Position numbers and translations under genes: made by a program
Shown: positions 1 through 31,567 of the stretch, piece after piece
Position numbering within the stretch: position 1 is the stretch's first letter
How the letters are laid out: the number at the start of each line of letters is the position of its first letter
Notes under the pieces: generated by a model
The model's input: only the letters and a program-made list of their open reading frames with translations
Databases searched by the model: none
What the model was told of the DNA's origin: nothing
DNA from: a virus
DNA length: 31,567 bases
Virus genome (UHGV): UHGV-1390503
Strand: one strand, 5' to 3'

Positions 1-19
1 ATTGTTGCGTTTGGTGAAA

Positions 20-63
20 TAGAACAAAAATGAGAAAAATGATACGCTGCTGTGTAGCAGCGT
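20..63 (-). terminator. Rho-independent terminator at the end of the leftward early operon
   Basis: Hairpin ACGCTGCT-GTGT-AGCAGCGT at 44-63, followed on the minus strand by a T-rich run (revcomp of 21-40 = ATTTTTCTCATTTTTGTTCT), just downstream of the 97..297 stop. Confidence 0.5.
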
Positions 64-96
64 AAGTCACTCAGTAAAATCACAAACTATTGAACA

Positions 97-297
97 TCAC
101 ACTTTCGGAGGCTTAGGTAACGGCATCCAGTGGGTCACGTACTTACCGTAGTGATTCCAGAACGGCTTTCTCTCGTCGCCAGGGACAATGTAATAGTCGT
201 GCTGAACTGCGTTATTCAACGTTTCATACACCAGGAACTCCTTATCTGTACACCCATTACCGGGCAGCATTTCACTACACTTAATCCACTTACTCAT
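97..297 (-). CDS. DUF551-like phage protein (paralog 1)
   Basis: 66 aa ORF with ATG start; N-terminus MSKWIKCSE and C-terminus HWMPLPKPP are characteristic of the DUF551 family as recalled; paralogous to 315..512. Confidence 0.7.
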   Translation of the reverse strand: MSKWIKCSEMLPGNGCTDKEFLVYETLNNAVQHDYYIVPGDERKPFWNHYGKYVTHWMPLPKPPKV

Positions 298-314
298 AAA
301 TCACCTCACATTCA

Positions 315-512
315 TCACACTTCCGGCGGCTCTGGTAACGGCATCCAGTGAGTTATATCTTCCCGGTCTACCGTAACCTCCCACGGCTCTATCCAACTAT
401 CCCAATACCCATCACAGTCTAACCACATAACTTCTACGTAGACCCCATCAGTAACCAGCACATCTTCAAAATCACCCGGCATCCGCTCACTACACTTAAT
501 CCACTTACTCAT
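315..512 (-). CDS. DUF551-like phage protein (paralog 2)
   Basis: 65 aa ORF sharing MSKWIKCSE...HWMPLPEPPEV ends with 97..297; the shared 17-nt string GGTAACGGCATCCAGTG sits at 114-130 and 336-352. Confidence 0.7.
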   Translation of the reverse strand: MSKWIKCSERMPGDFEDVLVTDGVYVEVMWLDCDGYWDSWIEPWEVTVDREDITHWMPLPEPPEV

Positions 513-515
513 ATT

Positions 516-659
516 TCACCCCCTACCCATCACAGTTTGCACACCAGCTTTCCACGCCCGCCACGCGAGACGCGTCTTAACGTTCAGGTACTCTTTCTTT
601 GAACCCTTGTTAACCGGCAGACCCTCGACGACGGCCCACCGTTCAAATGCTTCTCTCAT
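516..659 (-). CDS. Small hypothetical protein (47 aa), below the ORF-track size cut-off
   Basis: ATG at 659-657, stop TGA at 518-516 placed 3 nt before the ATG of 315..512; fills the gap between neighbouring genes. No homology recognised. Confidence 0.35.
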   Translation of the reverse strand: MREAFERWAVVEGLPVNKGSKKEYLNVKTRLAWRAWKAGVQTVMGRG

Positions 660-692
660 ACCAACCCCCGCGCCGCATAAACGGTTAAAATA

Positions 693-899
693 TTACTTAA
701 CACGGCAACCTCCCTCAGAGTCGTCGGCACGAGCATCATGATTCGATGCCGTTCGGAGCGCACGTAAAACTTTTAGCAGGTCTTCACATGTCCCGGAAGA
801 AATAGTCGGGCCGTCTAATAAAACAACCTCGTATCTGTTTACCTGGAAATGCACTTTCTCCAGTCTATGATGTTTCAGTTCTTCAAATAATTCTTCCAT
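693..899 (-). CDS. Hypothetical protein
   Basis: The track ORF 693..902 begins at GTG; the in-frame ATG at 899-897 overlaps the stop of the upstream gene (minus strand GTGATG). Confidence 0.5.
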   Translation of the reverse strand: MEELFEELKHHRLEKVHFQVNRYEVVLLDGPTISSGTCEDLLKVLRALRTASNHDARADDSEGGCRVK

Positions 900-1090
900 C
901 ACTTCGCCCCTTTGAATTTAAAATTGTTGCCGATGAGTTCTAAATTCTCTTCCGCTACGTATACCACCGAATTTACTCCTCTCACCTTTTGCACAGTAAC
1001 TACGTACTCTCCCGGAAATAAAGCGGATTTTAATTCAATCACACCGTGTTTACCGTCGGCACATTTCACCAACTGACCCTTCTTAAACAT
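899..1090 (-). CDS. Hypothetical protein (first gene of the leftward operon)
   Basis: The track ORF starts at GTG 1099; the in-frame ATG at 1090-1088 is preceded by GGAGTGAGGG (Shine-Dalgarno-like) on the minus strand. Confidence 0.5.
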   Translation of the reverse strand: MFKKGQLVKCADGKHGVIELKSALFPGEYVVTVQKVRGVNSVVYVAEENLELIGNNFKFKGAK

Positions 1091-1111
1091 AACCCTCACT
1101 CCTATGTCTCG

Positions 1112-1157
1112 TTTCGATGAGTGAATAGTATCCTATTATGTTGGGGTGTGCAAGAGA
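1112..1157. promoter_or_regulatory. Promoter/operator element copy 1 (palindrome AATAG-N4-CTATT); candidate leftward promoter TTGCAC-N17-TACTAT
   Basis: TGAATAGTATCCTATTAT at 1122-1139; on the minus strand TTGCAC (1153-1148), a 17-nt spacer, TACTAT (1130-1125), about 25 nt upstream of the RBS of 899..1090. Orientation is ambiguous. Confidence 0.5.
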
Positions 1158-1235
1158 TTCATTGAAAATGGTTACGTTGCCGTTGTGATTCTTTAGGGAA
1201 GGTTGCGCCTTTATTCTTATTACTTGGTAACTAAA

Positions 1236-1256
1236 GGGCAGGCTTAAGGCCTGCCC
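1236..1256. other. GC-rich stem-loop in the long non-coding region
   Basis: GGGCAGGC-TTAA-GGCCTGCCC: 8 bp GC-rich stem; on the minus strand it is followed by TTTAGTT. Confidence 0.4.
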
Positions 1257-1410
1257 AATAATCGTTACATTTTTACGGTTGCGAATCTACGGCACATTAA
1301 GAAAATCAGATACTTAAGAGATATGCCGCCGATGATAATAGAGCTTGCCCAGGGCAACCGGAGATACTTAGAAAGGAAAGTTACAATAATTCTCATGTTC
1401 AGTAAGCCTG

Positions 1411-1444
1411 TGTTTAACCCTTTGCTTGACGCACGGGTTAAACA
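1411..1444. repeat. 10-bp inverted repeat TGTTTAACCC / GGGTTAAACA with a 14-nt spacer
   Basis: Read directly; the spacer contains TTGACG. Possible operator or RNA hairpin. Confidence 0.4.
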
Positions 1445-1594
1445 TTCTTACAAGGTGAACAGGAATCAAAGTAACTAAGATATAGAAGCACCTTAAACGA
1501 AGATTTTCATAATGTCAATAGGTGCGATTATGTTTGATTTCCCATTATTCGCAATGTATACTTGATTTCGTTAACTGATAATGAGGGTTTTAGA

Positions 1595-1750
1595 ATGGTT
1601 ACTTTGACAGAAGAACAGTTGGAAAAGTTGCTGATAGAAGCGTGGTTTAACGGACATAACGAGAGCAGATACTACTGCCCTAATAAATATCGCACAGCTA
1701 CGGCGTTCGCGCGGGAAACAATTAAGGAGATTAAAGATGACACAGAATGA
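1595..1750 (+). CDS. Hypothetical small protein (51 aa)
   Basis: The track ORF starts at TTG 1562; the in-frame ATG at 1595 is preceded by GAGGG 8 nt upstream. Confidence 0.5.
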   Translation: MVTLTEEQLEKLLIEAWFNGHNESRYYCPNKYRTATAFARETIKEIKDDTE

Positions 1751-1907
1751 GGTAGCTGAGCGCATCGGGGTTACTCGCCGCACACTGAATAACTGGTTAA
1801 AGAGTGGGAAGTTCCCGGATTGTTGTATTCGCATTATGGGCCGACGTCAGCCAGGTACGTTTGACCCGGAGAAAGTGGAAGCATGGATTAAGGAGAATGT
1901 AAAATGA
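1737..1907 (+). CDS. Small HTH DNA-binding protein (AlpA/excisionase-like), 56 aa
   Basis: Not in the track (<60 aa). ATG 1737, stop TGA 1905-1907 overlapping the next ATG (ATGA). The MTQNEVAERIGVTRRTLNNWLKSGKFP segment is a typical helix-turn-helix. Confidence 0.6.
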   Translation: MTQNEVAERIGVTRRTLNNWLKSGKFPDCCIRIMGRRQPGTFDPEKVEAWIKENVK

Positions 1908-2137
1908 CCGAGTTCCAGTCACGCGTATTTACGGCAGTTGTTTCGTTAACCCGCAAAAAAGGGTCATGCAGCGTTATCGACTTGCGCCGTAGTTATTTTA
2001 GGTACTATAGTTCCGCCATTATTGAAGGGTCGTTGAGGGTACTGGTTAAATCTGGTGTCGTGAAAAACACTGGCGGGAAATATAGCGCCGTTGCAGAAGT
2101 TCGTGGAATGACCGCTACTTTAGAAGACCTGGAATAA
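1904..2137 (+). CDS. Hypothetical protein, possible winged-helix; C-terminus ends LEDLE
   Basis: 77 aa ORF with ATG translationally coupled to the upstream gene. Confidence 0.5.
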   Translation: MTEFQSRVFTAVVSLTRKKGSCSVIDLRRSYFRYYSSAIIEGSLRVLVKSGVVKNTGGKYSAVAEVRGMTATLEDLE

Positions 2138-2196
2138 AAGAAAGCCCCGACGCGGTGAACGCCGAGGCCAAATTACTTGCTGAAGGAATATACAAC

Positions 2197-4437
2197 ATGT
2201 CCGATGTAATTTTATCCTACTCGTGGTCCCGTCGCAACGCGCGGGCAGAGAAAAAGGATATAAACGTCAGAACCACTCACACGGCAACACTGGACGACCT
2301 GAAAGAGCTACTCCAGCCGCTTGATGCTGTCCGTGACGGAATTAACCCGAAGACCGCGTCTGGCTATATCACTGCCGCGTGTGACTCTACGCACAGCACC
2401 GTAAAAGACCCTGAAACAGGTGACTTTAAGCAAGCGCGTAAAGGCTTTTTCTATCGCTGCGACGCGTCTGTAAGCAAATCGTCGCTGGCGTATCTGGACT
2501 TCGACAGCGCAACACCGGAAGAGTACCAGGAAGCGGTGCGCCGGGTTAAGCGCAGCCGCCGGGCCATGTGCCTCTATACCACGGCATCGCATACCGAGGA
2601 GTCACCGCGCTTTCGCGTCGTTATGCCTCTTGGACGCCCGGTTGAAGGCGGCGACATCATCCGCGTTCGCCATGGATTACTTGAGCACTTCTTCAAAGGC
2701 ATGGGTGCTGACCGCAGCGGGTTCACTCTGTCGCAACCGATGTACCTTCCGCCTGTTGGCGCTACCGTTATCTGGTCGCGTCGCAACGACCTGATTGAAC
2801 CGGACGAGTTACTGGAAGACATCCCCGCCGTTGACGTCAGCAGCGCATCGGATTACCAGATACCGGAAGAACTGCGCACCGCGTTTACGGATGCGTTCGA
2901 GGCACTGGCGTTTGAGTACGGCGGTGTCATGACGCCACGTGGCCTTAAGATGCCAGCTACGCCGGAACACGCAGAGAACTACAGCGACCCGACGCCGCGT
3001 TCGGACGACTTCCTGCTGTGCTTCCCGCGTGAAGGGTACGAAGCACCTAACGTAACCATGATTCACGACACCGACATTACGGCAACCGAAGGCATGTCAC
3101 CGAAAGAGGTGTGGAAGTACGCGTGCGATGCGACCGGGCTGCCGTTCAGTGAAGTCGCTGAGGCAATCGGCTGGGGTGCGCGTGAATTCGTTTCATGCAG
3201 CCTTGATGACCTGGAAGACGACGAGGACTCAGAGGAGGACGAGTTACCGGAACCGGTAAAGGCTGATTTTGTCGTCGAAGGGTACATGCCGTCAGATTGT
3301 ATCTGGGATATAGTCGGGGAATCTGGCACGTACAAATCGTTCTATACGCTGGGGATGATGTACCTTAGCGCCGCCGGATACCGGTTTGCAGGCGCGGACA
3401 CCCAGCGTTGCCACCATTTCTATATAGATGGTGAGGGGGGCGCAGCTACGCGCACACGTATTGATGCCCTCGCGGCTAAATATGGCGAGGAAGGTAAAGA
3501 TTATGTGCATGTCATCGACATGGGCGAAGTAGGAAAACTGAAAAGTCTGATTAAGCTAATGCGCGAAACCGCGGGGGATGAGCCTATCGGCATGGTCGCG
3601 TTCGACACCCTCAACCAGACGCTGGCCCTGACTATCGATAAGTTCGACGAGAACAGTTCATCAACGGCAATCGGCATGGGCAAAGTTATCGCCATCCTGA
3701 AAGAAGTGCGCGATGCAACTAAAGCCGCGGTAGGCGTTGTCCACCATACGCCGAAAGGTGGAAAGAAAGCCCGCGGCAGTGGGGCGCTGTATGCAGGTGT
3801 CGACGTGGAACTGACAATCGAACGCGCAACAGACCGTCGGATAAATGTATACCACTCTAAATTTAAGCACGGGCCTCAACAGAAAACTGTTGGCATGGTG
3901 CTGGAGTCGGTACAGTTTCGTGAAGCGCCGCCGCCGAAAGAGTACCGCGCGGTTGAGTTCCTGGGCAGCACAGAGGAATACGGCACAATCGTAGACCTTG
4001 ACCTGCCAGAACCACATAAGGCACTTGTGTTAATGCCGTGGGGTTTCGAGCCGTTTAAGACCGACGAGGAGAAAGAGCGGGAAGAAGGGCTGACAAAGGA
4101 AGGTAAAGAAAACGTAAAGAATACTGTAAAACGTGGAAAGGATGAAGGGCGTAAGGAATCAATACTCGCCGCACTGGAAGACCTGCAACAGTCAGACGAC
4201 ACAGGACGAGGTTTTACACAACGGCAGATAGTGGCGAATTCGGGCGACCACGCCATCACCAACCATCATCTCGAGAAGATGCTGAAAGACGGTGAGTTGA
4301 TGCTCGGATGCGATGTTAACGGTGAAGTTATACCTGGCACATACCGGATACCGGAAAAGATGGGTGACAGATTAAGACCAAAGACAATATACGAACCGAA
4401 TGAAATGCTGACAGTGACAGAGGAGGATTTGGAATGA
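2197..4437 (+). CDS. Replicative primase/helicase-type protein with RecA/DnaB-like P-loop ATPase domain
   Basis: The track ORF starts at GTG 2155; ATG 2197 has GAAGGAA upstream. Walker A-like GESGTYKS, Walker B-like VAFD, HHTPKGG motif and a long N-terminal domain of the size expected for a primase; ends TEEDLE. Confidence 0.8.
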   Translation: MSDVILSYSWSRRNARAEKKDINVRTTHTATLDDLKELLQPLDAVRDGINPKTASGYITAACDSTHSTVKDPETGDFKQARKGFFYRCDASVSKSSLAYLDFDSATPEEYQEAVRRVKRSRRAMCLYTTASHTEESPRFRVVMPLGRPVEGGDIIRVRHGLLEHFFKGMGADRSGFTLSQPMYLPPVGATVIWSRRNDLIEPDELLEDIPAVDVSSASDYQIPEELRTAFTDAFEALAFEYGGVMTPRGLKMPATPEHAENYSDPTPRSDDFLLCFPREGYEAPNVTMIHDTDITATEGMSPKEVWKYACDATGLPFSEVAEAIGWGAREFVSCSLDDLEDDEDSEEDELPEPVKADFVVEGYMPSDCIWDIVGESGTYKSFYTLGMMYLSAAGYRFAGADTQRCHHFYIDGEGGAATRTRIDALAAKYGEEGKDYVHVIDMGEVGKLKSLIKLMRETAGDEPIGMVAFDTLNQTLALTIDKFDENSSSTAIGMGKVIAILKEVRDATKAAVGVVHHTPKGGKKARGSGALYAGVDVELTIERATDRRINVYHSKFKHGPQQKTVGMVLESVQFREAPPPKEYRAVEFLGSTEEYGTIVDLDLPEPHKALVLMPWGFEPFKTDEEKEREEGLTKEGKENVKNTVKRGKDEGRKESILAALEDLQQSDDTGRGFTQRQIVANSGDHAITNHHLEKMLKDGELMLGCDVNGEVIPGTYRIPEKMGDRLRPKTIYEPNEMLTVTEEDLE
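4414..4437 (+). repeat. 24-nt repeat GTGACAGAGGAGGATTTRGAATGA (copy 1)
   Basis: Matches 7839-7862 with one mismatch; encodes a C-terminal VTEEDLE, a GAGGAGGA Shine-Dalgarno and the ATGA stop/start overlap. Confidence 0.8.
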
Positions 4438-4631
4438 GCGGTAAATTTAAAGAAGTAAGCGACGAACTGAAAGGTAATAAATACACCAACCACAGAGGTG
4501 AAATAGTAGAAGTTCTTAACGTAGTTCCTTATGGGCGTGGGTATCATGTTGTGTTTAGCTACACAGAGGCTTACAGCGTGTACTGCGGGCTAGGTAAGTT
4601 TCGCAAAAGATACCCGATAAAGGTGCAATAA
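4434..4631 (+). CDS. Hypothetical protein
   Basis: 65 aa ORF with ATG in an ATGA overlap with the primase/helicase stop. Confidence 0.55.
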   Translation: MSGKFKEVSDELKGNKYTNHRGEIVEVLNVVPYGRGYHVVFSYTEAYSVYCGLGKFRKRYPIKVQ

Positions 4632-4636
4632 AAAGA

Positions 4637-4655
4637 AAGGGGCGTTAAGCCCCTT
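4637..4655. terminator. Bidirectional terminator hairpin between convergent genes
   Basis: AAGGGGC-GTTAA-GCCCCTT; on the minus strand it is followed by TCTTTTTATT. The stop of the minus-strand regulator lies in the loop. Confidence 0.55.
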
Positions 4656-4860
4656 CACCGAACGCCAGCCACTTGGCGTCTACTTGCAGCACTTCCGCCA
4701 GTTTAAACAGCGTCGCCGGGCGGACGTCCTGAGTTACCCCGAGTGCAAGCTGGTTGATTGCGCCCTGGGAAACGCCGGCCAGGACAGCCAGACGGCGCTG
4801 GGAGATACCGAGTTCTTTACGGCGTTGTTCTACACGGATGCCTAGTTCTGATGGTTGCAT
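4645..4860 (-). CDS. XRE-family (Cro/CI-type) helix-turn-helix transcriptional regulator
   Basis: 71 aa; the LGISQRRLAVLAGVSQGAINQLALG segment is a canonical XRE HTH; oriented against the flanking rightward genes. Confidence 0.8.
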   Translation of the reverse strand: MQPSELGIRVEQRRKELGISQRRLAVLAGVSQGAINQLALGVTQDVRPATLFKLAEVLQVDAKWLAFGEGA

Positions 4861-4880
4861 GTCAATTACTCCTTAGTCAG

Positions 4881-4910
4881 TTGATATGTGAATAGTACCA
4901 TATTAATTAT
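4881..4910 (+). promoter_or_regulatory. Promoter/operator element copy 2
   Basis: TTGATA-tg-TGAATAGTACCATATTAAT; sigma70-like, with the palindrome only half conserved. Confidence 0.45.
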
Positions 4911-4924
4911 TTTAGAAAAGCCCA

Positions 4925-4954
4925 TTGACAACGTGAATAGTTCACTATTATAGT
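4925..4954 (+). promoter_or_regulatory. Promoter/operator element copy 3 (TTGACA-N18-TATAGT with embedded AATAGT-tc-ACTATT)
   Basis: Consensus -35 TTGACA at 4925-4930, TATAGT at 4949-4954, perfect 6-bp inverted repeat in the spacer; about 30 nt upstream of the RBS of 4986..5495. Confidence 0.6.
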
Positions 4955-4985
4955 TAGCTCATACCAAACGAGAGGAGAGAAACAA

Positions 4986-5495
4986 ATGTTAGAGAAATTC
5001 TTGGTATTACTGGAACGTTTCGTAGTTGCGCATGAACTGATTGCCGCGAATAGTGTGAAACGCCCTGTGCCGCCGACTGAGCGTGCGGGTGAAATGCTTG
5101 TAGACGCGTCGGTTACGGGAGAGGTACTTGAAGTCGACCCAGGTACTGGCGTCGGGAAAGAAATACCGGTTGAAGGTGAAGACATCGTCGACACTAAACC
5201 GGCAGAAGAAGAGAAGCCAAAACGCAAGCCGCGTAAAGCTAAAGTAGAGGAACCGACGCCAGAACCGGAAGAAGAGAAGGAAGAAGTTGATTATAAGTCT
5301 CTGCGCGACCAGATTCAGGCTATCGACGATGCAATTAACGAAGGTCCGAGCGATGCTGCGTGCGATGATTCCGATGAACTGCTGGGAGAGTTCACCGGTA
5401 AGAAGATGAAGATTGCCGCGATTAAAGATGAAGACCTGGCCGAGTATCTGGAACGCCTTACGGCAATCAAGAACAAGTATTTCGAAGAAGAATAA
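4986..5495 (+). CDS. Highly acidic early protein (169 aa), function unknown
   Basis: Strong RBS GAGAGGAGAGA; the C-terminal two thirds are rich in E/D (EEEKPKRKPRKAKVEEPTPEPEEEKEE...DDSDELL); followed by a terminator. Confidence 0.6.
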   Translation: MLEKFLVLLERFVVAHELIAANSVKRPVPPTERAGEMLVDASVTGEVLEVDPGTGVGKEIPVEGEDIVDTKPAEEEKPKRKPRKAKVEEPTPEPEEEKEEVDYKSLRDQIQAIDDAINEGPSDAACDDSDELLGEFTGKKMKIAAIKDEDLAEYLERLTAIKNKYFEEE

Positions 5496-5502
5496 CTATC
5501 AC

Positions 5503-5524
5503 GCGGCCTTCGGGCCGCTTTAAC
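5503..5524 (+). terminator. Rho-independent terminator
   Basis: GCGGCC-TTCG-GGCCGC followed by TTTAACT. Confidence 0.55.
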
Positions 5525-5538
5525 TGAGGGTCGGAATT

Positions 5539-5874
5539 ATGAACTACGAAAATTTAACAGACATAGAAATTAATGCACGTGTCAGCCGCGCACTATACGG
5601 AGATGTTTCGCGAGGGCATCAGATGGAATTAGCTTCTGGAGCAGTTGATTATTGTAATCGAATAGAGGACGCATGGCCTGTTATCCACGGTAACAATATC
5701 TCGATTGTAGCTACAGATTTAGAATGGATCGCTTTACCGGATAATGCGGTTATTGACGGTATTACCGGAGACGCCACCAGTATGATTTATGTAGACGACT
5801 CATGTGTTATTGGTGCAAATCCCCTACGCGCAGCAATGATTGTCTTCCTTGAAATGCAGGAGGTAAAGAAATGA
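5539..5874 (+). CDS. Hypothetical phage protein (possibly DUF2591-like, from weak memory)
   Basis: 111 aa ORF with ATG and GAGGG RBS. Confidence 0.5.
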   Translation: MNYENLTDIEINARVSRALYGDVSRGHQMELASGAVDYCNRIEDAWPVIHGNNISIVATDLEWIALPDNAVIDGITGDATSMIYVDDSCVIGANPLRAAMIVFLEMQEVKK

Positions 5875-6149
5875 TTTACCAACTCTACCAGGCCGTAGAC
5901 AGGCGGGATAACACAGAGGCGCTATGGCTATTACGTGCGCCGTCCGGTGCTCACCAGATGGAAGAGATGGCGTACTTGGGTAAAGTACCGCGGCCTAAGG
6001 ATATAGGCCGTCACTTGTCGCAGATTAAGCGCACGACTTTTGCCAAACCTGACTTTTATGTCTTCGAGTCGATGTATGGGTGGGCTATGCACTGCGAACA
6101 TAAGACACGGCATTTAATCGACCAGTGGGAGAACAGGGTATGTTTGTAA
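5871..6149 (+). CDS. Hypothetical protein
   Basis: 92 aa ORF, ATGA-coupled to the upstream gene. Confidence 0.5.
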   Translation: MIYQLYQAVDRRDNTEALWLLRAPSGAHQMEEMAYLGKVPRPKDIGRHLSQIKRTTFAKPDFYVFESMYGWAMHCEHKTRHLIDQWENRVCL

Positions 6150-6280
6150 TTATGTATTCAATCGGTGAGGAAGAGTACGAACACAGTAGATACCTTACAT
6201 CCGCAGAGGCTGAGAATATGATACACGAACTTGACGCTGGCAGTTTCGACTACGCATGGATTGAGGAGATTACGGAATGA
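6140..6280 (+). CDS. Small hypothetical protein (46 aa), below the track cut-off
   Basis: ATG 6140, stop TGA 6278-6280 overlapping the next ATG (ATGA); acidic product MFVIMYSIGEEEYEH... Confidence 0.35.
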   Translation: MFVIMYSIGEEEYEHSRYLTSAEAENMIHELDAGSFDYAWIEEITE

Positions 6281-6624
6281 CCGATAAATGGTGGCTTAAT
6301 CTGCGAAGTGGCGACAAGGTTTACACGGTCGGCGACCGCAGAAAGAACAGCGGCGTAGCTACTGTGCTACAAAACGGAAAAAAGTATATACACATTGCGC
6401 ATGAGGCTCGCGCGCTCCGCGTGAATAAATCGTCTGGCAGGCTTGAGGATTACCCGAAAACCTTAATATATAAAAGTGAAAAGCATCACATGGAGTCAAT
6501 TGACGCAAGACGACAGTTCGCAGGAATGTTGCAACAGTTAAGTGACTTACATCGTGATGATTCTTTCATTCCCACAGAAGAACAGTTACAGGCATTAAAC
6601 TTGTATTTGGAGGCGGTACGATGA
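6277..6624 (+). CDS. Hypothetical protein
   Basis: 115 aa ORF, translationally coupled. Confidence 0.5.
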   Translation: MTDKWWLNLRSGDKVYTVGDRRKNSGVATVLQNGKKYIHIAHEARALRVNKSSGRLEDYPKTLIYKSEKHHMESIDARRQFAGMLQQLSDLHRDDSFIPTEEQLQALNLYLEAVR

Positions 6625-7862
6625 TTCTAAAAGAACGTGGCGGCAATAACGATGTACACGCCTTACTGTCACCGTCTGGGGCTAAAAAGTGGCTTACGTG
6701 CAGCGCATCACTGGCCTGCGAAAAGGATATTCCTAATACGTCTGGCAAAGCCGCGGTATTAGGTACGGCTATGCACACCATAGCCGAGATGCATCTAAAC
6801 CAATACATCAAAGGCACTGCGTTGCCGTTAGAGCGCGAAGTCGGTGCTTACGTGCTGGATGAAGGCAAAGGCCAGATTAAGGCGCTAATCAGCCCGATGA
6901 AAGGCGCGGTACTGATTACGGCTGACATGATTGAGCAGGTGCGCAAGTACACTGACTACTGCAAACCGATTATCGACGTAGCGACTTACGCCAAGCTGGA
7001 AATGCGCGTCAATCTTACTGAGGTGCTACACCCTGGTTACGAAGGCGTTGAGACCTTCGGAACTGCTGACCTTGTTGCCGTTCAGGAACTGGCTAACACC
7101 GACGAGCACATGCTTATCATCGGCGACCTTAAAACTGGACGGCATCGTGTCGAAGCGAAGGAAAACAAGCAGCTTATGCTCTACGCTCTCGGTGTTTATC
7201 GTCGACTCAAGAGACGTTATAACATCACAGTTGTTCGTCTGGTCATCTTCCAGCCGTATGCCGGTGGTGCGTCGGAGTGGGACATCTCGGTTGAAGGTCT
7301 GGAACTGTTCGCCAAGTTCGCACAGAAACGCGCACTGTTAGCGCTTGATGCGTATTTCCGAGGCAAGAAGAACCTGAAAGCGTCGGACTTCAGGCCGTCA
7401 GTCGATGGTTGCCAGTGGTGTCGTTTCTCGGAGCAGTGTGCAGCGCGTACAAAAACCATTAACGCGGTACTGGCGGAAGAACTGGAGGACGATTTTGCAC
7501 TGGAACTGACGCCGGAGCAACTCGTAACTGAGTATGAGAAGTTGCCGTTGTTGTGTCAGCACATCGACAAGGTTGAGAAAGCTATGGCTGCCGCGTTGCA
7601 TTCCGGTAAGAAAGTTCCGGGGTACAAACTGGTTGAAGGCCGTCCCGGTAATCGCGCGTGGAAAGACGCGGATAAAGTAGCAGAACTCTACGGCGACAAG
7701 CTGACTAAAGAAGTGCTCATGTCACCTACCGAAGCTGTTAAAGTAATACCGGAAGAAGAACTGAAAGACTTCATTACCCGTAAGCCGGGTACACCATGTG
7801 TCGCAACGTCAGACGACAAACGTCCTGAGTGGAATCAGGTGACAGAGGAGGATTTAGAATGA
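6621..7862 (+). CDS. PD-(D/E)XK family nuclease with C-terminal Cys cluster (DUF2800/Cas4-like)
   Basis: 413 aa; D...IGDLKTG...QLMLYALG core and C-terminal CQWCRFSEQC; ends TEEDLE. Confidence 0.8.
   Translation: MILKERGGNNDVHALLSPSGAKKWLTCSASLACEKDIPNTSGKAAVLGTAMHTIAEMHLNQYIKGTALPLEREVGAYVLDEGKGQIKALISPMKGAVLITADMIEQVRKYTDYCKPIIDVATYAKLEMRVNLTEVLHPGYEGVETFGTADLVAVQELANTDEHMLIIGDLKTGRHRVEAKENKQLMLYALGVYRRLKRRYNITVVRLVIFQPYAGGASEWDISVEGLELFAKFAQKRALLALDAYFRGKKNLKASDFRPSVDGCQWCRFSEQCAARTKTINAVLAEELEDDFALELTPEQLVTEYEKLPLLCQHIDKVEKAMAAALHSGKKVPGYKLVEGRPGNRAWKDADKVAELYGDKLTKEVLMSPTEAVKVIPEEELKDFITRKPGTPCVATSDDKRPEWNQVTEEDLE
7839..7862 (+). repeat. 24-nt repeat GTGACAGAGGAGGATTTRGAATGA (copy 2)
   Basis: See copy 1 at 4414-4437. 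Confidence 0.8.
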
Positions 7863-8032
7863 TGGTTTATATTCTCACGCGGTACCACCGCCGATATTCT
7901 ATTCAAGAACTTGATATTATTTCTGTTCACGCTAAACGCGCCGACGCCGACAAAATTGCAGAAGAGAAGAACTCGAAGCATGAGGCGGTGCAGCCATATA
8001 TTTATAAGGTGGTCCCGAAGAAACTTAAATAA
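7859..8032 (+). CDS. Hypothetical small protein (57 aa)
   Basis: The track ORF starts at 7829; the in-frame ATG at 7859 lies in the ATGA overlap downstream of GAGGAGGA. Confidence 0.45.
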   Translation: MMVYILTRYHRRYSIQELDIISVHAKRADADKIAEEKNSKHEAVQPYIYKVVPKKLK

Positions 8033-8036
8033 AGTG

Positions 8037-8065
8037 TTGACACCTGAATAGTTGGCTATTATAGT
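8037..8065 (+). promoter_or_regulatory. Promoter/operator element copy 4 (TTGACA-N17-TATAGT with AATAG-ttgg-CTATT)
   Basis: Consensus -35 and -10 with 17-nt spacing, about 55 nt upstream of the SSB-like gene. Confidence 0.65.
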
Positions 8066-8118
8066 TCTAATCACTGGCCGGGCAGCTTCCCGGAGTAAAC
8101 TGAAAAGCGAGAAATCAA

Positions 8119-8745
8119 ATGGGACTGACATTAAATCTGCGTAAAGTAAACACTGCTTGGGTTAACGTATTTGAACGCGAAAAAGACCGTGAAAACGATG
8201 ATGGCTCAATCACTAAAGGCCAGTACAGCGCAACTATCATCCTGCCACCTGACCATGCTCAAATCGATGCGCTCTACGACACCGTTTACGCTGTAGTTGA
8301 AGAAGCCTTAGGCGCAGCCGCTGCTGAGAAGTGGATGAGGTCCAACTACGGCGAAGGTAAGCACATGGATAAATGCGCTATTAAAGACATTGCCGAGCGC
8401 GACAATCCGTTTGAAGACTTCCCGGAAGGTTTCTACTTCAAAGCGAAGGCACAGAAACAGCCGCTGATTATAACCTCTAAAAAAGGTGAGACTCAGGTAG
8501 AACAGGACTTCAATGTAGACGGCGAACAGATTGAAGGCGAACAGGTTTACAGCGGATGCGTCGCTAACGTAAGTGTTGAAATCTGGTTTAGCCAGAAATA
8601 TAAAGTCCTCGGGGTTAAACTACTGGGAATTAAATACATTGGTGAAGGTAAAGCGTTTGGTGGTTCTAAAGTCGCTGCAAGCGTCAATGACCTGGAAGAC
8701 GACGAAGAAGATGAAGCACCGCGCCGTGAACGTCGTCGCCGTTAA
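8119..8745 (+). CDS. Phage single-strand DNA-binding protein (DUF2815-like) with acidic C-terminal tail
   Basis: 208 aa; the sequence family is recalled as the SSB partner of DUF2800 nucleases; C-terminal NDLEDDEEDEAPRRERRRR. Confidence 0.7.
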   Translation: MGLTLNLRKVNTAWVNVFEREKDRENDDGSITKGQYSATIILPPDHAQIDALYDTVYAVVEEALGAAAAEKWMRSNYGEGKHMDKCAIKDIAERDNPFEDFPEGFYFKAKAQKQPLIITSKKGETQVEQDFNVDGEQIEGEQVYSGCVANVSVEIWFSQKYKVLGVKLLGIKYIGEGKAFGGSKVAASVNDLEDDEEDEAPRRERRRR

Positions 8746-8765
8746 TATCTGAATCAATTTAACTA

Positions 8766-8788
8766 AGGCCCTTCATTGGGCCTTTTTA
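8766..8788 (+). terminator. Rho-independent terminator
   Basis: AGGCCC-TTCATT-GGGCCT followed by TTTTT. Confidence 0.65.
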
Positions 8789-8804
8789 CTAAGGGTCGAA
8801 AATA

Positions 8805-9083
8805 ATGGCAGCGGAACTTAAGAGATACAGACGCATCACATACTGCAAATTTTGTAAGGCAGAAGGTAAAAAAGTTAGAGCAATTTGGATGACTAAATAC
8901 CCTCCAGCTTACGGTGTACGAGACTGGTATAAACACTATGCATGCGAGGAGCATAAACATTTAATAGAAGACACAGACCCAGACCGGACTTGGGCAGAAA
9001 TCATAGAACGCGGCAAAAACAAGAAACAAGAACGCGACGACTATCTCACAGAAGCAGACTATCAGACGTGGTACAGATTATGA
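8805..9083 (+). CDS. Hypothetical protein with Cys/His zinc-ribbon-like pattern
   Basis: 92 aa; CKFC...CEEHKH. Confidence 0.5.
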   Translation: MAAELKRYRRITYCKFCKAEGKKVRAIWMTKYPPAYGVRDWYKHYACEEHKHLIEDTDPDRTWAEIIERGKNKKQERDDYLTEADYQTWYRL

Positions 9084-11254
9084 ATACATTGCTTTACTTA
9101 GACTTTGAAACATTCTCCGAAGCCGATTTAAAGAAAGTCGGTTCCTACGCTTACGCCGAACATCCAACTACCGAAGTGCTAATCTGTACCTATGCTTTTG
9201 ATGACGAGCCTGTGCAGGTGTGGGACTGCACCGACGGCAGCGACATGCCGGGCGATTTGCACCGAGCGCTACGCCGTCTGGTGAAGCCGAACAGCCGTAT
9301 TAAGATGGTGTGGCATAACGGTGGACTTTTCGATAGGCTCATCATGAAACACTGCTGGGGCTTTGATATTCCGGTAAGCAACACCATTGATACGATGATT
9401 TGGGCGTTTCGCCACGCGTTGCCGGGTTCACTTGATGCGTTGTGCGAAGTGCTGGGTGTATCCGCCGACAACGCGAAAGATAAACGCGGCAAGGCGCTGA
9501 TTCAGCGTTTCTCTAAACCGACGCCTAAGAACTACAAAATCCGCCGTTATACCTCCGAAACGCACCCAGACGAGTGGGCGCTGTTCATCAAGTACGCCAT
9601 TAGCGACATCACCGCGATGCGTGAAGTCTTCCATAAACTGCCGCGGTGGGGTAACTCCGAGTTCGAAGACCGTGTGCTGGAACTGGACCAGTTAATCAAC
9701 GACCGCGGGTTTAAGGTTGACGTTGCACTGGCAGAAGCAGCGATTGAAGCCGTGGAGAAGCACAAGGCACAGTTACAGGAAGAAGCCCAACGCAAATACG
9801 GCGGCTCACTTACTGGTAAAGACTTTCTGCCGATTCTGCGTGAACTTGCGCCAGCGCACCGCATCCACAATGCGCAGAAGTCAACGCTGAATGACCTGCT
9901 AGCGGATGATGATTTACCGGACGACGCCCGCACGATTATCGAAATGCGCCTCGGGGCCGCGTCCACGGCATCAACGAAATATAATCCGCTGCTGTTGGGT
10001 CGCTCTTCGGACGACCGGCGCCGTGGTTGCATCCAGTATGGTGGAGCAAAGCGTACGTTACGATTTGCCGGTAAAGGCTTCCAGCCGCAGAACCTGGCGC
10101 GCGGTTACTACCACGATGAGGAACTGGATAAAGGTATTTCCGCGCTACTTAAAGGCCGTGCGCATCGCCGTTTTGATGTAGCTAAGCTAACGGCATCGAC
10201 GGTGCGTAGTTGCATCATACCGGAAGCTGGGCATAAGTTTGTTGTTGCCGACTACTCTAACGTTGAAGGCCGTGGGCTTGCGTGGCTGGCTGGTGAAGAC
10301 GATTTAATCGAAGTATTTGTAAACGGGGTTGATGTGTATAAAAAACTCGCATCAACGGTGTTCAACGTTGCCTATGAGGATGTAACAAAGGACCAAAGAC
10401 AAATAGCCAAAGCAATGGTTCTGGGCCTCGGCTACGCGGGGGGTGTCGGTGCTTTCGTAACGTTTGCTAAAAACTTAGGTCTTGATTTGAACGATATGAC
10501 CAGAACTTTAGACGGTACTTTCCCCGACCATATATGGGCTGCTACCGCGCGTGGGTATGAGTGGGCGCGTATCCAGGAGGCCAAGCGACCGCCACGTCCT
10601 GGTGAAAAGGATGACCGACCATCATATATACTTGATAAGAAAGTATGGAGAACATGTGACGCTCTGAAACGCATGTACCGAGAAGCTAATCCTGCAATAG
10701 TTCAATTCTGGCGTGACATTGAAGATGCGGCTATGGCGGCTATCCGTAATCCCGGTAAAGAGTTCACCGCAGGTCCGCGCGGCGTTAAGTTTTCGCGTAA
10801 CGTAGAAACAGACAACAACGGCAACAAAGTCGCGGGCTGGTGGTTGCGCATGACGCTGCCGTCAGGTCGCGTTATGTCTTACCCCGGAGTCGGGTTAAGC
10901 GTATCAAAAGAGACAGACGAAGAAGGGAAGGTGTCTACTAACGTGCGCATCAAATACCAGGGAGAGAACCAGTTAACACGTCAGTGGGGCTTTCAGTACA
11001 CCTACTCCGGTAAACTGGTGGAAAACTGCACCCAGGCGCTGTGTCGCGATTTGCTGGCTAATGCTCTGCTGAACGTAGAAGCCAACGGCTACCCGATTGT
11101 ACTTCACGTGCACGATGAGATTATCTGCGAGACACCGGATTTACCAGAATACAATGTTGCTGAGCTTGAGCGGTTGATGTGTGAATTACCAGAATGGGCG
11201 GAGGGGTTCCCTCTTGTAGCGGAAGGTCAGGAGTTAAAACGTTATGCTAAGTAA
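9080..11254 (+). CDS. Family A DNA polymerase with 3'-5' exonuclease domain
   Basis: The track ORF starts at 8990; ATG 9080 is ATGA-coupled. Exo I motif LDFETFS; polymerase motif A DYSNVEGR, motif B KAMVLGLGYAGG, motif C HVHDEI. Confidence 0.9.
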   Translation: MNTLLYLDFETFSEADLKKVGSYAYAEHPTTEVLICTYAFDDEPVQVWDCTDGSDMPGDLHRALRRLVKPNSRIKMVWHNGGLFDRLIMKHCWGFDIPVSNTIDTMIWAFRHALPGSLDALCEVLGVSADNAKDKRGKALIQRFSKPTPKNYKIRRYTSETHPDEWALFIKYAISDITAMREVFHKLPRWGNSEFEDRVLELDQLINDRGFKVDVALAEAAIEAVEKHKAQLQEEAQRKYGGSLTGKDFLPILRELAPAHRIHNAQKSTLNDLLADDDLPDDARTIIEMRLGAASTASTKYNPLLLGRSSDDRRRGCIQYGGAKRTLRFAGKGFQPQNLARGYYHDEELDKGISALLKGRAHRRFDVAKLTASTVRSCIIPEAGHKFVVADYSNVEGRGLAWLAGEDDLIEVFVNGVDVYKKLASTVFNVAYEDVTKDQRQIAKAMVLGLGYAGGVGAFVTFAKNLGLDLNDMTRTLDGTFPDHIWAATARGYEWARIQEAKRPPRPGEKDDRPSYILDKKVWRTCDALKRMYREANPAIVQFWRDIEDAAMAAIRNPGKEFTAGPRGVKFSRNVETDNNGNKVAGWWLRMTLPSGRVMSYPGVGLSVSKETDEEGKVSTNVRIKYQGENQLTRQWGFQYTYSGKLVENCTQALCRDLLANALLNVEANGYPIVLHVHDEIICETPDLPEYNVAELERLMCELPEWAEGFPLVAEGQELKRYAK

Positions 11255-11375
11255 ACTGATTATCGCGGTACTGGCGGGATTTGCCGCCGGTGTCTACTGT
11301 CACGAGGGTCAATACGGCATGATTGTCACCGTACTGGGCATGTTCATCGCAATTTATCTGTGGGTGCTGGAATGA
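11244..11375 (+). CDS. Small hydrophobic protein (43 aa), predicted membrane
   Basis: Not in the track. MLSKLIIAVLAGFAAGVYCHEGQYGMIVTVLGMFIAIYLWVLE; stop overlaps the next ATG. Confidence 0.3.
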   Translation: MLSKLIIAVLAGFAAGVYCHEGQYGMIVTVLGMFIAIYLWVLE

Positions 11376-11461
11376 AAATTTACTGGTTATACGAAGAAGA
11401 CTGTCGAATCTGTCCGCGTTGCGGGATTGAGTATACGAAACGTGAGGGGTGTGTATTATGA
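11372..11461 (+). CDS. Tiny Cys-rich ORF (29 aa)
   Basis: MKIYWLYEEDCRICPRCGIEYTKREGCVL; ATGA-coupled on both sides. Confidence 0.25.
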   Translation: MKIYWLYEEDCRICPRCGIEYTKREGCVL

Positions 11462-11652
11462 GTAACAAACCATTTAGCAAGAAACTAGCCGCGTTAGTGG
11501 ATATGCCAGAATGGGAATTTATCATGGTAATGGGAGATGGGTTCTTTAGTGACGTTTGTTCAGGATGTACGCACAAAGGTGTTTACTACACGGAACACGA
11601 CATCTATCAAGCGTACTTCCTGCGCAACCCAGATGAGGAGCCGTTGTTATGA
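11458..11652 (+). CDS. Hypothetical protein (64 aa)
   Basis: The track ORF starts at 11449; ATG at 11458 lies in the ATGA overlap. Confidence 0.45.
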   Translation: MSNKPFSKKLAALVDMPEWEFIMVMGDGFFSDVCSGCTHKGVYYTEHDIYQAYFLRNPDEEPLL

Positions 11653-11801
11653 CAATGTTTGTATTTTGGACGATAGTAACCATGCTCGCACTGTTGCTCG
11701 GTGCTGGAATAGCCGCGATGTTCTGTTATGGCCTGTTCTTTAAGTTTGTTGGCGTTGCCGTTCTCGGTGGGGCTTTCCTTACCTGGATTCTGCGGTCATG
11801 A
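11649..11801 (+). CDS. Small membrane protein (50 aa, two hydrophobic helices)
   Basis: MTMFVFWTIVTMLALLLGAGIAAMFCYGLFFKFVGVAVLGGAFLTWILRS; ATGA-coupled to both neighbours. Confidence 0.35.
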   Translation: MTMFVFWTIVTMLALLLGAGIAAMFCYGLFFKFVGVAVLGGAFLTWILRS

Positions 11802-12112
11802 CTAAAGAGGGCCGTGTACAGAAATACACAAAAGAGCGATTCGAGGCCCTGGGGGGCCTCGTTCGTAAACTTTCCTACGAAGGACGTTCTGGTGCTCCTG
11901 ACCTGCTGGTAATTCTCCCTGGCGGCATCATCTGGTTTGTCGAGGTTAAGAAAGACGAGAACACGAAGCCAGACCCCCACCAGTTACGAGAGCATGCGCG
12001 TATGCGTAAACGTGGTGCAAATGTTTTTGTCGTCGGGTCGATAAAACAGGTTGACACCCTAATAGCAGACTATTATAGTAAGCACATACCCCAACAATAT
12101 AAGGAATTATAA
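11798..12112 (+). CDS. VRR-NUC domain nuclease
   Basis: 104 aa; PDLLVIL...GIIWFVEVKKDENTKP...HQLREHARMRKRGANVFVV matches the VRR-NUC core as recalled. Confidence 0.75.
   Translation: MTKEGRVQKYTKERFEALGGLVRKLSYEGRSGAPDLLVILPGGIIWFVEVKKDENTKPDPHQLREHARMRKRGANVFVVGSIKQVDTLIADYYSKHIPQQYKEL
12051..12079 (+). promoter_or_regulatory. Promoter/operator element copy 6 (TTGACA-N17-TATAGT with AATAG-caga-CTATT), inside the 3' end of the VRR-NUC gene
   Basis: Read directly; about 35 nt upstream of the ATG at 12114. Confidence 0.55.
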
Positions 12113-12113
12113 A

Positions 12114-12368
12114 ATGGCTATCGAACTTCAACTGTCAGTAAACACCATGATTCTCGGTTCAATCGATTCATCTGTCCGCGTCGGTAAATACACAGGAGCG
12201 TCAGCTAATTACTCATGGTCTATGAAGGTTTCGGAAGTAAACCGTATCCTGGGTTTCGGGTCAGTTGGCCGCAAGGTGCTTACGGAAGACGTAGCTAAAG
12301 GGCTGTCTGTAGACTTTACAACGGCTGGCGAACTTATTAAGCAAGTTCAAGCCGAATTATCTAACTAA
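12114..12368 (+). CDS. Hypothetical protein
   Basis: 84 aa ORF with ATG. Confidence 0.5.
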   Translation: MAIELQLSVNTMILGSIDSSVRVGKYTGASANYSWSMKVSEVNRILGFGSVGRKVLTEDVAKGLSVDFTTAGELIKQVQAELSN

Positions 12369-12407
12369 TACAGGCCCTTCGGAGCCTTAACTATAAGGAA
12401 TTGAGAA

Positions 12408-12599
12408 ATGAAACACGAATACGACCGCAAACCAGCACGTGACATCGTACCGGGTGACATGATTTTCAACGTTAAGACACGTCGTCCTGTTGCCGTTGAT
12501 ACGGTGTTCGTCGAGTCGAATGGTAAACTGGTTATAGAAGATGTAACCGGTAACGTCACGGCGTTCGGGCGGAAGGAATTGGTACTGGTGGCAAAATGA
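12408..12599 (+). CDS. Hypothetical protein
   Basis: 63 aa; RBS AAGGAATTGAGAAATG. Confidence 0.5.
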   Translation: MKHEYDRKPARDIVPGDMIFNVKTRRPVAVDTVFVESNGKLVIEDVTGNVTAFGRKELVLVAK

Positions 12600-12844
12600 A
12601 CTATTACAATGAATGGGATAAAGGCGCTGCTGCGTGGCTGCGTGAATTAATAAAACAGGGTCAAATACCTTTTGGGGTCGTAGATGAAAGAAGCATTACC
12701 GAAGTTAAGCCAGAAGACCTTGACGGGTTCACCCAGTGTCATTTTTTTTGCTGGCATCGGCGGCTGGCCTCTCGCGCTCAGACTTGCGGGAGTTTCGGAA
12801 GATACGCCTCTCTGGACGGGAAGCCCGCCTTGCCAACCGTTTAG
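12596..12844 (+). CDS. ORF whose first 48 codons resemble a C5-methyltransferase N-terminal segment; becomes out of frame with the methyltransferase body at a T8 tract
   Basis: MNYYNEWDKGAAAWLRELI... resembles the NEWDK-type segment of M.HhaI as recalled; after the T8 run (12742-12749) the product looks like alternate-frame sequence. Confidence 0.35.
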   Translation: MNYYNEWDKGAAAWLRELIKQGQIPFGVVDERSITEVKPEDLDGFTQCHFFCWHRRLASRAQTCGSFGRYASLDGKPALPTV

Positions 12845-13421
12845 TGCAGCAGGAAAACAACTCGGACAGTTCGACCCGAGACACCTCGCGACAGTCTTCC
12901 TCAACCTCATCAGCGAGTGCCGCCCTCCAGTCATCTTTGGGGAACAGGTTGCGCCAGCAATTGCAAAATCGTGGATGTGCGATTTACAAGCTCATCTGGA
13001 AGGAGAAGACTACGCCGTCGGGTTTGCCGTACTCCCAGCTTGTAGCATCGGCGCACCGCATAAAAGAGAGCGACTCTTCTTTGGTGCGTACCAACTGGCC
13101 GACACCGACAGCGAACGATTACAAAGGGAGCGGAGAGACAGTGATTCGCAAGGACGGGAAGGACAGAACATTCGACAGGCTGGACTACTCAACGGAGCAG
13201 GGGCTGAAAATAGCACAACCAATCCGCACCACGGCTTCTGGTCAGATGCTGACTGGCTCGGATGCCGGGATGGAAAATTCAGGCCAGTTGAACCCGGCAC
13301 ATTCCCGCTGGCTAATGGGATACCTGCCAGAGTGGGACGATTGCGCGGTTACGGCAATGCCATCGTCCCGCAAGTAGCCGCTGAATTTATAAAGGCGTTC
13401 ATGGGGGCGGTAAATGAGTAA
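12684..13421 (+). CDS. DNA (cytosine-5)-methyltransferase, apparently frame-disrupted
   Basis: In this frame: FAGIGGW (motif I), SPPCQPFSAAGK (IV), VIFGEQV (VI), GAPHKRERLFF (VIII), GNAIVPQVA (X). The expected WPTP segment and motif IX (RWLMGYLPEW) are in the +1 frame (ORF 12736..13377). Confidence 0.6.
   Translation: MKEALPKLSQKTLTGSPSVIFFAGIGGWPLALRLAGVSEDTPLWTGSPPCQPFSAAGKQLGQFDPRHLATVFLNLISECRPPVIFGEQVAPAIAKSWMCDLQAHLEGEDYAVGFAVLPACSIGAPHKRERLFFGAYQLADTDSERLQRERRDSDSQGREGQNIRQAGLLNGAGAENSTTNPHHGFWSDADWLGCRDGKFRPVEPGTFPLANGIPARVGRLRGYGNAIVPQVAAEFIKAFMGAVNE
12742..12749 (+). repeat. Homopolymeric T8 tract at the junction of two methyltransferase-related reading frames
   Basis: ATTTTTTTTG read directly; T7 would fuse QCHFF (upstream frame) to AGIGGW (motif I). 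Confidence 0.9.
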
Positions 13422-14838
13422 GTTTCAAAGGCGCGAGTACCAGAAGCTCATGACCTCGTTCATGTTGCGACACCATCGCTGTAATATTTGGGCGAGCATG
13501 GGCGCCGGGAAGACTGGCAGCGTACTGTGGGCATTAAACCGACTGTTTCGCAACGGGCAGCTTACGGACGACGACCGCGTGTTAATCCTGGCCCCGCTGC
13601 GAGTTGCGTCGGGTACGTGGCCTGCAGAACAAGGGAAATGGCAATTCCCGTGTCTGAGTGTCGTCGATGCGACCGGTTCAGAGAAGCGTCGCATCGCGGC
13701 GCTGGAGTCAGACGCTAACGTGGTGTGCACTAACTACGAAGTTATAGAGTGGTTGATTGACTACTACGGCAAAGACGACTGGCCTTTTACGGTTATCGTT
13801 GCTGATGAAAGCACGAAGCTGAAATCGTTCCGCAGCCGTTCAGGGGGTAGCAAGCGTGCAAAGGCGCTAAGCAAAGTGGCGTTCGGTAAGGTTAAGCGAT
13901 TTATTAACCTCACCGGCACACCATCACCAAACGGCCTCAAAGACTTGTGGGGCCAGAACTGGTTTATCGACGCTGGCGAGCGCCTGGGTTCTTCATATAC
14001 CGCATTCACCGACCGATGGTTTAACTCGGTGCAGAAAGGCAAATCCGCGATGGCGCGTGAGTATCATGCGCGCCCAGGTGCGGATAATGAGATTCACCAG
14101 AAGATGAAGGACATTAGTCTCACGATTGACGCCGCCGAGTGGTTTGGTTGCGAAGCGCCGATTATTGTGCCGGTGGAAATTGATCTGCCGAAGAAAGCGC
14201 GTCAGGCGTACATCGATATGGAGGAGAAGCTATTCGCGGAACTGGAGAGCGGAGAAGTTGAAGCGGCTAACGCTGCGGCGAAGACGTCGAAGTGTCTGCA
14301 GATTGCATCCGGCGCCGTGTATGTATCAGGGCCAGACGGAGAAGCAACCAAAGACTGGGAGAAAGTGCACGACACGAAACTGGATGCGCTCGAGTCGATT
14401 GTTGAGGAGTTGCAGGGTGCGCCGTTGCTTGTGGCTTATCAGTTCAAGCACGAACTGGAACGCATCCTGAAACGTTTCCCGCAGGCCCAGGCGTTTGCAA
14501 AAGGTGCTAAGGGCAATAAGCAGATGGAAGCGTGGAACCGTGGTGAAATTGAAATCTTATGCGTCCACCCCGCGTCAGCCGGGCATGGTTTGAATTTACA
14601 GGACGGAGGACACCATCTGGCGTTTATTTCGCAAGGCTGGAACCTTGAGCACTATTTGCAGGTCGTTGAACGTATAGGCCCGGTACGCCAGAAACAGGCG
14701 GGCCACGAGCGCCCGGTGTTCCTCTATCACATCGTTGCTAAAGACACACTGGATGAGGTTGTTGCCGCGCGTACGGACGAGAAGAAATCGGTACAGGAAG
14801 AGCTGCTTAATTATATGAAGAGACGAGGTAAGAAATGA
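13414..14838 (+). CDS. DEAD/DEAH-box (SNF2-like) superfamily 2 helicase
   Basis: 474 aa; Walker A MGAGKTGS, DExx-like VADEST, C-terminal helicase-like region; ATGA-coupled to the methyltransferase. Confidence 0.75.
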   Translation: MSKFQRREYQKLMTSFMLRHHRCNIWASMGAGKTGSVLWALNRLFRNGQLTDDDRVLILAPLRVASGTWPAEQGKWQFPCLSVVDATGSEKRRIAALESDANVVCTNYEVIEWLIDYYGKDDWPFTVIVADESTKLKSFRSRSGGSKRAKALSKVAFGKVKRFINLTGTPSPNGLKDLWGQNWFIDAGERLGSSYTAFTDRWFNSVQKGKSAMAREYHARPGADNEIHQKMKDISLTIDAAEWFGCEAPIIVPVEIDLPKKARQAYIDMEEKLFAELESGEVEAANAAAKTSKCLQIASGAVYVSGPDGEATKDWEKVHDTKLDALESIVEELQGAPLLVAYQFKHELERILKRFPQAQAFAKGAKGNKQMEAWNRGEIEILCVHPASAGHGLNLQDGGHHLAFISQGWNLEHYLQVVERIGPVRQKQAGHERPVFLYHIVAKDTLDEVVAARTDEKKSVQEELLNYMKRRGKK

Positions 14839-15068
14839 AGATCAAACAACATTTGGCTAAAGAAGTAACAATAGACGGCAGTGGCGGTGTGTACATAGCG
14901 AATCGCAGAGAAAAAGCGGCGGTATTATGGTCTTCTGACCCAGGCGCGACAGCCGAAAATACCGCAAAAATAAAGTTTATTAACTGGGATTTAATACAAT
15001 GTAAGAATAAAACGCGACTTGGACGTTTCTTGGCTCTAGTACCGACTGTATGGAGAATTTCTAAATGA
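14835..15068 (+). CDS. Hypothetical protein
   Basis: 77 aa ORF, ATGA-coupled. Confidence 0.45.
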   Translation: MKIKQHLAKEVTIDGSGGVYIANRREKAAVLWSSDPGATAENTAKIKFINWDLIQCKNKTRLGRFLALVPTVWRISK

Positions 15069-15202
15069 ACATCACAGCCCCGATTCCAGCATTGCAAAAA
15101 CGTATCAAGGAACTAGAAGAGGAGGTTCTACGACTACGGCAGCAAAGAGACGCCGCTAATGCGCAACTGGCGTTTGTACTGGAGAAGTTATCGGAAGAGT
15201 AG
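15065..15202 (+). CDS. Small coiled-coil protein (45 aa), below the track cut-off
   Basis: MNITAPIPALQKRIKELEEEVLRLRQQRDAANAQLAFVLEKLSEE; ATGA-coupled; followed by a terminator. Confidence 0.35.
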   Translation: MNITAPIPALQKRIKELEEEVLRLRQQRDAANAQLAFVLEKLSEE

Positions 15203-15236
15203 AGAAAAGGCCCCTTTTGGGGCCTTAGTTTTCTTT
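15203..15236. terminator. Bidirectional rho-independent terminator between the replication and tail modules
   Basis: AAGGCCCC-TTTT-GGGGCCTT with T-runs on both strands; near-identical to the hairpin at 26143-26162. Confidence 0.7.
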
Positions 15237-17088
15237 ATACAGCAAATGCATGGTAAGACACGACAACATCGCCAGAAGTCCCAGACCTCCCAAACACAAG
15301 AGTTGAGGACGTAGCCCCACCGTTTATAACATCCGTCCCGGATGCTGGGGTGGTGAGAACTGCGATAGTTTTCCCTGCTATTAGTGGTTTTATACTCAAA
15401 GTAACCGATACGTTTTCAGCTCCACTTCCTATCGTAGCCACCCCGCGTTGTTCTTCCGGGTGTGTTGGGCTGTTTCTGTTTACGATGGAACAAGTGCCTC
15501 CACCTACAGCCCCGCCACCAAGAAAAGAGCACTTATCTGCCAGTACGGAGCTACCACCTGACAAGTTGTCGATGACGAAAAGCCCGTTTGCCTTGTTACT
15601 TTTCAATATGCAATTATTAAGCATCACTCCGAGCGTAGAGTCGACCACCATATCACCATTCTGAGCGGAATCAATATCATTAAACTGGAACAGGCAACCA
15701 GTAAAATTAGCTCTCAGAGGTGCCTTACTGTTGTACTTAGTGACCTCAACACCGAAGTTACGGCTGTCAGATACGATTACATCGGAAGCAGAAAACTCAG
15801 GAGAGTCACCACGAATAACAATACATGATTTATTGGTGGAATGGTTTGAAGAGTAGTAGCCCCCGGTCATACGTACGTAGCTTGCATCTGTAATACGGAG
15901 AGCATTACCTTTTGCCAGGTCTGACATTACGTTATCAAGCCAAGTCCAACGCGTCCCGATAATCTCAATAGCTGCGGCGTCTGTAGCGTAGTCGCCGCAG
16001 GAGTAAAATCTGTCGCCAGAAAAAAGGATCCCCTCCGTTACCGTTGTGATTTGAGCAGTGTCTTCGGTAATCTGAACGCCGATAGTACAGTCACTATAAG
16101 TGTTTTGAAGGAATCGCGTGTTTATATTCCCGCCTAATAAAGCAACTCCAAATTGTGACGCGGCAAAGCGGTTGAATCGGATATTAAGCTCTCCGGCCCC
16201 ATTTCCTCTCGGGGCAATTATGCAATGTTTCAAAAACGCAAAAGAGCAATCATCTACAGTGTTAAGATGGTTTTCAATTGAGATCCCCGTGGAGTTAGAG
16301 GATGTTCCTTCGTTTGATTGAATAGTTATCCCTGATATACGTGCAAAAGTAGAAGTTACACTGAAACACGTATCACCATCGGCTACAGGTCGGAAAGTGG
16401 TATTTAACTTACCTGCGCCTACAAGGTTTACCGGGCTATCCAGCACAACATCTTTAACCAGGAATACACCGGCTGGTACGACTACGGTATTGGAAGAATA
16501 ACTATTTAGTTTCGCGGCTTGTAGTGCTGCATTAAATGCGGCGCTGCTGTCCGTTGCACCAGTAGGGTCAAATCCTTCAAAATCTGCAACACTGATTACA
16601 TCTTTATTTTTATCGTGCTGGGTGCGACTTCTGGCCCCCGTGAATGGCTGCTTTACCCCGATAAGTTTATCACCGAGTTGGTCTTCCGACGTGTCGGCTA
16701 AATCCGAACGTAAATCCGGGTCTGTCTGCGGCTTCCAGTCAGCGTTTCCTACCGGGTTAAATCCCGCCGGAACGGTAACTGGAAGTGTTCCCGCATAGGA
16801 GTACCATGTTTTACTTACAGGGTCGTACACTACTTTGTCGCGGTCATTAACTGTTAACGTGCCGCCAGTGGAAAAGTCCCATGACACCGGAGAAAAACCA
16901 GCGTCACGCAACACAGCAGGGAGCGTCTTCTGCGTCTGCCCAGTGACCTGATTAGTCGCGTAATCGATATCCGCACCACCTGCGACACCGCCAGATTTAC
17001 CTGTGATAACCTCGGCTTCGAAAATCTGGTGTTTCTTGGCGGTTTGTAAATCCGCCAGGCTTAAAACGTCACCGCATCCGCTTGACAT
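15235..17088 (-). CDS. Tail fibre/tailspike with predicted beta-helix (pectate-lyase-like) depolymerase domain
   Basis: 617 aa; RBS AGAGGA; N-terminal tail-fibre-like segment, then a Gly/Asn/Ser-rich region with repeated hydrophobic patterns typical of right-handed beta-helix depolymerases. Confidence 0.7.
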   Translation of the reverse strand: MSSGCGDVLSLADLQTAKKHQIFEAEVITGKSGGVAGGADIDYATNQVTGQTQKTLPAVLRDAGFSPVSWDFSTGGTLTVNDRDKVVYDPVSKTWYSYAGTLPVTVPAGFNPVGNADWKPQTDPDLRSDLADTSEDQLGDKLIGVKQPFTGARSRTQHDKNKDVISVADFEGFDPTGATDSSAAFNAALQAAKLNSYSSNTVVVPAGVFLVKDVVLDSPVNLVGAGKLNTTFRPVADGDTCFSVTSTFARISGITIQSNEGTSSNSTGISIENHLNTVDDCSFAFLKHCIIAPRGNGAGELNIRFNRFAASQFGVALLGGNINTRFLQNTYSDCTIGVQITEDTAQITTVTEGILFSGDRFYSCGDYATDAAAIEIIGTRWTWLDNVMSDLAKGNALRITDASYVRMTGGYYSSNHSTNKSCIVIRGDSPEFSASDVIVSDSRNFGVEVTKYNSKAPLRANFTGCLFQFNDIDSAQNGDMVVDSTLGVMLNNCILKSNKANGLFVIDNLSGGSSVLADKCSFLGGGAVGGGTCSIVNRNSPTHPEEQRGVATIGSGAENVSVTLSIKPLIAGKTIAVLTTPASGTDVINGGATSSTLVFGRSGTSGDVVVSYHAFAV

Positions 17089-17100
17089 ATAGAGTCCTCT

Positions 17101-19668
17101 TTAATTAAAACCGTTGCTGAATCCGCCGGAGAAACCGCTACCAAAAGGCGCGACGCCGTCGTATTTATAGAAATCTGCTTCGTAGTTAATCCCGGTAATC
17201 TTAACTGTTCTGTCGTCTCCTGGGTCAACGGTAGAAACAAGAATCATCTGAGCATTATGCCTTGCTTCGTTGCCGAATGAAAACTCAGTTTTTAGCGCGC
17301 TATTCCCCACATAAATTGCTTCTTGAGGTGCGGATAACATAATCACCTCGCGGTCGTGTCCCCCAGGAACCACCGCGACGCTCTGAACTCCGCCATCTCG
17401 CCTCTTAAGAATCAATGAGTGGTCGTCTCCGGGGGTAAATGTAACAGGTTGTGATAGCGTCAGCGCAAGCCCATTAACGGCAACAACATAGCCATCTTGC
17501 GGGGCCATACGCGAACCTTTTACCACACTTACCGCACGCCCAGGCATTGCAAAAATCCCTTCTTCTGTCGCCGTGAATGATACGGTCACCTTTTTCAACA
17601 GGTTTTTCTGGTAGCGGCGGTATGCGGCCCAGTACGCCTGCCTATAATTTCGAATCCCTTTAGAGTCATACGTTTCAGTATTGACTCCTCCTTCTGCTGG
17701 TATGCTGATAGTCTCTTTTACGTTGGTATCGGGGTCAATGTAGGAGAACTTGAGACTATCGTATACCTGAGCGTCGTTGAATGTGCGTGTCCACTTCTCC
17801 GAAGCTGTGGTTTTGCTACGATGCGTGAACACCATCTCGGGCCCCATGCGAGGGCGTTCGAAATCCAGAAGAATATCGGCACCTCTACGGTATGGGGTGC
17901 AGAAAATTGCTTCCGCTATCGTAGTTACTATGTCCTGCATAGTAGTTTTGTAATCATCGAATGTGTAGCAGAATTGCCCAGCCTCGGCGTCCCCGAAATA
18001 ACTTTCAATCTCATCCTGTGTGGCCAGCAACTTATCCATGTTAGCCGTGGTGAGATTGATGTTTCCTACAACCGGGTCGCGAGCAAGCCGTATCAGGGAC
18101 TGCACTGCCTGTGTATTAGGTGTCATAACTGTATCAAAAACACCGTTACCTAGGTACTTGTACACCATCTCGGTAGCAACCATGCGCAATTGAGGCTGTT
18201 TAACCTCTGCGGCGCGGGGTGTCTGCTTACGGGCGGAATGCACTGTTGTACGGTTGCCGTAATGTGGCGTTCTGTCTATTGACTGTCCGTAGAGGTTTAC
18301 GTAAGTAACCTCATCGACAACTGTACCCTCGAAATCAAGGTCCAGATTAGTAACACGGCGCATACGCACGCGTACTTTAGAAGGGGTGGATAGGTTGGCG
18401 TATATTGTAACGCCAGTGTAATCCTGACTACGGCCTGTAACTGTTCCTTGTTTTGTGTACACTGGGCCATACGGTTGTCCGTCAACATCCAGCAGCTGGT
18501 ACTGCATTTCAACGACAACAGACGCCCGTGTTTTATTCTTGCCGTTGTCCTTGTACATGCCGTTTGCCGCGGCAACGTTAGTTACCACTCGTTCTACGTT
18601 TATGCGGTTGATGTAGGCCCAGTCGGTAAGACTTGCGGTATAAGTGTCCTGGGGACCAATCAGATGTTTACCCTGAACGTTATCTATGGGGTACGCCGTT
18701 GTACCTATTAAATCCCATTGTGACTGGTTGTTAGAAATATCAACCGCCAGAGTAGTGTCGCTAACAGAAATAACTGGGTAATACCCGGAAAGATTTACCT
18801 CGCCGCCAAGGCCACCTGGAGTTGTATCCGCGAATACACCATCAAAGAACGCTATCTGACCGACAGAAAGAACATCATAAAATCCCGCGTCCGGCCCGGT
18901 AACTATACCGGTTGAACCAGAGCGCTGTATAGTAAACAGACCCGCGTTAACCTGAACGTCGTTCTGAGCCTTAAGTACAACACCGTCTACTTCGTTAGAC
19001 GCCACGGTGATATAAAGCCCCTGGTCAATATGGTCGCCGATGCGTAGTTGTGGGGTGCTAGTGTTATTCGGTGACGTGAACGGTGCGTATATTTCTACGG
19101 AAGTGCCTGTGATTTCCTGCACACGAGTGTCCCCGTCTGTTACATCTTCCGGTTTAATATCCAGATAACCTCGGCCCGCATCATAGTAGCCGTATTCCAC
19201 TACCGTACCCGCGGCGTTGAACACCTTGTAAGTGGTCATAAGGTCGTTAGGGATGGTCTGAACTCTGCCGCAGATGTCATAAGTTCGCTCGTATGGGCGG
19301 GCCTTGTTATTCCGGTCTGTCAGGCTGTTGTTCGGAGAGTCTGCTTGCTGGTTAGCGAGATTGTTAGACGCGCCCTTTGTTGACGGTGTGAGTAATTTAG
19401 CCAGCGGTTTAAGGATTATGCTGAACACTTTCATCACACCCTTGATAGCGCCACCCCCAGCCCCCTCCAGGATGTGGAAAACGGCATCCTGTTTTAATGC
19501 GTCAAAATCTTCTGTTACGTCGTTATCCTCTCCTATCTCTTCGAGGAAAACGCGAAACGGCACACCATCCGGAATATGGTTTACAACGAAATTCAGCGGC
19601 GAGTCGTTATGCCGTTTTTGCGAGAACGTCCCGTCTTCGTTGCGGGTGTAGTGGATGACTATCGCCAA
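17101..19668 (-). CDS. Tail tip/host-specificity protein (lambda gpJ-like)
   Basis: 855 aa; sits after the M-, L- and K-like genes; the only start in frame before the upstream stop is TTG at 19668. Confidence 0.6.
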   Translation of the reverse strand: MAIVIHYTRNEDGTFSQKRHNDSPLNFVVNHIPDGVPFRVFLEEIGEDNDVTEDFDALKQDAVFHILEGAGGGAIKGVMKVFSIILKPLAKLLTPSTKGASNNLANQQADSPNNSLTDRNNKARPYERTYDICGRVQTIPNDLMTTYKVFNAAGTVVEYGYYDAGRGYLDIKPEDVTDGDTRVQEITGTSVEIYAPFTSPNNTSTPQLRIGDHIDQGLYITVASNEVDGVVLKAQNDVQVNAGLFTIQRSGSTGIVTGPDAGFYDVLSVGQIAFFDGVFADTTPGGLGGEVNLSGYYPVISVSDTTLAVDISNNQSQWDLIGTTAYPIDNVQGKHLIGPQDTYTASLTDWAYINRINVERVVTNVAAANGMYKDNGKNKTRASVVVEMQYQLLDVDGQPYGPVYTKQGTVTGRSQDYTGVTIYANLSTPSKVRVRMRRVTNLDLDFEGTVVDEVTYVNLYGQSIDRTPHYGNRTTVHSARKQTPRAAEVKQPQLRMVATEMVYKYLGNGVFDTVMTPNTQAVQSLIRLARDPVVGNINLTTANMDKLLATQDEIESYFGDAEAGQFCYTFDDYKTTMQDIVTTIAEAIFCTPYRRGADILLDFERPRMGPEMVFTHRSKTTASEKWTRTFNDAQVYDSLKFSYIDPDTNVKETISIPAEGGVNTETYDSKGIRNYRQAYWAAYRRYQKNLLKKVTVSFTATEEGIFAMPGRAVSVVKGSRMAPQDGYVVAVNGLALTLSQPVTFTPGDDHSLILKRRDGGVQSVAVVPGGHDREVIMLSAPQEAIYVGNSALKTEFSFGNEARHNAQMILVSTVDPGDDRTVKITGINYEADFYKYDGVAPFGSGFSGGFSNGFN

Positions 19669-20024
19669 AATTCAATCTCCTGATATGTGTCGCGTAAATC
19701 GTCCAGGCGGTCGAGGCGCACTTGTCTGGACGCTAACTCACAGTGGCTTACCATACCGTCATAATACACGCCTGCGTGCCACACTACACGCCCCCTGTGA
19801 TAAGTACCAAGCAATACCGCGTCGTAATTCTGTGGACTGGTGGCACGTTCCAGACCTTTTGGGTTTGAGTGACCCGCGTCAAACGCCGCGTCTATAGCCG
19901 TTGGGGATGTTACGTCGAAAGTCGGGGTAGATAGGCCGACATCGCCGCGTACCCTGCGCACGTGATGCCAACAATTGTAACGACGAAAGTCATAAGGAAG
20001 GCCCGTATAGTCCGTGATACTCAT
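19659..20024 (-). CDS. NlpC/P60-like tail protein (lambda gpK-like)
   Basis: The track ORF is 19659..20183; the in-frame ATG at 20024 is ATGA-coupled to the upstream stop. YNCWHH and HAGVYYDGMVSHCE suggest a Cys/His peptidase fold. Confidence 0.5.
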   Translation of the reverse strand: MSITDYTGLPYDFRRYNCWHHVRRVRGDVGLSTPTFDVTSPTAIDAAFDAGHSNPKGLERATSPQNYDAVLLGTYHRGRVVWHAGVYYDGMVSHCELASRQVRLDRLDDLRDTYQEIEFWR

Positions 20025-20536
20025 GACAAAAGCACTCCACGCAACAGCGGTATCTCTTCCGGCGTCATCAGGATTCCTGTCTGCCTTTGGTTTAGCATAG
20101 GCGTTCCGGTCTCTGCGGTGAACACGCCTTTTTCTTGCGTCAAAGTCTGCAACTCGTATACCACCGGGCCATCGCATGGGCACGACAGGTCGGTGCTTAC
20201 GTAACGGCGGAAGATGAATTTAGGCAACTCTGTGTTGCTGTAAGGGATGCGGTCCATCTCTTCATCGAGAATGTTAAGAACATCCGGCAGTGAGAATGAT
20301 GCTGTCTGGTCCATGTCGTTATTGTTCGCGGCGTTCTTGGCATCCATAGGGGTAGCTTCGAACGTAACGGTTTCGCCAGTCTCAAGCGTAGCTGTAATGT
20401 CAGACGTGCCGCGCACGAGCAACCACCGCTTCGAGAGAAGCGGGTGCGTTATTTCAAGAGTAATGTAATCCAGTTCGCCGTCTGGGTTAGATGCCAGTTT
20501 ACGGCGATATGCTGCTTCTACTGATTCCTGACTCAT
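20021..20536 (-). CDS. Minor tail protein (lambda gpL-like position)
   Basis: 171 aa ORF with ATG; called from position and size in a lambda-like order. Confidence 0.5.
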   Translation of the reverse strand: MSQESVEAAYRRKLASNPDGELDYITLEITHPLLSKRWLLVRGTSDITATLETGETVTFEATPMDAKNAANNNDMDQTASFSLPDVLNILDEEMDRIPYSNTELPKFIFRRYVSTDLSCPCDGPVVYELQTLTQEKGVFTAETGTPMLNQRQTGILMTPEEIPLLRGVLLS

Positions 20537-20646
20537 TTATATACTCTCTTAACGCTGCGGTATGCGCGTTCTATATCGCTATGCAGACGGCAATAATTAA
20601 ACCACCCTCGCATATGGGCGTTAACTAATTCTTTGCTTCTACTCAT
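20533..20646 (-). CDS. Small ORF (37 aa) coupled on both sides
   Basis: ATG 20646-20644 overlaps the upstream stop; its TGA overlaps the ATG of 20021..20536. Confidence 0.3.
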   Translation of the reverse strand: MSRSKELVNAHMRGWFNYCRLHSDIERAYRSVKRVYK

Positions 20647-21140
20647 GATTGCATCGGGTCCCAAATTCGTGGAAACGTTGATTGTGCAGCTCCGTATGCT
20701 TTAAGGAAACCGCCTAAGCAATCACCATAACAACCGAACAAATCAGGCAGATTCTTCGTAAGACATGTATCTTCCTGAATCGCTGTGCGTTCTGCTGTTG
20801 CGGTGAACGTAATTACCCAGTTCTTGCCGTCGTCGGTGCTGTCGCTAATCGTCGATGTGATGAGTACCTGGTGGTCCTCGATACCTAACCCGGTATCATG
20901 AGGCATGATAAACGAGGACGCCCCGCCGTCGATGTTGTTCAGGAAGCTATAAAACGCCTGACGCCCGAGAGAAGACACGACGAGCGTAACGCTAATAGGA
21001 ACCGGTTCGAAGTACGTGTCTCGCCCCTGACGAGGTAAGCCACCCTGAACCTCGGTGCGCCAGATATTACTCCCCCTGGTCTGGGAGTACCCCTTCGACA
21101 CTATCGGGCGAAGGGACATAGGGAATCTCAAATCGCTCAT
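20643..21140 (-). CDS. Minor tail protein (lambda gpM-like position)
   Basis: 165 aa ORF with ATG, immediately after the tape measure gene. Confidence 0.5.
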   Translation of the reverse strand: MSDLRFPMSLRPIVSKGYSQTRGSNIWRTEVQGGLPRQGRDTYFEPVPISVTLVVSSLGRQAFYSFLNNIDGGASSFIMPHDTGLGIEDHQVLITSTISDSTDDGKNWVITFTATAERTAIQEDTCLTKNLPDLFGCYGDCLGGFLKAYGAAQSTFPRIWDPMQS

Positions 21141-21143
21141 TAA

Positions 21144-23453
21144 TTAATACCCCGGCTGACCGCGAGTAGAGCGGCGAGCTTTAGAAATCGGTGAGTTGTT
21201 ATCCTGTAACTGCGACGCTACTGTTTCACTGATTATAATACGTAAACGCCCCTCGTCATCACGTTCTGTTACGGCGGAATCCACACGGCCAGTGGTATTA
21301 TTGACGATGGTGACATTATCACCGCCGGACGGGCCGCCGTTTTGACCCATAATCTCTTTCATCTGCTGCGCGGTTCGTACGCGCGATGCACCCGCTGGCA
21401 TGATAACTTCTGGTTTACCGCGTTCAGCGATAGTAGACATCTGGCCTGCTGATAGCTGCCCACCCTGTTCACGTGCGGAACGAATCTTACCTATGTTAGC
21501 CATACCGGCGGCTACGGCGGCGGCGGCGGCAACCGGTGCCAGGAATGGCCCCACAACCGGTATCGCTGCTGTGGACTTATACGCCTCAATGGCGGAGGTG
21601 TACGTGGCGATTGTGGCCTGAGCTATAGCGAAGGCTTTATACGCGGTGGACGCCTCGCCAAATGCAGTTTTAGCATTAGCCGCCATGTCACCGAAGGCAT
21701 CCCCGGTGGCTTTGGCACGCTTCATTGAATACTGTTCATCCAGAGCCAGGAGCGCCATCTGGTACTGCTCGGCGTTAATTATGCCGTCAGCCATGTATTT
21801 TGAGAGGATTCTCGCTTTTTGGGACTGTTGTATTTCCAGAAGCTCAAGCTCAGCAGCATTCTGACCCATAATCTGAGCCATGAAGTCGTCGCCTTTCTGC
21901 TGCTTTTCCTGCTGCTCTTTTCTTATCTTATCCAGTTCTTCCTGGCGGGCCTGTTCAGCAGAGAGCATAATCTGCGTCTTGGCGTTTTCATACTGCTGCT
22001 GGCTTATAGTTCCGGCGCGGTTGAATTCTTCAAGTTTCGCCAGTTTCTGTTCTTCTGCCGCTGTGATACGTGAAATTTCGTCTCCAGTTGTGCGGTCGAC
22101 AGTAGCAAGGAAATCTTCCGCTGCTTTTTTCTGCCGTTCAGCTGCGGTTTCTTCGCGTTTGGCTTGTGCCGCCAGACGTTTCTCGTTCGATTTAGCCTCG
22201 CGGTCTGCCTTCGCTTTTTCGGTAGCGTCGATGCGAGCGATGTCTTGCTGTGCTTCCGTGTCACGGGCAGCGTTATACGCGGCTATCTGTTCTTTGGTGA
22301 CAGCTTCACGTTTAGCAAACGCCTGCTTATCAAGTTCAGCTTGTGCCCGGATACGCTCGCGGTCGCTTAAGATGGCGATTTGCTGGTTCTTAACGATAGC
22401 TTCGTTCTGTTCCTGGAATCTCTGCGTCGTTGAGTTGACGTTACGACCGAGATTCTTTTGGGCCTCCGCCGCAGCGTTTGCCGACTTCTCAGCGTTCTCC
22501 AGTGCCGTAGCATTCTTGTTGGCATTGTCGGTCAGGCGGATAAGTTCCGGGTTCAGCTGTTTTGTGTTGCCCAGCCAGTCGGTAAACACATCGGCGATGC
22601 GACGAGCATTCTCAGCGGTCGGCTCTTTATTAAACGCGCTCTGTGCCGCTATCATCTCCAGCGCCTGGTCACGGTTAACCCCAAACTTACTGCTAAGCTC
22701 TGCGATATTCTGCGCCAGCATGTTGACGCCTACGATGTTACCCTCGTAGGTTCCCCCGAGTTTTTCTAAAGTGTCGCCTACATCAGCACCCTTAGAAACC
22801 AATGCATCGTACTGGCTAATAGCTGATGCAGTGGAGGCTTTCCATGTTTCCCACGATTCGGCATCTTCACGAACAGCTTTAGCGGTTTGCTGCGCGATAA
22901 GGTCTGCGTTAGCCTTAGCCAGAGCAAGCTGAGTCTCCGCTGCTTCTCTGCTGATTTGGGTAAGCTGGATGAGGCCATCTGTCAGTTCGAGAGAGCCAGA
23001 TGCCGTTTGCTGGAAGGTGTCTTTTAACTGTTTCTGCGCGGCTTCGAGGTCTTTTGAACTCCCCTCCGCCTCTGTTAGCGATTTGTACAGGACACCGCCG
23101 ATTGCTGACGCAAGAGCAATTACAGCCCCAAGCACCGCCCCACCGGGGCCAAAAGCACCCGCAAGCTGCGAACCTTGTTGCCCGATTGCTACGAATGCAG
23201 ACGTGCCGGATTGCAACTGGACTACCATGTCCTGCACCTGGAAGCCAACCTGCCCTGCGGCGTTACGGAACTTAGCGAAACCGTCGGAGGCCGCTTTAGA
23301 CGTAGCGGAGTTTACTTTATTAACATCCGGAGTTAGTTTGTTTACGGATGCATCCGCCCGGTCTGCAGATGCCGCCATAGCGTCAAGCTGTTTGGCAGCG
23401 ACGTCAGCCCCTTCAGTTTTTACTCTGGCGATTAGGGAAGCCGTATCAGCCAT
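21144..23453 (-). CDS. Tail tape measure protein
   Basis: The track ORF starts at TTG 23468; ATG 23453 has GAGGG upstream. About 770 aa, Ala/Gln/Lys-rich and coiled-coil-like, downstream of the chaperone ORFs. Confidence 0.8.
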   Translation of the reverse strand: MADTASLIARVKTEGADVAAKQLDAMAASADRADASVNKLTPDVNKVNSATSKAASDGFAKFRNAAGQVGFQVQDMVVQLQSGTSAFVAIGQQGSQLAGAFGPGGAVLGAVIALASAIGGVLYKSLTEAEGSSKDLEAAQKQLKDTFQQTASGSLELTDGLIQLTQISREAAETQLALAKANADLIAQQTAKAVREDAESWETWKASTASAISQYDALVSKGADVGDTLEKLGGTYEGNIVGVNMLAQNIAELSSKFGVNRDQALEMIAAQSAFNKEPTAENARRIADVFTDWLGNTKQLNPELIRLTDNANKNATALENAEKSANAAAEAQKNLGRNVNSTTQRFQEQNEAIVKNQQIAILSDRERIRAQAELDKQAFAKREAVTKEQIAAYNAARDTEAQQDIARIDATEKAKADREAKSNEKRLAAQAKREETAAERQKKAAEDFLATVDRTTGDEISRITAAEEQKLAKLEEFNRAGTISQQQYENAKTQIMLSAEQARQEELDKIRKEQQEKQQKGDDFMAQIMGQNAAELELLEIQQSQKARILSKYMADGIINAEQYQMALLALDEQYSMKRAKATGDAFGDMAANAKTAFGEASTAYKAFAIAQATIATYTSAIEAYKSTAAIPVVGPFLAPVAAAAAVAAGMANIGKIRSAREQGGQLSAGQMSTIAERGKPEVIMPAGASRVRTAQQMKEIMGQNGGPSGGDNVTIVNNTTGRVDSAVTERDDEGRLRIIISETVASQLQDNNSPISKARRSTRGQPGY

Positions 23454-23829
23454 CTTCTCTGCCCTCAAATATTCCGTCCAGGCCCATGATAACCTCGGCC
23501 TCGAACAAACTTATGCCGTAACCGGCGACATCGCGAAACGCTACCAAATCTTGCCATTTGAGCGCATCGCGCGGGATTATAACGATAGTATCATCTGTTT
23601 CGCGCTGTAGGAATTTAATGGCACGGTATTTCTCGAACACGTCGATAAGAGAAACGGGGCATTCTGGCCCCGTCGCTTCTTTCATCTGCGGTTCTTTAAT
23701 CACGCCCATTGCAATCAAAGCCGCCTGGTGGCCTGCTGCGATGTCGTCGAATTGCTTACGTTTGTGGCGGTCGACAAAGCACCATTGCGCAAATTCATAC
23801 AGCGCTTTTACTTTTCCGAAAGTTTCTCA
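23446..23829 (-). CDS. Tail assembly chaperone frameshift extension (lambda gpT-like), probably expressed as a fusion
   Basis: Open frame from 23826 with no nearby ATG or RBS (the track uses TTG 23718); it is in the -1 frame relative to 23808..24224 and overlaps its last 6 codons, where GGAAAAG lies. Confidence 0.45.
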
Positions 23830-24224
23830 CGACTGTCGGTGTGGTGCTTAACTACGGCTTCTGCCAGCCCGCTGTACTGGTCGAACAGGTTAGCCAGTGC
23901 CTCTTTGCGGAAAGGTTCGTCGAACGACCAACCGGTGACGATTTCAACGGCAAGCTGCTTGTTCAGGTCCATCACCCGCCAGCCCTTCTCATCGTTATAG
24001 CGTGCCCAGTTATTCAGTGCCTCACACTCTTTATCTAATGGCGCAAGTTCTTCCGTAAGGCGTCGAATTGCCGTTGTGTAGGCGCGGCCTGCGCGAACAC
24101 CGGCATCACAATCGGGGCCGATAACCTGTAGCCATTCACCGGAATCTTTACCACTCGGCAGAAGGATAGGCATTTTAGTGCCTACAGCATGGCGGTCAGC
24201 AAAATAAAAATCAGAAAGTTTCAT
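23808..24224 (-). CDS. Tail assembly chaperone (lambda gpG-like)
   Basis: 138 aa; RBS AAGGA; immediately upstream of the tape measure gene; terminal codons sit in the GGAAAAG motif. Confidence 0.55.
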   Translation of the reverse strand: MKLSDFYFADRHAVGTKMPILLPSGKDSGEWLQVIGPDCDAGVRAGRAYTTAIRRLTEELAPLDKECEALNNWARYNDEKGWRVMDLNKQLAVEIVTGWSFDEPFRKEALANLFDQYSGLAEAVVKHHTDSREKLSEK

Positions 24225-24330
24225 TCTTTAATCCTTTGGTTAAGAGGTTACTGGTTAAGATTAACGCGCCAGACGGGAACCACCCGCTTTTCGTGTGCGA
24301 CACTAGGCGCAAACTTATTCTAGCACACTA

Positions 24331-24365
24331 CTTGCGCACCCCAATATAATAGGGTACTATTCGCC
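24331..24365. promoter_or_regulatory. Promoter/operator element copy 5, inverted relative to copy 1
   Basis: Revcomp GAATAGTACCCTATTATATTGGGGTGCGCAAG matches copy 1 at 31 of 34 positions; read rightward TTGCGC-N17-TACTAT (24332-24360) would drive the island; read leftward it would drive the tail genes. Confidence 0.55.
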
Positions 24366-24388
24366 TGTAACTTACTGAGGAAATAATT

Positions 24389-24715
24389 ATGCGTAAATTA
24401 GTGTTAGCTCTTGGTTTTATGTCTTTTGCTACTTTTGGGTCTCCGTGTGAACAGGTGTTTAGTGAATCCGTTCTTATGACTTCTGGTGTGCTTGATAAAG
24501 CCGACCCTACTATTGTAAAGGCATTTAAAGACTCTACCGTTCGCGAGTGTGAGGCCGCTGTAGAGGTTGGTAAATCTGGTCTGCCTCCGCAAGCGGTGAC
24601 TTACACCGTGGTGCGTTCCGTAGAGAAAGACGGAGACGCGTTCTACAGCCTGCTAACAGCTACCCGTCTGCAAATGGTGATGACTGGATGGGCGATAGGC
24701 GCGGAAAGTAAATAG
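24389..24715 (+). CDS. Secreted/periplasmic small protein with N-terminal signal peptide
   Basis: 108 aa; MRKLVLALGFMSFATFG followed by a mature part with two Cys; RBS GAGGAA; opposite strand to the surrounding structural genes. Confidence 0.6.
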   Translation: MRKLVLALGFMSFATFGSPCEQVFSESVLMTSGVLDKADPTIVKAFKDSTVRECEAAVEVGKSGLPPQAVTYTVVRSVEKDGDAFYSLLTATRLQMVMTGWAIGAESK

Positions 24716-24780
24716 TTGCCTTTATTTAAAGGAACGCACTGTGGTTAAATAGGACAAATCCTAAACACGAGGAAGTAAGC

Positions 24781-25911
24781 ATGGCCAGGAAGAAAATAAC
24801 CGACGAGCAGTTACAGGAAGAATTGAACGCCGGGATGAAGAATATCGACATTGCCCGTAAATACGGCATCTCAGACCGCGTTATTCGTATACGTAAAGCG
24901 AAACTAGCGAAGAAAGGAGTTGGTCACGGGCGGGACGTCAGCCACCTTGTGCCAGATGGCTACAAGATTAAAGGGACGTCGTCTCTGGTGGACGAGTTCG
25001 GCAACACTAAGTTGCAATGGGTTAAGACTGACACCGATGTCGAACGTCAGGTTGAATTGATGAAAGCCGTAATCGAAGGCATGAAGTCAGAGATTACGCC
25101 CGTCGCACCTGTTAAAGCAGCACGCGCCAAACGCGACGACAAGTTACTCAATCTTTACACGGTATCTGATTTCCATCTCGGTATGCTGGCCTGGGCCGAC
25201 GAGAGCGGCGACGACTGGGATATGAAGATTGCTGAAGACTTGTTCTCCCGTTGGTTCGATGCAGCGTTTCAGAAAGCGCCGGATTCAGGAACTGGGGTTA
25301 TTAACCTGCTGGGTGACCTCGCGCACTTCGACAGTCTGGTTGCTGTTACACCGGCAAGCGGTAATGTTCTTGACGCCGATACCCGCTACCAGAAACTGGT
25401 ACGCTACATGATTCGTATGGTACGTCGTGTTGTCGATATGGCCCTTGTTAAGCATAAAAATGTTCGCTTGCTTATCGTACAAGGGAATCATGACGAAAGC
25501 GGAATGATTTGGTTAGCTGAGATGTTCAGCACGCTATACGACAATGAGCCTCGTGTGTTCGTCGATACTTCGCCAGATGTTTACAAGATGGTGCAACACG
25601 GCAAAACGACGCTGTTCTTCCATCATGGGCATAAAGCGCGCTTCGACGCTATCGAACCAGTTATGATTGCCAAGTTCCGCAAAGCATTCGGCGAGAGCGT
25701 TTATAGCTACGCCCACGTAGGCCACCTGCACCACCAAAAGATTGTAGAAAGCCGTAACATGATTGTTGAGCAACACCGCACCTTAGCGGCCAAAGACGCC
25801 TACGCATCCAGAGGCGGTTGGATGTCGGGCCGTAGTGCAAATGTAATTACTTATAGCGCCGAATACGGCGAGGTCGCACGTTTAACTATTTCACCGGAGA
25901 TGCTGGGATGA
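24781..25911 (+). CDS. Calcineurin-like metallophosphoesterase with N-terminal HTH-like basic domain
   Basis: 376 aa; DFHLG, GDLAHFD, GNHDE, HHGH and GHLHH occur in the order of the metallophosphoesterase signature; the first 50 aa resemble a helix-turn-helix. Confidence 0.7.
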   Translation: MARKKITDEQLQEELNAGMKNIDIARKYGISDRVIRIRKAKLAKKGVGHGRDVSHLVPDGYKIKGTSSLVDEFGNTKLQWVKTDTDVERQVELMKAVIEGMKSEITPVAPVKAARAKRDDKLLNLYTVSDFHLGMLAWADESGDDWDMKIAEDLFSRWFDAAFQKAPDSGTGVINLLGDLAHFDSLVAVTPASGNVLDADTRYQKLVRYMIRMVRRVVDMALVKHKNVRLLIVQGNHDESGMIWLAEMFSTLYDNEPRVFVDTSPDVYKMVQHGKTTLFFHHGHKARFDAIEPVMIAKFRKAFGESVYSYAHVGHLHHQKIVESRNMIVEQHRTLAAKDAYASRGGWMSGRSANVITYSAEYGEVARLTISPEMLG

Positions 25912-26138
25912 CTTCAAAATACAACCGCACAATGACAAATACTCACGGCAGCACAATGACAGTAGACGTTTATGATGTGCTACGCGCCTTCGACATCCGC
26001 GACCCTGCACTACAGCACGCATTGAAGAAGCTGCTGTGTATGGGTCTTCGTGGGCACAAGGACACCGGAACCGACTTAGCGGAAGCAATTGAAAGTCTGG
26101 AGAAGTTACGGGAGTATAGAAGCAATATTGATGAGTGA
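25908..26138 (+). CDS. Small phage protein (possibly DUF3310-like, from weak memory)
   Basis: 76 aa; ATGA-coupled; the LQHALKKLLCMGLRGHKDTGTDLAEAIESL segment. Confidence 0.45.
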   Translation: MTSKYNRTMTNTHGSTMTVDVYDVLRAFDIRDPALQHALKKLLCMGLRGHKDTGTDLAEAIESLEKLREYRSNIDE

Positions 26139-26142
26139 GAAA

Positions 26143-26166
26143 AAGGCCCCTTCCGGGGCCTTAGTT
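26143..26166. terminator. Bidirectional rho-independent terminator
   Basis: AAGGCCCC-TTCC-GGGGCCTT with TTTTT on the minus strand; near-identical to the terminator at 15207-15226. Confidence 0.7.
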
Positions 26167-27333
26167 TTATGCGTAGGTGATACGCTGGATAACGATAGAC
26201 GACTGGTACTGGTTGCCTGTAGCCTGTCCTTCTATGCTCTGAGTGATTGACTCAGGTCCGCCAATCTCAGGTGTAACCGCCGTGAGTTCCGCACGTTTCA
26301 GGCTGAAAGACATAGCCCCGTTTACCCCCGCCAGAATAGAGTTAATCTCTACCTGCTGTTCGTTGATAAACTTCTGAATCATAGCCATGTCGTACAGCTT
26401 ACCGGAGATGGAGAAGGTGTTAGCTGCGCGGCCTCGCTCCACGAACGCGACGCTACTGTTGCCTAGCTCGAACTGTGCGGACGCACCGTTGTCGTTGGTG
26501 ATAGTTAGAGTATCGCAACGCAACGGCGTAGAACCGTCGAACACAGACACATCTACAGACGAGAACGGCTCATCGGTGAACGTCACCTGGGAGAAATCAG
26601 AGCCAGACGGCGGGGTGGTAAGAATCTCCTGACTCAGACCAATGAACGGGAAGCTACCAGTCACCATCGCGTTTACAGCCTGTTCAATGGTGAAACCGGA
26701 GATTTCCACGCCTTTGGTCAACATGTACGCGTCCGGGTTCCCGCACTGGCCTTTGAACCATGTCAGAATGGAGAACGTCTTACACGCGTTACCGGTTTCC
26801 AGCTTGTCGCCAGTTTTAGCGTCGGTGGTTACAGTCTCTGCGGTCAGCGTGTGCTGAATGCCCGCGCCCGTTACTACCAGAGCGGAAGCCGCGGTAACGA
26901 TAAACGGTTTTGCGTTGTCGCCGGTTAAGTCGGTGAACGCAATCAGGTCGCCAACTTCTACACCGTCAGTAATGAAGCTACCGGCAGCGCGGGTGAATGT
27001 TTTACCTGCTGGGGCGACCGTAATTTCGGCACCCGTAATCTCTACCCCTGCTTGCCACGTAGAAGTCATCGCGCCAGCAAGGAAATCATCCTGACTACGG
27101 GAGCTAAGTTCGATGGCGTACTCCCCGCTAACCTGTTTGTTACCGGTGCGGATAGACGTAGTTTCACGGCTGCCGTCAAGTTCGTTGGAAGTAAGCGCAT
27201 CGCGGGTTACCGCTGGAACACCGCCGGTATTACGCAACGGCGACCAGACCGGGTTAGTAGGTGTTACGCCCGGGGTAGTTTCCGCCACATAGAATTGCGC
27301 GGTATTCGCGCCCTTAAAAGGAGTTGTAGCCAT
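26167..27333 (-). CDS. Major tail (tube) protein
   Basis: The track ORF starts at GTG 27339; ATG 27333 has AAGAGG upstream. About 388 aa, Thr/Gly/Ser-rich and beta-rich, placed after the tail-completion genes and ending at a strong terminator. Confidence 0.55.
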   Translation of the reverse strand: MATTPFKGANTAQFYVAETTPGVTPTNPVWSPLRNTGGVPAVTRDALTSNELDGSRETTSIRTGNKQVSGEYAIELSSRSQDDFLAGAMTSTWQAGVEITGAEITVAPAGKTFTRAAGSFITDGVEVGDLIAFTDLTGDNAKPFIVTAASALVVTGAGIQHTLTAETVTTDAKTGDKLETGNACKTFSILTWFKGQCGNPDAYMLTKGVEISGFTIEQAVNAMVTGSFPFIGLSQEILTTPPSGSDFSQVTFTDEPFSSVDVSVFDGSTPLRCDTLTITNDNGASAQFELGNSSVAFVERGRAANTFSISGKLYDMAMIQKFINEQQVEINSILAGVNGAMSFSLKRAELTAVTPEIGGPESITQSIEGQATGNQYQSSIVIQRITYA

Positions 27334-27335
27334 AT

Positions 27336-27752
27336 TCACAGCCTCTTGGTGAATGCAATAAAGTTAATTGACAATGGTCGTTTGGCCCATCCGTTTTCTA
27401 CAATCAGCGGCCCCAGGCTAACCGATTGAACCTCGGCGCAGATGTCGTTACGCGAAAATGACTTACCTGCTTTAAACGCCGTGTTAAGTAAGTCTGCCAT
27501 TTTATTGATTGGCGCGCTACCTTTCACCGACGCGTAGTTAATGTCGACCTGATAAATACCAGAGCGTTGTTCCGTGAAGAACAAATCTGCCTGTTCCGTA
27601 TCAGCCAGCAACATGTAACTTGCCAGATATGGCGTATCTGTTGACGTCGGTGCATCGATATTTTCAAGCGCTACCCTGATGCCGTTGGTGGTCCCGAAGG
27701 CTACCAGCGGCACATCGAACGCTTTTGTTAAGTCCTCAAAGTAGCCCATCAT
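27336..27752 (-). CDS. Tail terminator/completion protein (lambda gpU-like position)
   Basis: 138 aa ORF, ATGA-coupled. Confidence 0.45.
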   Translation of the reverse strand: MMGYFEDLTKAFDVPLVAFGTTNGIRVALENIDAPTSTDTPYLASYMLLADTEQADLFFTEQRSGIYQVDINYASVKGSAPINKMADLLNTAFKAGKSFSRNDICAEVQSVSLGPLIVENGWAKRPLSINFIAFTKRL

Positions 27753-28144
27753 TTCACCTTGTTGGCTTCTTCGCTAATGAGTTGCTGGAAGCGAGACACG
27801 TTAGTCCTGACCATGCCTTGTGGCGATTGTTGTGACCAACCGTACTCCAACCGCTGTATATATGGCAGGTTGTTAGTAAGTGTGAACTCGCTCCAGTCTG
27901 TAGCGGTATTTATAACCGCGGTAGCGCGCTGGATAGTAGCGGTTCCTTGCGGTGCGCCGTAGGTGGTGGTCTCCCGCGACGGAGTGCTGCCCGACGCAAA
28001 CCAGTTATTTCTCGCACGACCGGTATCGACTGGCGTTGCCTTTATGATAGCGGAAAACAGCTTGATAGACACCTGACGCATCACCTTCTCAGGGTTCTTC
28101 TTCGCCTTTTCCACGAACTTAGAGACATCAAGCGCGAAACTCAT
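27749..28144 (-). CDS. HK97 gp10-family tail completion protein
   Basis: 131 aa; the N-terminal pattern with ...KATPVDTGRARNNW... resembles the gp10 family as recalled. Confidence 0.5.
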   Translation of the reverse strand: MSFALDVSKFVEKAKKNPEKVMRQVSIKLFSAIIKATPVDTGRARNNWFASGSTPSRETTTYGAPQGTATIQRATAVINTATDWSEFTLTNNLPYIQRLEYGWSQQSPQGMVRTNVSRFQQLISEEANKVK

Positions 28145-28500
28145 TTTCTCACCTGAATAAAGTAGGTCACGGCGTCATCGTTAACCATCTTCTTCTCTAT
28201 GGCTACGACAGACCATTGCTCGCCTCCGAATTGCACCTTGTCTTCCATCTTAGGGACGACACTGCAATCGGCTTTAACAATCATGTCGCCCGCCTGAATC
28301 GTCGTACCGTTTACCAGTCCCGCGTTTACCGGAACCGGAACCGTCTTTAACGGCAACACTTCATCCGCAGACCAGACGTACTCACCGAGAACTTCATCCC
28401 ACACTTTCGAGCCAGCGCGAACCAGAGATACCGTGCTACCAAATTTAGTTAACAGGCGTGTACCAACGCCTTGCATACGTTTACTGAAAGCGGTGCCCAT
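28141..28500 (-). CDS. Head-tail joining (head closure-like) protein
   Basis: The track ORF is 28141..28554; the in-frame ATG at 28500 overlaps the upstream stop (TAATG). Confidence 0.4.
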   Translation of the reverse strand: MGTAFSKRMQGVGTRLLTKFGSTVSLVRAGSKVWDEVLGEYVWSADEVLPLKTVPVPVNAGLVNGTTIQAGDMIVKADCSVVPKMEDKVQFGGEQWSVVAIEKKMVNDDAVTYFIQVRK

Positions 28501-29114
28501 TACGCAGCCTCCAGTCTCGAGATAACCAGTAACGCTGATGGCGCTGTGCCCCATGCGGTTACAGTAGCCGCTTGCGGGTATACGCCACCATAGTTGCTTC
28601 CGGAGCTATCTCGCATAATCTGAACGGCAAACGTCTGGCCTGCTGTCGGGTTAATAACGACGCGGGATTCAATCGGAATCGTTACGTCGGCGCTGACCAG
28701 TTTAGTAGCTGCGGGGGAGCCGTACTGAGCGCCGTTAAGGAGAATGCGTGATAAAAGGATTGATGTACCACTCGCCCCTGTACGCCCCGCCTGTAACTTG
28801 ATGCGAACGGCGTAGTTACCCGCGGTGTTGAATGTAACAAGCCCTGCAGCATTAATCATTACCGGGTCAGATGCACTTCCCTGAGCGGAGCCGAAAGTTA
28901 ACTGCAGTGCGGTATCTACAGCGGTAGGCGCTTGTATTACGGTAGACACAGCGCGGAGGACTTCAACCTCTTTCACGCCTGACGCAGCGTAAAGCATGGA
29001 GTCCGCTAACTGTGTGTTTACCTCGCGCAACAACTCAGGCGTTATAGCGCCGGTTGTATTATCCGCGAGATTTGTCCCGATAAGGGCGAACATCTCTGTT
29101 TTAGTCTTCGCCAT
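28500..29114 (-). CDS. Hypothetical structural protein
   Basis: 204 aa ORF with ATG. Confidence 0.45.
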   Translation of the reverse strand: MAKTKTEMFALIGTNLADNTTGAITPELLREVNTQLADSMLYAASGVKEVEVLRAVSTVIQAPTAVDTALQLTFGSAQGSASDPVMINAAGLVTFNTAGNYAVRIKLQAGRTGASGTSILLSRILLNGAQYGSPAATKLVSADVTIPIESRVVINPTAGQTFAVQIMRDSSGSNYGGVYPQAATVTAWGTAPSALLVISRLEAA

Positions 29115-29116
29115 TT

Positions 29117-29629
29117 TTAACCCCGGTACACGTTAAACGAGAAGCCATTGTTAAGACCGCCGCACAGTAACGGGCGTAAGGCGTCGTCCGCAGCGGTAAT
29201 CGCGGTTGTAGCGCCACTGCTGCCGTTGTTGAAGTAGGTCACTGTTACGGCTCCCTCGACACGCTCAGTCTGCACGGCGCGACCATCTGAGTTAGCCCGC
29301 ACCTCAGTACCTGCGCCATACGTAACGGCGGCGATTACCTGCGCAAGAATTACCTGTTTCGGAATAACATTATCCGCTACCGGGAATCCGTTTAACGTTA
29401 CCCCCGTGCGAGGGTACGCCAGTGACTGTTCAGCGGATACACGACGACCGCACATCTGCGGTTCTGCAAGCCCGACATAAGTAGCACCGTTGCGCAGAGC
29501 TACTTCCGCGGCAGTATCGTCTGCTGGCAACTCCAGACCATAATTAGCCGCTAACGCGCGGGCGTCAGCCAGACTAATGTAACTGTCGGCATTCGGGACG
29601 ATTGCCCCCGTTTCCACGATTAGCGGCAT
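29117..29629 (-). CDS. Putative head-tail connector/adaptor protein
   Basis: 170 aa; RBS GAGGAA; called mainly from position. Confidence 0.4.
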   Translation of the reverse strand: MPLIVETGAIVPNADSYISLADARALAANYGLELPADDTAAEVALRNGATYVGLAEPQMCGRRVSAEQSLAYPRTGVTLNGFPVADNVIPKQVILAQVIAAVTYGAGTEVRANSDGRAVQTERVEGAVTVTYFNNGSSGATTAITAADDALRPLLCGGLNNGFSFNVYRG

Positions 29630-29632
29630 AAA

Positions 29633-29812
29633 TTATTCCTCTGACTTACGGCGACGGCGCTTAGCACCACCGCCGTTGTTGTGCGCTTCTTCGTTGTCCG
29701 GTTGGGTTGCAACCAGTTCATCCGCTTCTACAACACCGCGAACAGGCATCACCTGACCGTCAACAACATCAACGTGGGTGTACTTTTCACGGATTACGTA
29801 ATTATCTGCCAT
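29633..29812 (-). CDS. Small protein (59 aa) with basic C-terminus, below the track cut-off
   Basis: MADNYVIREKYTHVDVVDGQVMPVRGVVEADELVATQPDNEEAHNNGGGAKRRRRKSEE; RBS AAGGAAAGG. Confidence 0.4.
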   Translation of the reverse strand: MADNYVIREKYTHVDVVDGQVMPVRGVVEADELVATQPDNEEAHNNGGGAKRRRRKSEE

Positions 29813-29828
29813 GACCTTTCCTTATTAC

Positions 29829-29844
29829 GGCCCCGAAGGGCCGT
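29829..29844. other. Intergenic GC hairpin CGGCCC-CGAA-GGGCCG
   Basis: Read directly; lies between the decoration-like gene and the small ORF; no T-run follows. Confidence 0.4.
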
Positions 29845-29848
29845 TGTA

Positions 29849-30196
29849 TTAAGACACAGTTGCTACGGTGCTACTGGAGATAATATTACCATACACATCG
29901 TGAACAACCACTTTATACGTGCCTGAATCTGCGGTAGTGGTTGACGCCTTCGCATAGGAAGCAGCGTTTGCGCCAGCGATAGCGTTGTTATCTTTGTACC
30001 ACTGGTAGGAATACGGCTCCAGACCGCCAGTTACCACTACGGTAAGAGTCATAGTCTGCCCCGCCGTAACTGCGGTGGTAGCCGCGAGTGCGGTGGAGAA
30101 AGACGCAGGAGAAATATTCTCCATGTCAATTTCAAACTGGCCATCGGAGTCTTCATCAGAAACACCGGTAATACGACGTTTAATTACATCAACCAT
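29849..30196 (-). CDS. Ig-like domain protein (possible head decoration protein)
   Basis: 115 aa; the PYSYQWYKDNNAIAGANAASY...ADSGTYKVVVHDVYGN segment matches the bacterial Ig-like (Big_2/I-set-like) pattern. Confidence 0.55.
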   Translation of the reverse strand: MVDVIKRRITGVSDEDSDGQFEIDMENISPASFSTALAATTAVTAGQTMTLTVVVTGGLEPYSYQWYKDNNAIAGANAASYAKASTTTADSGTYKVVVHDVYGNIISSSTVATVS

Positions 30197-30208
30197 TTTT
30201 AAGCTCCT

Positions 30209-30508
30209 TTAGCTTACGGTTCCTGCGTTTTTAAGCGCAGTCAACAGATCTGCTACGGTAGTGCGCAGCGCGGTAACATCAGTTCGGAGTTTGTTGTACT
30301 CCGCTACAAGAGCATCGAACTCGGTCTTAGTCGGGGCATCAGCGGACTGCGCTCCTTCGCCAGCGGTAATGGCCGCGGGGGCGGCTACAGTAGCTGACTT
30401 TTTAACTCCACCAACTACGCTGGTAGTAGCTGGCGTCACTGGGATATCAAAGTCGCCGAAGTCGACATTCTGAAGGCTGCGCGGCAAGCCTTTTCCGGTC
30501 TTAGCCAT
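30209..30508 (-). CDS. Hypothetical head-associated protein
   Basis: 99 aa; RBS AAGAGG; C-terminal coiled-coil-like region. Confidence 0.45.
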   Translation of the reverse strand: MAKTGKGLPRSLQNVDFGDFDIPVTPATTSVVGGVKKSATVAAPAAITAGEGAQSADAPTKTEFDALVAEYNKLRTDVTALRTTVADLLTALKNAGTVS

Positions 30509-30525
30509 AATTTACCTCTTAGTAA

Positions 30526-30552
30526 ATGAAAAGAGGGACCGAAGTCCCTCTC
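30526..30552 (-). terminator. Terminator/attenuator after the major capsid gene
   Basis: GAGGGAC-CGAA-GTCCCTC followed on the minus strand by TTTTCAT. Confidence 0.55.
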
Positions 30553-30567
30553 GATTATATCTTAACC

Positions 30568-31557
30568 TTAAGCCCCGACACCAGTTACCAGGAAGGCGAT
30601 TGGTACGTGCTTACGGTCGACCACACGGTTCCAGTTGGAGGCGTTCGCCAGGTCCTGCCAGGAAGCAGAACGTGCAACAGTCTCGGTGCCGTTGCCGGTG
30701 ATTACCGCGCTGGTGAAGCTGTAGCCTAGTGGGTGCAGCAGCCAGGTCTTACGAGTCCACAGGGTTTCGACACCGCCGCCGTTCCCGCGGGATGCTTCGC
30801 GCTCGTATTCCAGCGGGTTAGACGGGTTGCCTTCGCCGTAACCGATAGCGCCGTTACCGAAGATGATGGAGATGAACTTACGGCTGCCGCCGGTACCGAC
30901 TACGGTCATGCTGTCGTCAACAATCACACGGTAACCCTGGTAGGTGGCGAACAGGGTGTCGTTGTCGGCGTCTTTGATGAAGTCAATAAGCTGCTGCTTA
31001 CGCGCCTGCGCATAAACGAAGCTGTGCATCGCGATAGCGCCCAGCACTTCGCCACCGTTACCCATCAGAGCATCGCCCATAGTCTGAGTGGCGTCGATGA
31101 ACGCGCCTGCGTCGAAGCCAAGCGTAGCGGACACGTCGATAACCATATCGTTCTGCGTATGGTAAGCATCGGTAGCGGCTACGTTGTCGTTGTACAGACC
31201 GAGCGCGGTAGCAATCAGACGGCGTTGCGCCTGGCGCTGCCAGAAGTTATCCAGACGAGAAGCCACGGATTGCAGCGGATTCTGACTGGTCAGTTCGACA
31301 GTCAGGTCAGCCTGGCCAAAACCTTCGTTCAGGTAGGCAACGCGCGCCATCATCTCACCAGTCTGCACATTACGAGGGGTTGCGATGTCCTGGTACACGT
31401 CATTCGAGTAGTTCGGCTCGATAGACGTATCAATCGCTTTCCAGAAAGGGATGTTGGCGGTGTTGGACGGACCGCGAGCAATCTCTGCGGCGTACGGAGT
31501 CGGGGTCAGAATACCGGACTGGAAGAACGCGGTTTTTTCCACCGGGTCCTCGGTCAT
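30568..31557 (-). CDS. Major capsid protein (putative)
   Basis: 329 aa ORF with ATG at 31557-31555; size and composition fit a capsid protein; followed by an attenuator hairpin and then decoration-like genes. Confidence 0.55.
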   Translation of the reverse strand: MTEDPVEKTAFFQSGILTPTPYAAEIARGPSNTANIPFWKAIDTSIEPNYSNDVYQDIATPRNVQTGEMMARVAYLNEGFGQADLTVELTSQNPLQSVASRLDNFWQRQAQRRLIATALGLYNDNVAATDAYHTQNDMVIDVSATLGFDAGAFIDATQTMGDALMGNGGEVLGAIAMHSFVYAQARKQQLIDFIKDADNDTLFATYQGYRVIVDDSMTVVGTGGSRKFISIIFGNGAIGYGEGNPSNPLEYEREASRGNGGGVETLWTRKTWLLHPLGYSFTSAVITGNGTETVARSASWQDLANASNWNRVVDRKHVPIAFLVTGVGA

Positions 31558-31567
31558 ATAAGACGCC

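Follow-up and report, generated by a model that had tools for sequence, protein, structure and literature searches.

The gap between the divergent early operons

The source phage is a Kagunavirus (Guernseyvirinae), a virulent siphophage of E. coli, and the closest DNA matches of the window, by which we mean the whole stretch of 31,567 nucleotides that was analysed, are the phages ZCEC5, SZH-1 and K1ind1 and the BASEL phage Bas73. The window contains a gap, positions 1091-1594, which is bounded by a leftward ATG (1090..1088, minus strand) and a rightward ATG at 1595. A leftward cluster of small genes forms its left flank, and its right flank is a rightward operon with the following genes:

1595-1750, plus strand: 51-aa protein, first gene of the rightward operon
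1737-1907, plus strand: HTH_17/MerR-like 56-aa protein, rightward operon
1904-2137, plus strand: 77-aa protein (winged helix), rightward operon
2197-4437, plus strand: AAA_25 primase-helicase, rightward operon

The 77-aa protein is confidently predicted to adopt a winged-helix structure; its structural matches are generic only and provide no functional clue.

A gap of about 0.5 kb between divergent early operons had been singled out in a sequence-only reading of this DNA, and it is real: 1091-1594 is without a conserved ORF. That reading had seen no convincing ORF in the gap, and indeed none is kept in frame or position across relatives. The 51-codon ORF it had listed at 1323..1478 is present in the window but is not conserved: a counterpart of about the same length (51-55 codons) exists in only 8 of 33 distinct homologs, and in 22 of the 33 the counterpart has 6-21 codons or no start codon. 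The Jerseyvirus copies examined contain no ORF of at least 30 codons across the core on either strand, and the indels between relatives in the gap measure 1, 7 and 10 nt, which are not multiples of three. It could be argued that a small protein has been missed by annotation, since individual genomes have ORFs of 30-116 codons and some GenBank records annotate ORFs in the gap, such as the 106-aa Bas73_0055. However, these annotated ORFs are not conserved, the indels and the Jerseyvirus copies speak against a reading frame, and the substitutions compensate base pairing rather than being synonymous. We regard a missed protein as extremely unlikely; the gap is non-coding.

With blastn, 449 phage records match the region in part or in full; most are from Escherichia Kagunavirus and Salmonella Jerseyvirus, and 208 cover at least 80% of the query. 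The gap is more similar to that of a Jerseyvirus (76.7% identity) than are the adjacent genes (67.8% over 1737-4332), and the primase is 56% identical to the Jerseyvirus primase at the protein level. Conservation, which the sequence-only reading had named as a check, thus extends to two phage genera, Kagunavirus and Jerseyvirus. Pattern scans of viral, metagenome and genome collections returned the element only on Guernseyvirinae-like contigs of 41-45 kb, the sole match in a bacterial assembly being a Jerseyvirus-like sequence, and BLAST did not find it in 5,426 E. coli genomes or in plasmids. We found no description of the element in the literature on Kagunavirus, Guernseyvirinae, Jerseyvirus and MB78.

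Fold, covariation and strand

The gap had also been called structured, and segment 1228-1485 does fold as RNA beyond chance on both strands (z = -6.7 for the minus strand and -4.3 for the plus strand), and none of 200 shuffled sequences reached that stability on either. On the minus strand, the minimum-free-energy fold of this segment is the same as its centroid. The architecture of its 98-nt stem-loop, SL-A, was recovered in every distinct homolog folded:

1379..1476, minus strand: SL-A, 98-nt stem-loop, from the minimum-free-energy fold, the covariance model and pair counts
1476..1471 with 1384..1379, minus strand: SL-A helix P1
1468..1463 with 1392..1387, minus strand: SL-A helix P2
1461..1456 with 1401..1396, minus strand: SL-A helix P3
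1451..1447 with 1406..1402, minus strand: SL-A helix P4
containing the inverted repeat 1411-1444, minus strand: SL-A P5, hypervariable apical hairpin

The 10-bp inverted repeat described earlier at 1411-1444 was correctly located, with TGTTTAACCC (1411-1420) pairing with GGGTTAAACA (1435-1444) across a 14-nt spacer, and it forms the variable tip, P5, of the larger SL-A. In a simple alignment, relatives have wholly different sequences in this region and a hairpin is still formed. The lower helices and the 4-nt bulge CCUU between P3 and P4 are conserved in sequence, and the tip is hypervariable. The sequence-only reading took this inverted repeat and the GC hairpin described below as separate features, and missed the strand and the back-to-back promoters.

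A covariance model of 1338-1484 on the minus strand (R1, 41 pairs) matched 33 loci with E values from 1e-37 to 1e-8, none of them K1H-type loci. Counted in a model-fitted alignment of 32 distinct homologs, which is biased toward the structure by that fitting, 97.0% of base-pair cells are standard pairs and 23 of the 41 pairs show double-sided changes with pairing kept, so that folding and covariation in related phages, suggested earlier as a check, bear out the structure. The covariation score was 0.419, compared to 0.162 in shuffles (0 of 500 reached the observed value), and controls with slid partners were 25-44% paired with covariation scores of 0.03-0.09. The main substitutions adjoin invariant columns, which makes them independent of the alignment. 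RNAalifold run on a plain MAFFT alignment did not recover the variable helices because of misalignment, and covariance models were used instead. A conserved structured RNA is strongly supported by these data.

This structured RNA matches no described family in Rfam 15, whose 4227 models (among them 6S, known leaders and phage antisense RNAs of the C4/CI type) gave no match with E <= 1 over 1-4000. The top matches over 1090-1600 were PrrF with 21.5 bits (threshold 90), AS-pc01 with 20.3 bits (threshold 79) and STnc150 with 17.1 bits (threshold 60), and the sub-threshold matches in this interval were all driven by the terminator-like hairpin.

Read on the minus strand, SL-A is followed by these parts:

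1358..1378, minus strand: unpaired stretch just 3' of SL-A, conserved in all 32 homologs
1345..1357, minus strand: small hairpin H2, UUGCC-CUG-GGCAA, 94% of cells paired
1269..1344, minus strand: central part, highly conserved in sequence in the alignments
1227..1268, minus strand: 3' end module with GC hairpin H1 (1256..1236), then UUUAGUUA (1235..1228), from the terminator scan and alignments

The central part contains one UAAGUAUCU repeat (plus strand AGATACTTA, 1308-1316) and an invariant CAUCGGC, and the unpaired stretch contains the pyrimidine-rich CUUUCCUUYCU and a second UAAGUAUCU repeat (plus strand AGATACTTA, 1362-1370); the two repeats are spaced by 54 nt in this phage and by 53 nt in Jerseyvirus. 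In the central part, CGGCR/UGCCG and UUAAG/CUURA may form short helices; low variation there leaves little covariation to judge, and the wobbles that are present are G·U on the minus strand. CUUUCCUUYCU, the two UAAGUAUCU repeats and the conserved lower stem with its bulge are likely to be functional surfaces, and stretch 1358..1378 could act as a seed or as a protein-binding site.

H1 is the 8-bp GC hairpin that had been recognised at 1236-1256, formed by GGGCAGGC (1236-1243) and GCCTGCCC (1249-1256). Relatives carry compensatory variants of it, GGGCAGGT/ACCTGCCC and GGGTGGGC/GCCCACCC, in place of the GGGCAGGC/GCCTGCCC found here, and other clades have at this position a different hairpin of the same design. 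A possible outer helix around H1, GUAAC/GUUAC, would pair 1268..1264 with 1231..1227 on the minus strand. A long-range inverted repeat between 1294-1307 and 1502-1515 was treated as chance; the Jerseyvirus alignment rows contain no matching repeat.

Both strands can form the stem-loop, and the wobble pairs bear on which of them is transcribed. In one alignment, the minus-strand reading gives 57 G·U cells, which are spread over 7 positions and mostly fixed in clades, whereas the plus-strand reading gives only 11 wobble cells, 9 of which are at a helix end. One P4 pair is A-U in the Kagunavirus sequences, and among those of Jerseyvirus it is mostly G·U and in two cases G-C; other Jerseyvirus examples of minus-strand G·U pairs are found in the P5 stem (CUUAGCG/CGUUAAG) and in H2 (UUGCC/GGCGA). 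A U-A pair of H2 is changed to U·G in 12 sequences, the plus-strand equivalent of which is C·A. The 3' half of the RNA adds three more minus-strand wobbles, and the A·C cells there are singletons. When mirrored models were compared, each with its own alignment, 97.0% of cells were paired for the minus strand and 93.3% for the plus strand. The comparison of strands by bit score was mixed: the minus model scores 1.4-5.5 bits better on each of the 13 Jerseyvirus sequences, and the plus model 0.7-4.3 bits better on 9 of the 11 divergent ones from Kagunavirus. The G·U versus A·C asymmetry would be compatible with folded single-stranded DNA as well.

If the structured RNA were instead transcribed from the plus strand, the rightward HTH/replication operon would have it as a long 5' leader, or it would be a small RNA that runs rightward and stops at the apical hairpin. 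The stem-loop folds on either strand (plus-strand z = -4.3), the 9 divergent Kagunavirus sequences score slightly higher with the plus model, a T run follows the apical hairpin on the plus strand in several Kagunaviruses, and there is a weak forward promoter-like match, TCGATG-17-TATGTT, at 1111-1139. However, the clade-fixed G·U pairs would become A·C mismatches within helices, and the plus-strand minimum-free-energy fold is not kept in Jerseyvirus. Moreover, the structure has no conserved plus-strand promoter upstream, and the invariant promoter with which the rightward operon is already provided, at 1534-1562, lies downstream of it. We find transcription from the plus strand very doubtful; the minus strand is favoured, though not proven.

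Putative promoters and the terminator-like hairpin

Promoter elements lie on both sides of the folded segment:

1490..1518, minus strand: proposed RNA promoter, -35 TTGACA (1518..1513), 17-nt spacer, -10 TAAGGT (1495..1490), from conservation
1534..1562, plus strand: rightward early promoter P_R, TTGATT-17-TATACT, from promoter scan and conservation
1125..1153, minus strand: putative leftward operon promoter P_L, -35 TTGCAC (1153..1148), 17-nt spacer, -10 TACTAT (1130..1125), read from the sequence

The predicted start of the proposed RNA promoter is near 1483, about 8 nt before SL-A. Its TTGACA is present in 32 of 32 sequences with the anchor motif (one further sequence is without the anchor), and its distance to the -10 is kept at 17 nt, with 18 nt in one sequence. 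The -10 is TAAGGT in Kagunavirus and TAAGTT in Jerseyvirus (TAAGKT), and the sequence of the spacer differs between the genera. K1H-type phages keep TTGACA-16-TAAAAT at the same position. The -10 TAAGGT is weak, with 3 of 6 matches, which explains why 1518..1490 is absent from the promoter-scan list. We propose that 1518..1490, which displays the pattern expected of a working sigma-70 promoter with a weak -10, drives the RNA.

This proposed promoter is arranged back to back with P_R, whose hexamers are invariant in 33 of 33 homologs around a variable spacer, and which precedes the RBS GAGGG (1583-1587) and ATG 1595 at the start of the rightward operon. The two AT-rich TTGATTTC copies reported for this part of the gap are present, each one base to the right of where it had been placed (1534-1541 and 1562-1569 rather than 1533-1540 and 1561-1568); the copy at 1534-1541 is the invariant -35 of P_R, and the copy at 1562-1569 is not conserved. 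The HTH gene downstream of P_R is reported as early in the related Kagunavirus K1B4, by the only RNA-seq study of a Kagunavirus, which covers annotated genes only (PMC12645636).

At the left edge of the gap, P_L overlaps the palindrome AATAG-N4-CTATT (1124-1137), and its predicted start near 1118 precedes the ATG of the first gene at 1090. The P_L block is conserved in all relatives, K1H-type phages and Jerseyvirus included. The “promoter/operator copy 1” that had been assigned to this edge is indeed there, as AATAGTATCCTATTAT at 1124-1139. The window contains 5 copies of AATAG-N4-CTATTAT, compared to 0.02 expected by chance, and the copy at 24346 (minus strand) lies about 35 nt from a gene start in the corresponding direction, a geometry which fixes the direction of this promoter type and suggests that P_L functions as a leftward promoter. 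The AATAG-N4-CTATT motif was noticed earlier in fBC-Eco01 as a repeated “phage promoter” motif (PMC9825357). A minus-strand candidate from the promoter scan, TTGCGA/CATAAT, is not conserved in Jerseyvirus and was rejected.

Just upstream of P_L in the leftward direction is H1, whose 8-bp stem includes 7 G-C pairs and precedes TTTAGTTA; the terminator scan picks this hairpin out for the minus strand alone. Its U tract is short and not continuous, and two clades lack a U tract immediately behind the equivalent hairpin; termination at H1 may therefore be partial.

The clade-fixed G·U wobbles, the invariant TTGACA promoter and the terminator-like hairpin together point to a leftward transcript. 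We propose with moderate confidence that the gap carries a separate leftward gene for a non-coding RNA of about 255 nt, extending from ~1483 to 1229, with a probable early regulatory role. Host sigma-70 RNA polymerase would start at ~1483 from TTGACA-17-TAAGGT and transcribe leftward, and the 5' part of the RNA would fold first, into the irregular 98-nt SL-A. The RNA would then present the pyrimidine-rich stretch and the two UAAGUAUCU repeats flanking the small hairpin H2, and would end near 1229, at the GC hairpin 1256..1236 and its short U tract, just upstream of P_L. It may act on mRNAs through its unpaired segments, or on a protein through the lower stem and bulge, and would be functionally grouped with the co-inherited HTH and winged-helix genes. 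A search for trans targets within the window gave 17 exact 10-mer matches to the locus against a rough estimate of ~15 by chance, and a BLAST search for targets in 5,426 E. coli genomes and plasmids returned no match.

Alternatively, the same minus-strand RNA could be a cis-acting 5' leader of the leftward early operon, with transcripts reading through H1 and the stem-loop serving in attenuation, put-like processive antitermination, RNase III processing or stability of the leftward message. The HK022 put RNA is a cis-acting antiterminator made of two short hairpins of about 35 nt each. As with put, the structured RNA at this locus lies directly after an early promoter and before a terminator-like hairpin and an early operon, with the stem-loop about 8 nt after the predicted start. 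The weak U tract of H1, its absence after the equivalents in two clades, and the retention of the leftward TTGACA promoter in K1H-type phages despite the replaced sequence downstream also fit a leader. However, H1 scored as terminator-like, and the leftward operon is already preceded by P_L, a conserved putative promoter whose operator is 35 nt from the first gene. The put-type architecture of two adjacent short stem-loops after a promoter was not found at the locus, where there is instead one 98-nt multi-helix hairpin with a long conserved tail. A leader is on balance unlikely, though its chance is appreciable, and we continue to prefer a separate leftward non-coding RNA gene.

Exchange of the element and its relation to known systems

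K1H-type Kagunaviruses share the leftward promoter block, and the region corresponding to ~1195-2125 is replaced in them by other sequence. This replacement folds weakly (z of about -2.4), and an Rfam search of the alternative module gave chance matches below threshold only. From 2126 on, the DNA is again ~92% identical, and the N-terminal region of the K1H-type primase-helicase is 90-96% identical at the protein level; as this similarity is the same with or without the element, the element does not follow the primase-helicase. In contrast, SL-A and the HTH allele match perfectly across loci: the HTH protein is 98-100% identical in Kagunaviruses that carry SL-A, 86-89% in Jerseyvirus and 71-86% in Kagunaviruses that lack it. 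The allele of the 77-aa gene likewise accompanies SL-A, and the K1H-type version of this gene is a divergent member of the same PHROG, phrog_5169. Since SL-A tracks the alleles of these two genes and not the primase-helicase, its distribution indicates that the RNA core is part of a regulatory module that can be exchanged and does not depend on the replication enzyme.

The sequence-only reading had offered an origin of replication, a regulatory leader and a small RNA locus as possible functions of the gap. A structured RNA is strongly supported, and a separate small-RNA gene on the minus strand fits best; the candidate origin received no positive support. The gap has no DnaA box within one mismatch, no GATC site and no iteron array, only two 9-nt repeats, and its AT content per 50 nt is a moderate 54-70%. 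A P4-like origin was considered and rejected: the octamer TGTTCACC, which we take to be the P4 iteron, occurs once in the gap (1454-1461) and twice in the window, at chance level, and the primase-helicase is of the AAA_25 type. The GC skew changes sign near 1000-1100, and this flip is uninformative because it coincides with the switch in gene orientation.

The element could nevertheless act at the DNA level, as an origin that is possibly primed by a leftward transcript in the manner of ColE1 or T4 oriF, or as a folded single-stranded DNA signal, bound by the co-inherited HTH and winged-helix proteins. Its location directly upstream of the replication module (HTH protein, winged-helix protein and primase-helicase) is compatible with this, as are the nearby change in skew sign, the co-segregation of the core with alleles of two DNA-binding-type proteins, and AGATACTTA-like repeats spaced 53-54 bp and 105 bp; folded single-stranded DNA would also produce the same wobble asymmetry. 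Against it stand the sequence features listed above, the single P4-type octamer among them, and the K1H-type phages, which have an unrelated, weakly structured sequence here together with primase-helicase N-terminal regions that are 96% identical. To our knowledge, about 100 nt of nested helices with a hypervariable tip is not typical of double-stranded origins. The proposed host-polymerase transcript with a 5' stem-loop beside replication functions does resemble ColE1 RNA II/RNA I and T4 oriF, and the hypervariable tip of SL-A is reminiscent of specificity loops. Unlike those systems, the locus shows neither an antisense promoter nor an RNase H-type site, no origin was identified downstream of it, and the element is dispensable in close relatives with the same replication enzymes. 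We judge a DNA-level role quite improbable.

The leftward non-coding RNA that we prefer can be compared to other phage RNAs. Lambda OOP, P22 sar, P1/P7 c4 and P4 CI RNA are antisense RNAs of ~70-80 nt in temperate phages, each with a known target within its own region. Like them, the RNA described here is phage-encoded and non-coding, would be made by host polymerase, lies beside an early regulatory region and DNA-binding regulators, and is part of a module that is exchangeable. It differs in its proposed length of about 255 nt, in belonging to a virulent phage group, and in having no target found and no overlapping gene; the two sets are not homologous, the best Rfam match having 21.5 bits against a threshold of 90 bits. 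Non-coding RNA candidates of virulent phages such as phiKZ and PAK_P3 are abundant, structured short transcripts from intergenic regions and 5'-UTRs, mapped by expression (PMC10914365). The element here shares with them the intergenic or 5'-UTR location in a lytic phage, and its putative promoter and terminator-like hairpin would correspond to the promoter and conditional terminator that bound them. Those candidates were found by expression, mostly without comparative structure, whereas this element was found by covariation, and the phages and sequences are unrelated.

Most probably, the early regions of Guernseyvirinae encode in this element a new structured non-coding RNA, read leftward, which would justify a new RNA family. 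Many GenBank entries could be corrected accordingly, since spurious ORFs are called at this place in some of them and 0.5-1 kb carries no annotation in others. Phages of the genera Kagunavirus and Jerseyvirus are widely isolated and serve in therapy and biocontrol, and their early regulation is essentially unstudied; a covariation-supported RNA between two early operons provides a testable handle on early gene control, and the relatives that swap the element together with two DNA-binding genes are natural experimental controls. A wider reading, which we offer tentatively and consider rather unlikely, is that the RNA is the nucleic-acid component of an exchangeable early-control module resembling an immunity region in virulent Guernseyvirinae. 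Together with the co-inherited HTH and winged-helix proteins, or by acting on RNA polymerase itself, it would set the timing of the two divergent early operons or insulate them, and the hypervariable tip would determine allele specificity. If so, lytic phages would have in this element an RNA switch or ribonucleoprotein of a new class.

A palindromic promoter/operator-like motif and other repeats

The palindrome AATAG-N4-CTATTAT, which occurs five times in the window against 0.02 copies expected by chance, is surrounded at its copies by promoter-like sequences.

Copies of AATAG-N4-CTATTAT in the window
1124-1139, + strand
4936-4951, + strand
8047-8062, + strand
12061-12076, + strand
24346-24361, - strand

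The motif is common to two promoter geometries, one being TTGACA-N2-TGAATAG...TATAGT and the other that of the leftward promoter, which reads in the opposite direction, and the copies are probably the operator set of a single phage regulator.

Repeat family D1 is a pair of strong terminator-like hairpins, near-identical in sequence (AAAAGGCCCC-TTTT/TTCC-GGGGCCTTAGTTTT), and families D2 and D5 are DNA blocks repeated at the ends of two DUF551 genes (Pfam), which are paralogs in tandem.

Other repeated features
15194-15232, terminator-like hairpin
26130-26168, terminator-like hairpin
97-297, - strand, DUF551 gene, 66 aa
315-512, - strand, DUF551 gene, 65 aa

The rightward operon and acidic tails

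The HTH gene directly follows the rightward promoter in most relatives; the window has an extra gene in this interval, shared with few relatives (ZCEC5, locus L001, and the homologous loci L019 and L054).

1595-1750, + strand, 51-aa gene, phrog_20928

A 24-nt stretch is near-identical at 4414-4437 and 7839-7862; in both places it specifies the last residues and stop codon (VTEEDLE-stop) of a protein, in one case the primase-helicase and in the other a second protein. TATLEDLE is the C-terminus of the 77-aa winged-helix protein (coding end 2114-2137), and ISHDLE that of its K1H-type allele. Since all of these tails are acidic and finish in ...DLE, the proteins may dock on a common partner.

Relatives with the proposed RNA element or an alternative module

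The RNA element lies within about 1 kb of Salmonella phage vB_SenS-Ent3 (NC_024204.1, locus L066, 100-1098) that carries no annotation in RefSeq, as does a homolog of the first leftward gene.

L066 319-507, - strand, unannotated 62-aa homolog

The same record labels the 77-aa gene homolog a “putative uvsX-like protein”, which the predicted winged-helix model does not support. Jerseyvirus-like sequence including the element also occurs on scaffold NZ_JACVEL010000022.1 (L061) of the Taishania pollutisoli assembly (Bacteroidota), most likely as assembly contamination.

In phages of the K1H type, an alternative module replaces the RNA core.

L007 (K1H-type phage locus) 3100-3500, alternative module

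This module retains a strong leftward promoter (TTGACA-16-TAAAAT), one AGATACT motif and a CCCUCCUUC stretch. The remainder, unrelated to the RNA core, is weakly structured; the module contains a GC hairpin (CGCCCCGC/GCGGGGC(G)) and may be the gene for a different RNA.

Follow-up and report, generated by a model that had tools for sequence, protein, structure and literature searches.

The C-terminal tip of bacterial SSB (…DDDIPF; MDFDDDIPF in E. coli) is an interaction hub that is read by many DNA-metabolism proteins. In the replisome of phage T7, which combines the SSB gp2.5 with a family A polymerase, gp5, the tails of the helicase-primase gp4 and of gp2.5 are alike, acidic, and carry a key hydrophobic residue. 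Both look bipartite (gp2.5 ..EESWDEDD..EDGDF; gp4 ..ESTDWSNDTDF) and end in an essential Phe. The front basic patch of gp5 is the docking site of these tails, and the gp4 peptide DTDF is seen bound in PDB 6P7E (PMC12339929). The T7 tail is required for interactions with partners, nuclease stimulation included: that of gp2.5 interacts with both the helicase and gp5, and the gp6 nuclease is stimulated only in its presence (PMC4124056). An acidic tail is also known for the ORF6 SSB of phage Enc34, where the last ordered tail residues enter a groove in the beta-sheet of an adjacent SSB in the crystal; gp2.5 and two further DUF2815 structures are reported to show this contact as well (PMC5686142). 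Finally, nuclease, SSB and polymerase genes of this kind have been described together as the duf2800-gp2.5-polA module (PMC8093625).

The window analysed here is a stretch of 31,567 nucleotides that carries the same three module genes in the same order and in one orientation; all features described below lie on the plus strand. The window belongs to a Kagunavirus-like siphophage, and the source phage is a phage of E. coli. The DUF2800 / PD-(D/E)XK (RecB/Cas4-like) nuclease (6621..7862, phrog_69) matches PF10926 over the full profile (E = 2.9e-67) and also PF12705. One small ORF separates it from the T7 gp2.5-type SSB / annealing protein (8119..8745, phrog_112; DUF2815, Enc34_ssDNA-bd), which matches PF10991 (E = 1.2e-15) and PDB 4JG2 (E = 3e-4), and whose AF2 model reaches a pLDDT of only 36. 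The family A DNA polymerase PolA (9071..11254; PF00476, E = 4.9e-22) has no acidic tail, and an acidic C-terminus is likewise absent from all 225 related PolAs. Upstream of the module lies the replicative helicase-primase (2155..4437, phrog_3228), where AAA_25 (residues 366-536) was the sole domain detected in a Pfam search. This protein has no detectable similarity to its T7 counterpart: BLASTP against gp4 gave a best E of 0.57 across 18 residues. It is preceded by p77, a 77-aa protein (1904..2137, phrog_5169) with a predicted winged-helix fold and a C-terminal tail. The AF2 model of p77 (pLDDT 90) shows the topology H-H-H-beta-hairpin, and its best Foldseek matches are winged-helix domains (MotA, LexA, RPA32C), with weak E-values.

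Three of these proteins end in nearly the same peptide: VTEEDLE in the helicase-primase and the nuclease, and ATLEDLE in p77 (2114..2137 with its TAA stop; EDLE encoded as GAA GAC CTG GAA). The two VTEEDLE tails with their stops are encoded by 24-nt strings at 4414..4437 and 7839..7862 that agree at 23 of 24 bases, the lone difference being TTG against TTA; no comparable pair appeared in 100 shuffles. The similarity ends at the edges of the strings, with mismatches at 19 of the 30 positions that precede them. Within the window, a C-terminal [DE]DL.{0,3} occurs only in the primase, the nuclease and p77 among 369 ORFs (stop-to-stop, at least 40 aa, six frames). The tetrapeptide [DEN]DLE is found five times in those ORFs, always within four replication proteins; in the close relative Bas73, the remainder of the genome lacks it. 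The fourth protein is the SSB, which shares an exact 19-nt string, ATGACCTGGAAGACGACGA, with a linker of the primase. The copies (3206-3224, SLDDLEDDE, in the primase; 8687-8705, SVNDLEDDE, in the SSB) have the same reading frame, and a longer match of 29 nt still shows 86% identity. The linker motif SLDDLEDDEDSEEDE (3199..3243) lies at the primase/helicase junction and is the primase's second copy, whereas the SSB motif SVNDLEDDEEDE (8680..8715) stands directly behind the OB fold (…GKAFGGSKVAA-). Its NDLEDDEEDE region is acidic and disordered, as in the gp2.5 structural class; the Arg-rich basic end that follows, APRRERRRR (8716..8742), is atypical. By position, this proximal motif aligns with DDFDD in other lineages and with SDAYD in Enc34. 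The nuclease likewise carries an internal acidic motif, AEELEDDFAL (7473..7502), in an insertion-prone linker where alignments of distant homologs give the consensus DFxD. All the sequence statements of the original prediction, regarding tails, repeated strings, Shine-Dalgarno sequence and ATGA overlaps, hold on re-examination. That prediction had kept the DLEDDE string of the SSB and primase linker apart from the tails; it is in fact the tail motif itself, here opening the disordered tail of the SSB.

The peptide is strongly conserved in 84 related loci, with nuclease identities of 46-100% and primase identities of 26-100%. A C-terminal [DE]xDLx(0-3) is present in 79/83 nucleases and 78/80 primases, nearly always as (T/S)-(D/E)-x-D-L-x(0-3), while it ends only 11 of about 20,000 other ORFs of these loci, seven of which form one family of 63-68 aa ending in TATDEDLE. 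Homologs of p77 end in [LP]EDLE in 23 of 23 cases. When eight divergent primases are compared over their final 100 residues, just three columns are invariant, two of them being the D-L pair, which is also invariant in the nuclease alignment. Primase alleles at 100%, 54% and 32% identity have the same last 18-19 residues save for one T/V position, and the last 20 codons plus stop (RPKTIYEPNEMLTVTEEDLE, 4375..4437) are near-identical across divergent alleles. In the SSB, DLEDD is invariant among alleles of 61-78% identity, and all SSBs of the clade have (A/S)(T/S)D-x-D-L-(D/G/E)DD directly behind the OB fold. This retention is independent of codons and of gene context: the peptide persists through differences of 5-18 mismatches per 24 nt, in primases that are encoded on the opposite strand by unrelated codons, and in 23 nucleases and 33 primases without an overlapping downstream gene. 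Without coupling, the peptide also occurs as VSEEDLE, spelled with GAA GAA and closed by TAA, and the Bas73 primase keeps the peptide before a TAG stop and a terminator-like hairpin. If the peptide were a by-product of coupling to the next gene, as had been considered, it should be lost wherever the overlap is absent; it is not, since uncoupled and opposite-strand homologs retain it. These comparisons indicate that selection acts on the peptide itself, and not on a by-product of a coupling cassette.

The nucleotides, on the other hand, do bear the mark of coupling. In both 24-nt copies, GAGGAGGA (4420-4427 and 7845-7852) lies about 6 nt 5' of an ATG, which forms an ATGA overlap with the stop (4434-4437 and 7859-7862). 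Both sites are thus predicted coupled pairs, with starts at 4434 and 7859, leading into a 65-aa ORF (4434..4631, phrog_36357) in a variable accessory slot behind the primase and a 57-aa ORF (7859..8032) in a similar slot behind the nuclease. The last codons of both genes would therefore double as ribosome binding site and start/stop overlap for these accessory genes. Among the related nucleases, GAGGAGG accompanies the ATGA overlap, being present in 22 coupled genes while uncoupled ones include 23 without it and 3 with it (Fisher p = 8e-11). It is this second role, which fixes synonymous codons, that accounts for the near-identity of the two strings. A single mismatch in 24 nt is unremarkable because peptide and SD/ATGA constrain the codons: the probability is 0.13 with both fixed, against 0.008 with free codons. 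ATGA coupling is an ordinary feature, found with the same GAGGAGGA spacing and TGA-overlapping ATG at both sites of the window and here laid over a conserved peptide, so that it explains codons and not residues.

A reused SD and ATGA cassette that merely happens to encode these residues is accordingly very improbable as the source of the tails. In its favour are the correct spacing of GAGGAGGA in both copies, the association of GAGGAGG with the overlap, and the use of the junction by at least nine unrelated small ORF families behind the nuclease and at least six behind the primase. However, it is contradicted by the uncoupled, TAG-terminated and opposite-strand homologs described above, by p77, which has EDLE from different codons and without overlap, and by the occurrence of the motif at the internal site of the SSB and in distant lineages. 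The proposed by-product thus stands solely for the synonymous-codon identity. Recombination or gene conversion between copies, with the direct repeats as a hotspot and a functionless peptide, would be another way to keep the strings alike, and the 23/24 agreement fits it. Homology breakpoints of relatives also cluster at both stops (30 HSP ends at 4433-4440 and 40 at 7859-7863), and the last 60 nt are near-identical on divergent primase bodies, with short HSPs beginning near 4375. Nevertheless, the primase and nuclease slots have no downstream gene family in common, the 3.4 kb between the repeats is present in every relative examined, no deletion variant was seen, and mismatches between the two copies range from 1 to 8 within genomes, close relatives included. 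With peptide and SD/ATGA held constant, one mismatch is also to be expected in 13% of cases. The hotspot that had been suggested finds no support here, and maintenance of the similarity by recombination is quite unlikely. The same conclusion follows from codon usage: in 90 genomes, identical motif residues shared codons in 267 of 593 cases, with 282 expected, and since there is no excess, gene conversion fails to explain the match between tails.

Beyond the close relatives, distant duf2800-gp2.5-polA modules show that nuclease and SSB have a common acidic-hydrophobic motif in their tails, mostly DDFDD, whose form changes from lineage to lineage in both proteins. In Enc34, the nuclease and SSB tails read ..AYDDEDE..DEV and ..AYDEDE..DEV, and the C-termini of primase, ORF3 and TerS are likewise (D/E)EV. 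In YeP5 each of the two proteins has ..DF(E/D)..AESLI, and in Staphylococcus phage P240 they have ..AEDDFDKL and ..AEDDFDEL. Further lineage-specific pairs occur in ewii, RcRios and many others, while in Vibrio phage VchM-138 the acidic tail is missing from nuclease and SSB alike. The motif lies within the last 22 residues of 108 of 146 DUF2800 representatives, no two of which exceed 50% identity. The ORF C-terminus closest to the SSB tail, out of a median of 109 ORFs, is that of the nuclease in 138 of 243 loci. Across 34 lineages with nuclease identities below 60%, the nuclease/SSB tail score was 26.6 within genomes against 20.6 between genomes (z = 7.7, p ≤ 1e-4), part of the latter baseline being due to generic composition, as acidic disordered tails are common. 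The lineage of the window scores low (17, rank 15/34) because its motif is short. As the loci are phylogenetically related, their counts overstate the independent events, which amount to roughly ten co-variations.

These comparative data strongly support the common docking peptide that the original prediction had put forward as one option. A peptide kept by selection for binding to one common receptor, in the manner of T7, is the probable explanation of the tails, on comparative grounds and by analogy. The tail is a short linear motif in which acidic residues surround a single hydrophobic one, here (V/A)-T-(E/L)-E-D-L-E. It is borne by helicase-primase, nuclease and p77, and by the start of the disordered tail of the SSB (NDLEDDE), with extra copies in the internal linkers of primase and nuclease. 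All bearers probably dock to one receptor in the phage replication and recombination machinery. As for its identity, PolA is a tentative candidate, suggested by the T7 analogy. When PolA is aligned with the front basic patch of T7 (KWKRRW), only a weakly basic hairpin, 'VKFSR' plus an insertion, emerges as a tentative counterpart. The concave beta-sheet of the SSB OB domain is also possible, if a little less so; by residue count, the residues inserted in the Enc34 crystal are ..TSDAYD, that is, the motif itself. Another phage or host protein would account for the remaining probability.

The comparison with known systems shows both the reach of this analogy and its limits. As in T7, helicase-primase and SSB tails are alike, but instead of an essential terminal Phe the window tails end in D-L-E, with an invariant Leu followed by 0-3 residues. 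The nuclease and the winged-helix protein bear the tail as well, the SSB motif is internal and followed by the Arg-rich end, and the receptor is here a candidate. With the tip of bacterial SSB the window tails share an acidic run with hydrophobic residues on a disordered tail, although the OB fold of the window SSB is of T7 type and not bacterial, and the bacterial D-D-D-(I/L)-P-F is absent, with the SSB ending in APRRERRRR and the tails in EDLE. The logic is also reversed: bacterial SSB offers one tail to pockets on many partners, whereas here many partners carry the same tail.

Two other readings give the tails a function without a common phage receptor. Each tail could be an independent autoinhibitory DNA mimic folding onto the DNA-binding site of its own protein, with the likeness arising only because any mimic of this kind is acidic and has a single residue that is aromatic or hydrophobic. 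According to Marintcheva 2008, as cited in PMC5686142, the T7 gp2.5 tail and ssDNA compete for the protein's own cleft; tail-less Enc34 SSB acquires dsDNA binding, and in an AF2 prediction the gp2.5 tail occupies the groove of its own protein (PMC12339929). This reading is nonetheless unlikely, as the lineage-specific co-variation in non-homologous proteins exceeds composition, with forms such as DFANE(D/N)F, DFDGEF and (D/E)F(T/A)EFI and terminal AESLI, DDLA or DEV. In addition, the motif is also present on a small winged-helix protein, other small ORFs and Enc34 TerS, and in primase allele swaps the tail follows the genome and not the gene body. Docking to a host protein, for instance by hijacking readers of the bacterial SSB C-terminus and with them host replication or repair factors, has a similarly small chance of being correct. 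The common form DDFDD…(I/L)(P)F does resemble the E. coli SSB tip, and the SSB of a Bacteroides phage ends in DDDPIFD. Yet the tails differ across phages of closely related enterobacterial hosts (EDLE in Kagunavirus, DEV in Enc34, AESLI in YeP5-like phages), similar DDFD forms recur in phages of Gram-positive bacteria, Bacteroides and alpha-proteobacteria, and the EDLE of the window is unlike DDDIPF.

Nowhere in the papers searched is the DUF2800 nuclease said to have its own copy of the tail motif of the SSB, primase or small proteins to bear one in some lineages, or nuclease and SSB tails to co-vary. The (T/S)-(E/D)-x-D-L-E shared by four replication proteins of this phage is the form taken here by a tail motif of nuclease and DNA-binding protein that co-evolves in thousands of related phages. 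Being shared and co-evolving, this tail points to a common docking site like that of T7, to which its bearers would be recruited and where they may compete or hand off to one another, as gp4 and gp2.5 do on gp5.

By sequence identity, the window can be placed among the Kagunavirus-like E. coli siphophages of the Guernseyvirinae, and megablast finds it about 90% identical to phages M01, Bas73 and SZH-1. [quoted passage not shown] Nuclease, SSB and polymerase together make up the module named duf2800-gp2.5-polA (PMC8093625). One gene of the variable block (4645-4860) lies on the minus strand, inside the plus-strand replication cluster; it encodes a 71-aa Cro/CI-type HTH protein and is annotated as a transcriptional repressor in relatives. 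Between SSB and polymerase, a 92-aa ORF with CxxC-like cysteines (8805-9083) overlaps the polymerase ORF if the latter is extended in frame to a TTG start further upstream (8990-11254); the polymerase start annotated in relatives is the ATG at 9071. Near the beginning of the window, two tandem paralogous genes on the minus strand (97-297 and 315-512) encode proteins of 66 and 65 aa that both begin MSKWIKCSE.MPG and finish THWMPLP.PP.V, and their DNA repeats (95-135/313-353 and 256-322/471-537), being 79-88% identical, indicate a local duplication. A 19-nt direct repeat, ATTA(A/T)CGCGGTACTGGCGG, with 18 of 19 bases shared between the nuclease gene (7458-7476) and a site just past the polymerase stop (11259-11277), is possibly a chance match.

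As the original prediction stated, primase and nuclease both end in VTEEDLE and p77 ends in ATLEDLE. The tail and motif peptides of the window are EPNEMLTVTEEDLE, PEWNQVTEEDLE, GMTATLEDLE and ASVNDLEDDEEDE. The 24-nt strings encoding the primase and nuclease ends (4414-4437 and 7839-7862) match at 23 of 24 bases, a pair that arose in none of 100 shuffles, and the 30 nt on the 5' side of each copy are unrelated (19 of 30 positions mismatch). The predicted Shine-Dalgarno sequence and overlap are likewise present at both copies, with GAGGAGGA some 6 nt ahead of the ATG, which overlaps the TGA stop. The 19-nt string common to the primase linker (3206-3224) and the SSB (8687-8705) is an exact repeat in the same frame and encodes (D/N)DLEDDE. 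It had been regarded as separate from the tails; the repeat itself stands, but its separateness does not, as the SSB string is the same motif. When all six frames of the window are scanned for ORFs, only the four replication proteins contain the tetrapeptide [DEN]DLE or carry [DE]DL at the C-terminus, and neither turns up in the other 27.5 kb of the related phage Bas73. After its acidic motif, the window SSB finishes in an Arg-rich basic stretch, APRRERRRR (8716-8742). In relatives the SSB ends grow into alternating acidic and basic repeats, with DDEDEAPRKRRK occurring about three times in Bas84 (L004); such an Arg-rich, repetitive end is unusual for an SSB tail.

Divergent relatives were collected by tblastn with spread sampling and subsequent locus retrieval, and the sample comprised 84 related loci with nuclease identities of 46-100%. 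In these loci, a C-terminus of the form [DE]xDLx(0-3) is present in 79 of 83 nucleases and 78 of 80 primases, and in just 11 of the other ~20,000 ORFs. Seven of these 11 belong to a single family of 63-68 aa ORFs ending in TATDEDLE, in a lineage without p77. A member of this family (L056:12390-12581, with homologs in L057-L065) lies downstream of the SSB in that distant lineage; at another locus (L020:11209-11421), a 70-aa ORF after the nuclease ends in KKEDLE. Many lineages have a primase of only 26-33% identity, encoded on the opposite strand with different codons, and keep the motif nonetheless: such primases end in ..SDEDLNS, ..TDDDLKD or ..EEEDLEN, and the nucleases of the same genomes in ..SDEDLS, ..TDEDLSNE or ..TDNDLAN. 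Over the final 100 residues, an alignment of eight divergent primases retains only three invariant columns, two of which are the D and L of the motif, and both residues are invariant in the nuclease alignment as well. The tail is also retained in homologs that lack a coupled downstream gene, as in the Bas73 primase, where VTEEDLE is followed by a TAG stop and a terminator-like hairpin, with no gene behind it. Kagunavirus carries at least three helicase-primase alleles (100%, 54% and 32% identical to that of the window), whose last 18-19 residues match except for one T/V position, indicating that the tail goes with the genome and not with the gene body. The divergent bodies join this common end at a mosaic junction some 60 nt upstream of the stop codon (primase genes of L013, L019, L021, L022, L025, L031, L032, L035 and L045). 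Selection acts on the tail as a peptide.

The other origin proposed for the tail, a by-product of a reused translational-coupling cassette, thus explains the nucleotide identity but not the peptide, which is kept where the overlap is missing. Among close relatives, the nuclease tail is encoded by two haplotypes: GT(A/T)ACAGAGGAGGATTT(A/G)GAATGA, overlapped by the downstream start, and GTTAGTGAAGAAGATTTGGAATAA, which encodes VSEEDLE and ends in a TAA stop without overlap. In the nuclease gene, GAGGAGG tracks the ATGA overlap (22 coupled genes have it; of the uncoupled ones, 23 lack it and 3 have it; Fisher p = 8e-11, uncorrected for phylogeny), and in the primase gene this association is weak (p = 0.07). 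The probability of one mismatch or fewer in 24 nt is 0.008 if only the peptide is shared, and rises to 0.13 if the Shine-Dalgarno sequence and ATGA are shared too, so that the near-identity of the strings can be attributed to one peptide combined with one coupling solution. The suggestion that the cassette acts as a recombination hotspot found no support. The homology between relatives breaks exactly at both stop codons, and the slots after nuclease and primase hold at least nine and at least six unrelated small-gene families, respectively. However, none of the 22 families compared is common to both slots, and no related genome lacks the 3.4 kb stretch that separates the repeats; no evidence of recombination between the two copies was therefore found.

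The motif extends to the SSB and beyond the close relatives. In every SSB of the 'DL' clade, (A/S)(T/S)D-x-D-L-(D/G/E)DD comes directly after the OB fold (...GEAFGG...) and matches the nuclease and primase tails of its own genome. The nuclease tails of distant modules align position by position with that of the window, in a layout of a conserved ...GKPxxAPxSDxRPA, 5-8 residues and then (D/E)(D/E)-Phi-(D/E). Most lineages have Phe at the Phi position; Enc34 has Tyr and the window Leu. Thus, the nuclease and SSB end in ..GAYDDEDEDDDEV and ..DAYDEDEDEWDEDEV in Enc34, in ..NDFENVDETESAESLI and ..DDFDEITEGADAESLI in YeP5, and in ..AEDDFDKL and ..AEDDFDELDTDDEDFL in Staphylococcus P240, whose primase-helicase ends in ..ESLEDLI. 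Similar nuclease/SSB pairs are found in APSE-3, Wes44, a Bacteroides phage, RcRios and ewii. In Enc34 (L086), the primase ends in ..DPFDDEDEV, and the terminase small subunit TerS (..EADDDEV) and ORF3 (..AGEEEEV), at 10312-10893 and 3681-4055, end like the ..DEV of primase, nuclease and SSB, a hint of a possible link between packaging and this hub.

The analysis was widened to 252 loci whose genes were identified by HMM. In 138 of 243 loci, no other ORF (out of a median of 109) matches the SSB tail as well as the nuclease does. Over 34 lineages, nuclease and SSB tails score 26.6 within a genome versus 20.6 between genomes (z = 7.7, p <= 1e-4). Locus counts are phylogenetically non-independent, and about ten independent co-variation events are estimated. 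Gene conversion between the two motifs was considered and rejected, since the shared residues show no excess of shared codons (267 of 593 observed, 282 expected), so the match is kept up at the level of the protein. Among representatives of the 11,394 DUF2800 homologs detected, chosen to be at most 50% identical to one another, 108 of 146 hold the motif within their last 22 residues, and the 17 closest to the window all have Leu. None of 225 PolAs has an acidic tail. Vibrio phage VchM-138 (L255) lacks it in both the nuclease (8971-10152) and the 294-aa gp2.5-like SSB (10374-11258), a joint loss that could serve as a natural control. These comparisons establish, at the level of sequence, that the motif is shared, selected and co-varying.

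What the tail binds can be approached from known systems. The front basic patch of the T7 gp5 polymerase is where the acidic tails of gp4 and gp2.5 dock, and a gp4 tail peptide has been seen bound in PDB 6P7E (PMC12339929); the tail of gp2.5 has the helicase as a further partner, and stimulation of the gp6 nuclease depends on this tail (PMC4124056). In the crystal of the Enc34 SSB, the last ordered tail residues insert in the concave beta-sheet of a neighbouring SSB; two other DUF2815 structures and gp2.5 are reported to show this contact too (PMC5686142). Counted on the sequence with the numbers of that paper, the inserted residues are ..TSDAYD, the motif itself. Together, the T7 docking and the Enc34 contact make a shared docking peptide, with moderate confidence, the best-supported model, in which nuclease, primase, p77 and SSB would be recruited to one place through a single putative receptor, either PolA or the SSB OB domain, and might be exchanged there. 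Only a weakly basic hairpin of the window PolA aligns with the T7 patch, and an AF2 model of the SSB from a 12-sequence alignment was unusable (pLDDT 36). Rather doubtful is a more specific arrangement, an inverted SSB hub. Here the proteins that bear a copy of the SSB's own tail (the nuclease throughout the family of more than 10,000 detectable DUF2800 homologs, joined in some lineages by the primase, a winged-helix protein, further small proteins and even TerS) would dock in the OB-domain groove that is otherwise filled by the tail of a neighbouring SSB. In this way the carriers would read, cap or open the filaments that SSB forms on ssDNA, with co-evolution of peptide and groove in each lineage.

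Among the carriers, p77 is confidently predicted to be a small winged-helix protein (pLDDT 90), which would fit a DNA-binding or adaptor protein brought to this hub. An origin of p77 as a duplicate of the primase C-terminal winged helix and tail found no support (nothing by BLASTP, 4% probability by hhalign).

The resemblance to T7 lies in the likeness of the gp2.5 and gp4 tails to each other and in their two-part layout, as in duf2800-gp2.5-polA modules. Both T7 tails (L252; gp2.5 ..EESWDEDD..EDGDF, gp4 ..ESTDWSNDTDF) share a proximal (S/T)(D)W(D/S) and a terminal DF. However, the window helicase-primase has no detectable relation to gp4, the key residue is Leu instead of a terminal Phe, the carriers include a RecB/Cas4-like nuclease and a winged-helix protein, and the SSB motif is internal, followed by the Arg-rich end. 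No description of a nuclease sharing the SSB tail motif, or co-varying with it, was found in the open-access papers searched. The principle is already known from T7, and the new element would be the shared, co-varying tail of nuclease and SSB. The interaction surfaces of DUF2800 nucleases and gp2.5-type SSBs are of current interest, since both proteins were recently found to trigger retron defence systems; a link between the tail and the sensing of phage SSB by retron-Eco8 was rejected, as published data describe the C-tail as dispensable.

The value of the finding lies in an interaction rule, simple and open to testing, rather than in a new principle. The rule applies to a very common but little studied module, present in Kagunavirus and Jerseyvirus therapy candidates, Staphylococcus and Streptococcus prophages, APSE, Liberibacter prophages, Bacteroides phages and chi-like phages. 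A peptide of 6-8 residues would offer a handle for pull-downs, inhibitors and engineering. According to the rule, the proteins bearing the tail motif of a lineage would form one interaction network, which would put small proteins such as p77 in the replisome, would account for the survival of the local tail through allele swaps, and predicts incompatibility when modules are exchanged between lineages.

Follow-up and report, generated by a model that had tools for sequence, protein, structure and literature searches.

The Cro protein of phage 434 is a 71-residue protein that is partnered by CI in a bistable PRM/PR switch, and its operators, with the half-site ACAA(G), are arranged in two triple clusters. 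The 434 structures place the first glutamine of its recognition helix against the outermost A and the second one against positions 2-3. The C1 protein of phage P1 and gp71 of mycobacteriophage L5, the sites of which are called stoperators, are each a single small repressor with many copies of its site distributed genome-wide at promoters. Both of these phages are temperate, and the repressor maintains the prophage. The controller (C) proteins of restriction-modification systems, such as C.AhdI and C.BclI, are small XRE dimers with palindromes over their own promoter, which control timing after DNA entry; they first switch on and later shut down a single operon by way of two neighbouring boxes.

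Among the Escherichia coli and Salmonella phages put forward for therapeutic and biocontrol use, those of the subfamily Guernseyvirinae (genera Kagunavirus and Jerseyvirus) are some of the commonest. Their small genomes are attractive for engineering, and their transcription programme is essentially undescribed. Published isolates of the Kagunavirus group have been described as strictly lytic (PMC12919940). RNA sequencing of Kagunavirus K1B4 identified a gene with a helix-turn-helix (HTH) domain, K1B4_008, among only four early genes (PMC12645636); this gene is a candidate counterpart of the regulator analysed here. The searched literature contains no functional study of a repressor or Cro protein of Kagunavirus or Jerseyvirus, including binding or expression work on the XRE protein; nor does it describe the operator, the fact that every strong promoter contains one, the two promoter registers, or the divergent autoregulatory layout.

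The window analysed here is a 31,567-nucleotide stretch of the virus genome UHGV-1390503, and it belongs to a siphophage of the genus Kagunavirus. A megablast search with positions 4300-5600 matched 447 phage records, the top ones being Escherichia phages of this genus, with Escherichia phage 26 being 93.8% identical. According to the complete annotations, the gene order is common to the window, phage 26 (42.5 kb), and Salmonella phage Jersey (43.4 kb). The larger open reading frames recognised in Pfam scans encode a helicase-primase, PD-(D/E)XK exonuclease, single-stranded DNA-binding protein, and family A DNA polymerase; further ones encode a Dcm methylase, SNF2 helicase, tailspike, tail tube, and tail terminator. 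The organization of the regulatory locus and of the sites dispersed through the genome points, on balance, to the 71-residue XRE protein being an orphan, autoregulated Cro-type HTH repressor of a virulent Kagunavirus, with a dispersed regulon.

The regulator gene and its protein

The XRE gene is transcribed from the minus strand, and the genes on both of its sides lie on the plus strand: those of the helicase-primase (2155-4437) and a 65-residue protein (4434-4631) on one side and that of a 169-residue acidic protein (4986-5495) on the other. This bears out the initial annotation, which described a 71-residue XRE-type HTH gene opposite in strand to its neighbours and an acidic product of the gene that the promoters face. 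The XRE protein matches the Pfam family HTH_3 (PF01381) over residues 11-65 with an E-value of 1.2e-12 and a score of 48.1 bits, the cut-off being 23, and GenBank records already label the gene as "transcriptional repressor" or "Cro". The top relative of known structure identified by sequence is the Cro of phage 434 (71 residues, E-value 4.9e-7, residues 6-68 aligned), followed by the DNA-binding domains of the 434 and P22 repressors. An AF2 model with a pLDDT of 79 has the five-helix fold, with helices formed by residues 5-17, 21-28, 32-39, 48-57, and 62-66. The top Foldseek matches to the model are the N-terminal domain of the 434 repressor, that of SinR, and 434 Cro, with TM scores of 0.7-0.8; controller proteins of restriction-modification systems are also among the best fold matches. 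The protein corresponds end-to-end to 434 Cro and has no C-terminal dimerisation or peptidase domain.

The closest homologue from outside the Guernseyvirinae in the phage collection is a protein of Klebsiella phage RCIP0098 that is 45% identical and annotated as Cro. It is encoded in a classical CI-Cro-CII region, the intergenic DNA of which contains 434-type 14-bp operators ACAA-N6-TTGT. Between the RCIP0098 Cro and the XRE protein, a common fold and length thus go together with a common 14-bp geometry, but the half-sites differ. The recognition helix has the sequence KQQ(S/T)IQ in the 434-type proteins and SQGAINQ in the protein from the window, so that the first glutamine is kept. The positions contacted by the glutamines are presumably those at which the 434-type operators and the operators with AATAG half-sites described below differ. 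All relatives with the same operator show no variation in the HTH helices. A 123-residue XRE protein with 40% identity, encoded on a high-GC contig (L038), was rejected as an orthologue, because it is unrelated. In Salmonella phage vB_SenTO17, which represents a third lineage of Guernseyvirinae (L060 19800-22826), a 39% identical XRE homologue heads the helicase-primase operon on the same strand, just as cro is placed in lambda. The isolated XRE gene on the opposite strand in Kagunavirus and Jerseyvirus may therefore be the result of an inversion of the helicase block.

The gene ends in a terminator hairpin, the DNA of which reads GAAGGGGC-TTAAC-GCCCCTTT on the minus strand and is followed by CTTTTTATTG. 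The TAA stop codon (4645-4647) sits in the loop and the T-run comes after the stem, so a hairpin enclosing the stop codon, as originally proposed, is indeed present. The hairpin and T-run are kept in approximately 40 relatives, even where the C-terminus of the protein is three residues longer. Phage Jersey has a hairpin with a different stem, GGGGGCC-TGA-GGGCCCC, and with its own TGA stop codon in the loop; therefore, it is the design that is conserved and not merely the sequence. The folding-energy z-score of the 51-nucleotide terminator stretch is an unremarkable -0.85, and the assignment is based on conservation and on the pattern of a stem followed by a U-run. The U-run is present on the minus strand only (hairpin region 4626-4656). 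Because it serves only the minus-strand transcript, the plus-strand transcription of the helicase-primase operon may read through, antisense to the XRE gene, into the region of the operator O1 and the promoter P2 described below.

A repeated palindrome and the promoters that contain it

The consensus scanner reproduced exactly the two elements reported upstream of the XRE gene at 4881-4910 and 4925-4954, referred to here as copy 1 and copy 2. The copies share an 18-nucleotide direct repeat (4888-4905 and 4933-4950) that is 83% identical. Each repeat is built around a 14-bp palindrome, AATAG-N4-CTATT, as its functional core, and this palindrome is a putative operator. The intergenic region is almost invariant in an alignment of 42 sequences from 37 IMG/VR contigs, phage 26, and four metagenomic relatives, although the first downstream gene differs. 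The ten arm positions of the palindrome in copy 2 (O2) do not vary among the 42 sequences. By contrast, its centre occurs in seven forms (TTCG, TTAG, TTGG, TTCA, TTTG, CTCG, and CTAG), and the stretch from the -35 element to the palindrome varies in both sequence and length. Fixed arms with a free centre are the usual signature of a site bound by a dimeric helix-turn-helix protein. The longer perfect palindrome GTGAA-TAG-TTCAC of copy 2 in the window was rejected as the operator, since most relatives have TTCGC or TTAGC, and ATGAA, in its place. A CRP-like or ARG-box reading of TGTGAAT was rejected because of the spacing and because phage Jersey is without the motif.

When up to one mismatch is allowed, the palindrome occurs six times in the window, at 1124, 4891, 4936, 8047, 12061, and 24348, against an expectation of 0.84, and none of 100 shuffled sequences contained six. 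All six are located within promoter-like sequences; five are intergenic and the sixth is in the last 50 nucleotides of an open reading frame, 40 nucleotides ahead of the next gene. In phage 26, O1 and eight perfect sites are found, each at the head of a gene block. Relatives with XRE proteins that are 77-80% identical keep each of the orthologous sites with changed centres, and Jersey has four perfect sites and imperfect ones at the XRE locus, with the AATAG/CTATT core kept. As a finding from sequence only, these are putative 14-bp, two-fold symmetric operators over early promoters, as in 434. The operator, which the initial annotation treated as local, thus appears to be part of a genome-wide regulon.

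The promoters are of two classes (Table 1). In class A, TTGACA is followed by 4-5 nucleotides and the palindrome (4936, 8047, and 12061), the last T of which begins TATAGT. The window of 31.5 kb has only three sigma-70 matches of 11/12, and all three include the palindrome in this same register, while weaker matches occur overall in the number expected by chance (17 found versus 16.8 expected in the 9/12 class). The promoter P2 heads the plus-strand block from the gene of the acidic protein through that of the exonuclease, and the counterpart of the promoter at 8037-8065 has already been annotated in phage Jersey. The slot directly after P2 is mosaic (window 4986 onward; L002-L037, L053-L057): at least seven unrelated N-termini, MLEKF.., MTNNRKAK.., MNIITGA.., MAKRKDYD.., MKFRVD.., MQLI.., and MRT.., occur there, and some relatives have an extra gene encoding 67-85 residues inserted at this position.

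In class B, TTGC(A/G)C-N17-TACTAT has the palindrome covering the -10 element (1124 on the minus strand; 24348). The promoter at 1125-1153 heads the leftward genes 1099..97 and has orthologous sites in phage 26, L053-L055, and Jersey, and the one at 24332-24360 heads the plus-strand island 24389-26138 within the tail gene region. Class B promoters agree only weakly with the consensus (7/12), and the scanner did not pick them up; they are recognised as promoters from position and conservation. The centre of the palindrome always ends with TA in class B, because TACTAT requires TA, whereas it is free in class A. This difference supports the assignment of the -10 element and also the view that the palindrome is independent of recognition by the polymerase. 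That the palindrome occupies two registers relative to the -10 element likewise argues that it is more than a component of the sequence recognised by the polymerase.

Two further features were observed next to these promoters. In relatives, the promoter of the block of small genes (annotated as DUF2737, NinH, and antiterminator) and terminase has a one-mismatch operator over its -35 element; these late-region sites lie outside the window (L001 13713-13726; L053 17794-17807; L039, which is Jersey, 42338-42351). The mismatch is in opposite arms, ACTAGTTGACTATT in Kagunavirus versus AATAGTTGACTAGT in Jersey, which suggests that the operator on the late-region promoter is weak by design. A 420-bp gene-free stretch (1140-1561), which could hold an origin or a small RNA, separates the leftward class B promoter from the helicase-primase operon. 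It contains a strong minus-strand terminator at 1236-1256, and there is no Rfam match in it or elsewhere in the window.

Table 1 Features of the regulatory locus and promoters with the palindrome in the window.
Feature	Coordinates	Strand	Remarks
Terminator hairpin of XRE gene	4636..4656	-	GAAGGGGC-UUAAC-GCCCCUUU, then U-run
XRE / 434-Cro-like regulator	4645..4860	-	71 aa, pI 9.7, single HTH_3 domain, without C-terminal domain
Shine-Dalgarno AAGGAG of XRE gene	4869..4874	-	8 nt ahead of ATG; read from sequence
Copy 1 as plus-strand promoter, TTGATA-18-AATTAT, 9/12	4881..4910	+	weak, doubtful
Operator O1 (putative), AATAGTACCATATT; AATATGGTACTATT on minus strand	4891..4904		one conserved mismatch, in one arm
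Class A promoter P2, TTGACA-18-TATAGT, 11/12	4925..4954	+	spacer 17 nt in most relatives
Operator O2 (putative), AATAGTTCACTATT, perfect palindrome	4936..4949		between -35 and -10 of P2
5'UTR and ribosome-binding site (CCAAACGAGAGGAGAG) of P2 transcript	4955..4985	+	invariant even with differing first gene
First P2 gene, 169-aa acidic protein, pI 4.5, PHROG 3127	4986..5495	+	
Class A promoter, TTGACA-17-TATAGT, operator 8047-8060	8037..8065	+	ahead of single-stranded DNA-binding protein and DNA polymerase genes
Class A promoter, TTGACA-17-TATAGT, operator 12061-12074	12051..12079	+	ahead of methylase and SNF2 helicase block
Class B promoter, TTGCAC-17-TACTAT, operator 1124-1137 (AATAGGATACTATT on minus strand) over -10	1125..1153	-	
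Class B promoter, TTGCGC-17-TACTAT, operator 24348-24361	24332..24360	+	

The palindrome of copy 1 (O1) has the sequence AATAG-TACC-ATATT in the same 14-bp frame, and its arms are invariant in the 42 sequences. On the minus strand, O1 overlaps an extended -10 element TGnTACTAT (4900-4892), and it is the conserved mismatch in the arm that places TGn before TACTAT. The TG is kept in all 42 sequences, with n being G, C, or A. The minus strand of copy 1 reads AATATGGTACTATTCACATATCAAC, with the AAGGAG of the XRE gene 21 nucleotides later, and it aligns with the class B promoter at 1124 (AATAGGATACTATTCACTCATCGAA), including the downstream tract CAC..TATC..A. Phage Jersey has TTGCGT-17-TACTAT directed toward the XRE gene at the same position. 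The minus-strand match to class B makes copy 1 a better candidate for the XRE gene's own leftward promoter than for an additional rightward one. The region would then consist of two back-to-back promoters, Pxre leading leftward with the weak O1 and P2 leading rightward with the perfect O2; the centres of O1 and O2 are approximately 43-45 bp apart.

The initial annotation had instead placed both copies in tandem, facing the gene of the acidic protein, in which case the XRE gene would be read from elsewhere, for example from the minus-strand candidate TTCACG-17-TAAAAT at 4937-4909. The scanner lists this candidate and the plus-strand copy 1, each as a 9/12 match; however, matches of this quality are found at chance frequency. 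The minus-strand candidate may still be the promoter of the XRE gene, though this is less likely. Furthermore, copy 1 has TAATTA in the class A register where TATAGT would be expected, its plus-strand -35 element varies in six of the 42 relatives, and the minus-strand extended -10 element and the leftward Jersey promoter also speak against the tandem layout. The rightward assignment therefore holds for copy 2, with its 11/12 match, and not for copy 1, and the tandem layout is unlikely. Copy 1 is probably the divergent promoter of the regulator, a role that the initial annotation did not consider.

Predicted role of the regulator and competing explanations

The two sites at the locus flank the upstream region of the XRE gene, which is an autoregulatory layout. 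We infer that the XRE protein, and no other, binds the 14-bp palindrome, that it does so as a dimer, and that the binding represses transcription and sets its timing. Upon DNA entry, host RNA polymerase would fire all class A and class B promoters, and the XRE protein would be produced from its own class-B-like extended -10 promoter overlapping O1. The accumulating protein would fill the perfect operators first, damping the transcription of replication and accessory genes. The weaker O1 would be filled last, so that the level of the XRE protein would be held steady by negative autoregulation. Because the palindrome is located inside every strong promoter, the protein probably throttles phage transcription as a whole. 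Strong early repression of all promoters would stop the expression of replication genes; therefore, the model needs graded or delayed occupancy. A Cro-like timing regulator of a virulent phage was one of two roles originally suggested for the XRE protein, and it is supported by the match to 434 Cro, the five-helix fold, the 45% identity to the RCIP0098 Cro, and the operators over promoters.

The other suggested role, that of the remnant of a lysogeny switch, is not supported by the analysis. Pfam scans of the 28 open reading frames of the window identified no integrase, recombinase, or partition protein, in agreement with the initial statement that no integrase was in view. Neither an integrase nor a partition gene is annotated in the complete genomes of phage 26 and Jersey, and CI and S24 peptidase are absent from the window, phage 26, and Jersey. 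A prophage copy of the region is not present in any of 5,426 complete E. coli genomes, and a close homologue of the XRE protein is not encoded in any of 185,579 species-representative genomes. Thirteen matches among genome contigs were rejected as prophages, because they are generic XRE proteins from unrelated metagenome-assembled genomes, with 38-59% identity over partial lengths. The close homologues in a collection of 5.8 billion proteins are all encoded on contigs of at most 45 kb, which is the size of a phage genome. A decaying remnant is unlikely, since the XRE protein is 93-100% identical across Kagunavirus genomes while the neighbouring genes are mosaic. Our best reading is that there is no lysogeny switch, that the phage is strictly lytic, and that the regulator is an orphan.

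The sole match to the region in the 5,426 E. coli genomes is a CRISPR spacer of 33 nucleotides in strain 2017.09.02CC, which is 100% identical to positions 4897-4929 of the window (L058 1501-1533) and belongs to a type I-E array adjoining iap and cas2e. Its target is the conserved DNA that separates O1 from the -35 element of P2. The spacer is direct evidence of past encounters between hosts and phages of the Kagunavirus type.

It is quite unlikely that the XRE protein is instead an immunity or silencing repressor that keeps an infecting or superinfecting genome silent, so that Kagunaviruses and Jerseyviruses would carry a complete genome-silencing circuit made up of one repressor and an operator in essentially every promoter. 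If this were true, it might let the phage genome stay silent for a time without integration, in a carrier or pseudolysogenic state, or provide family-wide superinfection immunity, including homoimmunity among Kagunaviruses, and the circuit would be more than a mere throttle of the lytic cycle in phages that are treated as strictly lytic and used for therapy and biocontrol. The dispersal of operators over all recognised promoters, including the one-mismatch -35 site of the late block in relatives, fits such a circuit and resembles the distributed operators of temperate phages. Moreover, the operator and the HTH are identical across all Kagunavirus genomes examined, and Jersey has a gene annotated as an anti-repressor. 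However, a 71-residue protein composed only of an HTH domain has no oligomerisation or RecA-cleavable domain, and the window, phage 26, and Jersey provide no integrase or partition gene. Prophage or plasmid-like copies are lacking in the E. coli and species-representative genomes searched, the close homologues are confined to phage-sized contigs, and the isolates are described as strictly lytic (PMC12919940). The Jersey gene annotated as an anti-repressor, gp22 (L039 14352-14963), occupies a junction that contains no gene in either the window (26139-26166) or phage 26.

It would be comparably surprising if another factor, either the phage HTH_17 protein encoded at 1737-1907 or a host regulator, bound the palindrome, and the XRE protein governed only its own gene or host genes. 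The HTH_17 protein is a second small HTH protein conserved in the same genomes. The recognition helix of the XRE protein changes between genera of Guernseyvirinae (the Jersey protein is 51% identical and has SQSLITH in place of SQGAINQ), yet the operator core is unchanged, so that there is no clean co-variation of protein and site within the subfamily. In vB_SenTO17, perfect AATAG-N4-CTATT sites are absent, and a de novo search of this genome found no recurring 5-N-5 palindrome; hence, it provided no test of co-variation. Against another binder, the two sites nearest to any regulator gene are those flanking the upstream region of the XRE gene, and the 14-bp two-arm geometry is that of dimers of 434-type HTH_3 proteins. 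To our knowledge, HTH_17 proteins of 56 residues, which have an Xis/MerR-like fold, contain no dimerisation module, and we know of no E. coli regulator with the consensus AATAG-N4-CTATT. Finally, it is highly improbable that the palindrome is not an operator but promoter sequence inherited through duplicated cassettes or an element read by the polymerase. In favour of this view, the three class A promoters share TTGACA, TATAGT, and part of the 5'UTR beyond the palindrome. Against it are the two registers relative to the -10 element, the arms that are invariant in 42 genomes while the spacer and flanks drift, and the fact that polymerase recognition needs no symmetry.

Significance and comparison with described regulators

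The preferred reading, a single Cro-type protein with one operator per promoter, provides a simple and testable timing model for gene expression in Guernseyvirinae. It predicts that a cell expressing the XRE protein would be blocked for, or immunised against, the whole phage genus, which is relevant to safety. Under this reading, the operator-bearing promoters would also offer phage engineering a compact toolkit of strong promoters that can be repressed. The locus also indicates that a cro gene can persist and widen its regulon after a lambdoid-type switch has been lost, or where one was never present.

The XRE protein resembles 434 Cro, and the Cro of RCIP0098, in its length of 71 residues, single domain, five-helix HTH_3 fold, 40-45% sequence identity, and the first glutamine of the recognition helix. 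As in 434, the putative operators are 14 bp long, have conserved outer arms and a variable centre, and lie over sigma-70 promoters, with the regulator encoded beside its own sites. Unlike 434, Kagunavirus has no CI partner, PRM/PR bistable switch, cII, or integrase. Its half-site is AATAG, and single sites are dispersed over at least 6-9 promoters instead of forming two triple clusters. The gene stands alone, with its own terminator, on the strand opposite to its neighbours, and no divergent CI shares the operators; the divergent neighbour encodes the acidic protein or is a mosaic gene. The Kagunavirus regulator is thus like 434 Cro in fold, size, and operator geometry but not in the immunity-region context.

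The use of one small protein with many copies of its site at promoters throughout the genome is shared with P1 C1 and L5 gp71; however, those repressors maintain prophages, and Kagunavirus has no prophage form in the genomes searched. The C proteins, which are among the top fold matches, share with the XRE protein the small size and the palindromes over the promoter of the regulator. They differ from it in activating and then repressing a single operon, whereas in Kagunavirus many transcription units have a site placed inside or across their core promoter elements, which suggests that the XRE protein acts by repression only.

Follow-up and report, generated by a model that had tools for sequence, protein, structure and literature searches.

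What reads a short palindrome that recurs in one predicted promoter after another of a phage genome, and what would its reading do to transcription? The question arises at positions 8037 to 8065 of a 31,567-nucleotide stretch of viral DNA (UHGV virus genome UHGV-1390503; the whole stretch is called the window here), where a first-pass annotation had noticed one of six copies of an inverted repeat and had proposed a common repressor or activator site. In a megablast comparison with a 25-kb query, the window falls in the Kagunavirus group of the Guernseyvirinae siphophages. The best records (SZH-1, K1H, NTEC3 and BASEL Bas70-76) match 61-75% of the query at 87-90% nucleotide identity, and there are 552 related records, mostly from E. 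coli and Salmonella. Gene order is the same in SZH-1, K1H and Jerseyvirus SE2 as in the window. No integrase, CI repressor, excision module or RNA polymerase gene is annotated in these three genomes, and no RNA polymerase gene is found among the large open reading frames of the window. The phage is regarded as virulent because a CI partner, an integrase and a lysogeny module are absent; kagunaviruses are described as strictly lytic in the literature, and the Golestan genome carries no lysogeny genes (PMC7203180). Guernseyvirinae (Kagunavirus, Jerseyvirus) rank among the phages most often isolated on E. coli and Salmonella and put forward for use in therapy and in the biocontrol of food, and their transcriptional programme is essentially unstudied.

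The palindrome is 14-16 bp long, has the form (T/G)AATAG-N4-CTATTA and an arm geometry of 5+4+5. Searching the window for GAATAG-N4-CTATT with at most one mismatch returns six sites, at 1123, 4890, 4935, 8046, 12060 and 24348, so the six copies first reported are real, the second with one mismatch in its right arm. Counted as strand matches, 11 are observed against 0.27 +/- 0.63 expected from 100 dinucleotide shuffles, none of which reaches 11; the motif is thus commoner than composition predicts, which was one of the checks suggested for it. An unbiased enumeration of all 5-mer inverted repeats with gaps of 0-8 also places AATAG-4-CTATT first in the window, with five exact copies, the runners-up being GC-rich terminator stems. 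The same enumeration ranks it first in SZH-1 and K1H (seven copies each), and in most Jerseyvirus loci it either leads outright or shares the top rank. With two mismatches allowed, 18 matches are found in the window where 11.7 are expected; these extras are at chance level, and the family in the window therefore consists of the six sites. Formation of a hairpin or cruciform was considered as well and is ruled out by single-strand hairpin energies of 0 to -2.4 kcal/mol.

The sites and the promoter-like elements that contain them are given below in window coordinates, with class A and class B denoting the two arrangements of palindrome and promoter that are described after the list.

1123..1137, no strand assigned: site 1 palindrome GAATAG-TATC-CTATT, exact match.
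1125..1153, minus strand: class B promoter-like element at site 1, with -35 TTGCAC (1153..1148), a 17-nt spacer and -10 TACTAT (1130..1125) inside the palindrome.
4890..4904, no strand assigned: site 2 imperfect palindrome GAATAG-TACC-ATATT, one mismatch (right arm ATATT), 30 nt from the start codon of the XRE gene.
4925..4954, plus strand: site 3 class A promoter TTGACA-acgt-GAATAGTTCACTAT-TATAGT, 11/12 match to sigma-70, palindrome at 4935-4949.
8037..8065, plus strand: site 4 class A promoter TTGACA-cct-GAATAGTTGGCTAT-TATAGT, 11/12 match to sigma-70, palindrome at 8046-8060.
12051..12079, plus strand: site 5 class A promoter TTGACA-ccc-TAATAGCAGACTAT-TATAGT, 11/12 match to sigma-70, 16-bp perfect dyad at 12060-12075 (TAATAG).
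24348..24362, no strand assigned (inverted, a minus-strand match): site 6 palindrome, plus strand AATAGGGTACTATTC, exact match.
24332..24360, plus strand: class B promoter-like element at site 6, TTGCGC (24332-24337) -17- TACTAT (24355-24360).

In class A (4935, 8046 and 12060), TTGACA is followed by a linker of 3-4 nt, GAATAG, N4, CTAT and TATAGT, such that the dyad occupies the spacer, with its final T doubling as the opening base of the -10 hexamer. With TTGACA starting at 4925, 8037 and 12051 and spacers of 17-18 bp, all three conform in sequence to the usual description of a sigma-70 promoter, that is, TTGACA-like and TATAAT-like hexamers 17 +/- 1 bp apart and upstream of genes. They are also exceptional within the window, in which the only other match of at least 10/12 is intragenic; promoter-like matches overall are not above chance in the scanned region (17 versus 16.8 expected). 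The claim that four copies have a -35 hexamer just upstream therefore stands, with TTGACA 3-4 nt away in class A and TTGATA at 4881 beside site 2. As for the -10, the proposed TATAGT agrees with the spacing and the proposed TATTAT does not. Downstream of the site 3 promoter are the gene at 4986..5495 and recombination and replication genes, and site 4 precedes genes for an Enc34-type single-stranded DNA-binding protein (8119..8745; Pfam) and a DNA polymerase. Site 5 had been placed in a divergent intergenic region; it actually lies in the last codons of a VRR-NUC gene (11798..12112; Pfam VRR_NUC), within a co-directional block and upstream of 12114..12368.

Class B has the pattern TTGCRC-17-TACTAT, a weaker sigma-70 match (8/12, counted by hand). 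Here the -10 sits within the dyad. At sites 1 and 6 the dyad is followed by a short 5' UTR leading to the adjacent gene, which is 899..1090 at site 1 (ATG at 1090, minus strand) and the first of the island genes 24389..26138 at site 6 (ATG at 24389, plus strand). These two sites have a common block with 30 of 34 positions identical (1121-1154 versus the reverse complement around 24348). The extended 34-nt match that had been assigned to copies 1 and 5 is in fact this one, copy 5 matching at only 16-19 of 34 positions. The conserved promoters at sites 1 and 6 also read opposite to the direction originally drawn. Promoters in that original orientation were considered and rejected: the rightward -10 at site 1 drifts among relatives (TATGTT, TATATT, TATACT, TATATC or TATGTC, with the final T sometimes lost), and at site 6 about half of the relatives have unrelated sequence, along with another divergent gene, in place of the -35 GTTACA (24371..24366), whereas the TTGCRC block accompanies the palindrome in all contexts.

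Site 2 has a rightward sigma-70 match of 9/12, TTGATA (4881-4886) -18- AATTAT. A candidate promoter for the XRE gene runs leftward through the same region, TTCACG (4937..4932) -17- TAAAAT (4914..4909); with this promoter, the site at 4935 would lie on the -35 and the site at 4890 at about +4 to +17 of the predicted XRE transcript. Between the two classes the register of the dyad shifts by 6 bp, its centre falling at about -18.5 in class A and at about -12.5 in class B. Judged from these arrangements, the dyad appears to be a module in its own right that overlaps core promoters, as an operator would. A site for a MerR-type activator was also considered and set aside: such sites lie in suboptimal promoters with spacers of 19-20 bp, and the spacers here are 17-18 bp, with hexamers near consensus.

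The same element is found in about 50 related Kagunavirus and Jerseyvirus genomes; the loci compared were 37 of Kagunavirus (IMG/VR) that surround the XRE gene, 13 of Jerseyvirus and 49 that surround the tail-chaperone gene. Among distinct sequences for each orthologous site (about 40 loci), arm positions differ from the site consensus in 0-7% of cases, as against 14-30% for the N4 centre, and the linker that joins the -35 to the left arm is variable in sequence, with an indel of 1 nt. Site 1, for example, has unchanged arms and a variable centre in 30 unique orthologues, and its block CTTGCACACCCCAAyAT-AATAGGATACTATTC with the 5' UTR AAACGAGA..GGAG is kept among relatives, even though the downstream gene is swapped in some. 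At site 2 the imperfect right arm is identical in all 39 orthologues. The distinct sequences orthologous to site 3 have invariant arms, a centre that is off consensus at 21% of positions and a -35/arm linker that varies in both length and sequence; at site 5 the arms are fixed and the centre has at least eight variants. The site 6 palindrome is kept in about 35 TAC-anchored loci, including those with a different divergent neighbour gene. In several relatives, moreover, an orphan dyad follows a stop codon and precedes a terminator, and there too the arms are fixed and the centre varies (the copy in the window, at 78-91, is degenerate, with two mismatches). A dyad found in both promoter registers as well as at an orphan, non-promoter site is not an RNA polymerase contact pattern, and we know of no base-specific polymerase contacts at the spacer positions of the left arm. 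Fixed arms, a variable centre and linker, two registers and the orphan copy argue for an independently recognized, dyad-symmetric element and against a side effect of promoter consensus or of plain cassette duplication. A protein-binding site common to many promoters is accordingly the reading that the comparative evidence supports best, and this part of the original proposal survives. Of the two directions of control that had been offered, repression is much the likelier: the promoters are already near consensus, with spacers of 17-18 bp, and it is their spacer or -10 that the element overlaps.

The window offers two candidates for the binding protein, both named in the first-pass annotation.

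4645..4860, minus strand: XRE, a 434-Cro-like helix-turn-helix protein of 71 aa (Pfam HTH_3, PF01381, E 1.2e-12, 48 bits versus a cutoff of 23).
1737..1907, plus strand: HTH_17 (excisionase/AlpA-like) protein of 56 aa, disfavoured as binder (Pfam HTH_17, E 2.1e-7).

Apart from these two, Pfam finds no sequence-specific DNA-binding domain in 30 proteins of the window (10 plus 20 small open reading frames). XRE aligns to phage 434 Cro over its full length (residues 6-68, E 4.9e-7), and both proteins are 71 aa long. Homologues with 77-100% identity all have the same recognition helix, GVSQGAINQLALGVTQ, save for a single G-to-S variant (in relative L034), and the N-terminal arm and C-terminal tail are mosaic and variable. 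The constancy of the helix parallels that of the palindrome arms. The XRE gene appears to be monocistronic, with a terminator-like hairpin at its end (4656..4636). It is divergent from the double site 4890/4935, whose members are 45 bp apart and lie between the XRE start at 4860 and the divergent operon at 4986; two sites are present in this divergent region in all 39 relatives examined. An HTH_3 regulator, dyads of about 14-18 bp with a tolerant centre, overlap with promoters as predicted from sequence, and candidate operators beside the regulator gene are the features expected of Cro/CI-type control, and the arrangement at the XRE gene appears to be the layout of an autoregulated switch of that type. 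XRE is therefore favoured as the candidate binder, being a 434-Cro homologue that is divergent from two adjacent sites and has an invariant recognition helix. The HTH_17 protein is disfavoured, since two independent contigs (L018 and L031) have no tblastn match to it in the sequence examined, even at E up to 1, and keep the sites. In its place these contigs encode a 47-aa zinc-ribbon protein and a 149-aa protein, and their palindromes are intact.

The resemblance to phage 434 extends beyond the protein. Operators of 434 are 14 bp long, and like those of 434 OR the present dyads, to which binding is predicted, span about 14 bp, have conserved arms and a variable centre, and overlap core promoters; in both cases two sites, one of them imperfect, lie in the divergent region beside the regulator gene. 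The half-site, however, is AATAG here, in the 5+4+5 geometry, and ACAA in 434. Unlike a lambdoid immunity region, moreover, this genome has no CI partner, integrase or lysogeny module; a CI-Cro bistable switch would call for a CI-type repressor with a dimerisation/cleavage domain and for lysogeny functions, and neither is annotated in SZH-1, K1H or SE2. Finally, the 434 operators are clustered in one immunity region, whereas the present sites are scattered across the genome, on at least 6-10 promoters.

From these observations we infer, with about an even chance of being right, that the palindrome is the operator of a dimeric phage HTH repressor, most probably the 71-aa XRE protein encoded on the minus strand at 4645..4860. 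Every copy overlaps the core of what would be a host sigma-70-type promoter, and if these promoters fire as drawn, a bound dimer would exclude RNA polymerase. In class A (4935, 8046 and 12060) it would do so from a dyad that fills the spacer and touches the -10; in class B, which would comprise 1123 (leftward), 24348 (rightward) and probably 4890 (leftward), it would do so from a dyad whose right arm is part of the -10 TACTAT. Near the XRE gene, a perfect site on the strong rightward promoter and an invariably imperfect site over or just downstream of the XRE promoter would make the protein autoregulatory. Its role may be feedback on, or shut-off of, most early, replication and island operons in a virulent phage that lacks a CI counterpart. 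The operator at site 6 would belong to one of two back-to-back, overlapping promoters, and when occupied it could redirect polymerase away from the island genes and towards the tail operon. Should the dyad prove to be a Cro-like operator, one small protein and a 16-bp site would control most early, replication and island operons, and the promoter/operator pairs would be compact, defined parts for phage engineering. Such a regulon is textbook biology in kind, a useful annotation and no surprise.

The composite pattern TTGACA-N4/5-AATAG-N4-CTATTATA is present in 61 stretches in IMG/VR, and the contigs that carry it were all also found in scans of IMG/VR for the XRE protein, except for two short fragments (5.8 and 8.3 kb). 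However, this co-occurrence reflects one lineage and is not independent evidence. A protein homology search gave only relatives of at least 77% identity, mostly on Kagunavirus-sized contigs, and thus no independent lineage with the same recognition helix. The Jerseyvirus XRE is about 51% identical, with a recognition helix of SQSLITH instead of the SQGAINQ of Kagunavirus. Its dyad, TAATAG-N4-CTATTA, is almost the same as that of Kagunavirus, differing only in the flanking base, which is T in 100% of Jerseyvirus sites and T in 51% or G in 40% of Kagunavirus sites; as covariation this comparison is suggestive at most. The natural G-to-S helix variant in L034 is accompanied by no operator change at its sites. 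In Cornellvirus-type phages, which have an XRE homologue of about 40% identity, no dyad is found at the XRE-proximal promoter; these phages have a weak and different palindrome, TATTA-N6-TAATA, in three exact copies with the right arm as the -10. Taken together, the Jerseyvirus, L034 and Cornellvirus-type results do not demonstrate that operator and protein covary. A further point counts against the XRE-operator reading, in that a repressor acting on nearly every promoter leaves the temporal programme unexplained. RNA-seq of the Kagunavirus K1B4 (BioProject PRJNA939978), the one Kagunavirus transcriptome known, has coarse timing and shows most genes peaking together; its gene labels (004 'specific DNA binding', 005 'AAA domain' and 008 'Helix-turn-helix domain', early) are ambiguous for XRE or HTH_17.

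Alternatively, the operator may belong to another protein, either a phage regulator that lies outside the window or is invisible to Pfam, or a host transcription factor common to E. coli and Salmonella. We consider this unlikely, although it deserves the most weight among the alternatives; all of the evidence for a protein-binding module applies here too. The near-identity of the dyad in Kagunavirus and Jerseyvirus despite different XRE helices and the unaltered sites of the L034 variant would both be accommodated. We know of no host factor with an AATAG half-site. About 12 kb of the genome beyond the window may encode other regulators, for example the NinH/Fis-like protein that is annotated as NinH in fBC-Eco01 (PMC9825357). 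Within the window, XRE is the only classical dimeric HTH protein found and is divergent from the double site, and another conceivable binder, a 77-aa winged-helix-like protein (1904..2137), is absent from K1H and from numerous further relatives in which the sites are retained. A slightly less probable explanation dispenses with a dedicated binder altogether: a cassette of promoter and 5' UTR would have spread by duplication or recombination, its arms tuning RNA polymerase binding or spacer geometry. Common flanks (CTAT|TATAGT), the 5' UTR AAACGAGAGGAG and the 30 of 34 positions at which sites 1 and 6 agree fit such a history, as do mosaic junctions right at the cassette edges and the fact that PHIRE finds the element simply as a repeated 20-mer. 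However, spread of a cassette explains neither the dyad symmetry nor the free divergence of centre and linker against fixed arms. Nor does it account for a left arm at spacer positions that have no known base-specific polymerase contacts, or for a dyad that occurs in two registers and at a non-promoter orphan site.

Two further explanations would make the element part of the transcription machinery. The Q-binding element of lambda lies between the -35 and -10 of PR', and the palindrome might by analogy be a loading site in the promoter spacer for a processive antiterminator of the Q/AlpA type, with the HTH_17 protein as the factor. That this excisionase-like protein is encoded at 1737..1907, that its distribution parallels that of the motif (present in Kagunavirus and Jerseyvirus, absent from Cornellvirus-type phages) and that a 'Helix-turn-helix domain' gene is among the four earliest in the K1B4 RNA-seq are all consistent with such a factor. 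The intact sites of L018 and L031, which do not have HTH_17, nevertheless make it improbable; moreover, the element is a symmetric dyad that also overlaps the -10 and occurs at an orphan site, and the sequence downstream of the predicted class A starts shows no consistent pause element resembling a -10. The last explanation, that these are promoters for a phage-encoded RNA polymerase, comes from fBC-Eco01, in which PHIRE output was labelled 'Phage RNAP promoter' PP1-PP7 with the consensus tgAATAGTa-ccTATTat-T (PMC9825357). It is effectively refuted by the lack of an RNA polymerase gene in SZH-1, K1H, SE2 and the large open reading frames of the window, and the sites lie within near-consensus sigma-70 promoters. 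The label is best seen as a software default, since these phages have no RNA polymerase gene.

The repeat itself is thus already known. Seven copies each were reported as PHIRE 'phage promoters' in fBC-Eco01 (PMC9825357) and vB_EcoS-Golestan (PMC7203180), and these are the same sequences as the palindrome (TGAATAGTACCCTATTATAT, TGAATAGTACCATATTAATT, TAATAGGGTACTATTCATTA and others). In both papers they are regarded as promoters (in that on fBC-Eco01, as promoters of a phage RNA polymerase), and neither paper mentions the dyad symmetry, the embedding in sigma-70 promoters, the two registers or any link to XRE. If the dyad is the operator of a Cro-like repressor such as XRE, the published 'phage promoter' labels need correcting.

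At site 6, a second candidate promoter faces away from the island genes.

24317..24344, minus strand: candidate tail-operon promoter TTGGGG (24344..24339) -16- TAGAAT (24322..24317), predicted only.

This candidate overlaps the class B promoter in a back-to-back arrangement, and 3 nt separate its -35 from the palindrome, which lies upstream. A TAnnnT hexamer is kept at its -10 position in all clades, 6-8 nt before a structured leader. Back-to-back promoters that share one dyad, as here and probably at sites 2 and 3, recall lambda PR/PRM and P2 Pe/Pc, and by comparison with those systems a single dimer could decide direction at site 6. Once bound to the dyad, a dimer would shut the island promoter and be centred at about -44.5 relative to the candidate tail promoter, a position unlike that of canonical activation; that this could form an early-to-late switch is speculation. 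It is a larger and rather doubtful step to suppose that a lone Cro-like protein without CI serves as a genome-wide timer through 6-10 promoter-embedded operators, flipping the site 6 promoters from island to tail, with a tail transcript that starts with an int-alpA-type RNA acting in cis on late-operon expression. If such a timer did exist, the orphan int-alpA RNA motif would gain a cis-acting role in the expression of a late operon.

The leader itself, between the palindrome at 24348 and the start of the tail-chaperone gene (24224, minus strand), is kept in Kagunavirus, Jerseyvirus, Cornellvirus-type phages and other related contigs. No Rfam family matches the window at its gathering threshold, and a relaxed search finds an end-to-end match of the leader to int-alpA RNA (RF02996) at 32.5 bits, below the gathering score of 35.8. 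Like RF02996, the leader fits a three-helix model with conserved CUAG, GAAAAGCGGG and CCCGCCUGGCGC. Rfam, however, types the family as a stand-alone sRNA gene, whereas here it would be the 5' leader of the tail operon. On this evidence the leader next to site 6 is, by sequence and predicted fold, an int-alpA-like structured RNA. Its three helices occupy 24310..24266 on the minus strand, and RNAalifold predicts the same three. Across 13 diverse Guernseyvirinae sequences, 94.5% of pair cells are paired and five pairs have two-sided compensatory changes. The covariation score is 0.331, compared with 0.119 in shuffles (0 of 500 reach the observed value) and 0.04-0.14 when the 3' partners are slid.

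The class A promoters (TTGACA-N17/18-TATAGT, with the AATAG-N4-CTATT palindrome in the spacer) and the class B promoters (TTGCRC-17-TACTAT, with the -10 hexamer inside the palindrome) have in common a 5'UTR/ribosome-binding motif, AAACGAGA(G)GAG. Relatives differ in which gene directly follows this motif, so the promoter-UTR cassettes fall at mosaic recombination joints. Leader elements of the window are as follows.

4955-4985 and, on the minus strand, 1091-1124: AAACGAGA(G)GAG motif
8072-8100, plus strand: CACTGGCCGGGCAGCTTCCCGGAG, within the 5'UTR that runs from the site 4 promoter to the gene for an Enc34-type ssDNA-binding protein
24249-24313 (core helices 24266-24310), minus strand: structured 5' leader of the tail-assembly-chaperone/tail operon, an Rfam match

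The CACTGGCCGGGCAGCTTCCCGGAG element is near-identical across Kaguna, Jersey and even Cornell-type phages, and may serve the ssDNA-binding protein as a translational operator. The energy of the hairpin at 8072-8100 is unexceptional (predicted -8.7 kcal/mol, z 0.73). The tail-operon leader forms three helices and matches the int-alpA RNA (RF02996) from end to end, with a score of 32.5 bits against a gathering score of 35.8. It is kept with compensatory changes in Kaguna, Jersey, Cornell-type and other related contigs, and a conserved -10-like hexamer lies directly 5' of the structured region.

The segment 5' of the primase-helicase gene shows a module exchange in two related contigs, L018 (~3627-4209) and L031 (12559-13144), at the position orthologous to 1737-2137 of the window. 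There, the genes for the 56-aa protein HTH_17 and a 77-aa protein are replaced by genes for a 47-aa zinc-ribbon protein (CxxC...CxxC) and a 149-aa protein whose C-terminus is winged-helix-like. The 434-Cro-like XRE protein is itself mosaic around an invariant helix-turn-helix. Among its homologues P0009 and P0011-P0016, the N-terminal arm is either MQPSELGIRV or MQQSPIGARM, the C-terminal tail is either VDAKWLAFGEGA or VKPEWLAFG..., and arms and tails are combined differently.

A long, largely non-coding stretch (1100-1736) separates site 1 from the rightward replication operon. This stretch and the remainder of the window hold these further features.

1236-1256: strong terminator-like hairpin
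1534-1562: promoter-like TTGATT-17-TATACT, lacking the palindrome
1562..1750: ORF from the ORF list, lacking annotation in the Kagunavirus relative SZH-1
78-91 (14662-14675 in L031): orphan palindrome copy, past the last leftward gene's stop codon and ahead of that gene's terminator
8766-8783, 15208-15225 and 26144-26161: GC-rich terminator stem AGGCC(CC)...GGGGCCT, three copies at operon ends
97-297 and 315-512, minus strand: adjacent DUF551 paralogue pair (E 1e-10 and 3e-14)
5539-5874: NinX-like protein
6277-6624: protein with a phage ProQ C-terminal-like domain

The ORF at 1562..1750, which runs into the start of HTH_17, likely begins at the ATG at 1595 and would then encode 51 aa. The orphan palindrome is degenerate in the window (two mismatches), but several relatives carry an exact copy of it, the centre of which varies. 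The AGGCC(CC)...GGGGCCT stem also recurs in SZH-1 and in K1H, another annotated Kagunavirus relative.

What the first reader, a model, noticed from the sequence alone, without database searches (positions are those of the whole stretch)
20533..20646. Unannotated 37-codon ORF wedged between two minor tail genes with start/stop overlaps on both sides
Seen in sequence: the ATG at 20646-20644 overlaps the upstream TGA and its own TGA overlaps the downstream ATG (ATGA on each side), filling an otherwise unexplained 106-nt gap. Lambda has no gene at this position. Inference: a small tail assembly factor or a coupling peptide.
Basis: seen in the sequence. Interest (0 to 1): 0.25.

Follow-up and report, generated by a model that had tools for sequence, protein, structure and literature searches.

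The report
Tiny swappable gene in phage tail operon
The 37-codon reading frame is a real, evolutionarily conserved but dispensable micro-gene that sits as a swappable cassette between two tail-tip genes of a Kagunavirus-like phage; it is probably a cut-down version of an uncharacterised 60-residue helical phage protein that also turns up in non-tail operons, so it is unlikely to be a tail-assembly factor.

Summary
On the minus strand, ATG 20646-20644 overlaps the TGA of the Dit-like tail gene. The ORF's TGA (20535-20533) overlaps the ATG of the DUF1833 minor tail gene. The ORF fills the 106-nt gap exactly.

The ORF is a real gene. Homologues of 29-37 codons occupy the same slot in about 25 other Guernseyvirinae-like contigs, always intact. 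Window versus L105 shows 17 synonymous against 8 replacement codon differences, and no other frame stays open.

It is not needed for tail assembly. The closest phages (SZH-1, phiSD1, several IMG/VR contigs) have 97-99% identical flanking proteins. They lack the ORF through a clean 113-nt indel, with the two tail genes coupled directly by ATGA.

The slot behaves as a cassette site. Flanks 93-96% identical carry three different alleles. Other phages carry 58-79-aa long forms (Serratia phage Eta Eta_0065-like, a predicted three-helix protein), and one retains a 9-codon remnant.

Long forms also sit in lambdoid nin regions and between terS and terL. The short-to-long homology is moderate (hhalign P 5e-5).

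No Pfam, PHROG, PADLOC, PDB or fold match gives a function. My best reading is a translationally coupled accessory cargo gene with a host- or phage-protein-binding role. Interest is low to moderate.

The parts
20533..20646 (-). 37-codon micro-gene (MSRSKELVNAHMRGWFNYCRLHSDIERAYRSVKRVYK; 4.6 kDa, pI 10.3, predicted all-helical)
   Evidence: Searches give the sequence and ORF. Near-identical copies occur in L006 and L052, and a 78%-identical copy in L105. dN/dS is far below 1. AF2 predicts a helix over residues 3-36 at pLDDT 93, from a shallow alignment.
20538..20650 (-). 113-nt segment present here but absent from the closest phages. Its boundaries are ambiguous by a few nt because of the repeated AAT/ATGAGT. 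ATGAGT is repeated at both ends (20646-20641 and 20536-20531).
   Evidence: Alignment with SZH-1 and phiSD1. Megablast hits break exactly here.
20643..21140 (-). Upstream Dit-like tail-tip gene (165 aa). Its stop TGA 20645-20643 overlaps the micro-gene's ATG. It carries one extra C-terminal Ser compared with relatives.
   Evidence: (phrog_384).
20021..20536 (-). Downstream DUF1833 minor tail gene (171 aa). Its ATG 20536-20534 overlaps the micro-gene's TGA.
   Evidence: phrog_396; PF08875.
20544..20550 (-). Purine-rich AAGAGAG inside the conserved V-K-R codons, 8-14 nt upstream of the DUF1833 gene's ATG. It is a likely Shine-Dalgarno-like element supplied by the cassette. Equivalent AAGAGG / GCGGAGG / AAAAGG elements occur in other alleles.
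   Evidence: Sequence read directly. The functional role is an inference.

Best explanation
The ORF is a real but dispensable accessory micro-gene, carried as cargo inside the tail-tip operon of a Kagunavirus-like (Guernseyvirinae) siphophage.

It has no promoter or terminator of its own. It is most likely transcribed late with the tail genes. It is most likely translated by termination-reinitiation at the ATGA shared with the Dit-like gene. It passes ribosomes on to the DUF1833 gene through a second ATGA and an SD-like AAGAGAG in its last codons.

The product is a 4.6-kDa, strongly basic, helical peptide. It is most likely a trimmed derivative of a mobile family of 58-79-aa three-helix phage proteins (Serratia phage Eta Eta_0065-like), retaining the end of helix 2, the turn and the start of helix 3. 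Members of that family are wedged by start/stop overlap into several operon junctions: Dit/DUF1833, the lambdoid nin region upstream of the late regulator, and terS/terL. In the Guernseyvirinae slot the gene is exchanged between phages as a cassette, and is shortened or lost by deletion.

Shown: coding status, dispensability, cassette behaviour, and the multiple contexts of the long form.

Inferred: the mode of translation, and descent of the short form from the long form (about 75% likely).

Inferred with low confidence (about 30%): the peptide binds a host or phage macromolecule in the infected cell (counter-defence or host modulation) and does not build the tail.
For: Coding status:
- The frame is intact in every copy: window, L006, L052, L105, 37P2, 14 contigs with P0006, L084, L114, L117, L113 and L120-L124.
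- L006 vs L052 shows 5 synonymous and 0 replacement codon differences. Window vs L105 shows 17 synonymous and 8 replacement, with dN 0.16 and dS saturated.
- All other frames, including the antisense 45-aa ORF, are broken in relatives.

Dispensability:
- A clean 113-nt indel separates the window from SZH-1 and phiSD1. L004, L005 and L007-L009 also lack the ORF, with flanking proteins 97-99% identical.
- Roughly 35 of 47 contigs retrieved by the Dit C-terminal DNA pattern have no ORF in the slot.

No own signals:
- Promoter and terminator hits are at background level. There is no Rfam match.

Cassette behaviour:
- L105, L068 and L117 have flanks 93-96% identical, but their ORFs are only 48-55% identical.
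- The window and L052 share the ORF (98%) but differ downstream (73%).

Decay:
- L095 keeps a 9-codon remnant of a P0017-like gene.

Link to the long form:
- Same slot.
- Shared W-x9-[DN]-[IFL]-[EQ]-x-A-Y-x-x-[VL]-[KR] core.
- hhalign of 9 short vs 20 long forms: P 5.4e-5, probability 67%.
- All seven short types score positive against a long-only HMM, with shuffle p of 0.0006-0.025.
- L113 looks intermediate.

Long form outside the tail module:
- P0004 and P0007 lie in nin regions, as does L056. P0014 lies between terS and terL. P0018 lies in a pre-terminase cluster.
- P0004 was retrieved at E 7e-17 with a profile built only from tail-slot sequences.

Structure:
- The long-form AF2 model has pLDDT 88 and three helices.
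Against: - Short-to-long homology is not statistically secure. The long-only HMM gives the window peptide only 6.7 bits, and the first hhalign run gave 31% probability.
- Every short form found so far sits only in the tail slot. A tail-specific optional role, such as a non-essential stabiliser or ejection accessory, is therefore not excluded.
- No direct evidence of translation exists.
- There is no functional homology of any kind.
- Late expression and a strongly basic character are not typical of known anti-defence proteins.
- Part of the conservation of the V-K-R codons could reflect their SD-like role and not protein function.
Confidence: 0.8

Rival explanations
1. An optional tail-tip accessory. 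The peptide binds the Dit-like or DUF1833 protein, either as a minor virion component or as an assembly or ejection helper. It improves tail-tip assembly, stability or DNA delivery in some hosts or conditions, but is not essential.
For: Position and translational coupling predict co-expression with tail-tip proteins at similar levels. All short forms found (about 25 contigs, at least 5 allele types) lie only in this slot. Purifying selection applies.
Against: Relatives with 97-99% identical partner proteins lack it. Near-identical flanking proteins carry alleles only about 50% identical, which is hard to reconcile with a co-evolving structural interface. Probable homologues sit in nin and terminase operons. 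There is no match to any tail chaperone or tail family. The Eta virion proteome listed only seven abundant proteins and could not have resolved a 64-aa protein (PMC3918226).
Confidence: 0.2
2. A decaying remnant. The 37-codon frame is a non-functional leftover of a longer cassette gene on its way to loss. It stays open only because a stop or frameshift would uncouple translation of the essential downstream tail gene.
For: The slot shows a reduction series of 58-79 aa, then 29-37 aa, then 9 codons, then nothing. The ORF's 3' end doubles as an SD-like element for the downstream gene. The open frame alone has about 7% chance expectation.
Against: A need for coupling would conserve openness of the frame but not the amino-acid sequence. 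Window vs L105 shows 17 synonymous vs 8 replacement codon changes with dS saturated. Independent short alleles share an invariant A-Y and a conserved R..[DN][IFL]E.AY..[VL]KR core. L122 keeps the ORF without the upstream overlap.
Confidence: 0.1
3. A cis-acting translational tuner. The main role of the cassette is to reset the expression ratio of the downstream essential gene (DUF1833 protein, TerL or the late regulator) by inserting a short coupled cistron with its own SD. The peptide is secondary.
For: In every context the family sits immediately upstream of another gene and overlaps it, and in most it overlaps the gene before it as well. SD-like purine runs lie in the last codons.
Against: Protein-level conservation across 17 clusters at 50% identity, with invariant Ser, Lys, Trp and Tyr, and a confident three-helix model, argue that the protein itself is selected. 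Start/stop overlap is the default gene junction in these operons.
Confidence: 0.1

Closest known systems
Uncharacterised Eta_0065-like small phage proteins (Serratia phage Eta hypothetical protein Eta_0065 = P0001; P0002-P0019) and Klebsiella phage 37P2 UOX38090.1 (34 aa, 'hypothetical protein')
   Same: 37P2 UOX38090.1 is a clear homologue: 50% identity, same slot, same ATGA overlaps. Eta_0065-like proteins occupy the same slot in other Guernseyvirinae-like phages and share the W...D[FI]ExAY..[LV][KR] core.
   Different: The window peptide lacks the N-terminal S-x-Y-[IV]-P-D...K...W-L-L-W-D-R-R half and the C-terminal half of helix 3. The statistical link to the long form is only moderate. 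None of these proteins has a known function, and none matches a Pfam or PHROG family.
Morons and nin-region cassette genes of lambdoid phages (own knowledge: Hendrix/Juhala concept of morons; nin-region genes with conserved boundary sequences)
   Same: Sporadic presence and absence between close relatives. Non-essential. Inserted between conserved genes. The long-form relatives actually reside in nin regions, flanked by GGAGGCNGCATGA-type boundaries.
   Different: A classical moron brings its own promoter and terminator. This ORF has neither and depends on the tail operon's transcript and on translational coupling.
Accessory genes embedded in siphophage tail regions that act on the host, such as HK97 gp15, phi80/T1 Cor and T5 Llp (own knowledge)
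   Same: A non-structural cargo gene located among tail genes, with variable presence.
   Different: Those proteins are membrane proteins or lipoproteins that cause superinfection exclusion. This peptide has no signal peptide or transmembrane segment (GRAVY -0.9, pI 10.3) and no sequence similarity to them. The comparison is an analogy only.
Phage tail assembly chaperones and small tail assembly proteins (lambda gpG/gpT type)
   Same: Small protein encoded in the tail module.
   Different: This phage's chaperone gene is elsewhere (23808-24224, phrog_15027). The micro-gene matches no chaperone or tail family and is missing from near-identical phages.

Membership tests
Eta_0065-like three-helix small phage protein family (unnamed; alignment A5) | Significant profile match to the family | tested here: inconclusive
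   A long-only HMM gives the window peptide 6.7 bits, with 34 of 5000 shuffles scoring as high. hhalign of the short profile against the long profile gives P 5.4e-5 and probability 67% over 20 columns.
Eta_0065-like three-helix small phage protein family (unnamed; alignment A5) | Core motif W-x9-[DN]-[FIL]-x-x-A-Y-x-x-[LV]-[RK] (end of helix 2, turn, start of helix 3) | tested here: met
   Window residues W15...D24-I-E-R-A-Y-R-S-V-K33 align without gaps to the long-form motif.
Eta_0065-like three-helix small phage protein family (unnamed; alignment A5) | N-terminal S-x-[YF]-[IV]-P-[DE]-x-x-K-x-x-x-W-L-L-W-D-R-R segment (invariant S, K, W) | tested here: not met
   This segment is absent from the 37-aa peptide. 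I therefore treat the ORF as a probable truncated derivative, not a full member.
Eta_0065-like three-helix small phage protein family (unnamed; alignment A5) | Occupies the Dit-like/DUF1833 junction with start/stop overlaps in Guernseyvirinae-like phages | tested here: met
Short-form micro-gene group (37P2 UOX38090.1 / P0006, L105, L084, L114, L117) | 29-37 codons, same slot, conserved R-x-[HR]-x-[DN]-[IFL]-[EQ]-x-A-Y-x-x-[VL]-K-R core | tested here: met
   tblastn finds 37P2 at E 8e-3, 53% identity over 30 aa. The alignment is A8. L105 is 78% identical.
Moron (autonomous accessory transcription unit) | Own promoter and terminator flanking the inserted gene | tested here: not met
   No promoter-like site occurs in or beside the insert. 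One weak terminator-like hit lies inside the ORF, at background frequency.
Moron (autonomous accessory transcription unit) | Presence/absence polymorphism between otherwise collinear relatives | tested here: met
Tail assembly factor / chaperone | Conserved wherever the cognate tail proteins are conserved | tested here: not met
   Absent from SZH-1, phiSD1, L004, L005 and L007-L009, which have 97-99% identical flanking proteins.
Tail assembly factor / chaperone | Physical interaction with tail-tip proteins or presence in assembly intermediates | not testable with these tools
   This needs pull-down, virion mass spectrometry or multimer co-folding.
Pfam DUF7212 / phrog_741 | Score above the family threshold | tested here: not met
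   Only the 37P2-type allele gives a sub-threshold hit (15.9 bits against a cut-off of 27; phrog_741 E 0.095). The window peptide gives none.

The most novel reading that the evidence does not exclude
The Eta_0065-like family, including these minimised 29-37-aa forms, is a junction-hopping micro-gene under conflict-driven turnover. One candidate role is a small inhibitor of a host anti-phage system, or of a rival mobile element. It would spread by cassette replacement into translationally coupled junctions just upstream of essential late genes (tail-tip DUF1833 gene, terL, late regulator), where it cannot easily be lost without harming the neighbour. The three different alleles found in 93-96% identical flanks would then record an arms race.
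Probability: 0.12. Interest if true: 0.6.

Novelty: new member of a known kind. Interest (0 to 1): 0.25.

Why it matters
For annotation, this is a genuine 37-codon gene. Gene callers and most Kagunavirus records miss it, and no record in the phage collection carries this allele.

For biology, it marks the Dit-like/DUF1833 junction of Guernseyvirinae as a small hotspot for variable cargo. The slot holds micro-genes of several allele types, long forms, a remnant, or a C-terminal extension of the Dit-like protein.

It also defines an uncharacterised family of helical mini-proteins that move between unrelated phage operons. If the peptide turns out to target a host defence or a phage process, it would be a very small, easily synthesised effector. 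If it does not, it remains an ordinary hypothetical accessory gene.

Tried and rejected
- The word-indexed protein search with the 43-aa extended ORF found nothing.
- Distant-mode blastn of the insert against phages found no match.
- tblastn found only 37P2.
- Pfam, PHROGs, PADLOC and NCBIfam gave only sub-threshold, inconsistent hits: DUF7212, Plasmid_RAQPRD / ICE_RAQPRD, phrog_741. I rejected these as chance or unsupported.
- The PDB sequence profile search gave 0 hits.
- Foldseek against BFVD gave one uncharacterised Salmonella virus KFS-SE2 protein (E 0.048), with no functional information.
- The afdb50 fold library was unavailable.
- The genome contigs pattern scan for the long-form motif found 0 hits. 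E. coli genomes gave only partial flank matches. The family is therefore rare in prophages of reference genomes.
- Rfam found no RNA family in the insert.
- The antisense 45-aa ORF (20491-20628, + strand) was rejected because it is interrupted in L105, L003 and L117.
- The Eta proteome paper reports only seven abundant virion proteins and is uninformative for a 64-aa product.
- The AF2 single-helix model of the 37-aa peptide rests on two sequences and carries little information.

Full report
**Setting**

The window is a Kagunavirus-like (Guernseyvirinae) siphophage. The best DNA matches are Escherichia phages SZH-1, 26 and BUCT823, Shigella phage phiSD1 and Raoultella phage RP180, at about 92-93% identity.

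The tail module runs on the minus strand:

| Gene | Coordinates | Evidence |
|---|---|---|
| Tail assembly chaperone | 23808-24224 | phrog_15027 |
| Tape measure | 21144-23468 | |
| Dit-like tail-tip gene | 20643-21140 | phrog_384 |
| The finding | 20533-20646 | |
| DUF1833 minor tail gene | 20021-20536 | PF08875, phrog_396 |
| Minor-tail (lambda K-position) gene | 19659-20183 | phrog_329 |
| J-like tail-tip gene | 17101-19668 | |
| Tailspike | 15235-17088 | |

**Observation**

The upstream gene ends ...CAA TCA TGA. The ATG at 20646-20644 lies within TCATGA. The 37-codon frame (MSRSKELVNAHMRGWFNYCRLHSDIERAYRSVKRVYK) ends in a TGA at 20535-20533 within AAATGAGT, which also contains the start of the DUF1833 gene.

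The ORF fills the 106-nt gap exactly. An open frame here is not very improbable on its own, since about 7% of shuffles stay open. The case therefore rests on comparison with other phages.

**Is it a gene?**

Yes, with high confidence.

- Near-identical 37-codon copies occur in IMG/VR contigs L006/L053 and L052. A 78%-identical copy occurs in L105.
- A 34-codon homologue (50% identity) sits in the same slot of Klebsiella phage 37P2, where it is annotated as a hypothetical protein. It also occurs on 14 metagenomic contigs.
- Alleles of 29-32 codons occur in L084, L114, L117 and L120-L124, and a 37-codon variant in L113.
- Every copy is intact.
- Substitutions are strongly biased to synonymous sites. 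L006 vs L052 shows 5 synonymous and 0 replacement codon differences. Window vs L006 shows 3 and 1. Window vs L105 shows 17 and 8, with dN 0.16 and dS saturated.
- No other reading frame on either strand stays open across the alleles. This includes the antisense 45-aa ORF at 20491-20628.
- There is no Rfam hit. Promoter- and terminator-like matches do not exceed background.

**Is it needed for the tail?**

No. The closest phages lack it through a clean 113-nt indel (window 20538-20650). In SZH-1 and phiSD1 the Dit-like stop and the DUF1833 start overlap directly in ATGA. IMG/VR contigs L004, L005 and L007-L009 lack it too, with flanking proteins 97-99% identical to the window's.

Of 47 viral contigs retrieved purely by the conserved DNA at the Dit C-terminus, about 12 carry something in the slot and about 35 carry nothing. 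This argues against both an obligatory assembly factor and a 'coupling peptide', because coupling works without it.

**The slot is a cassette site**

- L105, L068 and L117 have 450-nt flanks that are 93-96% identical on both sides, yet carry three different alleles (37, 34 and 30 codons; 48-55% nt identity).
- Conversely, the window and L052 share the ORF (98%) and the upstream flank (93%) but differ downstream (73%).
- Other phages carry 58-69-codon genes in the same slot: L033, L036, L040 (Serratia phage Eta), L059, L061, L062 and L119.
- L095 retains a 9-codon remnant, MMLCYKVTK. It can be derived from a P0017-like 65-codon gene by deletion between two ATGATG repeats, and it still has ATGA overlaps on both sides.
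- In L023-L025 and L048 the same junction instead carries a 180-290-aa extension of the Dit-like protein.

**The long-form family**

A profile built only from tail-slot sequences retrieved six proteins from 5.8 billion. A full HMMER scan of 1.84 billion cluster representatives found 15 family proteins of 58-79 aa at E of 0.001 or below. The other two hits were the 34-aa P0006 and two large proteins with repeats, which I take to be spurious.

The family has invariant Ser, Lys, Trp and Tyr, and a W-L-L-W-D-R-R...W...D-F-x-x-A-Y-x-x-L-R-L-H signature. AlphaFold2 gives a confident three-helix model: pLDDT 88, with helices at 2-8, 16-33 and 37-61. Nothing in Pfam, PHROGs, PADLOC, NCBIfam, PDB sequences or fold libraries identifies it.

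Its genomic contexts are diverse:

| Context | Members |
|---|---|
| Dit-like/DUF1833 slot | P0001, P0002, P0003, P0011, P0013, P0017 |
| Lambdoid nin regions, downstream of NinB, NinG or RusA and upstream of the presumed late regulator | P0004, P0007, P0010, L056 |
| Between terS and terL | P0014 |
| Small-gene cluster before the terminase | P0018 |

In almost all cases the gene is joined to its neighbours by start/stop overlaps. In nin regions it is flanked by GGAGGCNGCATGA-type boundaries. A protein that functions equally in early and late operons of unrelated phages is unlikely to be a dedicated tail part.

**Is the window peptide a member of that family?**

Probably, as a trimmed derivative, but this is not proven.

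For:
- It occupies the identical slot.
- It aligns without gaps at the W-x9-D-[IF]-E-x-A-Y-x-x-[VL]-[KR] core.
- hhalign of nine short against twenty long forms gives P 5.4e-5 and probability 67%.
- All seven short types score positive against a long-only HMM, at the same profile positions, with shuffle p of 0.0006-0.025.
- L113 retains more of the W-R-[IL]-F-[RD] segment and looks intermediate.
- The L095 remnant shows that in-frame shrinkage does occur in this slot.

Against:
- The window peptide alone scores only 6.7 bits.
- The N-terminal signature of the family is missing.
- All short forms found so far are confined to the tail slot.

I put the homology at about 75%.

**Mechanism, with status of each step**

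- Shown: the gene is embedded in the tail operon without signals of its own, overlaps both neighbours, is under purifying selection, is dispensable, and is exchanged as a cassette.
- Inferred: it is expressed late and translated by termination-reinitiation. The purine-rich AAGAGAG in its conserved V-K-R codons serves the downstream gene. Other alleles have AAGAGG, GCGGAGG or AAAAGG at the same place.
- Inferred: the 4.6-kDa, pI 10.3 peptide is helical and acts by binding another macromolecule.
- Speculative: the target. The pattern of sporadic distribution, allele replacement in identical backgrounds and movement between operons is what one sees for genes involved in phage-host or phage-phage conflict. 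I give that reading about 30%. The optional tail-accessory reading gets about 20%, and the remnant and translational-tuner readings about 10% each.

**Comparison with known systems and verdict**

The ORF behaves like a moron or nin-type cassette gene but fails the moron criterion of autonomous transcription signals. It resembles tail-region cargo genes such as HK97 gp15 or Cor only by analogy; I draw that comparison from my own knowledge, and there is no sequence similarity. It is not a tail assembly chaperone.

Its clear relatives are unnamed hypothetical proteins: 37P2 UOX38090.1 and, probably, Eta_0065. I classify it as a new member of a known kind, a small accessory phage gene. It belongs to a family absent from curated libraries.

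Interest is modest for a specialist. The cassette dynamics and the multi-operon distribution are neat, but there is no functional lead.

Noticed in passing
L023 1600-2501, L024 1885-2501, L025 1564-2501, L048 1571-2501: At the same Dit-like/DUF1833 junction these contigs have no micro-gene. Instead the Dit-like protein appears to continue in frame into a 180-290-aa C-terminal extension ending ...YATIPQADSAWGSKYITRIDF. This resembles the 'evolved Dit' proteins that carry an added domain.
   Followed up: no
L095 1-130 (minus strand); L119 3001-3198: A 9-codon remnant ORF (MMLCYKVTK) keeps ATGA overlaps on both sides. It can be derived from a P0017-like 65-codon gene by deletion between two ATGATG repeats.
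   Followed up: yes
L105, L068, L117 (Dit-like/DUF1833 junction): Three contigs with 93-96% identical 450-nt flanks carry three different micro-gene alleles (48-55% nt identity). This indicates cassette replacement within a conserved frame.
   Followed up: yes
L056 620-840; L057 3990-4200; L060 1430-1630: In lambdoid nin regions the long-form gene and its neighbours end in ...E-A-A-stop, with a shared GGAGGCNGCATGA-type boundary (SD plus ATGA) on both sides. This could serve as a recombination linker for shuffling small genes.
   Followed up: partly
window 8990-11254 (+): The DNA polymerase ORF has an internal stretch (aa 472-568) that matches an endonuclease family (phrog_93, E 5e-11). This may be an inserted HNH- or intein-like element.
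   Followed up: no
window 24781-25911 (+): A DNA repair exonuclease gene (phrog_704) lies on the opposite strand, inside the minus-strand tail operon. It sits between the tail assembly chaperone gene and a minor tail gene (phrog_290, 26167-27339).
   Followed up: no
L061 2819-3472 (-) and 4714-5340 (-): Two opposite-strand ORFs of 217 and 208 aa, with no Pfam hit, flank the Dit-like / micro-gene / DUF1833 trio in one metagenomic phage. They are further cargo insertions in the tail-tip operon.
   Followed up: no
window 19659-20183 (-): The mechanical ORF for the minor-tail (lambda K-position) gene starts at a GTG that overlaps the DUF1833 gene by about 160 nt. Relatives annotate a 121-aa product that starts at the 4-nt overlap with the DUF1833 stop, so the true start is probably near 20024.
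   Followed up: partly
L122 840-957: One short-form allele (29 aa) is separated from the Dit-like stop by a 27-nt spacer instead of an ATGA overlap. The upstream overlap is therefore not obligatory.
   Followed up: no

Follow-up and report, generated by a model that had tools for sequence, protein, structure and literature searches.

The DNA analysed here (the window) is the 31,567-nucleotide stretch UHGV-1390503, which belongs to a Kagunavirus-like siphophage of the Guernseyvirinae. The phage is virulent. Between the leftward tail-tube and tail-chaperone genes, the ORF list places three plus-strand open reading frames of 108, 376 and 76 aa, encoding p108, a helix-turn-helix (HTH)-metallophosphoesterase (MPE) and p76. 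A sequence-only reading had described a rightward three-gene island inside the leftward structural genes, and the reading frames and strands are exactly as it stated, with Phage_TAC_4 and Phage_tube_2 matches on the flanks. The features of the locus are:

23446..23718, minus strand: second chaperone match, left flank (Phage_TAC_18)
23808..24224, minus strand: tail assembly chaperone (TAC), left flank (Phage_TAC_4, 2.4e-08)
24266..24301: conserved non-coding block (GCGCCAGACGGGAACCACCCGCTTTTC..GTGCGAC), flanked by the TAC start and the island promoter
24332..24360, plus strand: promoter-like site read from the sequence (-35 TTGCGC 24332-24337, 17-nt spacer, -10 TACTAT 24355-24360)
24389..24715, plus strand: p108, 108 aa, signal-peptide-like N-terminus (phrog_14165)
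24781..25911, plus strand: HTH-metallophosphoesterase (MPE), 376 aa
24802-24912, plus strand: HTH of the MPE, residues 8-44
MPE residues 61-103, plus strand: beta-hairpin and helix
25135-25908, plus strand: MPE catalytic domain, residues 119-376
25908..26138, plus strand: p76, 76 aa, its start overlapping the MPE stop (ATGA)
26143..26162, both strands: bidirectional intrinsic terminator (AAGGCCCC-TTCC-GGGGCCTT; each strand carries a T-run)
26167..27339, minus strand: tail tube (major tail) protein, right flank (Phage_tube_2, E 1.3e-38)

The promoter-like element assigned to the island in the sequence-only reading proved to be conserved across two genera, its place and spacing being kept in nine Kagunavirus and two Jerseyvirus loci (reading TTGCAT-N17-TATTAT), though TTGCGC-N17-TACTAT lies below the threshold of a consensus promoter scan, which listed no plus-strand site at 24332-24360. 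A perfect TATAAT at 24345-24350 was considered as the -10 element and set aside in favour of TTGCGC-N17-TACTAT, as it is not conserved in Jerseyvirus. The non-coding block at 24266..24301 is invariant between genera and occurs once in the window. As an RNA hairpin, the conserved 27-nt block gave no significant fold in a shuffle test, and no Rfam family or tRNA was detected in the window. The proposed bidirectional terminator was borne out. Its 8-bp stem contains six G-C pairs and serves the ends of both the island and the tail-tube gene, and its RNA fold beats all 200 shuffles on each strand (z -4.8 on the plus and -4.05 on the minus strand); the T-run is stronger on the minus strand than on the plus strand. 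The tube gene would end at this terminator, and the chaperone genes, of which 23808..24224 is the first in a leftward TAC-tape measure unit, probably restart from a leftward promoter of their own, for which a site at about 24317-24325 is proposed.

Comparison of the same junction among relatives shows that it is an accessory-gene slot that varies in content and has a promoter and a terminator of its own. The position upstream of the MPE holds a putative signal-peptide protein (p108), an Imm-family superinfection-immunity protein, or nothing, while the downstream position holds p76 or, in many relatives, a PNKP-type phosphatase (HAD_PNKP) together with a dNMP kinase; neither of the latter two is present in the UHGV-1390503 window. 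The MPE is the sole constant island gene within Kagunavirus and Jerseyvirus and was found in all loci (33/33) of a tube-anchored sample at the Kagunavirus level. In more distant relatives the slot is empty or differently filled, with other small genes or none at the tube/chaperone junction. The complete genome of phiEap-2, a phage of the same subfamily, has no MPE copy anywhere, and the function of the MPE is therefore dispensable, which fits an auxiliary role and equally fits an anti-defence role. All three island genes are under strong purifying selection (dN/dS 0.01-0.08 versus relatives), and PADLOC and NCBIfam searches with the three proteins gave no informative match. In the text on the temporal transcriptome of Kagunavirus vB_Eco_K1B4, the Imm gene K1B4_045 is the only gene of the locus that is named (PMC12645636).

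The first island gene product begins with MRK and runs on into a hydrophobic stretch of 13 residues, with a small-residue -3/-1 site before S18; the cleavage-like site is kept in Jerseyvirus as SFA before H. It is therefore plausible, from the n-region, hydrophobic core and conserved -3/-1 site, that p108 carries a Sec-type signal peptide and is secreted, as had been proposed. The accompanying suggestion of a Cor-like exclusion lipoprotein did not hold, as p108 lacks a lipobox and any detectable similarity to Cor; the residues before C20 are F-G-S-P, with Pro at -1, and the phiEap-2 homologue reads A-T-P-C. Both C20 and C54 are invariant, and the mature part of about 91 aa is all-helical, while residues 1-15 are disordered in the AF2 model (pLDDT <50). 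A Foldseek search of this model against the PDB gave nothing significant, p108 has no Pfam match, and by sequence it finds counterparts in Guernseyvirinae-type phages only. The sharing of its slot with the Imm_superinfect protein loosely fits a role at the level of the envelope. The third protein, p76, has the conserved motif KY.R..DVYDVL.AF..PA.QHALKKLLC.GLRGHKD..DL.EA and matches the C-terminal ~60-70 positions of longer PHROG families. We regard p108 as a probable periplasmic protein and p76 as a small cytoplasmic protein, both of them independent, exchangeable cargo beside the MPE.

The translation of the MPE contains SDFHLG, GDLAHFD, QGNHDE, FHHGH and GHLHH, and thus all five metal-binding motifs of the calcineurin-like superfamily (DxH, GD, GNH[DE], H, GHxH). 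In an alignment of 54 diverse homologues these motifs fall on invariant family columns (D130, H132, G178, D179, N236, H237, H282, G314 and H317). In addition, H182 is near-invariant (at least 90% of family members), giving a motif II of the form GDLxH as in Mre11, and GDLAH aligns with GDLLH of Thermotoga Mre11. The protein misses the Pfam gathering thresholds of Metallophos (19.2 bits versus a cut-off of 21.5) and Metallophos_2 (20 bits versus 27), and is therefore a divergent member of the superfamily that is recognised by its motifs and structure. The predicted structure is confident (mean pLDDT 92) and shows the beta-sandwich MPE fold; together with the full motif set, it upholds the earlier assignment of a metallophosphoesterase with an N-terminal HTH.

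The MPE belongs to PHROG 704, whose name 'DNA repair exonuclease' is a label by annotation (E 3.7e-166, residues 4-375 on profile positions 2-389 of 390). An annotated protein of RP180 is 99% identical and has the same HTH and MPE architecture. The family is spread over T1-like phages, Dhillonvirus, Webervirus, Guernseyvirinae, Eracentumvirus and other phages, comprises 4,620 clusters at 50% identity, and has matches in 2,055 deposited phage records from several families. The sequence-only reading had treated the island as moron-like cargo, which agrees with the variable content of the slot but not with the breadth of this already annotated family; the MPE is no private moron. It is 97-100% identical across more than 100 clusters, and between Kagunavirus and Jerseyvirus its identity is 87.5%; by the same comparison the tube protein reaches 72% and the chaperone 59%. 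No experiments on the family were found in the literature searched (Drexlerviridae/Kagunavirus, escape mutants and essentiality screens).

The sequence-only reading had offered a nuclease, a phosphatase or a cyclic-nucleotide phosphodiesterase. The nearest folds to the MPE model are nucleases, namely PolD DP1, Mre11 and SbcD, with a modest gap in fold score to other MPE branches (15.7 versus 13.8), while the cyclic-nucleotide option found no positive evidence. Class III cyclic-nucleotide phosphodiesterases (CpdA/Icc/Rv0805) are not the closest branch in structure or sequence, and the PPP-type Ser/Thr phosphatases (lambda PP) are neither the closest structures nor matched in their GDxVDRG motif. 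A search of PDB sequences with the catalytic-domain profile gave Thermotoga Mre11/SbcD chains as a weak match covering motifs I-II, a sequence similarity that is statistically not significant (E 0.25); the single other match was a weaker, unrelated chain (E 1.3). N-terminal HTH domains recur across the MPE family, with varying type and with two in one member.

The genes next to the MPE in other phages belong to DNA metabolism. In Erwinia phage S2 the order is 5'-3' exonuclease, endonuclease VII, MPE, HAD_PNKP, dNMP kinase and DNA ligase; the MPE, HAD_PNKP and dNMP kinase also occur together in Webervirus Domnhall and in K1H/RP180-type Kagunavirus, and a Campylobacter phage has a ligase followed by the MPE. 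Taken together, these observations favour, at a probability of roughly one in two, a DNA-tethered, Rad50-independent Mre11/SbcD-like nuclease or phosphodiesterase that serves auxiliary DNA or nucleotide metabolism and is set in a cargo slot. The Kagunavirus/Jerseyvirus slot would then be anchored by one fixed gene, encoding a predicted binuclear-metal phosphodiesterase joined to an N-terminal HTH. Transcription of this gene by host RNA polymerase would start at the sigma-70-like promoter and be independent of that of the structural genes. The HTH would keep the enzyme on DNA, whose ends, nicks or structures would be the sites of phosphodiester hydrolysis by the two-metal center. Its likeliest purpose, auxiliary DNA or nucleotide metabolism, may take the form of host DNA breakdown, the products being recycled by the 3'-phosphatase and dNMP kinase wherever a relative has these two, or, equally possibly, of DNA-end trimming for recombination or repair.

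A bolder version of this nuclease reading, which we consider unlikely, is that the MPE is the missing offensive nuclease in phages of the T1-like, Dhillonvirus, Webervirus and Guernseyvirinae groups, i.e. a DNA-targeted, Rad50-independent, Mre11-like enzyme that degrades the DNA of the host or of defence elements early in infection and feeds a salvage route of 3'-phosphatase and dNMP kinase, as an independently arisen analog of T5 A1. Methyltransferase genes adjoin the MPE in T1, Webervirus and a Rhodobacter phage, and it is pure speculation from this adjacency that phage-encoded methyltransferases, often near the MPE, would spare the phage DNA.

The same neighborhoods also bear on a reading of the MPE as an end-healing enzyme that, once host nucleases have cut DNA or RNA, clears the broken ends of blocking 3'-phosphates, 2',3'-cyclic phosphates or adducts. 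Working with a PNKP-type 3'-phosphatase, a kinase and a ligase, it would then provide counter-defence by repair, for which T4 Pnkp/Rnl and the MPE domain of bacterial Pnkp are parallels. Three unrelated phage lineages have the MPE beside an HAD_PNKP phosphatase and a P-loop kinase, in two lineages its neighbor is a DNA ligase, and its dispensability at the subfamily level agrees with such a role; we hold end healing to be rather doubtful as the main function.

An anti-defence phosphodiesterase that destroys the cyclic (oligo)nucleotide signals of CBASS, Pycsar, Thoeris or type III CRISPR is improbable. The conserved HTH of the family is of the DNA-binding type, nucleases rank structurally above the cyclic-nucleotide enzymes, the neighbors of the MPE in other phages point to DNA metabolism, and an identity of 97-100% would be unusually high for an anti-defence gene. 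Furthermore, PADLOC gives no match, the resistance profile of the BASEL Kagunavirus phages shows nothing unusual, and a 2026 survey names 2H, poxin, DHH and HD-GYP, rather than MPE, as the folds of cGAMP phosphodiesterases from phages and pathogens.

A further reading is a protein phosphatase or transcription factor, in which the HTH would guide the enzyme to promoters or RNA polymerase and the catalytic domain would dephosphorylate a protein. Lambda Ser/Thr phosphatase is an MPE-type enzyme that dephosphorylates protein. In its N-terminal HTH the protein is similar to GerE/LuxR and to sigma-70 region 4, and the MPE weakly matches a PHROG family labelled late transcriptional activator; we nevertheless judge this reading very improbable. 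The comparative data have largely refuted the last reading, a single co-adapted system of secreted component, enzyme and small regulator or immunity protein: the three genes share a strand, promoter and terminator, MPE and p76 are translationally coupled, and Jerseyvirus AG11 carries the same p108-MPE-p76 trio, but all four combinations of p108 or Imm upstream and p76 or HAD_PNKP plus dNMP kinase downstream occur with the same MPE, p108 homologues stand alone at the junction in phiEap-2 and other loci, and T1, Dhillonvirus and others have the MPE with neither p108 nor p76. The earlier idea of a cassette acting as a unit accordingly gives way to one constant gene, with the contents of the first and third positions of the island swapped independently.

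The island genes are already known and annotated, and their discovery here is incremental and of modest interest. The MPE family is nevertheless very large, strongly conserved and routinely labelled 'DNA repair exonuclease', and its carriers include therapy candidates and model collections (BASEL Bas70-76 and T1 relatives). Settling between host-DNA degradation, phage-DNA repair and counter-defence would fill an annotation gap for these phages. In addition, the tube/chaperone junction is a defined natural insertion site with promoter and terminator that could serve genome engineering in Kagunavirus and Jerseyvirus.

Among known systems, the MPE shares with Mre11/SbcD a nuclease-type core with a GDLxH motif II. 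It differs in having an N-terminal HTH and beta-hairpin module instead of the C-terminal capping domain, which is absent, and instead of a Rad50/SbcC partner, which no ORF of the 31.5-kb window, itself less than a whole genome, encodes. The small subunit DP1 of archaeal PolD, a 3'-5' proofreading exonuclease, has 12% identity to the MPE; its partner DP2 is absent in the phage, whose polymerase is of family A. The nuclease MPE of Pseudomonas putida belongs to a DNA-repair cluster with a helicase and a ligase; its structure matches far less well than those of Mre11 or DP1, and it lacks an HTH.

T5 A1, a predicted metallophosphatase, is both required for the degradation of host DNA and enough to cause it (bioRxiv 10.64898/2026.04.02.716235), and is a precedent for the favoured reading. 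It too stands alone as an MPE-type phage protein that acts on DNA, and its location near a nucleotide phosphatase gene (Dmp) parallels the MPE, HAD phosphatase and dNMP kinase of some relatives. However, A1 has 556 aa, is essential and is confined to Demerecviridae. Homology between the two was rejected (hhalign probability 16% over 20 columns), a GNHD-like motif being all that they have in common. The Metis and PUA-Cal-HAD papers report that the Tunavirinae phage Bas12 triggers an m6dAMP sensor, and do not name the Bas12 nuclease. The slot itself resembles the lambdoid morons, as opposite-strand cargo with its own promoter and terminator and with variable content, and the Cor/Imm exclusion proteins have a counterpart in the Imm_superinfect gene that fills the upstream position in many relatives. 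It differs from the lambdoid morons in that this phage is virulent, p108 is unlike Cor, and two genera share the MPE as constant cargo.

The window belongs to a siphophage that resembles Kagunavirus (subfamily Guernseyvirinae); its island DNA shares 92% identity with Kagunavirus LM08P1 and about 90% with the BASEL phages Bas70-76. ORF coordinates and the Pfam matches of the flanking genes confirm the arrangement proposed in the sequence-only reading, with three rightward genes between leftward tail genes:

2155-14838, + strand: replication module, encoding an AAA_25 primase-helicase, NinX, a ProQ-C-like protein, a DUF2800 PD-(D/E)XK nuclease, an Enc34-type SSB, a family A polymerase, a C5 cytosine methylase and an SNF2 helicase
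23446..23718, - strand (leftward): second tail assembly chaperone gene (Phage_TAC_18), with the tape-measure gene next
23808..24224, - strand (leftward): chaperone gene (Phage_TAC_4)
24332-24360, + strand: promoter-like site TTGCGC-N17-TACTAT, read from sequence
24389..24715, + strand: p108 (108 aa)
24781..25911, + strand: MPE, the HTH-metallophosphoesterase (376 aa)
25908..26138, + strand: p76 (76 aa)
26143-26162, both strands: hairpin terminator, 8-bp stem with 6 G-C pairs and T-runs on either side
26167..27339, - strand (leftward): tail-tube gene (Phage_tube_2, E 1.3e-38)

The MPE stop and the p76 start share an ATGA overlap, and all three island genes are under strong purifying selection (dN/dS 0.01-0.08). 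In the chaperone region (23446-24224, - strand), a 138-aa ORF is followed by the 90-aa TAC_18 ORF, corresponding to a two-piece joined CDS in phage K1H that is presumably the product of a programmed frameshift.

The junction between the tube and chaperone genes was compared across 73 IMG/VR loci reached via MPE and 64 reached independently via the tube protein, 58 of the latter containing both genes. MPE lies between tube and chaperone in all 33 tube-anchored loci with a tube identity of at least 89%. Upstream of it, these loci carry p108 (8 loci), a 68-aa protein of the Imm_superinfect family (PF14373, E 1.2e-12; 24 loci) or no gene (1 locus), and downstream either p76 (17) or a gene pair (16) consisting of a HAD_PNKP 3'-phosphatase (phrog_415, E 3e-19) and a dNMP kinase (phrog_139, E 1e-43); an HNH gene is additionally inserted in some loci. 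The flanking genes swap around MPE in all four upstream and downstream combinations, and the island as a three-gene system is thereby rejected. The trio of Jerseyvirus AG11 is the same as that of the window, and amino acid identity between Kagunavirus and Jerseyvirus is 87.5% for MPE, 72% for the tube protein and 59% for the chaperone.

MPE is absent from the junction in all 25 tube-anchored loci with a tube identity of at most 81%, where the site is empty or occupied by up to three small opposite-strand genes of other kinds, among them genes for p108 homologues (37-39% identity), for small membrane proteins and an Imm-like gene; empty junctions and p108 homologues without MPE are both found among the tube-anchored loci L114-L144. 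The sole junction gene in the complete Guernseyvirinae genome of Enterobacter phage phiEap-2 (L150/L151) is a p108 homologue (phrog_14165, E 1e-41), and tblastn and a family-profile search found no MPE anywhere in that genome. Since its content varies across relatives, the junction is a hot spot for cargo genes. The p108 family looks like an older resident, and MPE is cargo that has gone to fixation in Kagunavirus and Jerseyvirus. The earlier description of a moron-like site is partly right: the variable content agrees with it, but the fixation of MPE in Kagunavirus and Jerseyvirus does not.

Within Guernseyvirinae, MPE alleles fall into two classes, of at least 87% and of about 55-61% identity (L062 4001-5155; GenBank MN927225 (XY1) and NC_073183 (NBSal007)). 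The L062 protein is the same as that of the window over residues ~1-60 and divergent in the remainder, with an HNH-like ORF immediately downstream; this mosaic suggests recombination, perhaps aided by homing endonucleases.

The hairpin at the island end folds better than 200 of 200 shuffles on each strand (z -4.8 and -4.05), which supports the claimed bidirectional terminator; given its strength and the T-runs on both strands, it can end both the island transcript and the tube-gene transcript. The proposed island promoter is too weak to be detected in a consensus promoter scan, but its location and spacing are kept in Kagunavirus and Jerseyvirus loci, there as TTGCAT-N17-TATTAT. By eye, an extended -10-like TGcTAGAAT is seen at 24317-24325 (- strand, leftward; TGcTATTCT in Jerseyvirus). 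With such a site, the chaperone/tape-measure genes would have a promoter of their own, placed back to back with that of the island, and transcription of the late tail genes would be split into two units at the terminator. The block GCGCCAGACGGGAACCACCCGCTTTTC..GTGCGAC (24266-24301), single copy within the window, is identical between Kagunavirus and Jerseyvirus, while the intergenic DNA around it diverges. As RNA it folds no better than shuffles, and it lies within what is likely the 5' leader of the transcript that runs leftward through the chaperone and tape-measure genes.

In Pfam, MPE gives only sub-threshold matches to Metallophos and Metallophos_2 and a weak GerE-type HTH (residues 14-45); in PHROGs it matches phrog_704, "DNA repair exonuclease", over its full length (E 3.7e-166). 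Among 54 diverse members, D130, H132, G178, D179, N236, H237, H282, G314 and H317 are invariant, and H182, D184 and H315 are kept in 90% or more, which makes the metallophosphoesterase ligand set complete. With a confident AlphaFold2 model (mean pLDDT 92), this bears out the fold assigned from sequence. In the model, residues 8-44 form a three-helix HTH, residues 61-103 a beta-hairpin plus helix, and residues 119-376 the catalytic domain. The fold scores of the model are 15.7 against PolD DP1 exonuclease, 15.2 against Mre11, 15.0 against SbcD, 13.8 against LpxH, 12.3 against Rv0805 and 8.5-9.4 against Ser/Thr phosphatases, and its top Foldseek match is Mre11. A catalytic-domain-only profile weakly matched Thermotoga Mre11/SbcD chains in the PDB (E 0.25), aligning SDxHLG on SDWHLG and GDLLH on GDLLH; the only other match, to an unrelated chain, was weaker (E 1.3).

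The family comprises 4,620 clusters at 50% identity in an exhaustive HMMER scan, and tblastn matched 2,055 phage records, with homologues in Guernseyvirinae, Dhillonvirus (75% identity), Eracentumvirus podophages (48%), T1 and other Drexlerviridae (about 45%), Webervirus (41%) and phages of Vibrio, Rhodobacter, Ruegeria, Microcystis, Flavobacterium and Campylobacter. Because longer members also have N-terminal HTHs, of other types (including Sigma70_r4, HTH_11, HTH_23 and HTH_30; two in one member), the HTH-plus-MPE architecture is a family trait. MPE is already annotated in many deposited genomes and as such is little new; no experimental work on the PHROG 704 family was found in the literature, and the interest lies in what so widespread a phage enzyme really does.

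Gene neighbourhoods in other phages place MPE in DNA or nucleotide metabolism. The order in Erwinia phage S2 is 5'-3' exonuclease, endonuclease VII, MPE, HAD_PNKP, dNMP kinase and DNA ligase, that in Webervirus Domnhall is MPE, HAD_PNKP and dNMP kinase, and in a Campylobacter phage MPE follows the ligase gene; in T1 and Dhillonvirus it has no phosphatase, kinase or ligase partners and sits with early, lysis or packaging-proximal genes. MPE may be a nuclease, with the 3'-phosphatase and dNMP kinase recycling what it releases, or it may clean DNA ends ahead of ligation. The suggested anti-defence phosphodiesterase found no positive support. We favour, at a probability of about 0.5, a nuclease or phosphodiesterase of the Mre11/SbcD kind that is tethered to DNA, works independently of Rad50 and has an auxiliary part in DNA or nucleotide metabolism.

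Three unrelated carriers, T1 (L002), Webervirus Domnhall (L081) and Rhodobacter phage RcMcLean (L082), have a DNA methyltransferase gene no more than a few genes away from MPE, a sample too small to call an association; the annotation of phiEap-2, which is without MPE, lists no methyltransferase.

As for the flanking genes, p108 has a signal-peptide-like N-terminus, no lipobox in its sequence and invariant C20 and C54. Its predicted mature domain is all-helical (pLDDT about 90), the model has no significant structural match, and homology search found sequence matches only in Guernseyvirinae-type phages (22 clusters). It is not Cor-like, as had been suggested; a role at the envelope, for instance in superinfection exclusion, would be compatible, since its slot is also used by the Imm-family protein. 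The p76 group consists of small stand-alone proteins, 61-127 aa long, that share a strongly conserved motif, and p76 also matches the C-terminal portion of longer PHROG families, one labelled ATPase. One GenBank record tags a gene under the match "DUF3310 protein", but p76 has no Pfam match here.

Compared with Mre11/SbcD, MPE is without the capping domain, and no Rad50/SbcC-like gene is present among the window genes. T5 A1, rejected as a family homologue for want of detectable homology, serves as a precedent: this predicted metallophosphatase is both required and sufficient for breakdown of the host chromosome, and its gene lies near that of the dNMP phosphatase Dmp (bioRxiv 10.64898/2026.04.02.716235). 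The Tunavirinae phage Bas12 sets off an m6dAMP-sensing defence, which fits with T1-like phages degrading host DNA.

Follow-up and report, generated by a model that had tools for sequence, protein, structure and literature searches.

An Ig-like accessory protein paired with a small head-fibre-like protein in the head module of a Kagunavirus genome

Gene content of the locus

We analysed a window of 31,567 nucleotides, meaning the whole stretch of DNA represented by the UHGV virus genome UHGV-1390503. The window belongs to a Kagunavirus (K1G-like siphophage, Guernseyvirinae) and is approximately 91-92% identical in DNA sequence to the Escherichia phages EP-B-K_E2, Bas72 and others. Elsewhere in the window, replication, tailspike, tape-measure and tube genes were found, as expected for a Kagunavirus.

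The gene of interest (Table 1) encodes an acidic Ig-like accessory protein of 12.0 kDa (pI 4.35), which lacks cysteine. A preliminary description of this DNA, made without database searches, had given the same length and position for the open reading frame, and both motifs that it quoted are present in the translation: YQWYKDNNAIAGANAASY covers residues 64-81 and SGTYKVVVHD residues 91-100. It had also placed the gene downstream of the capsid gene. This is correct as to direction, but the two are not adjacent, since a gene for a head-fibre-like protein lies between them. The strong ribosome-binding site of the Ig gene shares one base with the stop codon of this fibre gene, which indicates tight coupling. 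The gene order is capsid gene, fibre gene, Ig gene, a 59-aa ORF and the Ad1 adaptor gene, and it is the same in the phages f18SE, SF5, T102 and fEg-Eco19. Thus the locus does encode an Ig-like accessory protein within the head module, as had been proposed.

The capsid protein has its best PDB match in gp13 of SPP1 (6r3a, 4an5; 1.2e-42), with no Guernseyvirinae capsid present in the PDB. In relatives the protein is 349 aa long and its start lies 20 codons ahead of the listed ATG, and it is approximately 92% identical across genera. Two UUCG hairpins frame the fibre and Ig genes. The first is terminator-like and probably serves as an attenuator ahead of the gene pair, and the second closes the two-gene cassette and is retained in phage Bas71, which is described below.

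Table 1. Positions of the features in the window.
Feature	Position	Strand	Evidence
Major capsid protein gene, SPP1 gp13-like, HK97 fold	30568..31567 (5' end beyond window)	-	phrog_247, 7.8e-117
UUCG hairpin with T-run, terminator-like, directly after the capsid gene stop	30531..30552	-	Terminator scan; -15.5 kcal/mol, z -4.4
Segment missing from Bas71	30046..30521		Natural clean 476-bp deletion at TTAC microhomology
Mini head-fibre-like protein gene, 99 aa	30209..30508	-	phrog_4366 'head fiber protein', 3.6e-41
Ribosome-binding site of the Ig gene, AAGGAG, strong	30204..30209	-	7 nt upstream of the start
Ig-like accessory protein gene, 115 aa (stop codon included in positions)	29849..30196	-	ATG-to-TAA ORF; phrog_4069; Pfam
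Codons 1-28, conserved N-terminal extension, putative docking peptide, net charge -5.5	30113..30196	-	Conservation, dN/dS, AlphaFold
Codons 29-115, single I-set/C2-type Ig-like domain	29852..30112	-	Pfam; PDB matches 9ncf, 9c2d, 8zvi, 5lxk, 9occ; AlphaFold
Second UUCG hairpin, without T-run, directly after the Ig gene stop	29827..29844	-	-14.7 kcal/mol, z -3.9

Class and homologues of the Ig domain

Three Pfam immunoglobulin families were matched above their curated gathering cut-offs, namely Ig_3 (31.7 bits against 30), Ig_2 (27.1 against 27) and I-set (24.1 against 23.7). Each of these passes was by a narrow margin. Matches to the Pfam SprB repeat (23.4 bits against a cut-off of 28) and to BiPBP_C were both sub-threshold and were set aside. 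In PHROGs, the protein matched phrog_4069, named "Hoc-like head decoration", at 2e-57, with residues 1-115 aligned to profile positions 1-116 of 116. Judged by these profile matches, the Ig signature is well above chance. The preliminary description had called it a bacterial Ig-like signature; the Ig-like part of this claim stands, but Big_2, the Pfam family of that name, gave no match at E<=0.1, and the domain is classed from its sequence as I-set/Ig_3 (C2-like).

The closest solved structures were the Ig domains of Bas63 Hex-Dec (9ncf, 1.6e-30) and Sf14 gp20 (9c2d, 9e-28), followed by T5 pb10 (8zvi, 2.3e-12; 5lxk, 1e-11), in which residues 71-147 align with residues 29-106 of the window protein at approximately 39% identity, and by Sf11 gp24 (9occ, 1e-5). 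All PDB alignments start at residues 22-29 of the query or later. [quoted passage not shown] In a Foldseek search, capsid Ig decoration proteins of Moo19 and N4 came first, then eukaryotic C2 and I-set domains, T5 pb10 and RB49 Hoc. Together with the AlphaFold model described below, this search confirms the Ig fold. The idea that the protein decorates the capsid, already put forward in the preliminary description, thus agrees with the phrog_4069 and GenBank labels and with the nearest solved Ig domains, which sit on capsid hexamers, while the capsid location itself is one that we infer from gene position.

When the full protein was searched exhaustively against 1.84 billion representatives, 27,060 Ig-domain matches were returned, mostly giant multi-Ig surface proteins of bacteria, and no relatives of the same architecture. 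Among the best 150 of these 27,060, every match began at residue 17 or later, nearly all at residues 25-54, so that a few reach into residues 17-27 and none into residues 1-16. This search delimits the Ig unit to approximately residues 28-114.

The same type of Ig domain also occurs on tails. One example is Sf11 gp24, a tail tube protein whose C-terminal part is an Ig domain, and further examples are found in the tail proteins of phrog_290, phrog_158 and phrog_853. Because the same Ig type decorates the Sf11 tail tube, Ig homology does not fix the location of the window protein. The domain is, on these comparisons, a promiscuous display or adhesion module, and the location of the window protein would depend on its own N-terminal peptide.

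It is conceivable that the free Ig protein decorates the tail tube in trans, in place of the C-terminal Ig domain that related tubes carry in cis. The tube protein of the window (26167..27339) matches positions 6-329 of phrog_290 and the Ig protein positions 329-403 of 411; this profile spans tube and Ig, and some relatives therefore have a tube-Ig fusion. The Ig domain of the Sf11 tube protein is homologous, and several records label the Ig gene 'major tail protein' or 'tail protein'. However, such labels merely reflect Ig-domain similarity, and the Ig gene stands in the head block, at a distance of seven genes from that of the tube, with a homologue of head fibres as its coupled partner. To our knowledge, a tube decoration that acts in trans through a peptide anchor has no precedent, and we regard this arrangement as very unlikely.

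A conserved N-terminal extension

The protein consists of an N-terminal extension and a single Ig domain. Two stretches of the extension and its junction are near-invariant, MVDVIKRRITGVS (residues 1-13) and IDMxNISPASFS (residues 23-34, running on into the Ig part), with a variable acidic loop (residues 14-22) between them. Mean entropy is 0.21 bits for residues 1-13, 1.32 bits for residues 14-22 and 0.23 bits for residues 23-34. Within the Ig domain, residues 29-65 are the most variable (approximately 50% identity between genera) and residues 90-115 are almost invariant. The gene is under purifying selection, with dN/dS against the Jerseyvirus orthologues of 0.12-0.16 overall, 0.12-0.14 in the extension, 0.23-0.24 in residues 29-65 and 0.06-0.12 in residues 66-115, all of which are approximate values given that dS is near saturation between genera.

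The AlphaFold model, which was built on a shallow alignment of 33 sequences and used only to confirm the Ig core, has a mean pLDDT of 64, with 70-85 in the Ig core and below 50 in residues 1-28. This suggests, as far as the model can be trusted, that residues 1-28 form a flexible tail. A PDB profile search with the N-terminal anchor gave nothing credible, with one chance match (3lft, domain E 4), and by this comparison no solved capsid-binding domain is similar to the anchor. In PHROGs, the sole match of the first 34 aa, used on their own, was phrog_4069 (6.4e-12). The anchor peptide occurs in the same 457 phage records as the whole protein, and the searches of phage records, PHROGs and IMG/VR found neither an anchor attached to another domain nor multi-Ig variants. 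The anchor is followed by exactly one Ig domain in 60 of 60 IMG/VR loci; the protein has 113-117 aa in 58 of these, and the other two ORFs are truncated.

The partner fibre and its relation to phage phi29

In the fibre protein, the N-terminal motif TGKGLPRSL is conserved, the body is mosaic, and the C-terminus is helical, with LLTALKNAGTVS as its last residues. In all 60 IMG/VR loci, and likewise in all sequenced relatives that were inspected, the gene directly preceding the Ig gene is a fibre ORF of 75-128 aa that starts M-x-x-TGKGLPRSL. Among the bodies that follow TGKGLPRSL, at least 4-5 unrelated mosaic types can be distinguished, each of which ends in a helical segment. The distance from the fibre stop to the Ig start is conserved, at 11-12 nt in four sequenced relatives and 10-16 nt in the IMG/VR loci. 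The profile of the fibre family matches the phi29 head fibre gp8.5 (3qc7, 6qvk; E 0.002) in an 'AATTTxLGGVKKxAxV' segment and in the tip 'LKNAGxxS' at the extreme C-terminus. In addition, all ten fibre members tested matched the Pfam family Phage_head_fibr, with a best E of 5e-6, which is below the gathering score.

Two further ideas about the gene pair were considered. A read-through fusion of fibre and Ig would be in frame in the window, where one TAA separates the two genes; it was rejected on the finding that the genes are out of frame in f18SE, SF5, T102 and fEg-Eco19. In fEg-Eco19 and L025, the fibre gene is frameshifted and the Ig gene intact, which could mean that the Ig protein is independent of the fibre, and this was not relied on because a sequencing error is possible.

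The main rival to a location on the head is that both proteins belong to the neck. Twelve Ig copies would then surround the connector as a collar, with N-terminal 'ropes' that hold the helical fibres as whiskers, as in Bas63, Sf14 and the podophage GP4. Such a structure would account for the invariable pairing of a small helical fibre with an Ig protein that has a conserved N-terminal extension, and for the position of the gene pair just upstream of the Ad1 adaptor; conservation that is mainly N-terminal in both proteins would fit mutual binding. Many GenBank records also name one or other gene 'neck whiskers' or 'fibritin', but these names are inconsistent automatic annotation that has been applied to both genes. 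No collar or whisker chain of Bas63 or Sf14 was present among the PDB matches (E<=1) or among the matches of the fibre profile, and the sole solved relative of the fibre is a head fibre, phi29 gp8.5. Furthermore, the Bas63 collar needs three sets of disulfides (collar-collar, collar-adaptor ring), whereas the Ig-like protein lacks cysteine, and an extension of 28 residues would be short for a rope threading two whisker dimers. Overall, we consider a place on the neck unlikely.

Distribution and public annotation

The Ig-like protein is found in approximately 458 phage records across all three Guernseyvirinae genera. Amino acid identity to the window protein is 80-96% in Kagunavirus and 64-70% in Jerseyvirus, and the protein is also found in Cornellvirus (FSL SP-031). 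Lengths range from 113 to 132 aa in all 120 listed database clusters. It is already known as a family: the window protein, with 96% identity to sequences already catalogued, belongs squarely to phrog_4069, for which the same role has been predicted. The labels given to the gene in public records conflict with each other and include Hoc-like, capsid decoration, neck whiskers, fibritin, major tail protein and hypothetical. A more distant Klebsiella phage, with a capsid protein 44% identical, has neither the Ig nor the fibre gene in this slot, and the pair is therefore a lineage-specific accessory insertion.

Dispensability and presence in virions

Bas71 (LotteLoewe) carries a natural deletion in which the fibre gene is lost entirely, along with the first 50 codons of the Ig gene. 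This phage is a viable, propagated isolate of the BASEL collection, obtained from river water. According to the BASEL paper, the Kagunavirus isolates Bas70-76 are very similar in behaviour, with nothing distinctive reported for Bas71. Since Bas71 is viable minus both genes, the fibre and Ig proteins are not needed for plaque formation, and this dispensability is shared with Hoc, pb10 and the phi29 fibres.

The Bas71 deletion also bears on the idea that the protein sits on the head chiefly as a cement, reinforcing the capsid mechanically against heat or pressure. Pb10, the closest single-Ig homologue, is reported to protect T5 from genome release in extreme conditions, and the Ig domains of N4 gp17, which lie flat on the capsid, have been proposed to reinforce the quasi-3-fold axes; N4 and Moo19 were the top Foldseek matches. 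The near-invariant C-terminal half of the Ig domain is likewise what would be expected of a structural contact. Yet Bas71 propagates as a normal river-water isolate without the protein, the first half of the Ig domain is its fastest-evolving part and is a better fit to an exposed surface, and a monomeric 87-residue domain on a flexible tether would be ill suited to clamping capsomers. A mainly mechanical role is, in our opinion, about as improbable as a place on the neck.

Of the 29 function-annotated ORFs of the Jerseyvirus T102, every one but ORFs 5, 45 and 54 was reported to yield peptides in mass spectrometry (MS) of CsCl-purified virions. The T102 orthologue of the Ig-like protein is ORF22, annotated as 'putative Hoc protein'; it is outside the undetected set and was therefore detected, by exclusion. 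This dataset is non-specific, in that endolysin was also detected and, by the same exclusion, so were other function-annotated replication proteins. The detection of ORF22 is weak evidence because endolysin was in the same preparation. The preliminary description had held that absence from virions would speak against a decoration role, and the T102 result points, to this limited extent, towards presence. Our literature searches found no decisive virion proteomics or cryo-EM for Kagunavirus or Jerseyvirus; a study of JSSK01 identified the coat protein alone, and a 2026 paper terms the Guernseyvirinae group 'structurally uncharacterized'.

The non-specific nature of the T102 dataset would be compatible with a protein that is absent from the particle and works inside the cell, as a late-expressed assembly helper or a host-directed factor. 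However, phage Ig_3 and I-set domains are confined to virion structural proteins according to a survey as cited in PMC7602432, a fibre homologue is the coupled neighbour of the Ig gene within the head module, and the T102 orthologue was detected, if weakly and by exclusion, in CsCl-purified particles. We give a role outside the virion very little probability.

A possible role on the outer head

The reading that we prefer, and to which we attach moderate confidence, is that the Ig-like protein is a dispensable outer-head protein whose N-terminal peptide docks on the SPP1-type capsid, with the Ig domain pointing outward and engaged in weak, multivalent glycan binding. [quoted passage not shown] This peptide would substitute for the globular capsid-binding domains of T5 pb10 and Bas63 Hex-Dec, and the single Ig domain would project into solvent. 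With many copies per head, the protein may bind surface glycans (host O-antigen, capsule or mucus) in a weak, multivalent manner. Such binding could raise the host encounter rate in the gut and would not be needed for infection on plates.

Several further observations are consistent with docking on the head. By analogy, the polarity of an N-terminal anchor and a C-terminal Ig part is the same as in pb10, Hex-Dec and gp20. The constraint on the anchor, set beside a capsid protein that is highly conserved across genera and the divergent residues 29-65 of the Ig domain, is what the logic of a capsid-facing peptide would predict. The gene is located in the head block, and its partner is related to the phi29 head fibre, which also suggests a place on the head. 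Adhesion to mucus or glycans is a conjectural part of this proposal. Pb10 and N4 gp17 have been reported as capsid stabilisers and not as adhesins alone, an observation that counts against an adhesin.

We also entertain, more tentatively, the possibility that the fibre and Ig proteins form one obligate two-protein display unit, in which the N-terminal TGKGLPRSL of the fibre and the MVDVIKRRITGVS...IDMxNISPASFS stretch of the Ig protein co-anchor on the SPP1-type capsid or bind each other. This is a doubtful proposal.

Significance

The discovery value of the window protein is small, as its family was already catalogued with the same predicted role and it adds one more member. What the present work adds is the fixed architecture of an anchor plus one Ig domain, the finding that a mosaic, phi29-related fibre is its obligate partner, and the recognition of Bas71 as a natural double knock-out. 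Kagunaviruses are under development as small chassis for synthetic biology and therapy, for which a dispensable surface protein anchored by 28 residues, with Bas71 as a natural null background, would offer a convenient display platform. The protein and Bas71 would also make a clean system for studying Ig-like decoration in the adherence of gut phages to mucus or host glycans. Finally, the fibre and Ig genes would benefit from consistent names in public records in place of the present mixture (Hoc-like, neck whiskers, fibritin, major tail protein).

Comparison with known systems

The nearest system is phrog_4069 itself (f18SE gp30, T102 ORF22, K1G, Bas72), from which the window protein does not differ materially: length (113-117 aa), anchor, single Ig domain and gene order are all the same. 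The name of this family is itself a prediction, with no member placed on a virion.

T5 pb10 shares with the window protein a single C-terminal Ig-like domain, an N-terminal anchor, a small size (164 aa compared with 115 aa) and non-essentiality. Its anchor, however, is a folded alpha-helical domain of approximately 70 residues at the hexamer centres of a T=13 capsid, whereas that of the window protein has approximately 28 residues, no similarity to it and a predicted flexible or beta character with no helix predicted, and the capsid is SPP1-like. Bas63 Hex-Dec (9ncf, Felixounavirus/Mooglevirus) and Sf14 gp20 (9c2d) provide the best Ig matches (per-domain E to 8e-10) and have an N-terminal anchor, a C-terminal Ig part and a Hoc-like role. 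They differ in that their Ig repeats number 1-4 in tandem and that a large pseudo-C2 domain at the N-terminus binds the capsid. The alignments cover the Ig repeats alone, from approximately residue 132 of the chain onwards, and the pseudo-C2 domain has no counterpart in the window protein.

The preliminary description had taken T4 Hoc as its example. Both proteins are Ig-like and dispensable, in our case from the Bas71 deletion, and Hoc is an outer-capsid protein, a location that is probable for the window protein. Hoc binds at hexamer centres as a monomer and mediates adhesion to mucin glycans. The window protein is not of the Hoc family, however. [quoted passage not shown] Because the anchor-domain features of Hoc, pb10 and Hex-Dec are all missing from it, 'Hoc-like' describes an analogy and not membership.

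In phi29, dispensable head fibre trimers touch the Ig-like BIG2 domain of the capsid protein gp8 (PMC7602432). The window system likewise combines a dispensable fibre with an Ig-like domain, and the partner fibre contains both of the gp8.5 segments noted above. In phi29, the capsid protein itself contains the Ig domain and the base of the fibre is a beta-tulip, whereas the window encodes a separate Ig protein and a fibre that has a short N-terminal motif in place of the beta-tulip. If the tentative two-protein display unit is real, it would be a minimal, peptide-anchored and trans-assembled counterpart of the phi29 head-fibre/BIG2 pair or of the Bas63 collar-whisker, with a mode of anchoring unlike that of any solved capsid-binding domain and a fibre body that can be freely swapped.

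Loss and possible damage of the fibre and Ig genes

We identified a 476-bp deletion in the viable BASEL phage Bas71 (PQ850615.1; locus L001, 2441-2538), corresponding to window 30046-30521, with TTAC microhomology at the deletion site. The entire fibre gene and codons 1-50 of the Ig gene have been lost, and the Ig-gene remnant of 62 aa carries the annotation label "Hoc-like head decoration protein". We also found, in some other genomes or contigs, a frameshifted fibre gene beside an intact Ig gene, or an Ig ORF truncated to 46 or 76 aa (L006, which is fEg-Eco19, 1501-1871; L025, about 2300-2760; L008; L060). These could be real pseudogenes or errors of sequencing and assembly.

Organization of the gene pair and its surroundings

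The fibre and Ig ORFs lie in the same frame and are divided by a single TAA (window 30194-30211, minus strand). A read-through fusion was rejected: the shared frame is not kept in four relatives and is therefore a coincidence. The pair is flanked by two UUCG-tetraloop hairpins, both stable. A T-run is present only at the first, immediately after the capsid gene, and none at the second; the first hairpin looks like a terminator or attenuator.

Features in and around the fibre-Ig region and elsewhere in the window
Feature	Position	Strand	Assignment
DNA polymerase ORF	8990-11254	+	internal endonuclease-family match
Two genes, one a DNA repair exonuclease	24389-25911	+	phrog_704, 3.7e-166 (exonuclease)
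Tail tube protein gene	26167-27339	-	phrog_290 profile match
204-aa ORF	28500-29114	-	phrog_3614, annotated unknown function
59-aa ORF	29633-29812	-	phrog_4451, annotated unknown function
Second hairpin	29827-29844	-	predicted -14.7 kcal/mol
"Head fibre" gene, 99 aa	30209-30508	-	compared with L007-L066
First hairpin	30531-30552	-	predicted -15.5 kcal/mol

The 59-aa ORF, whose C-terminal tail is strongly basic (GGGAKRRRRKSEE), occupies a conserved slot with the Ig and Ad1 adaptor genes on either side, and bears the unsupported label "head-tail joining protein" in the Jerseyvirus relative T102. The 204-aa ORF, flanked by the Ad1 gene and the Hc1 head-closure gene, weakly matches the BclA C-terminal (TNF/C1q-like) domain (E 0.008) and might encode a neck or surface appendage. 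Its 3' end shares 55 nt with the listed downstream Hc1 ORF, within which the true Hc1 start probably lies.

In the tail module, the tube protein aligns to positions 6-329 of phrog_290 (411 positions) and the free Ig protein to 329-403, so some relatives have a tube protein with an Ig domain of this type fused on. The two plus-strand genes interrupt this minus-strand module, with the tube gene on one side and the tape-measure region on the other. Elsewhere, DNA polymerase residues about 472-568 match endonuclease family phrog_93 (4.9e-11); this internal stretch is a possible insertion of the homing-endonuclease or intein type.

Mosaicism of the fibre gene

Across Guernseyvirinae (L007-L066), the N-terminal TGKGLPRSL motif of the fibre protein is conserved, and the bodies that follow are swapped among at least four to five unrelated mosaic types, in ORFs of 75-128 aa. 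Against the phi29 head fibre gp8.5, the fibre-family profile gives a weak match at the tip.
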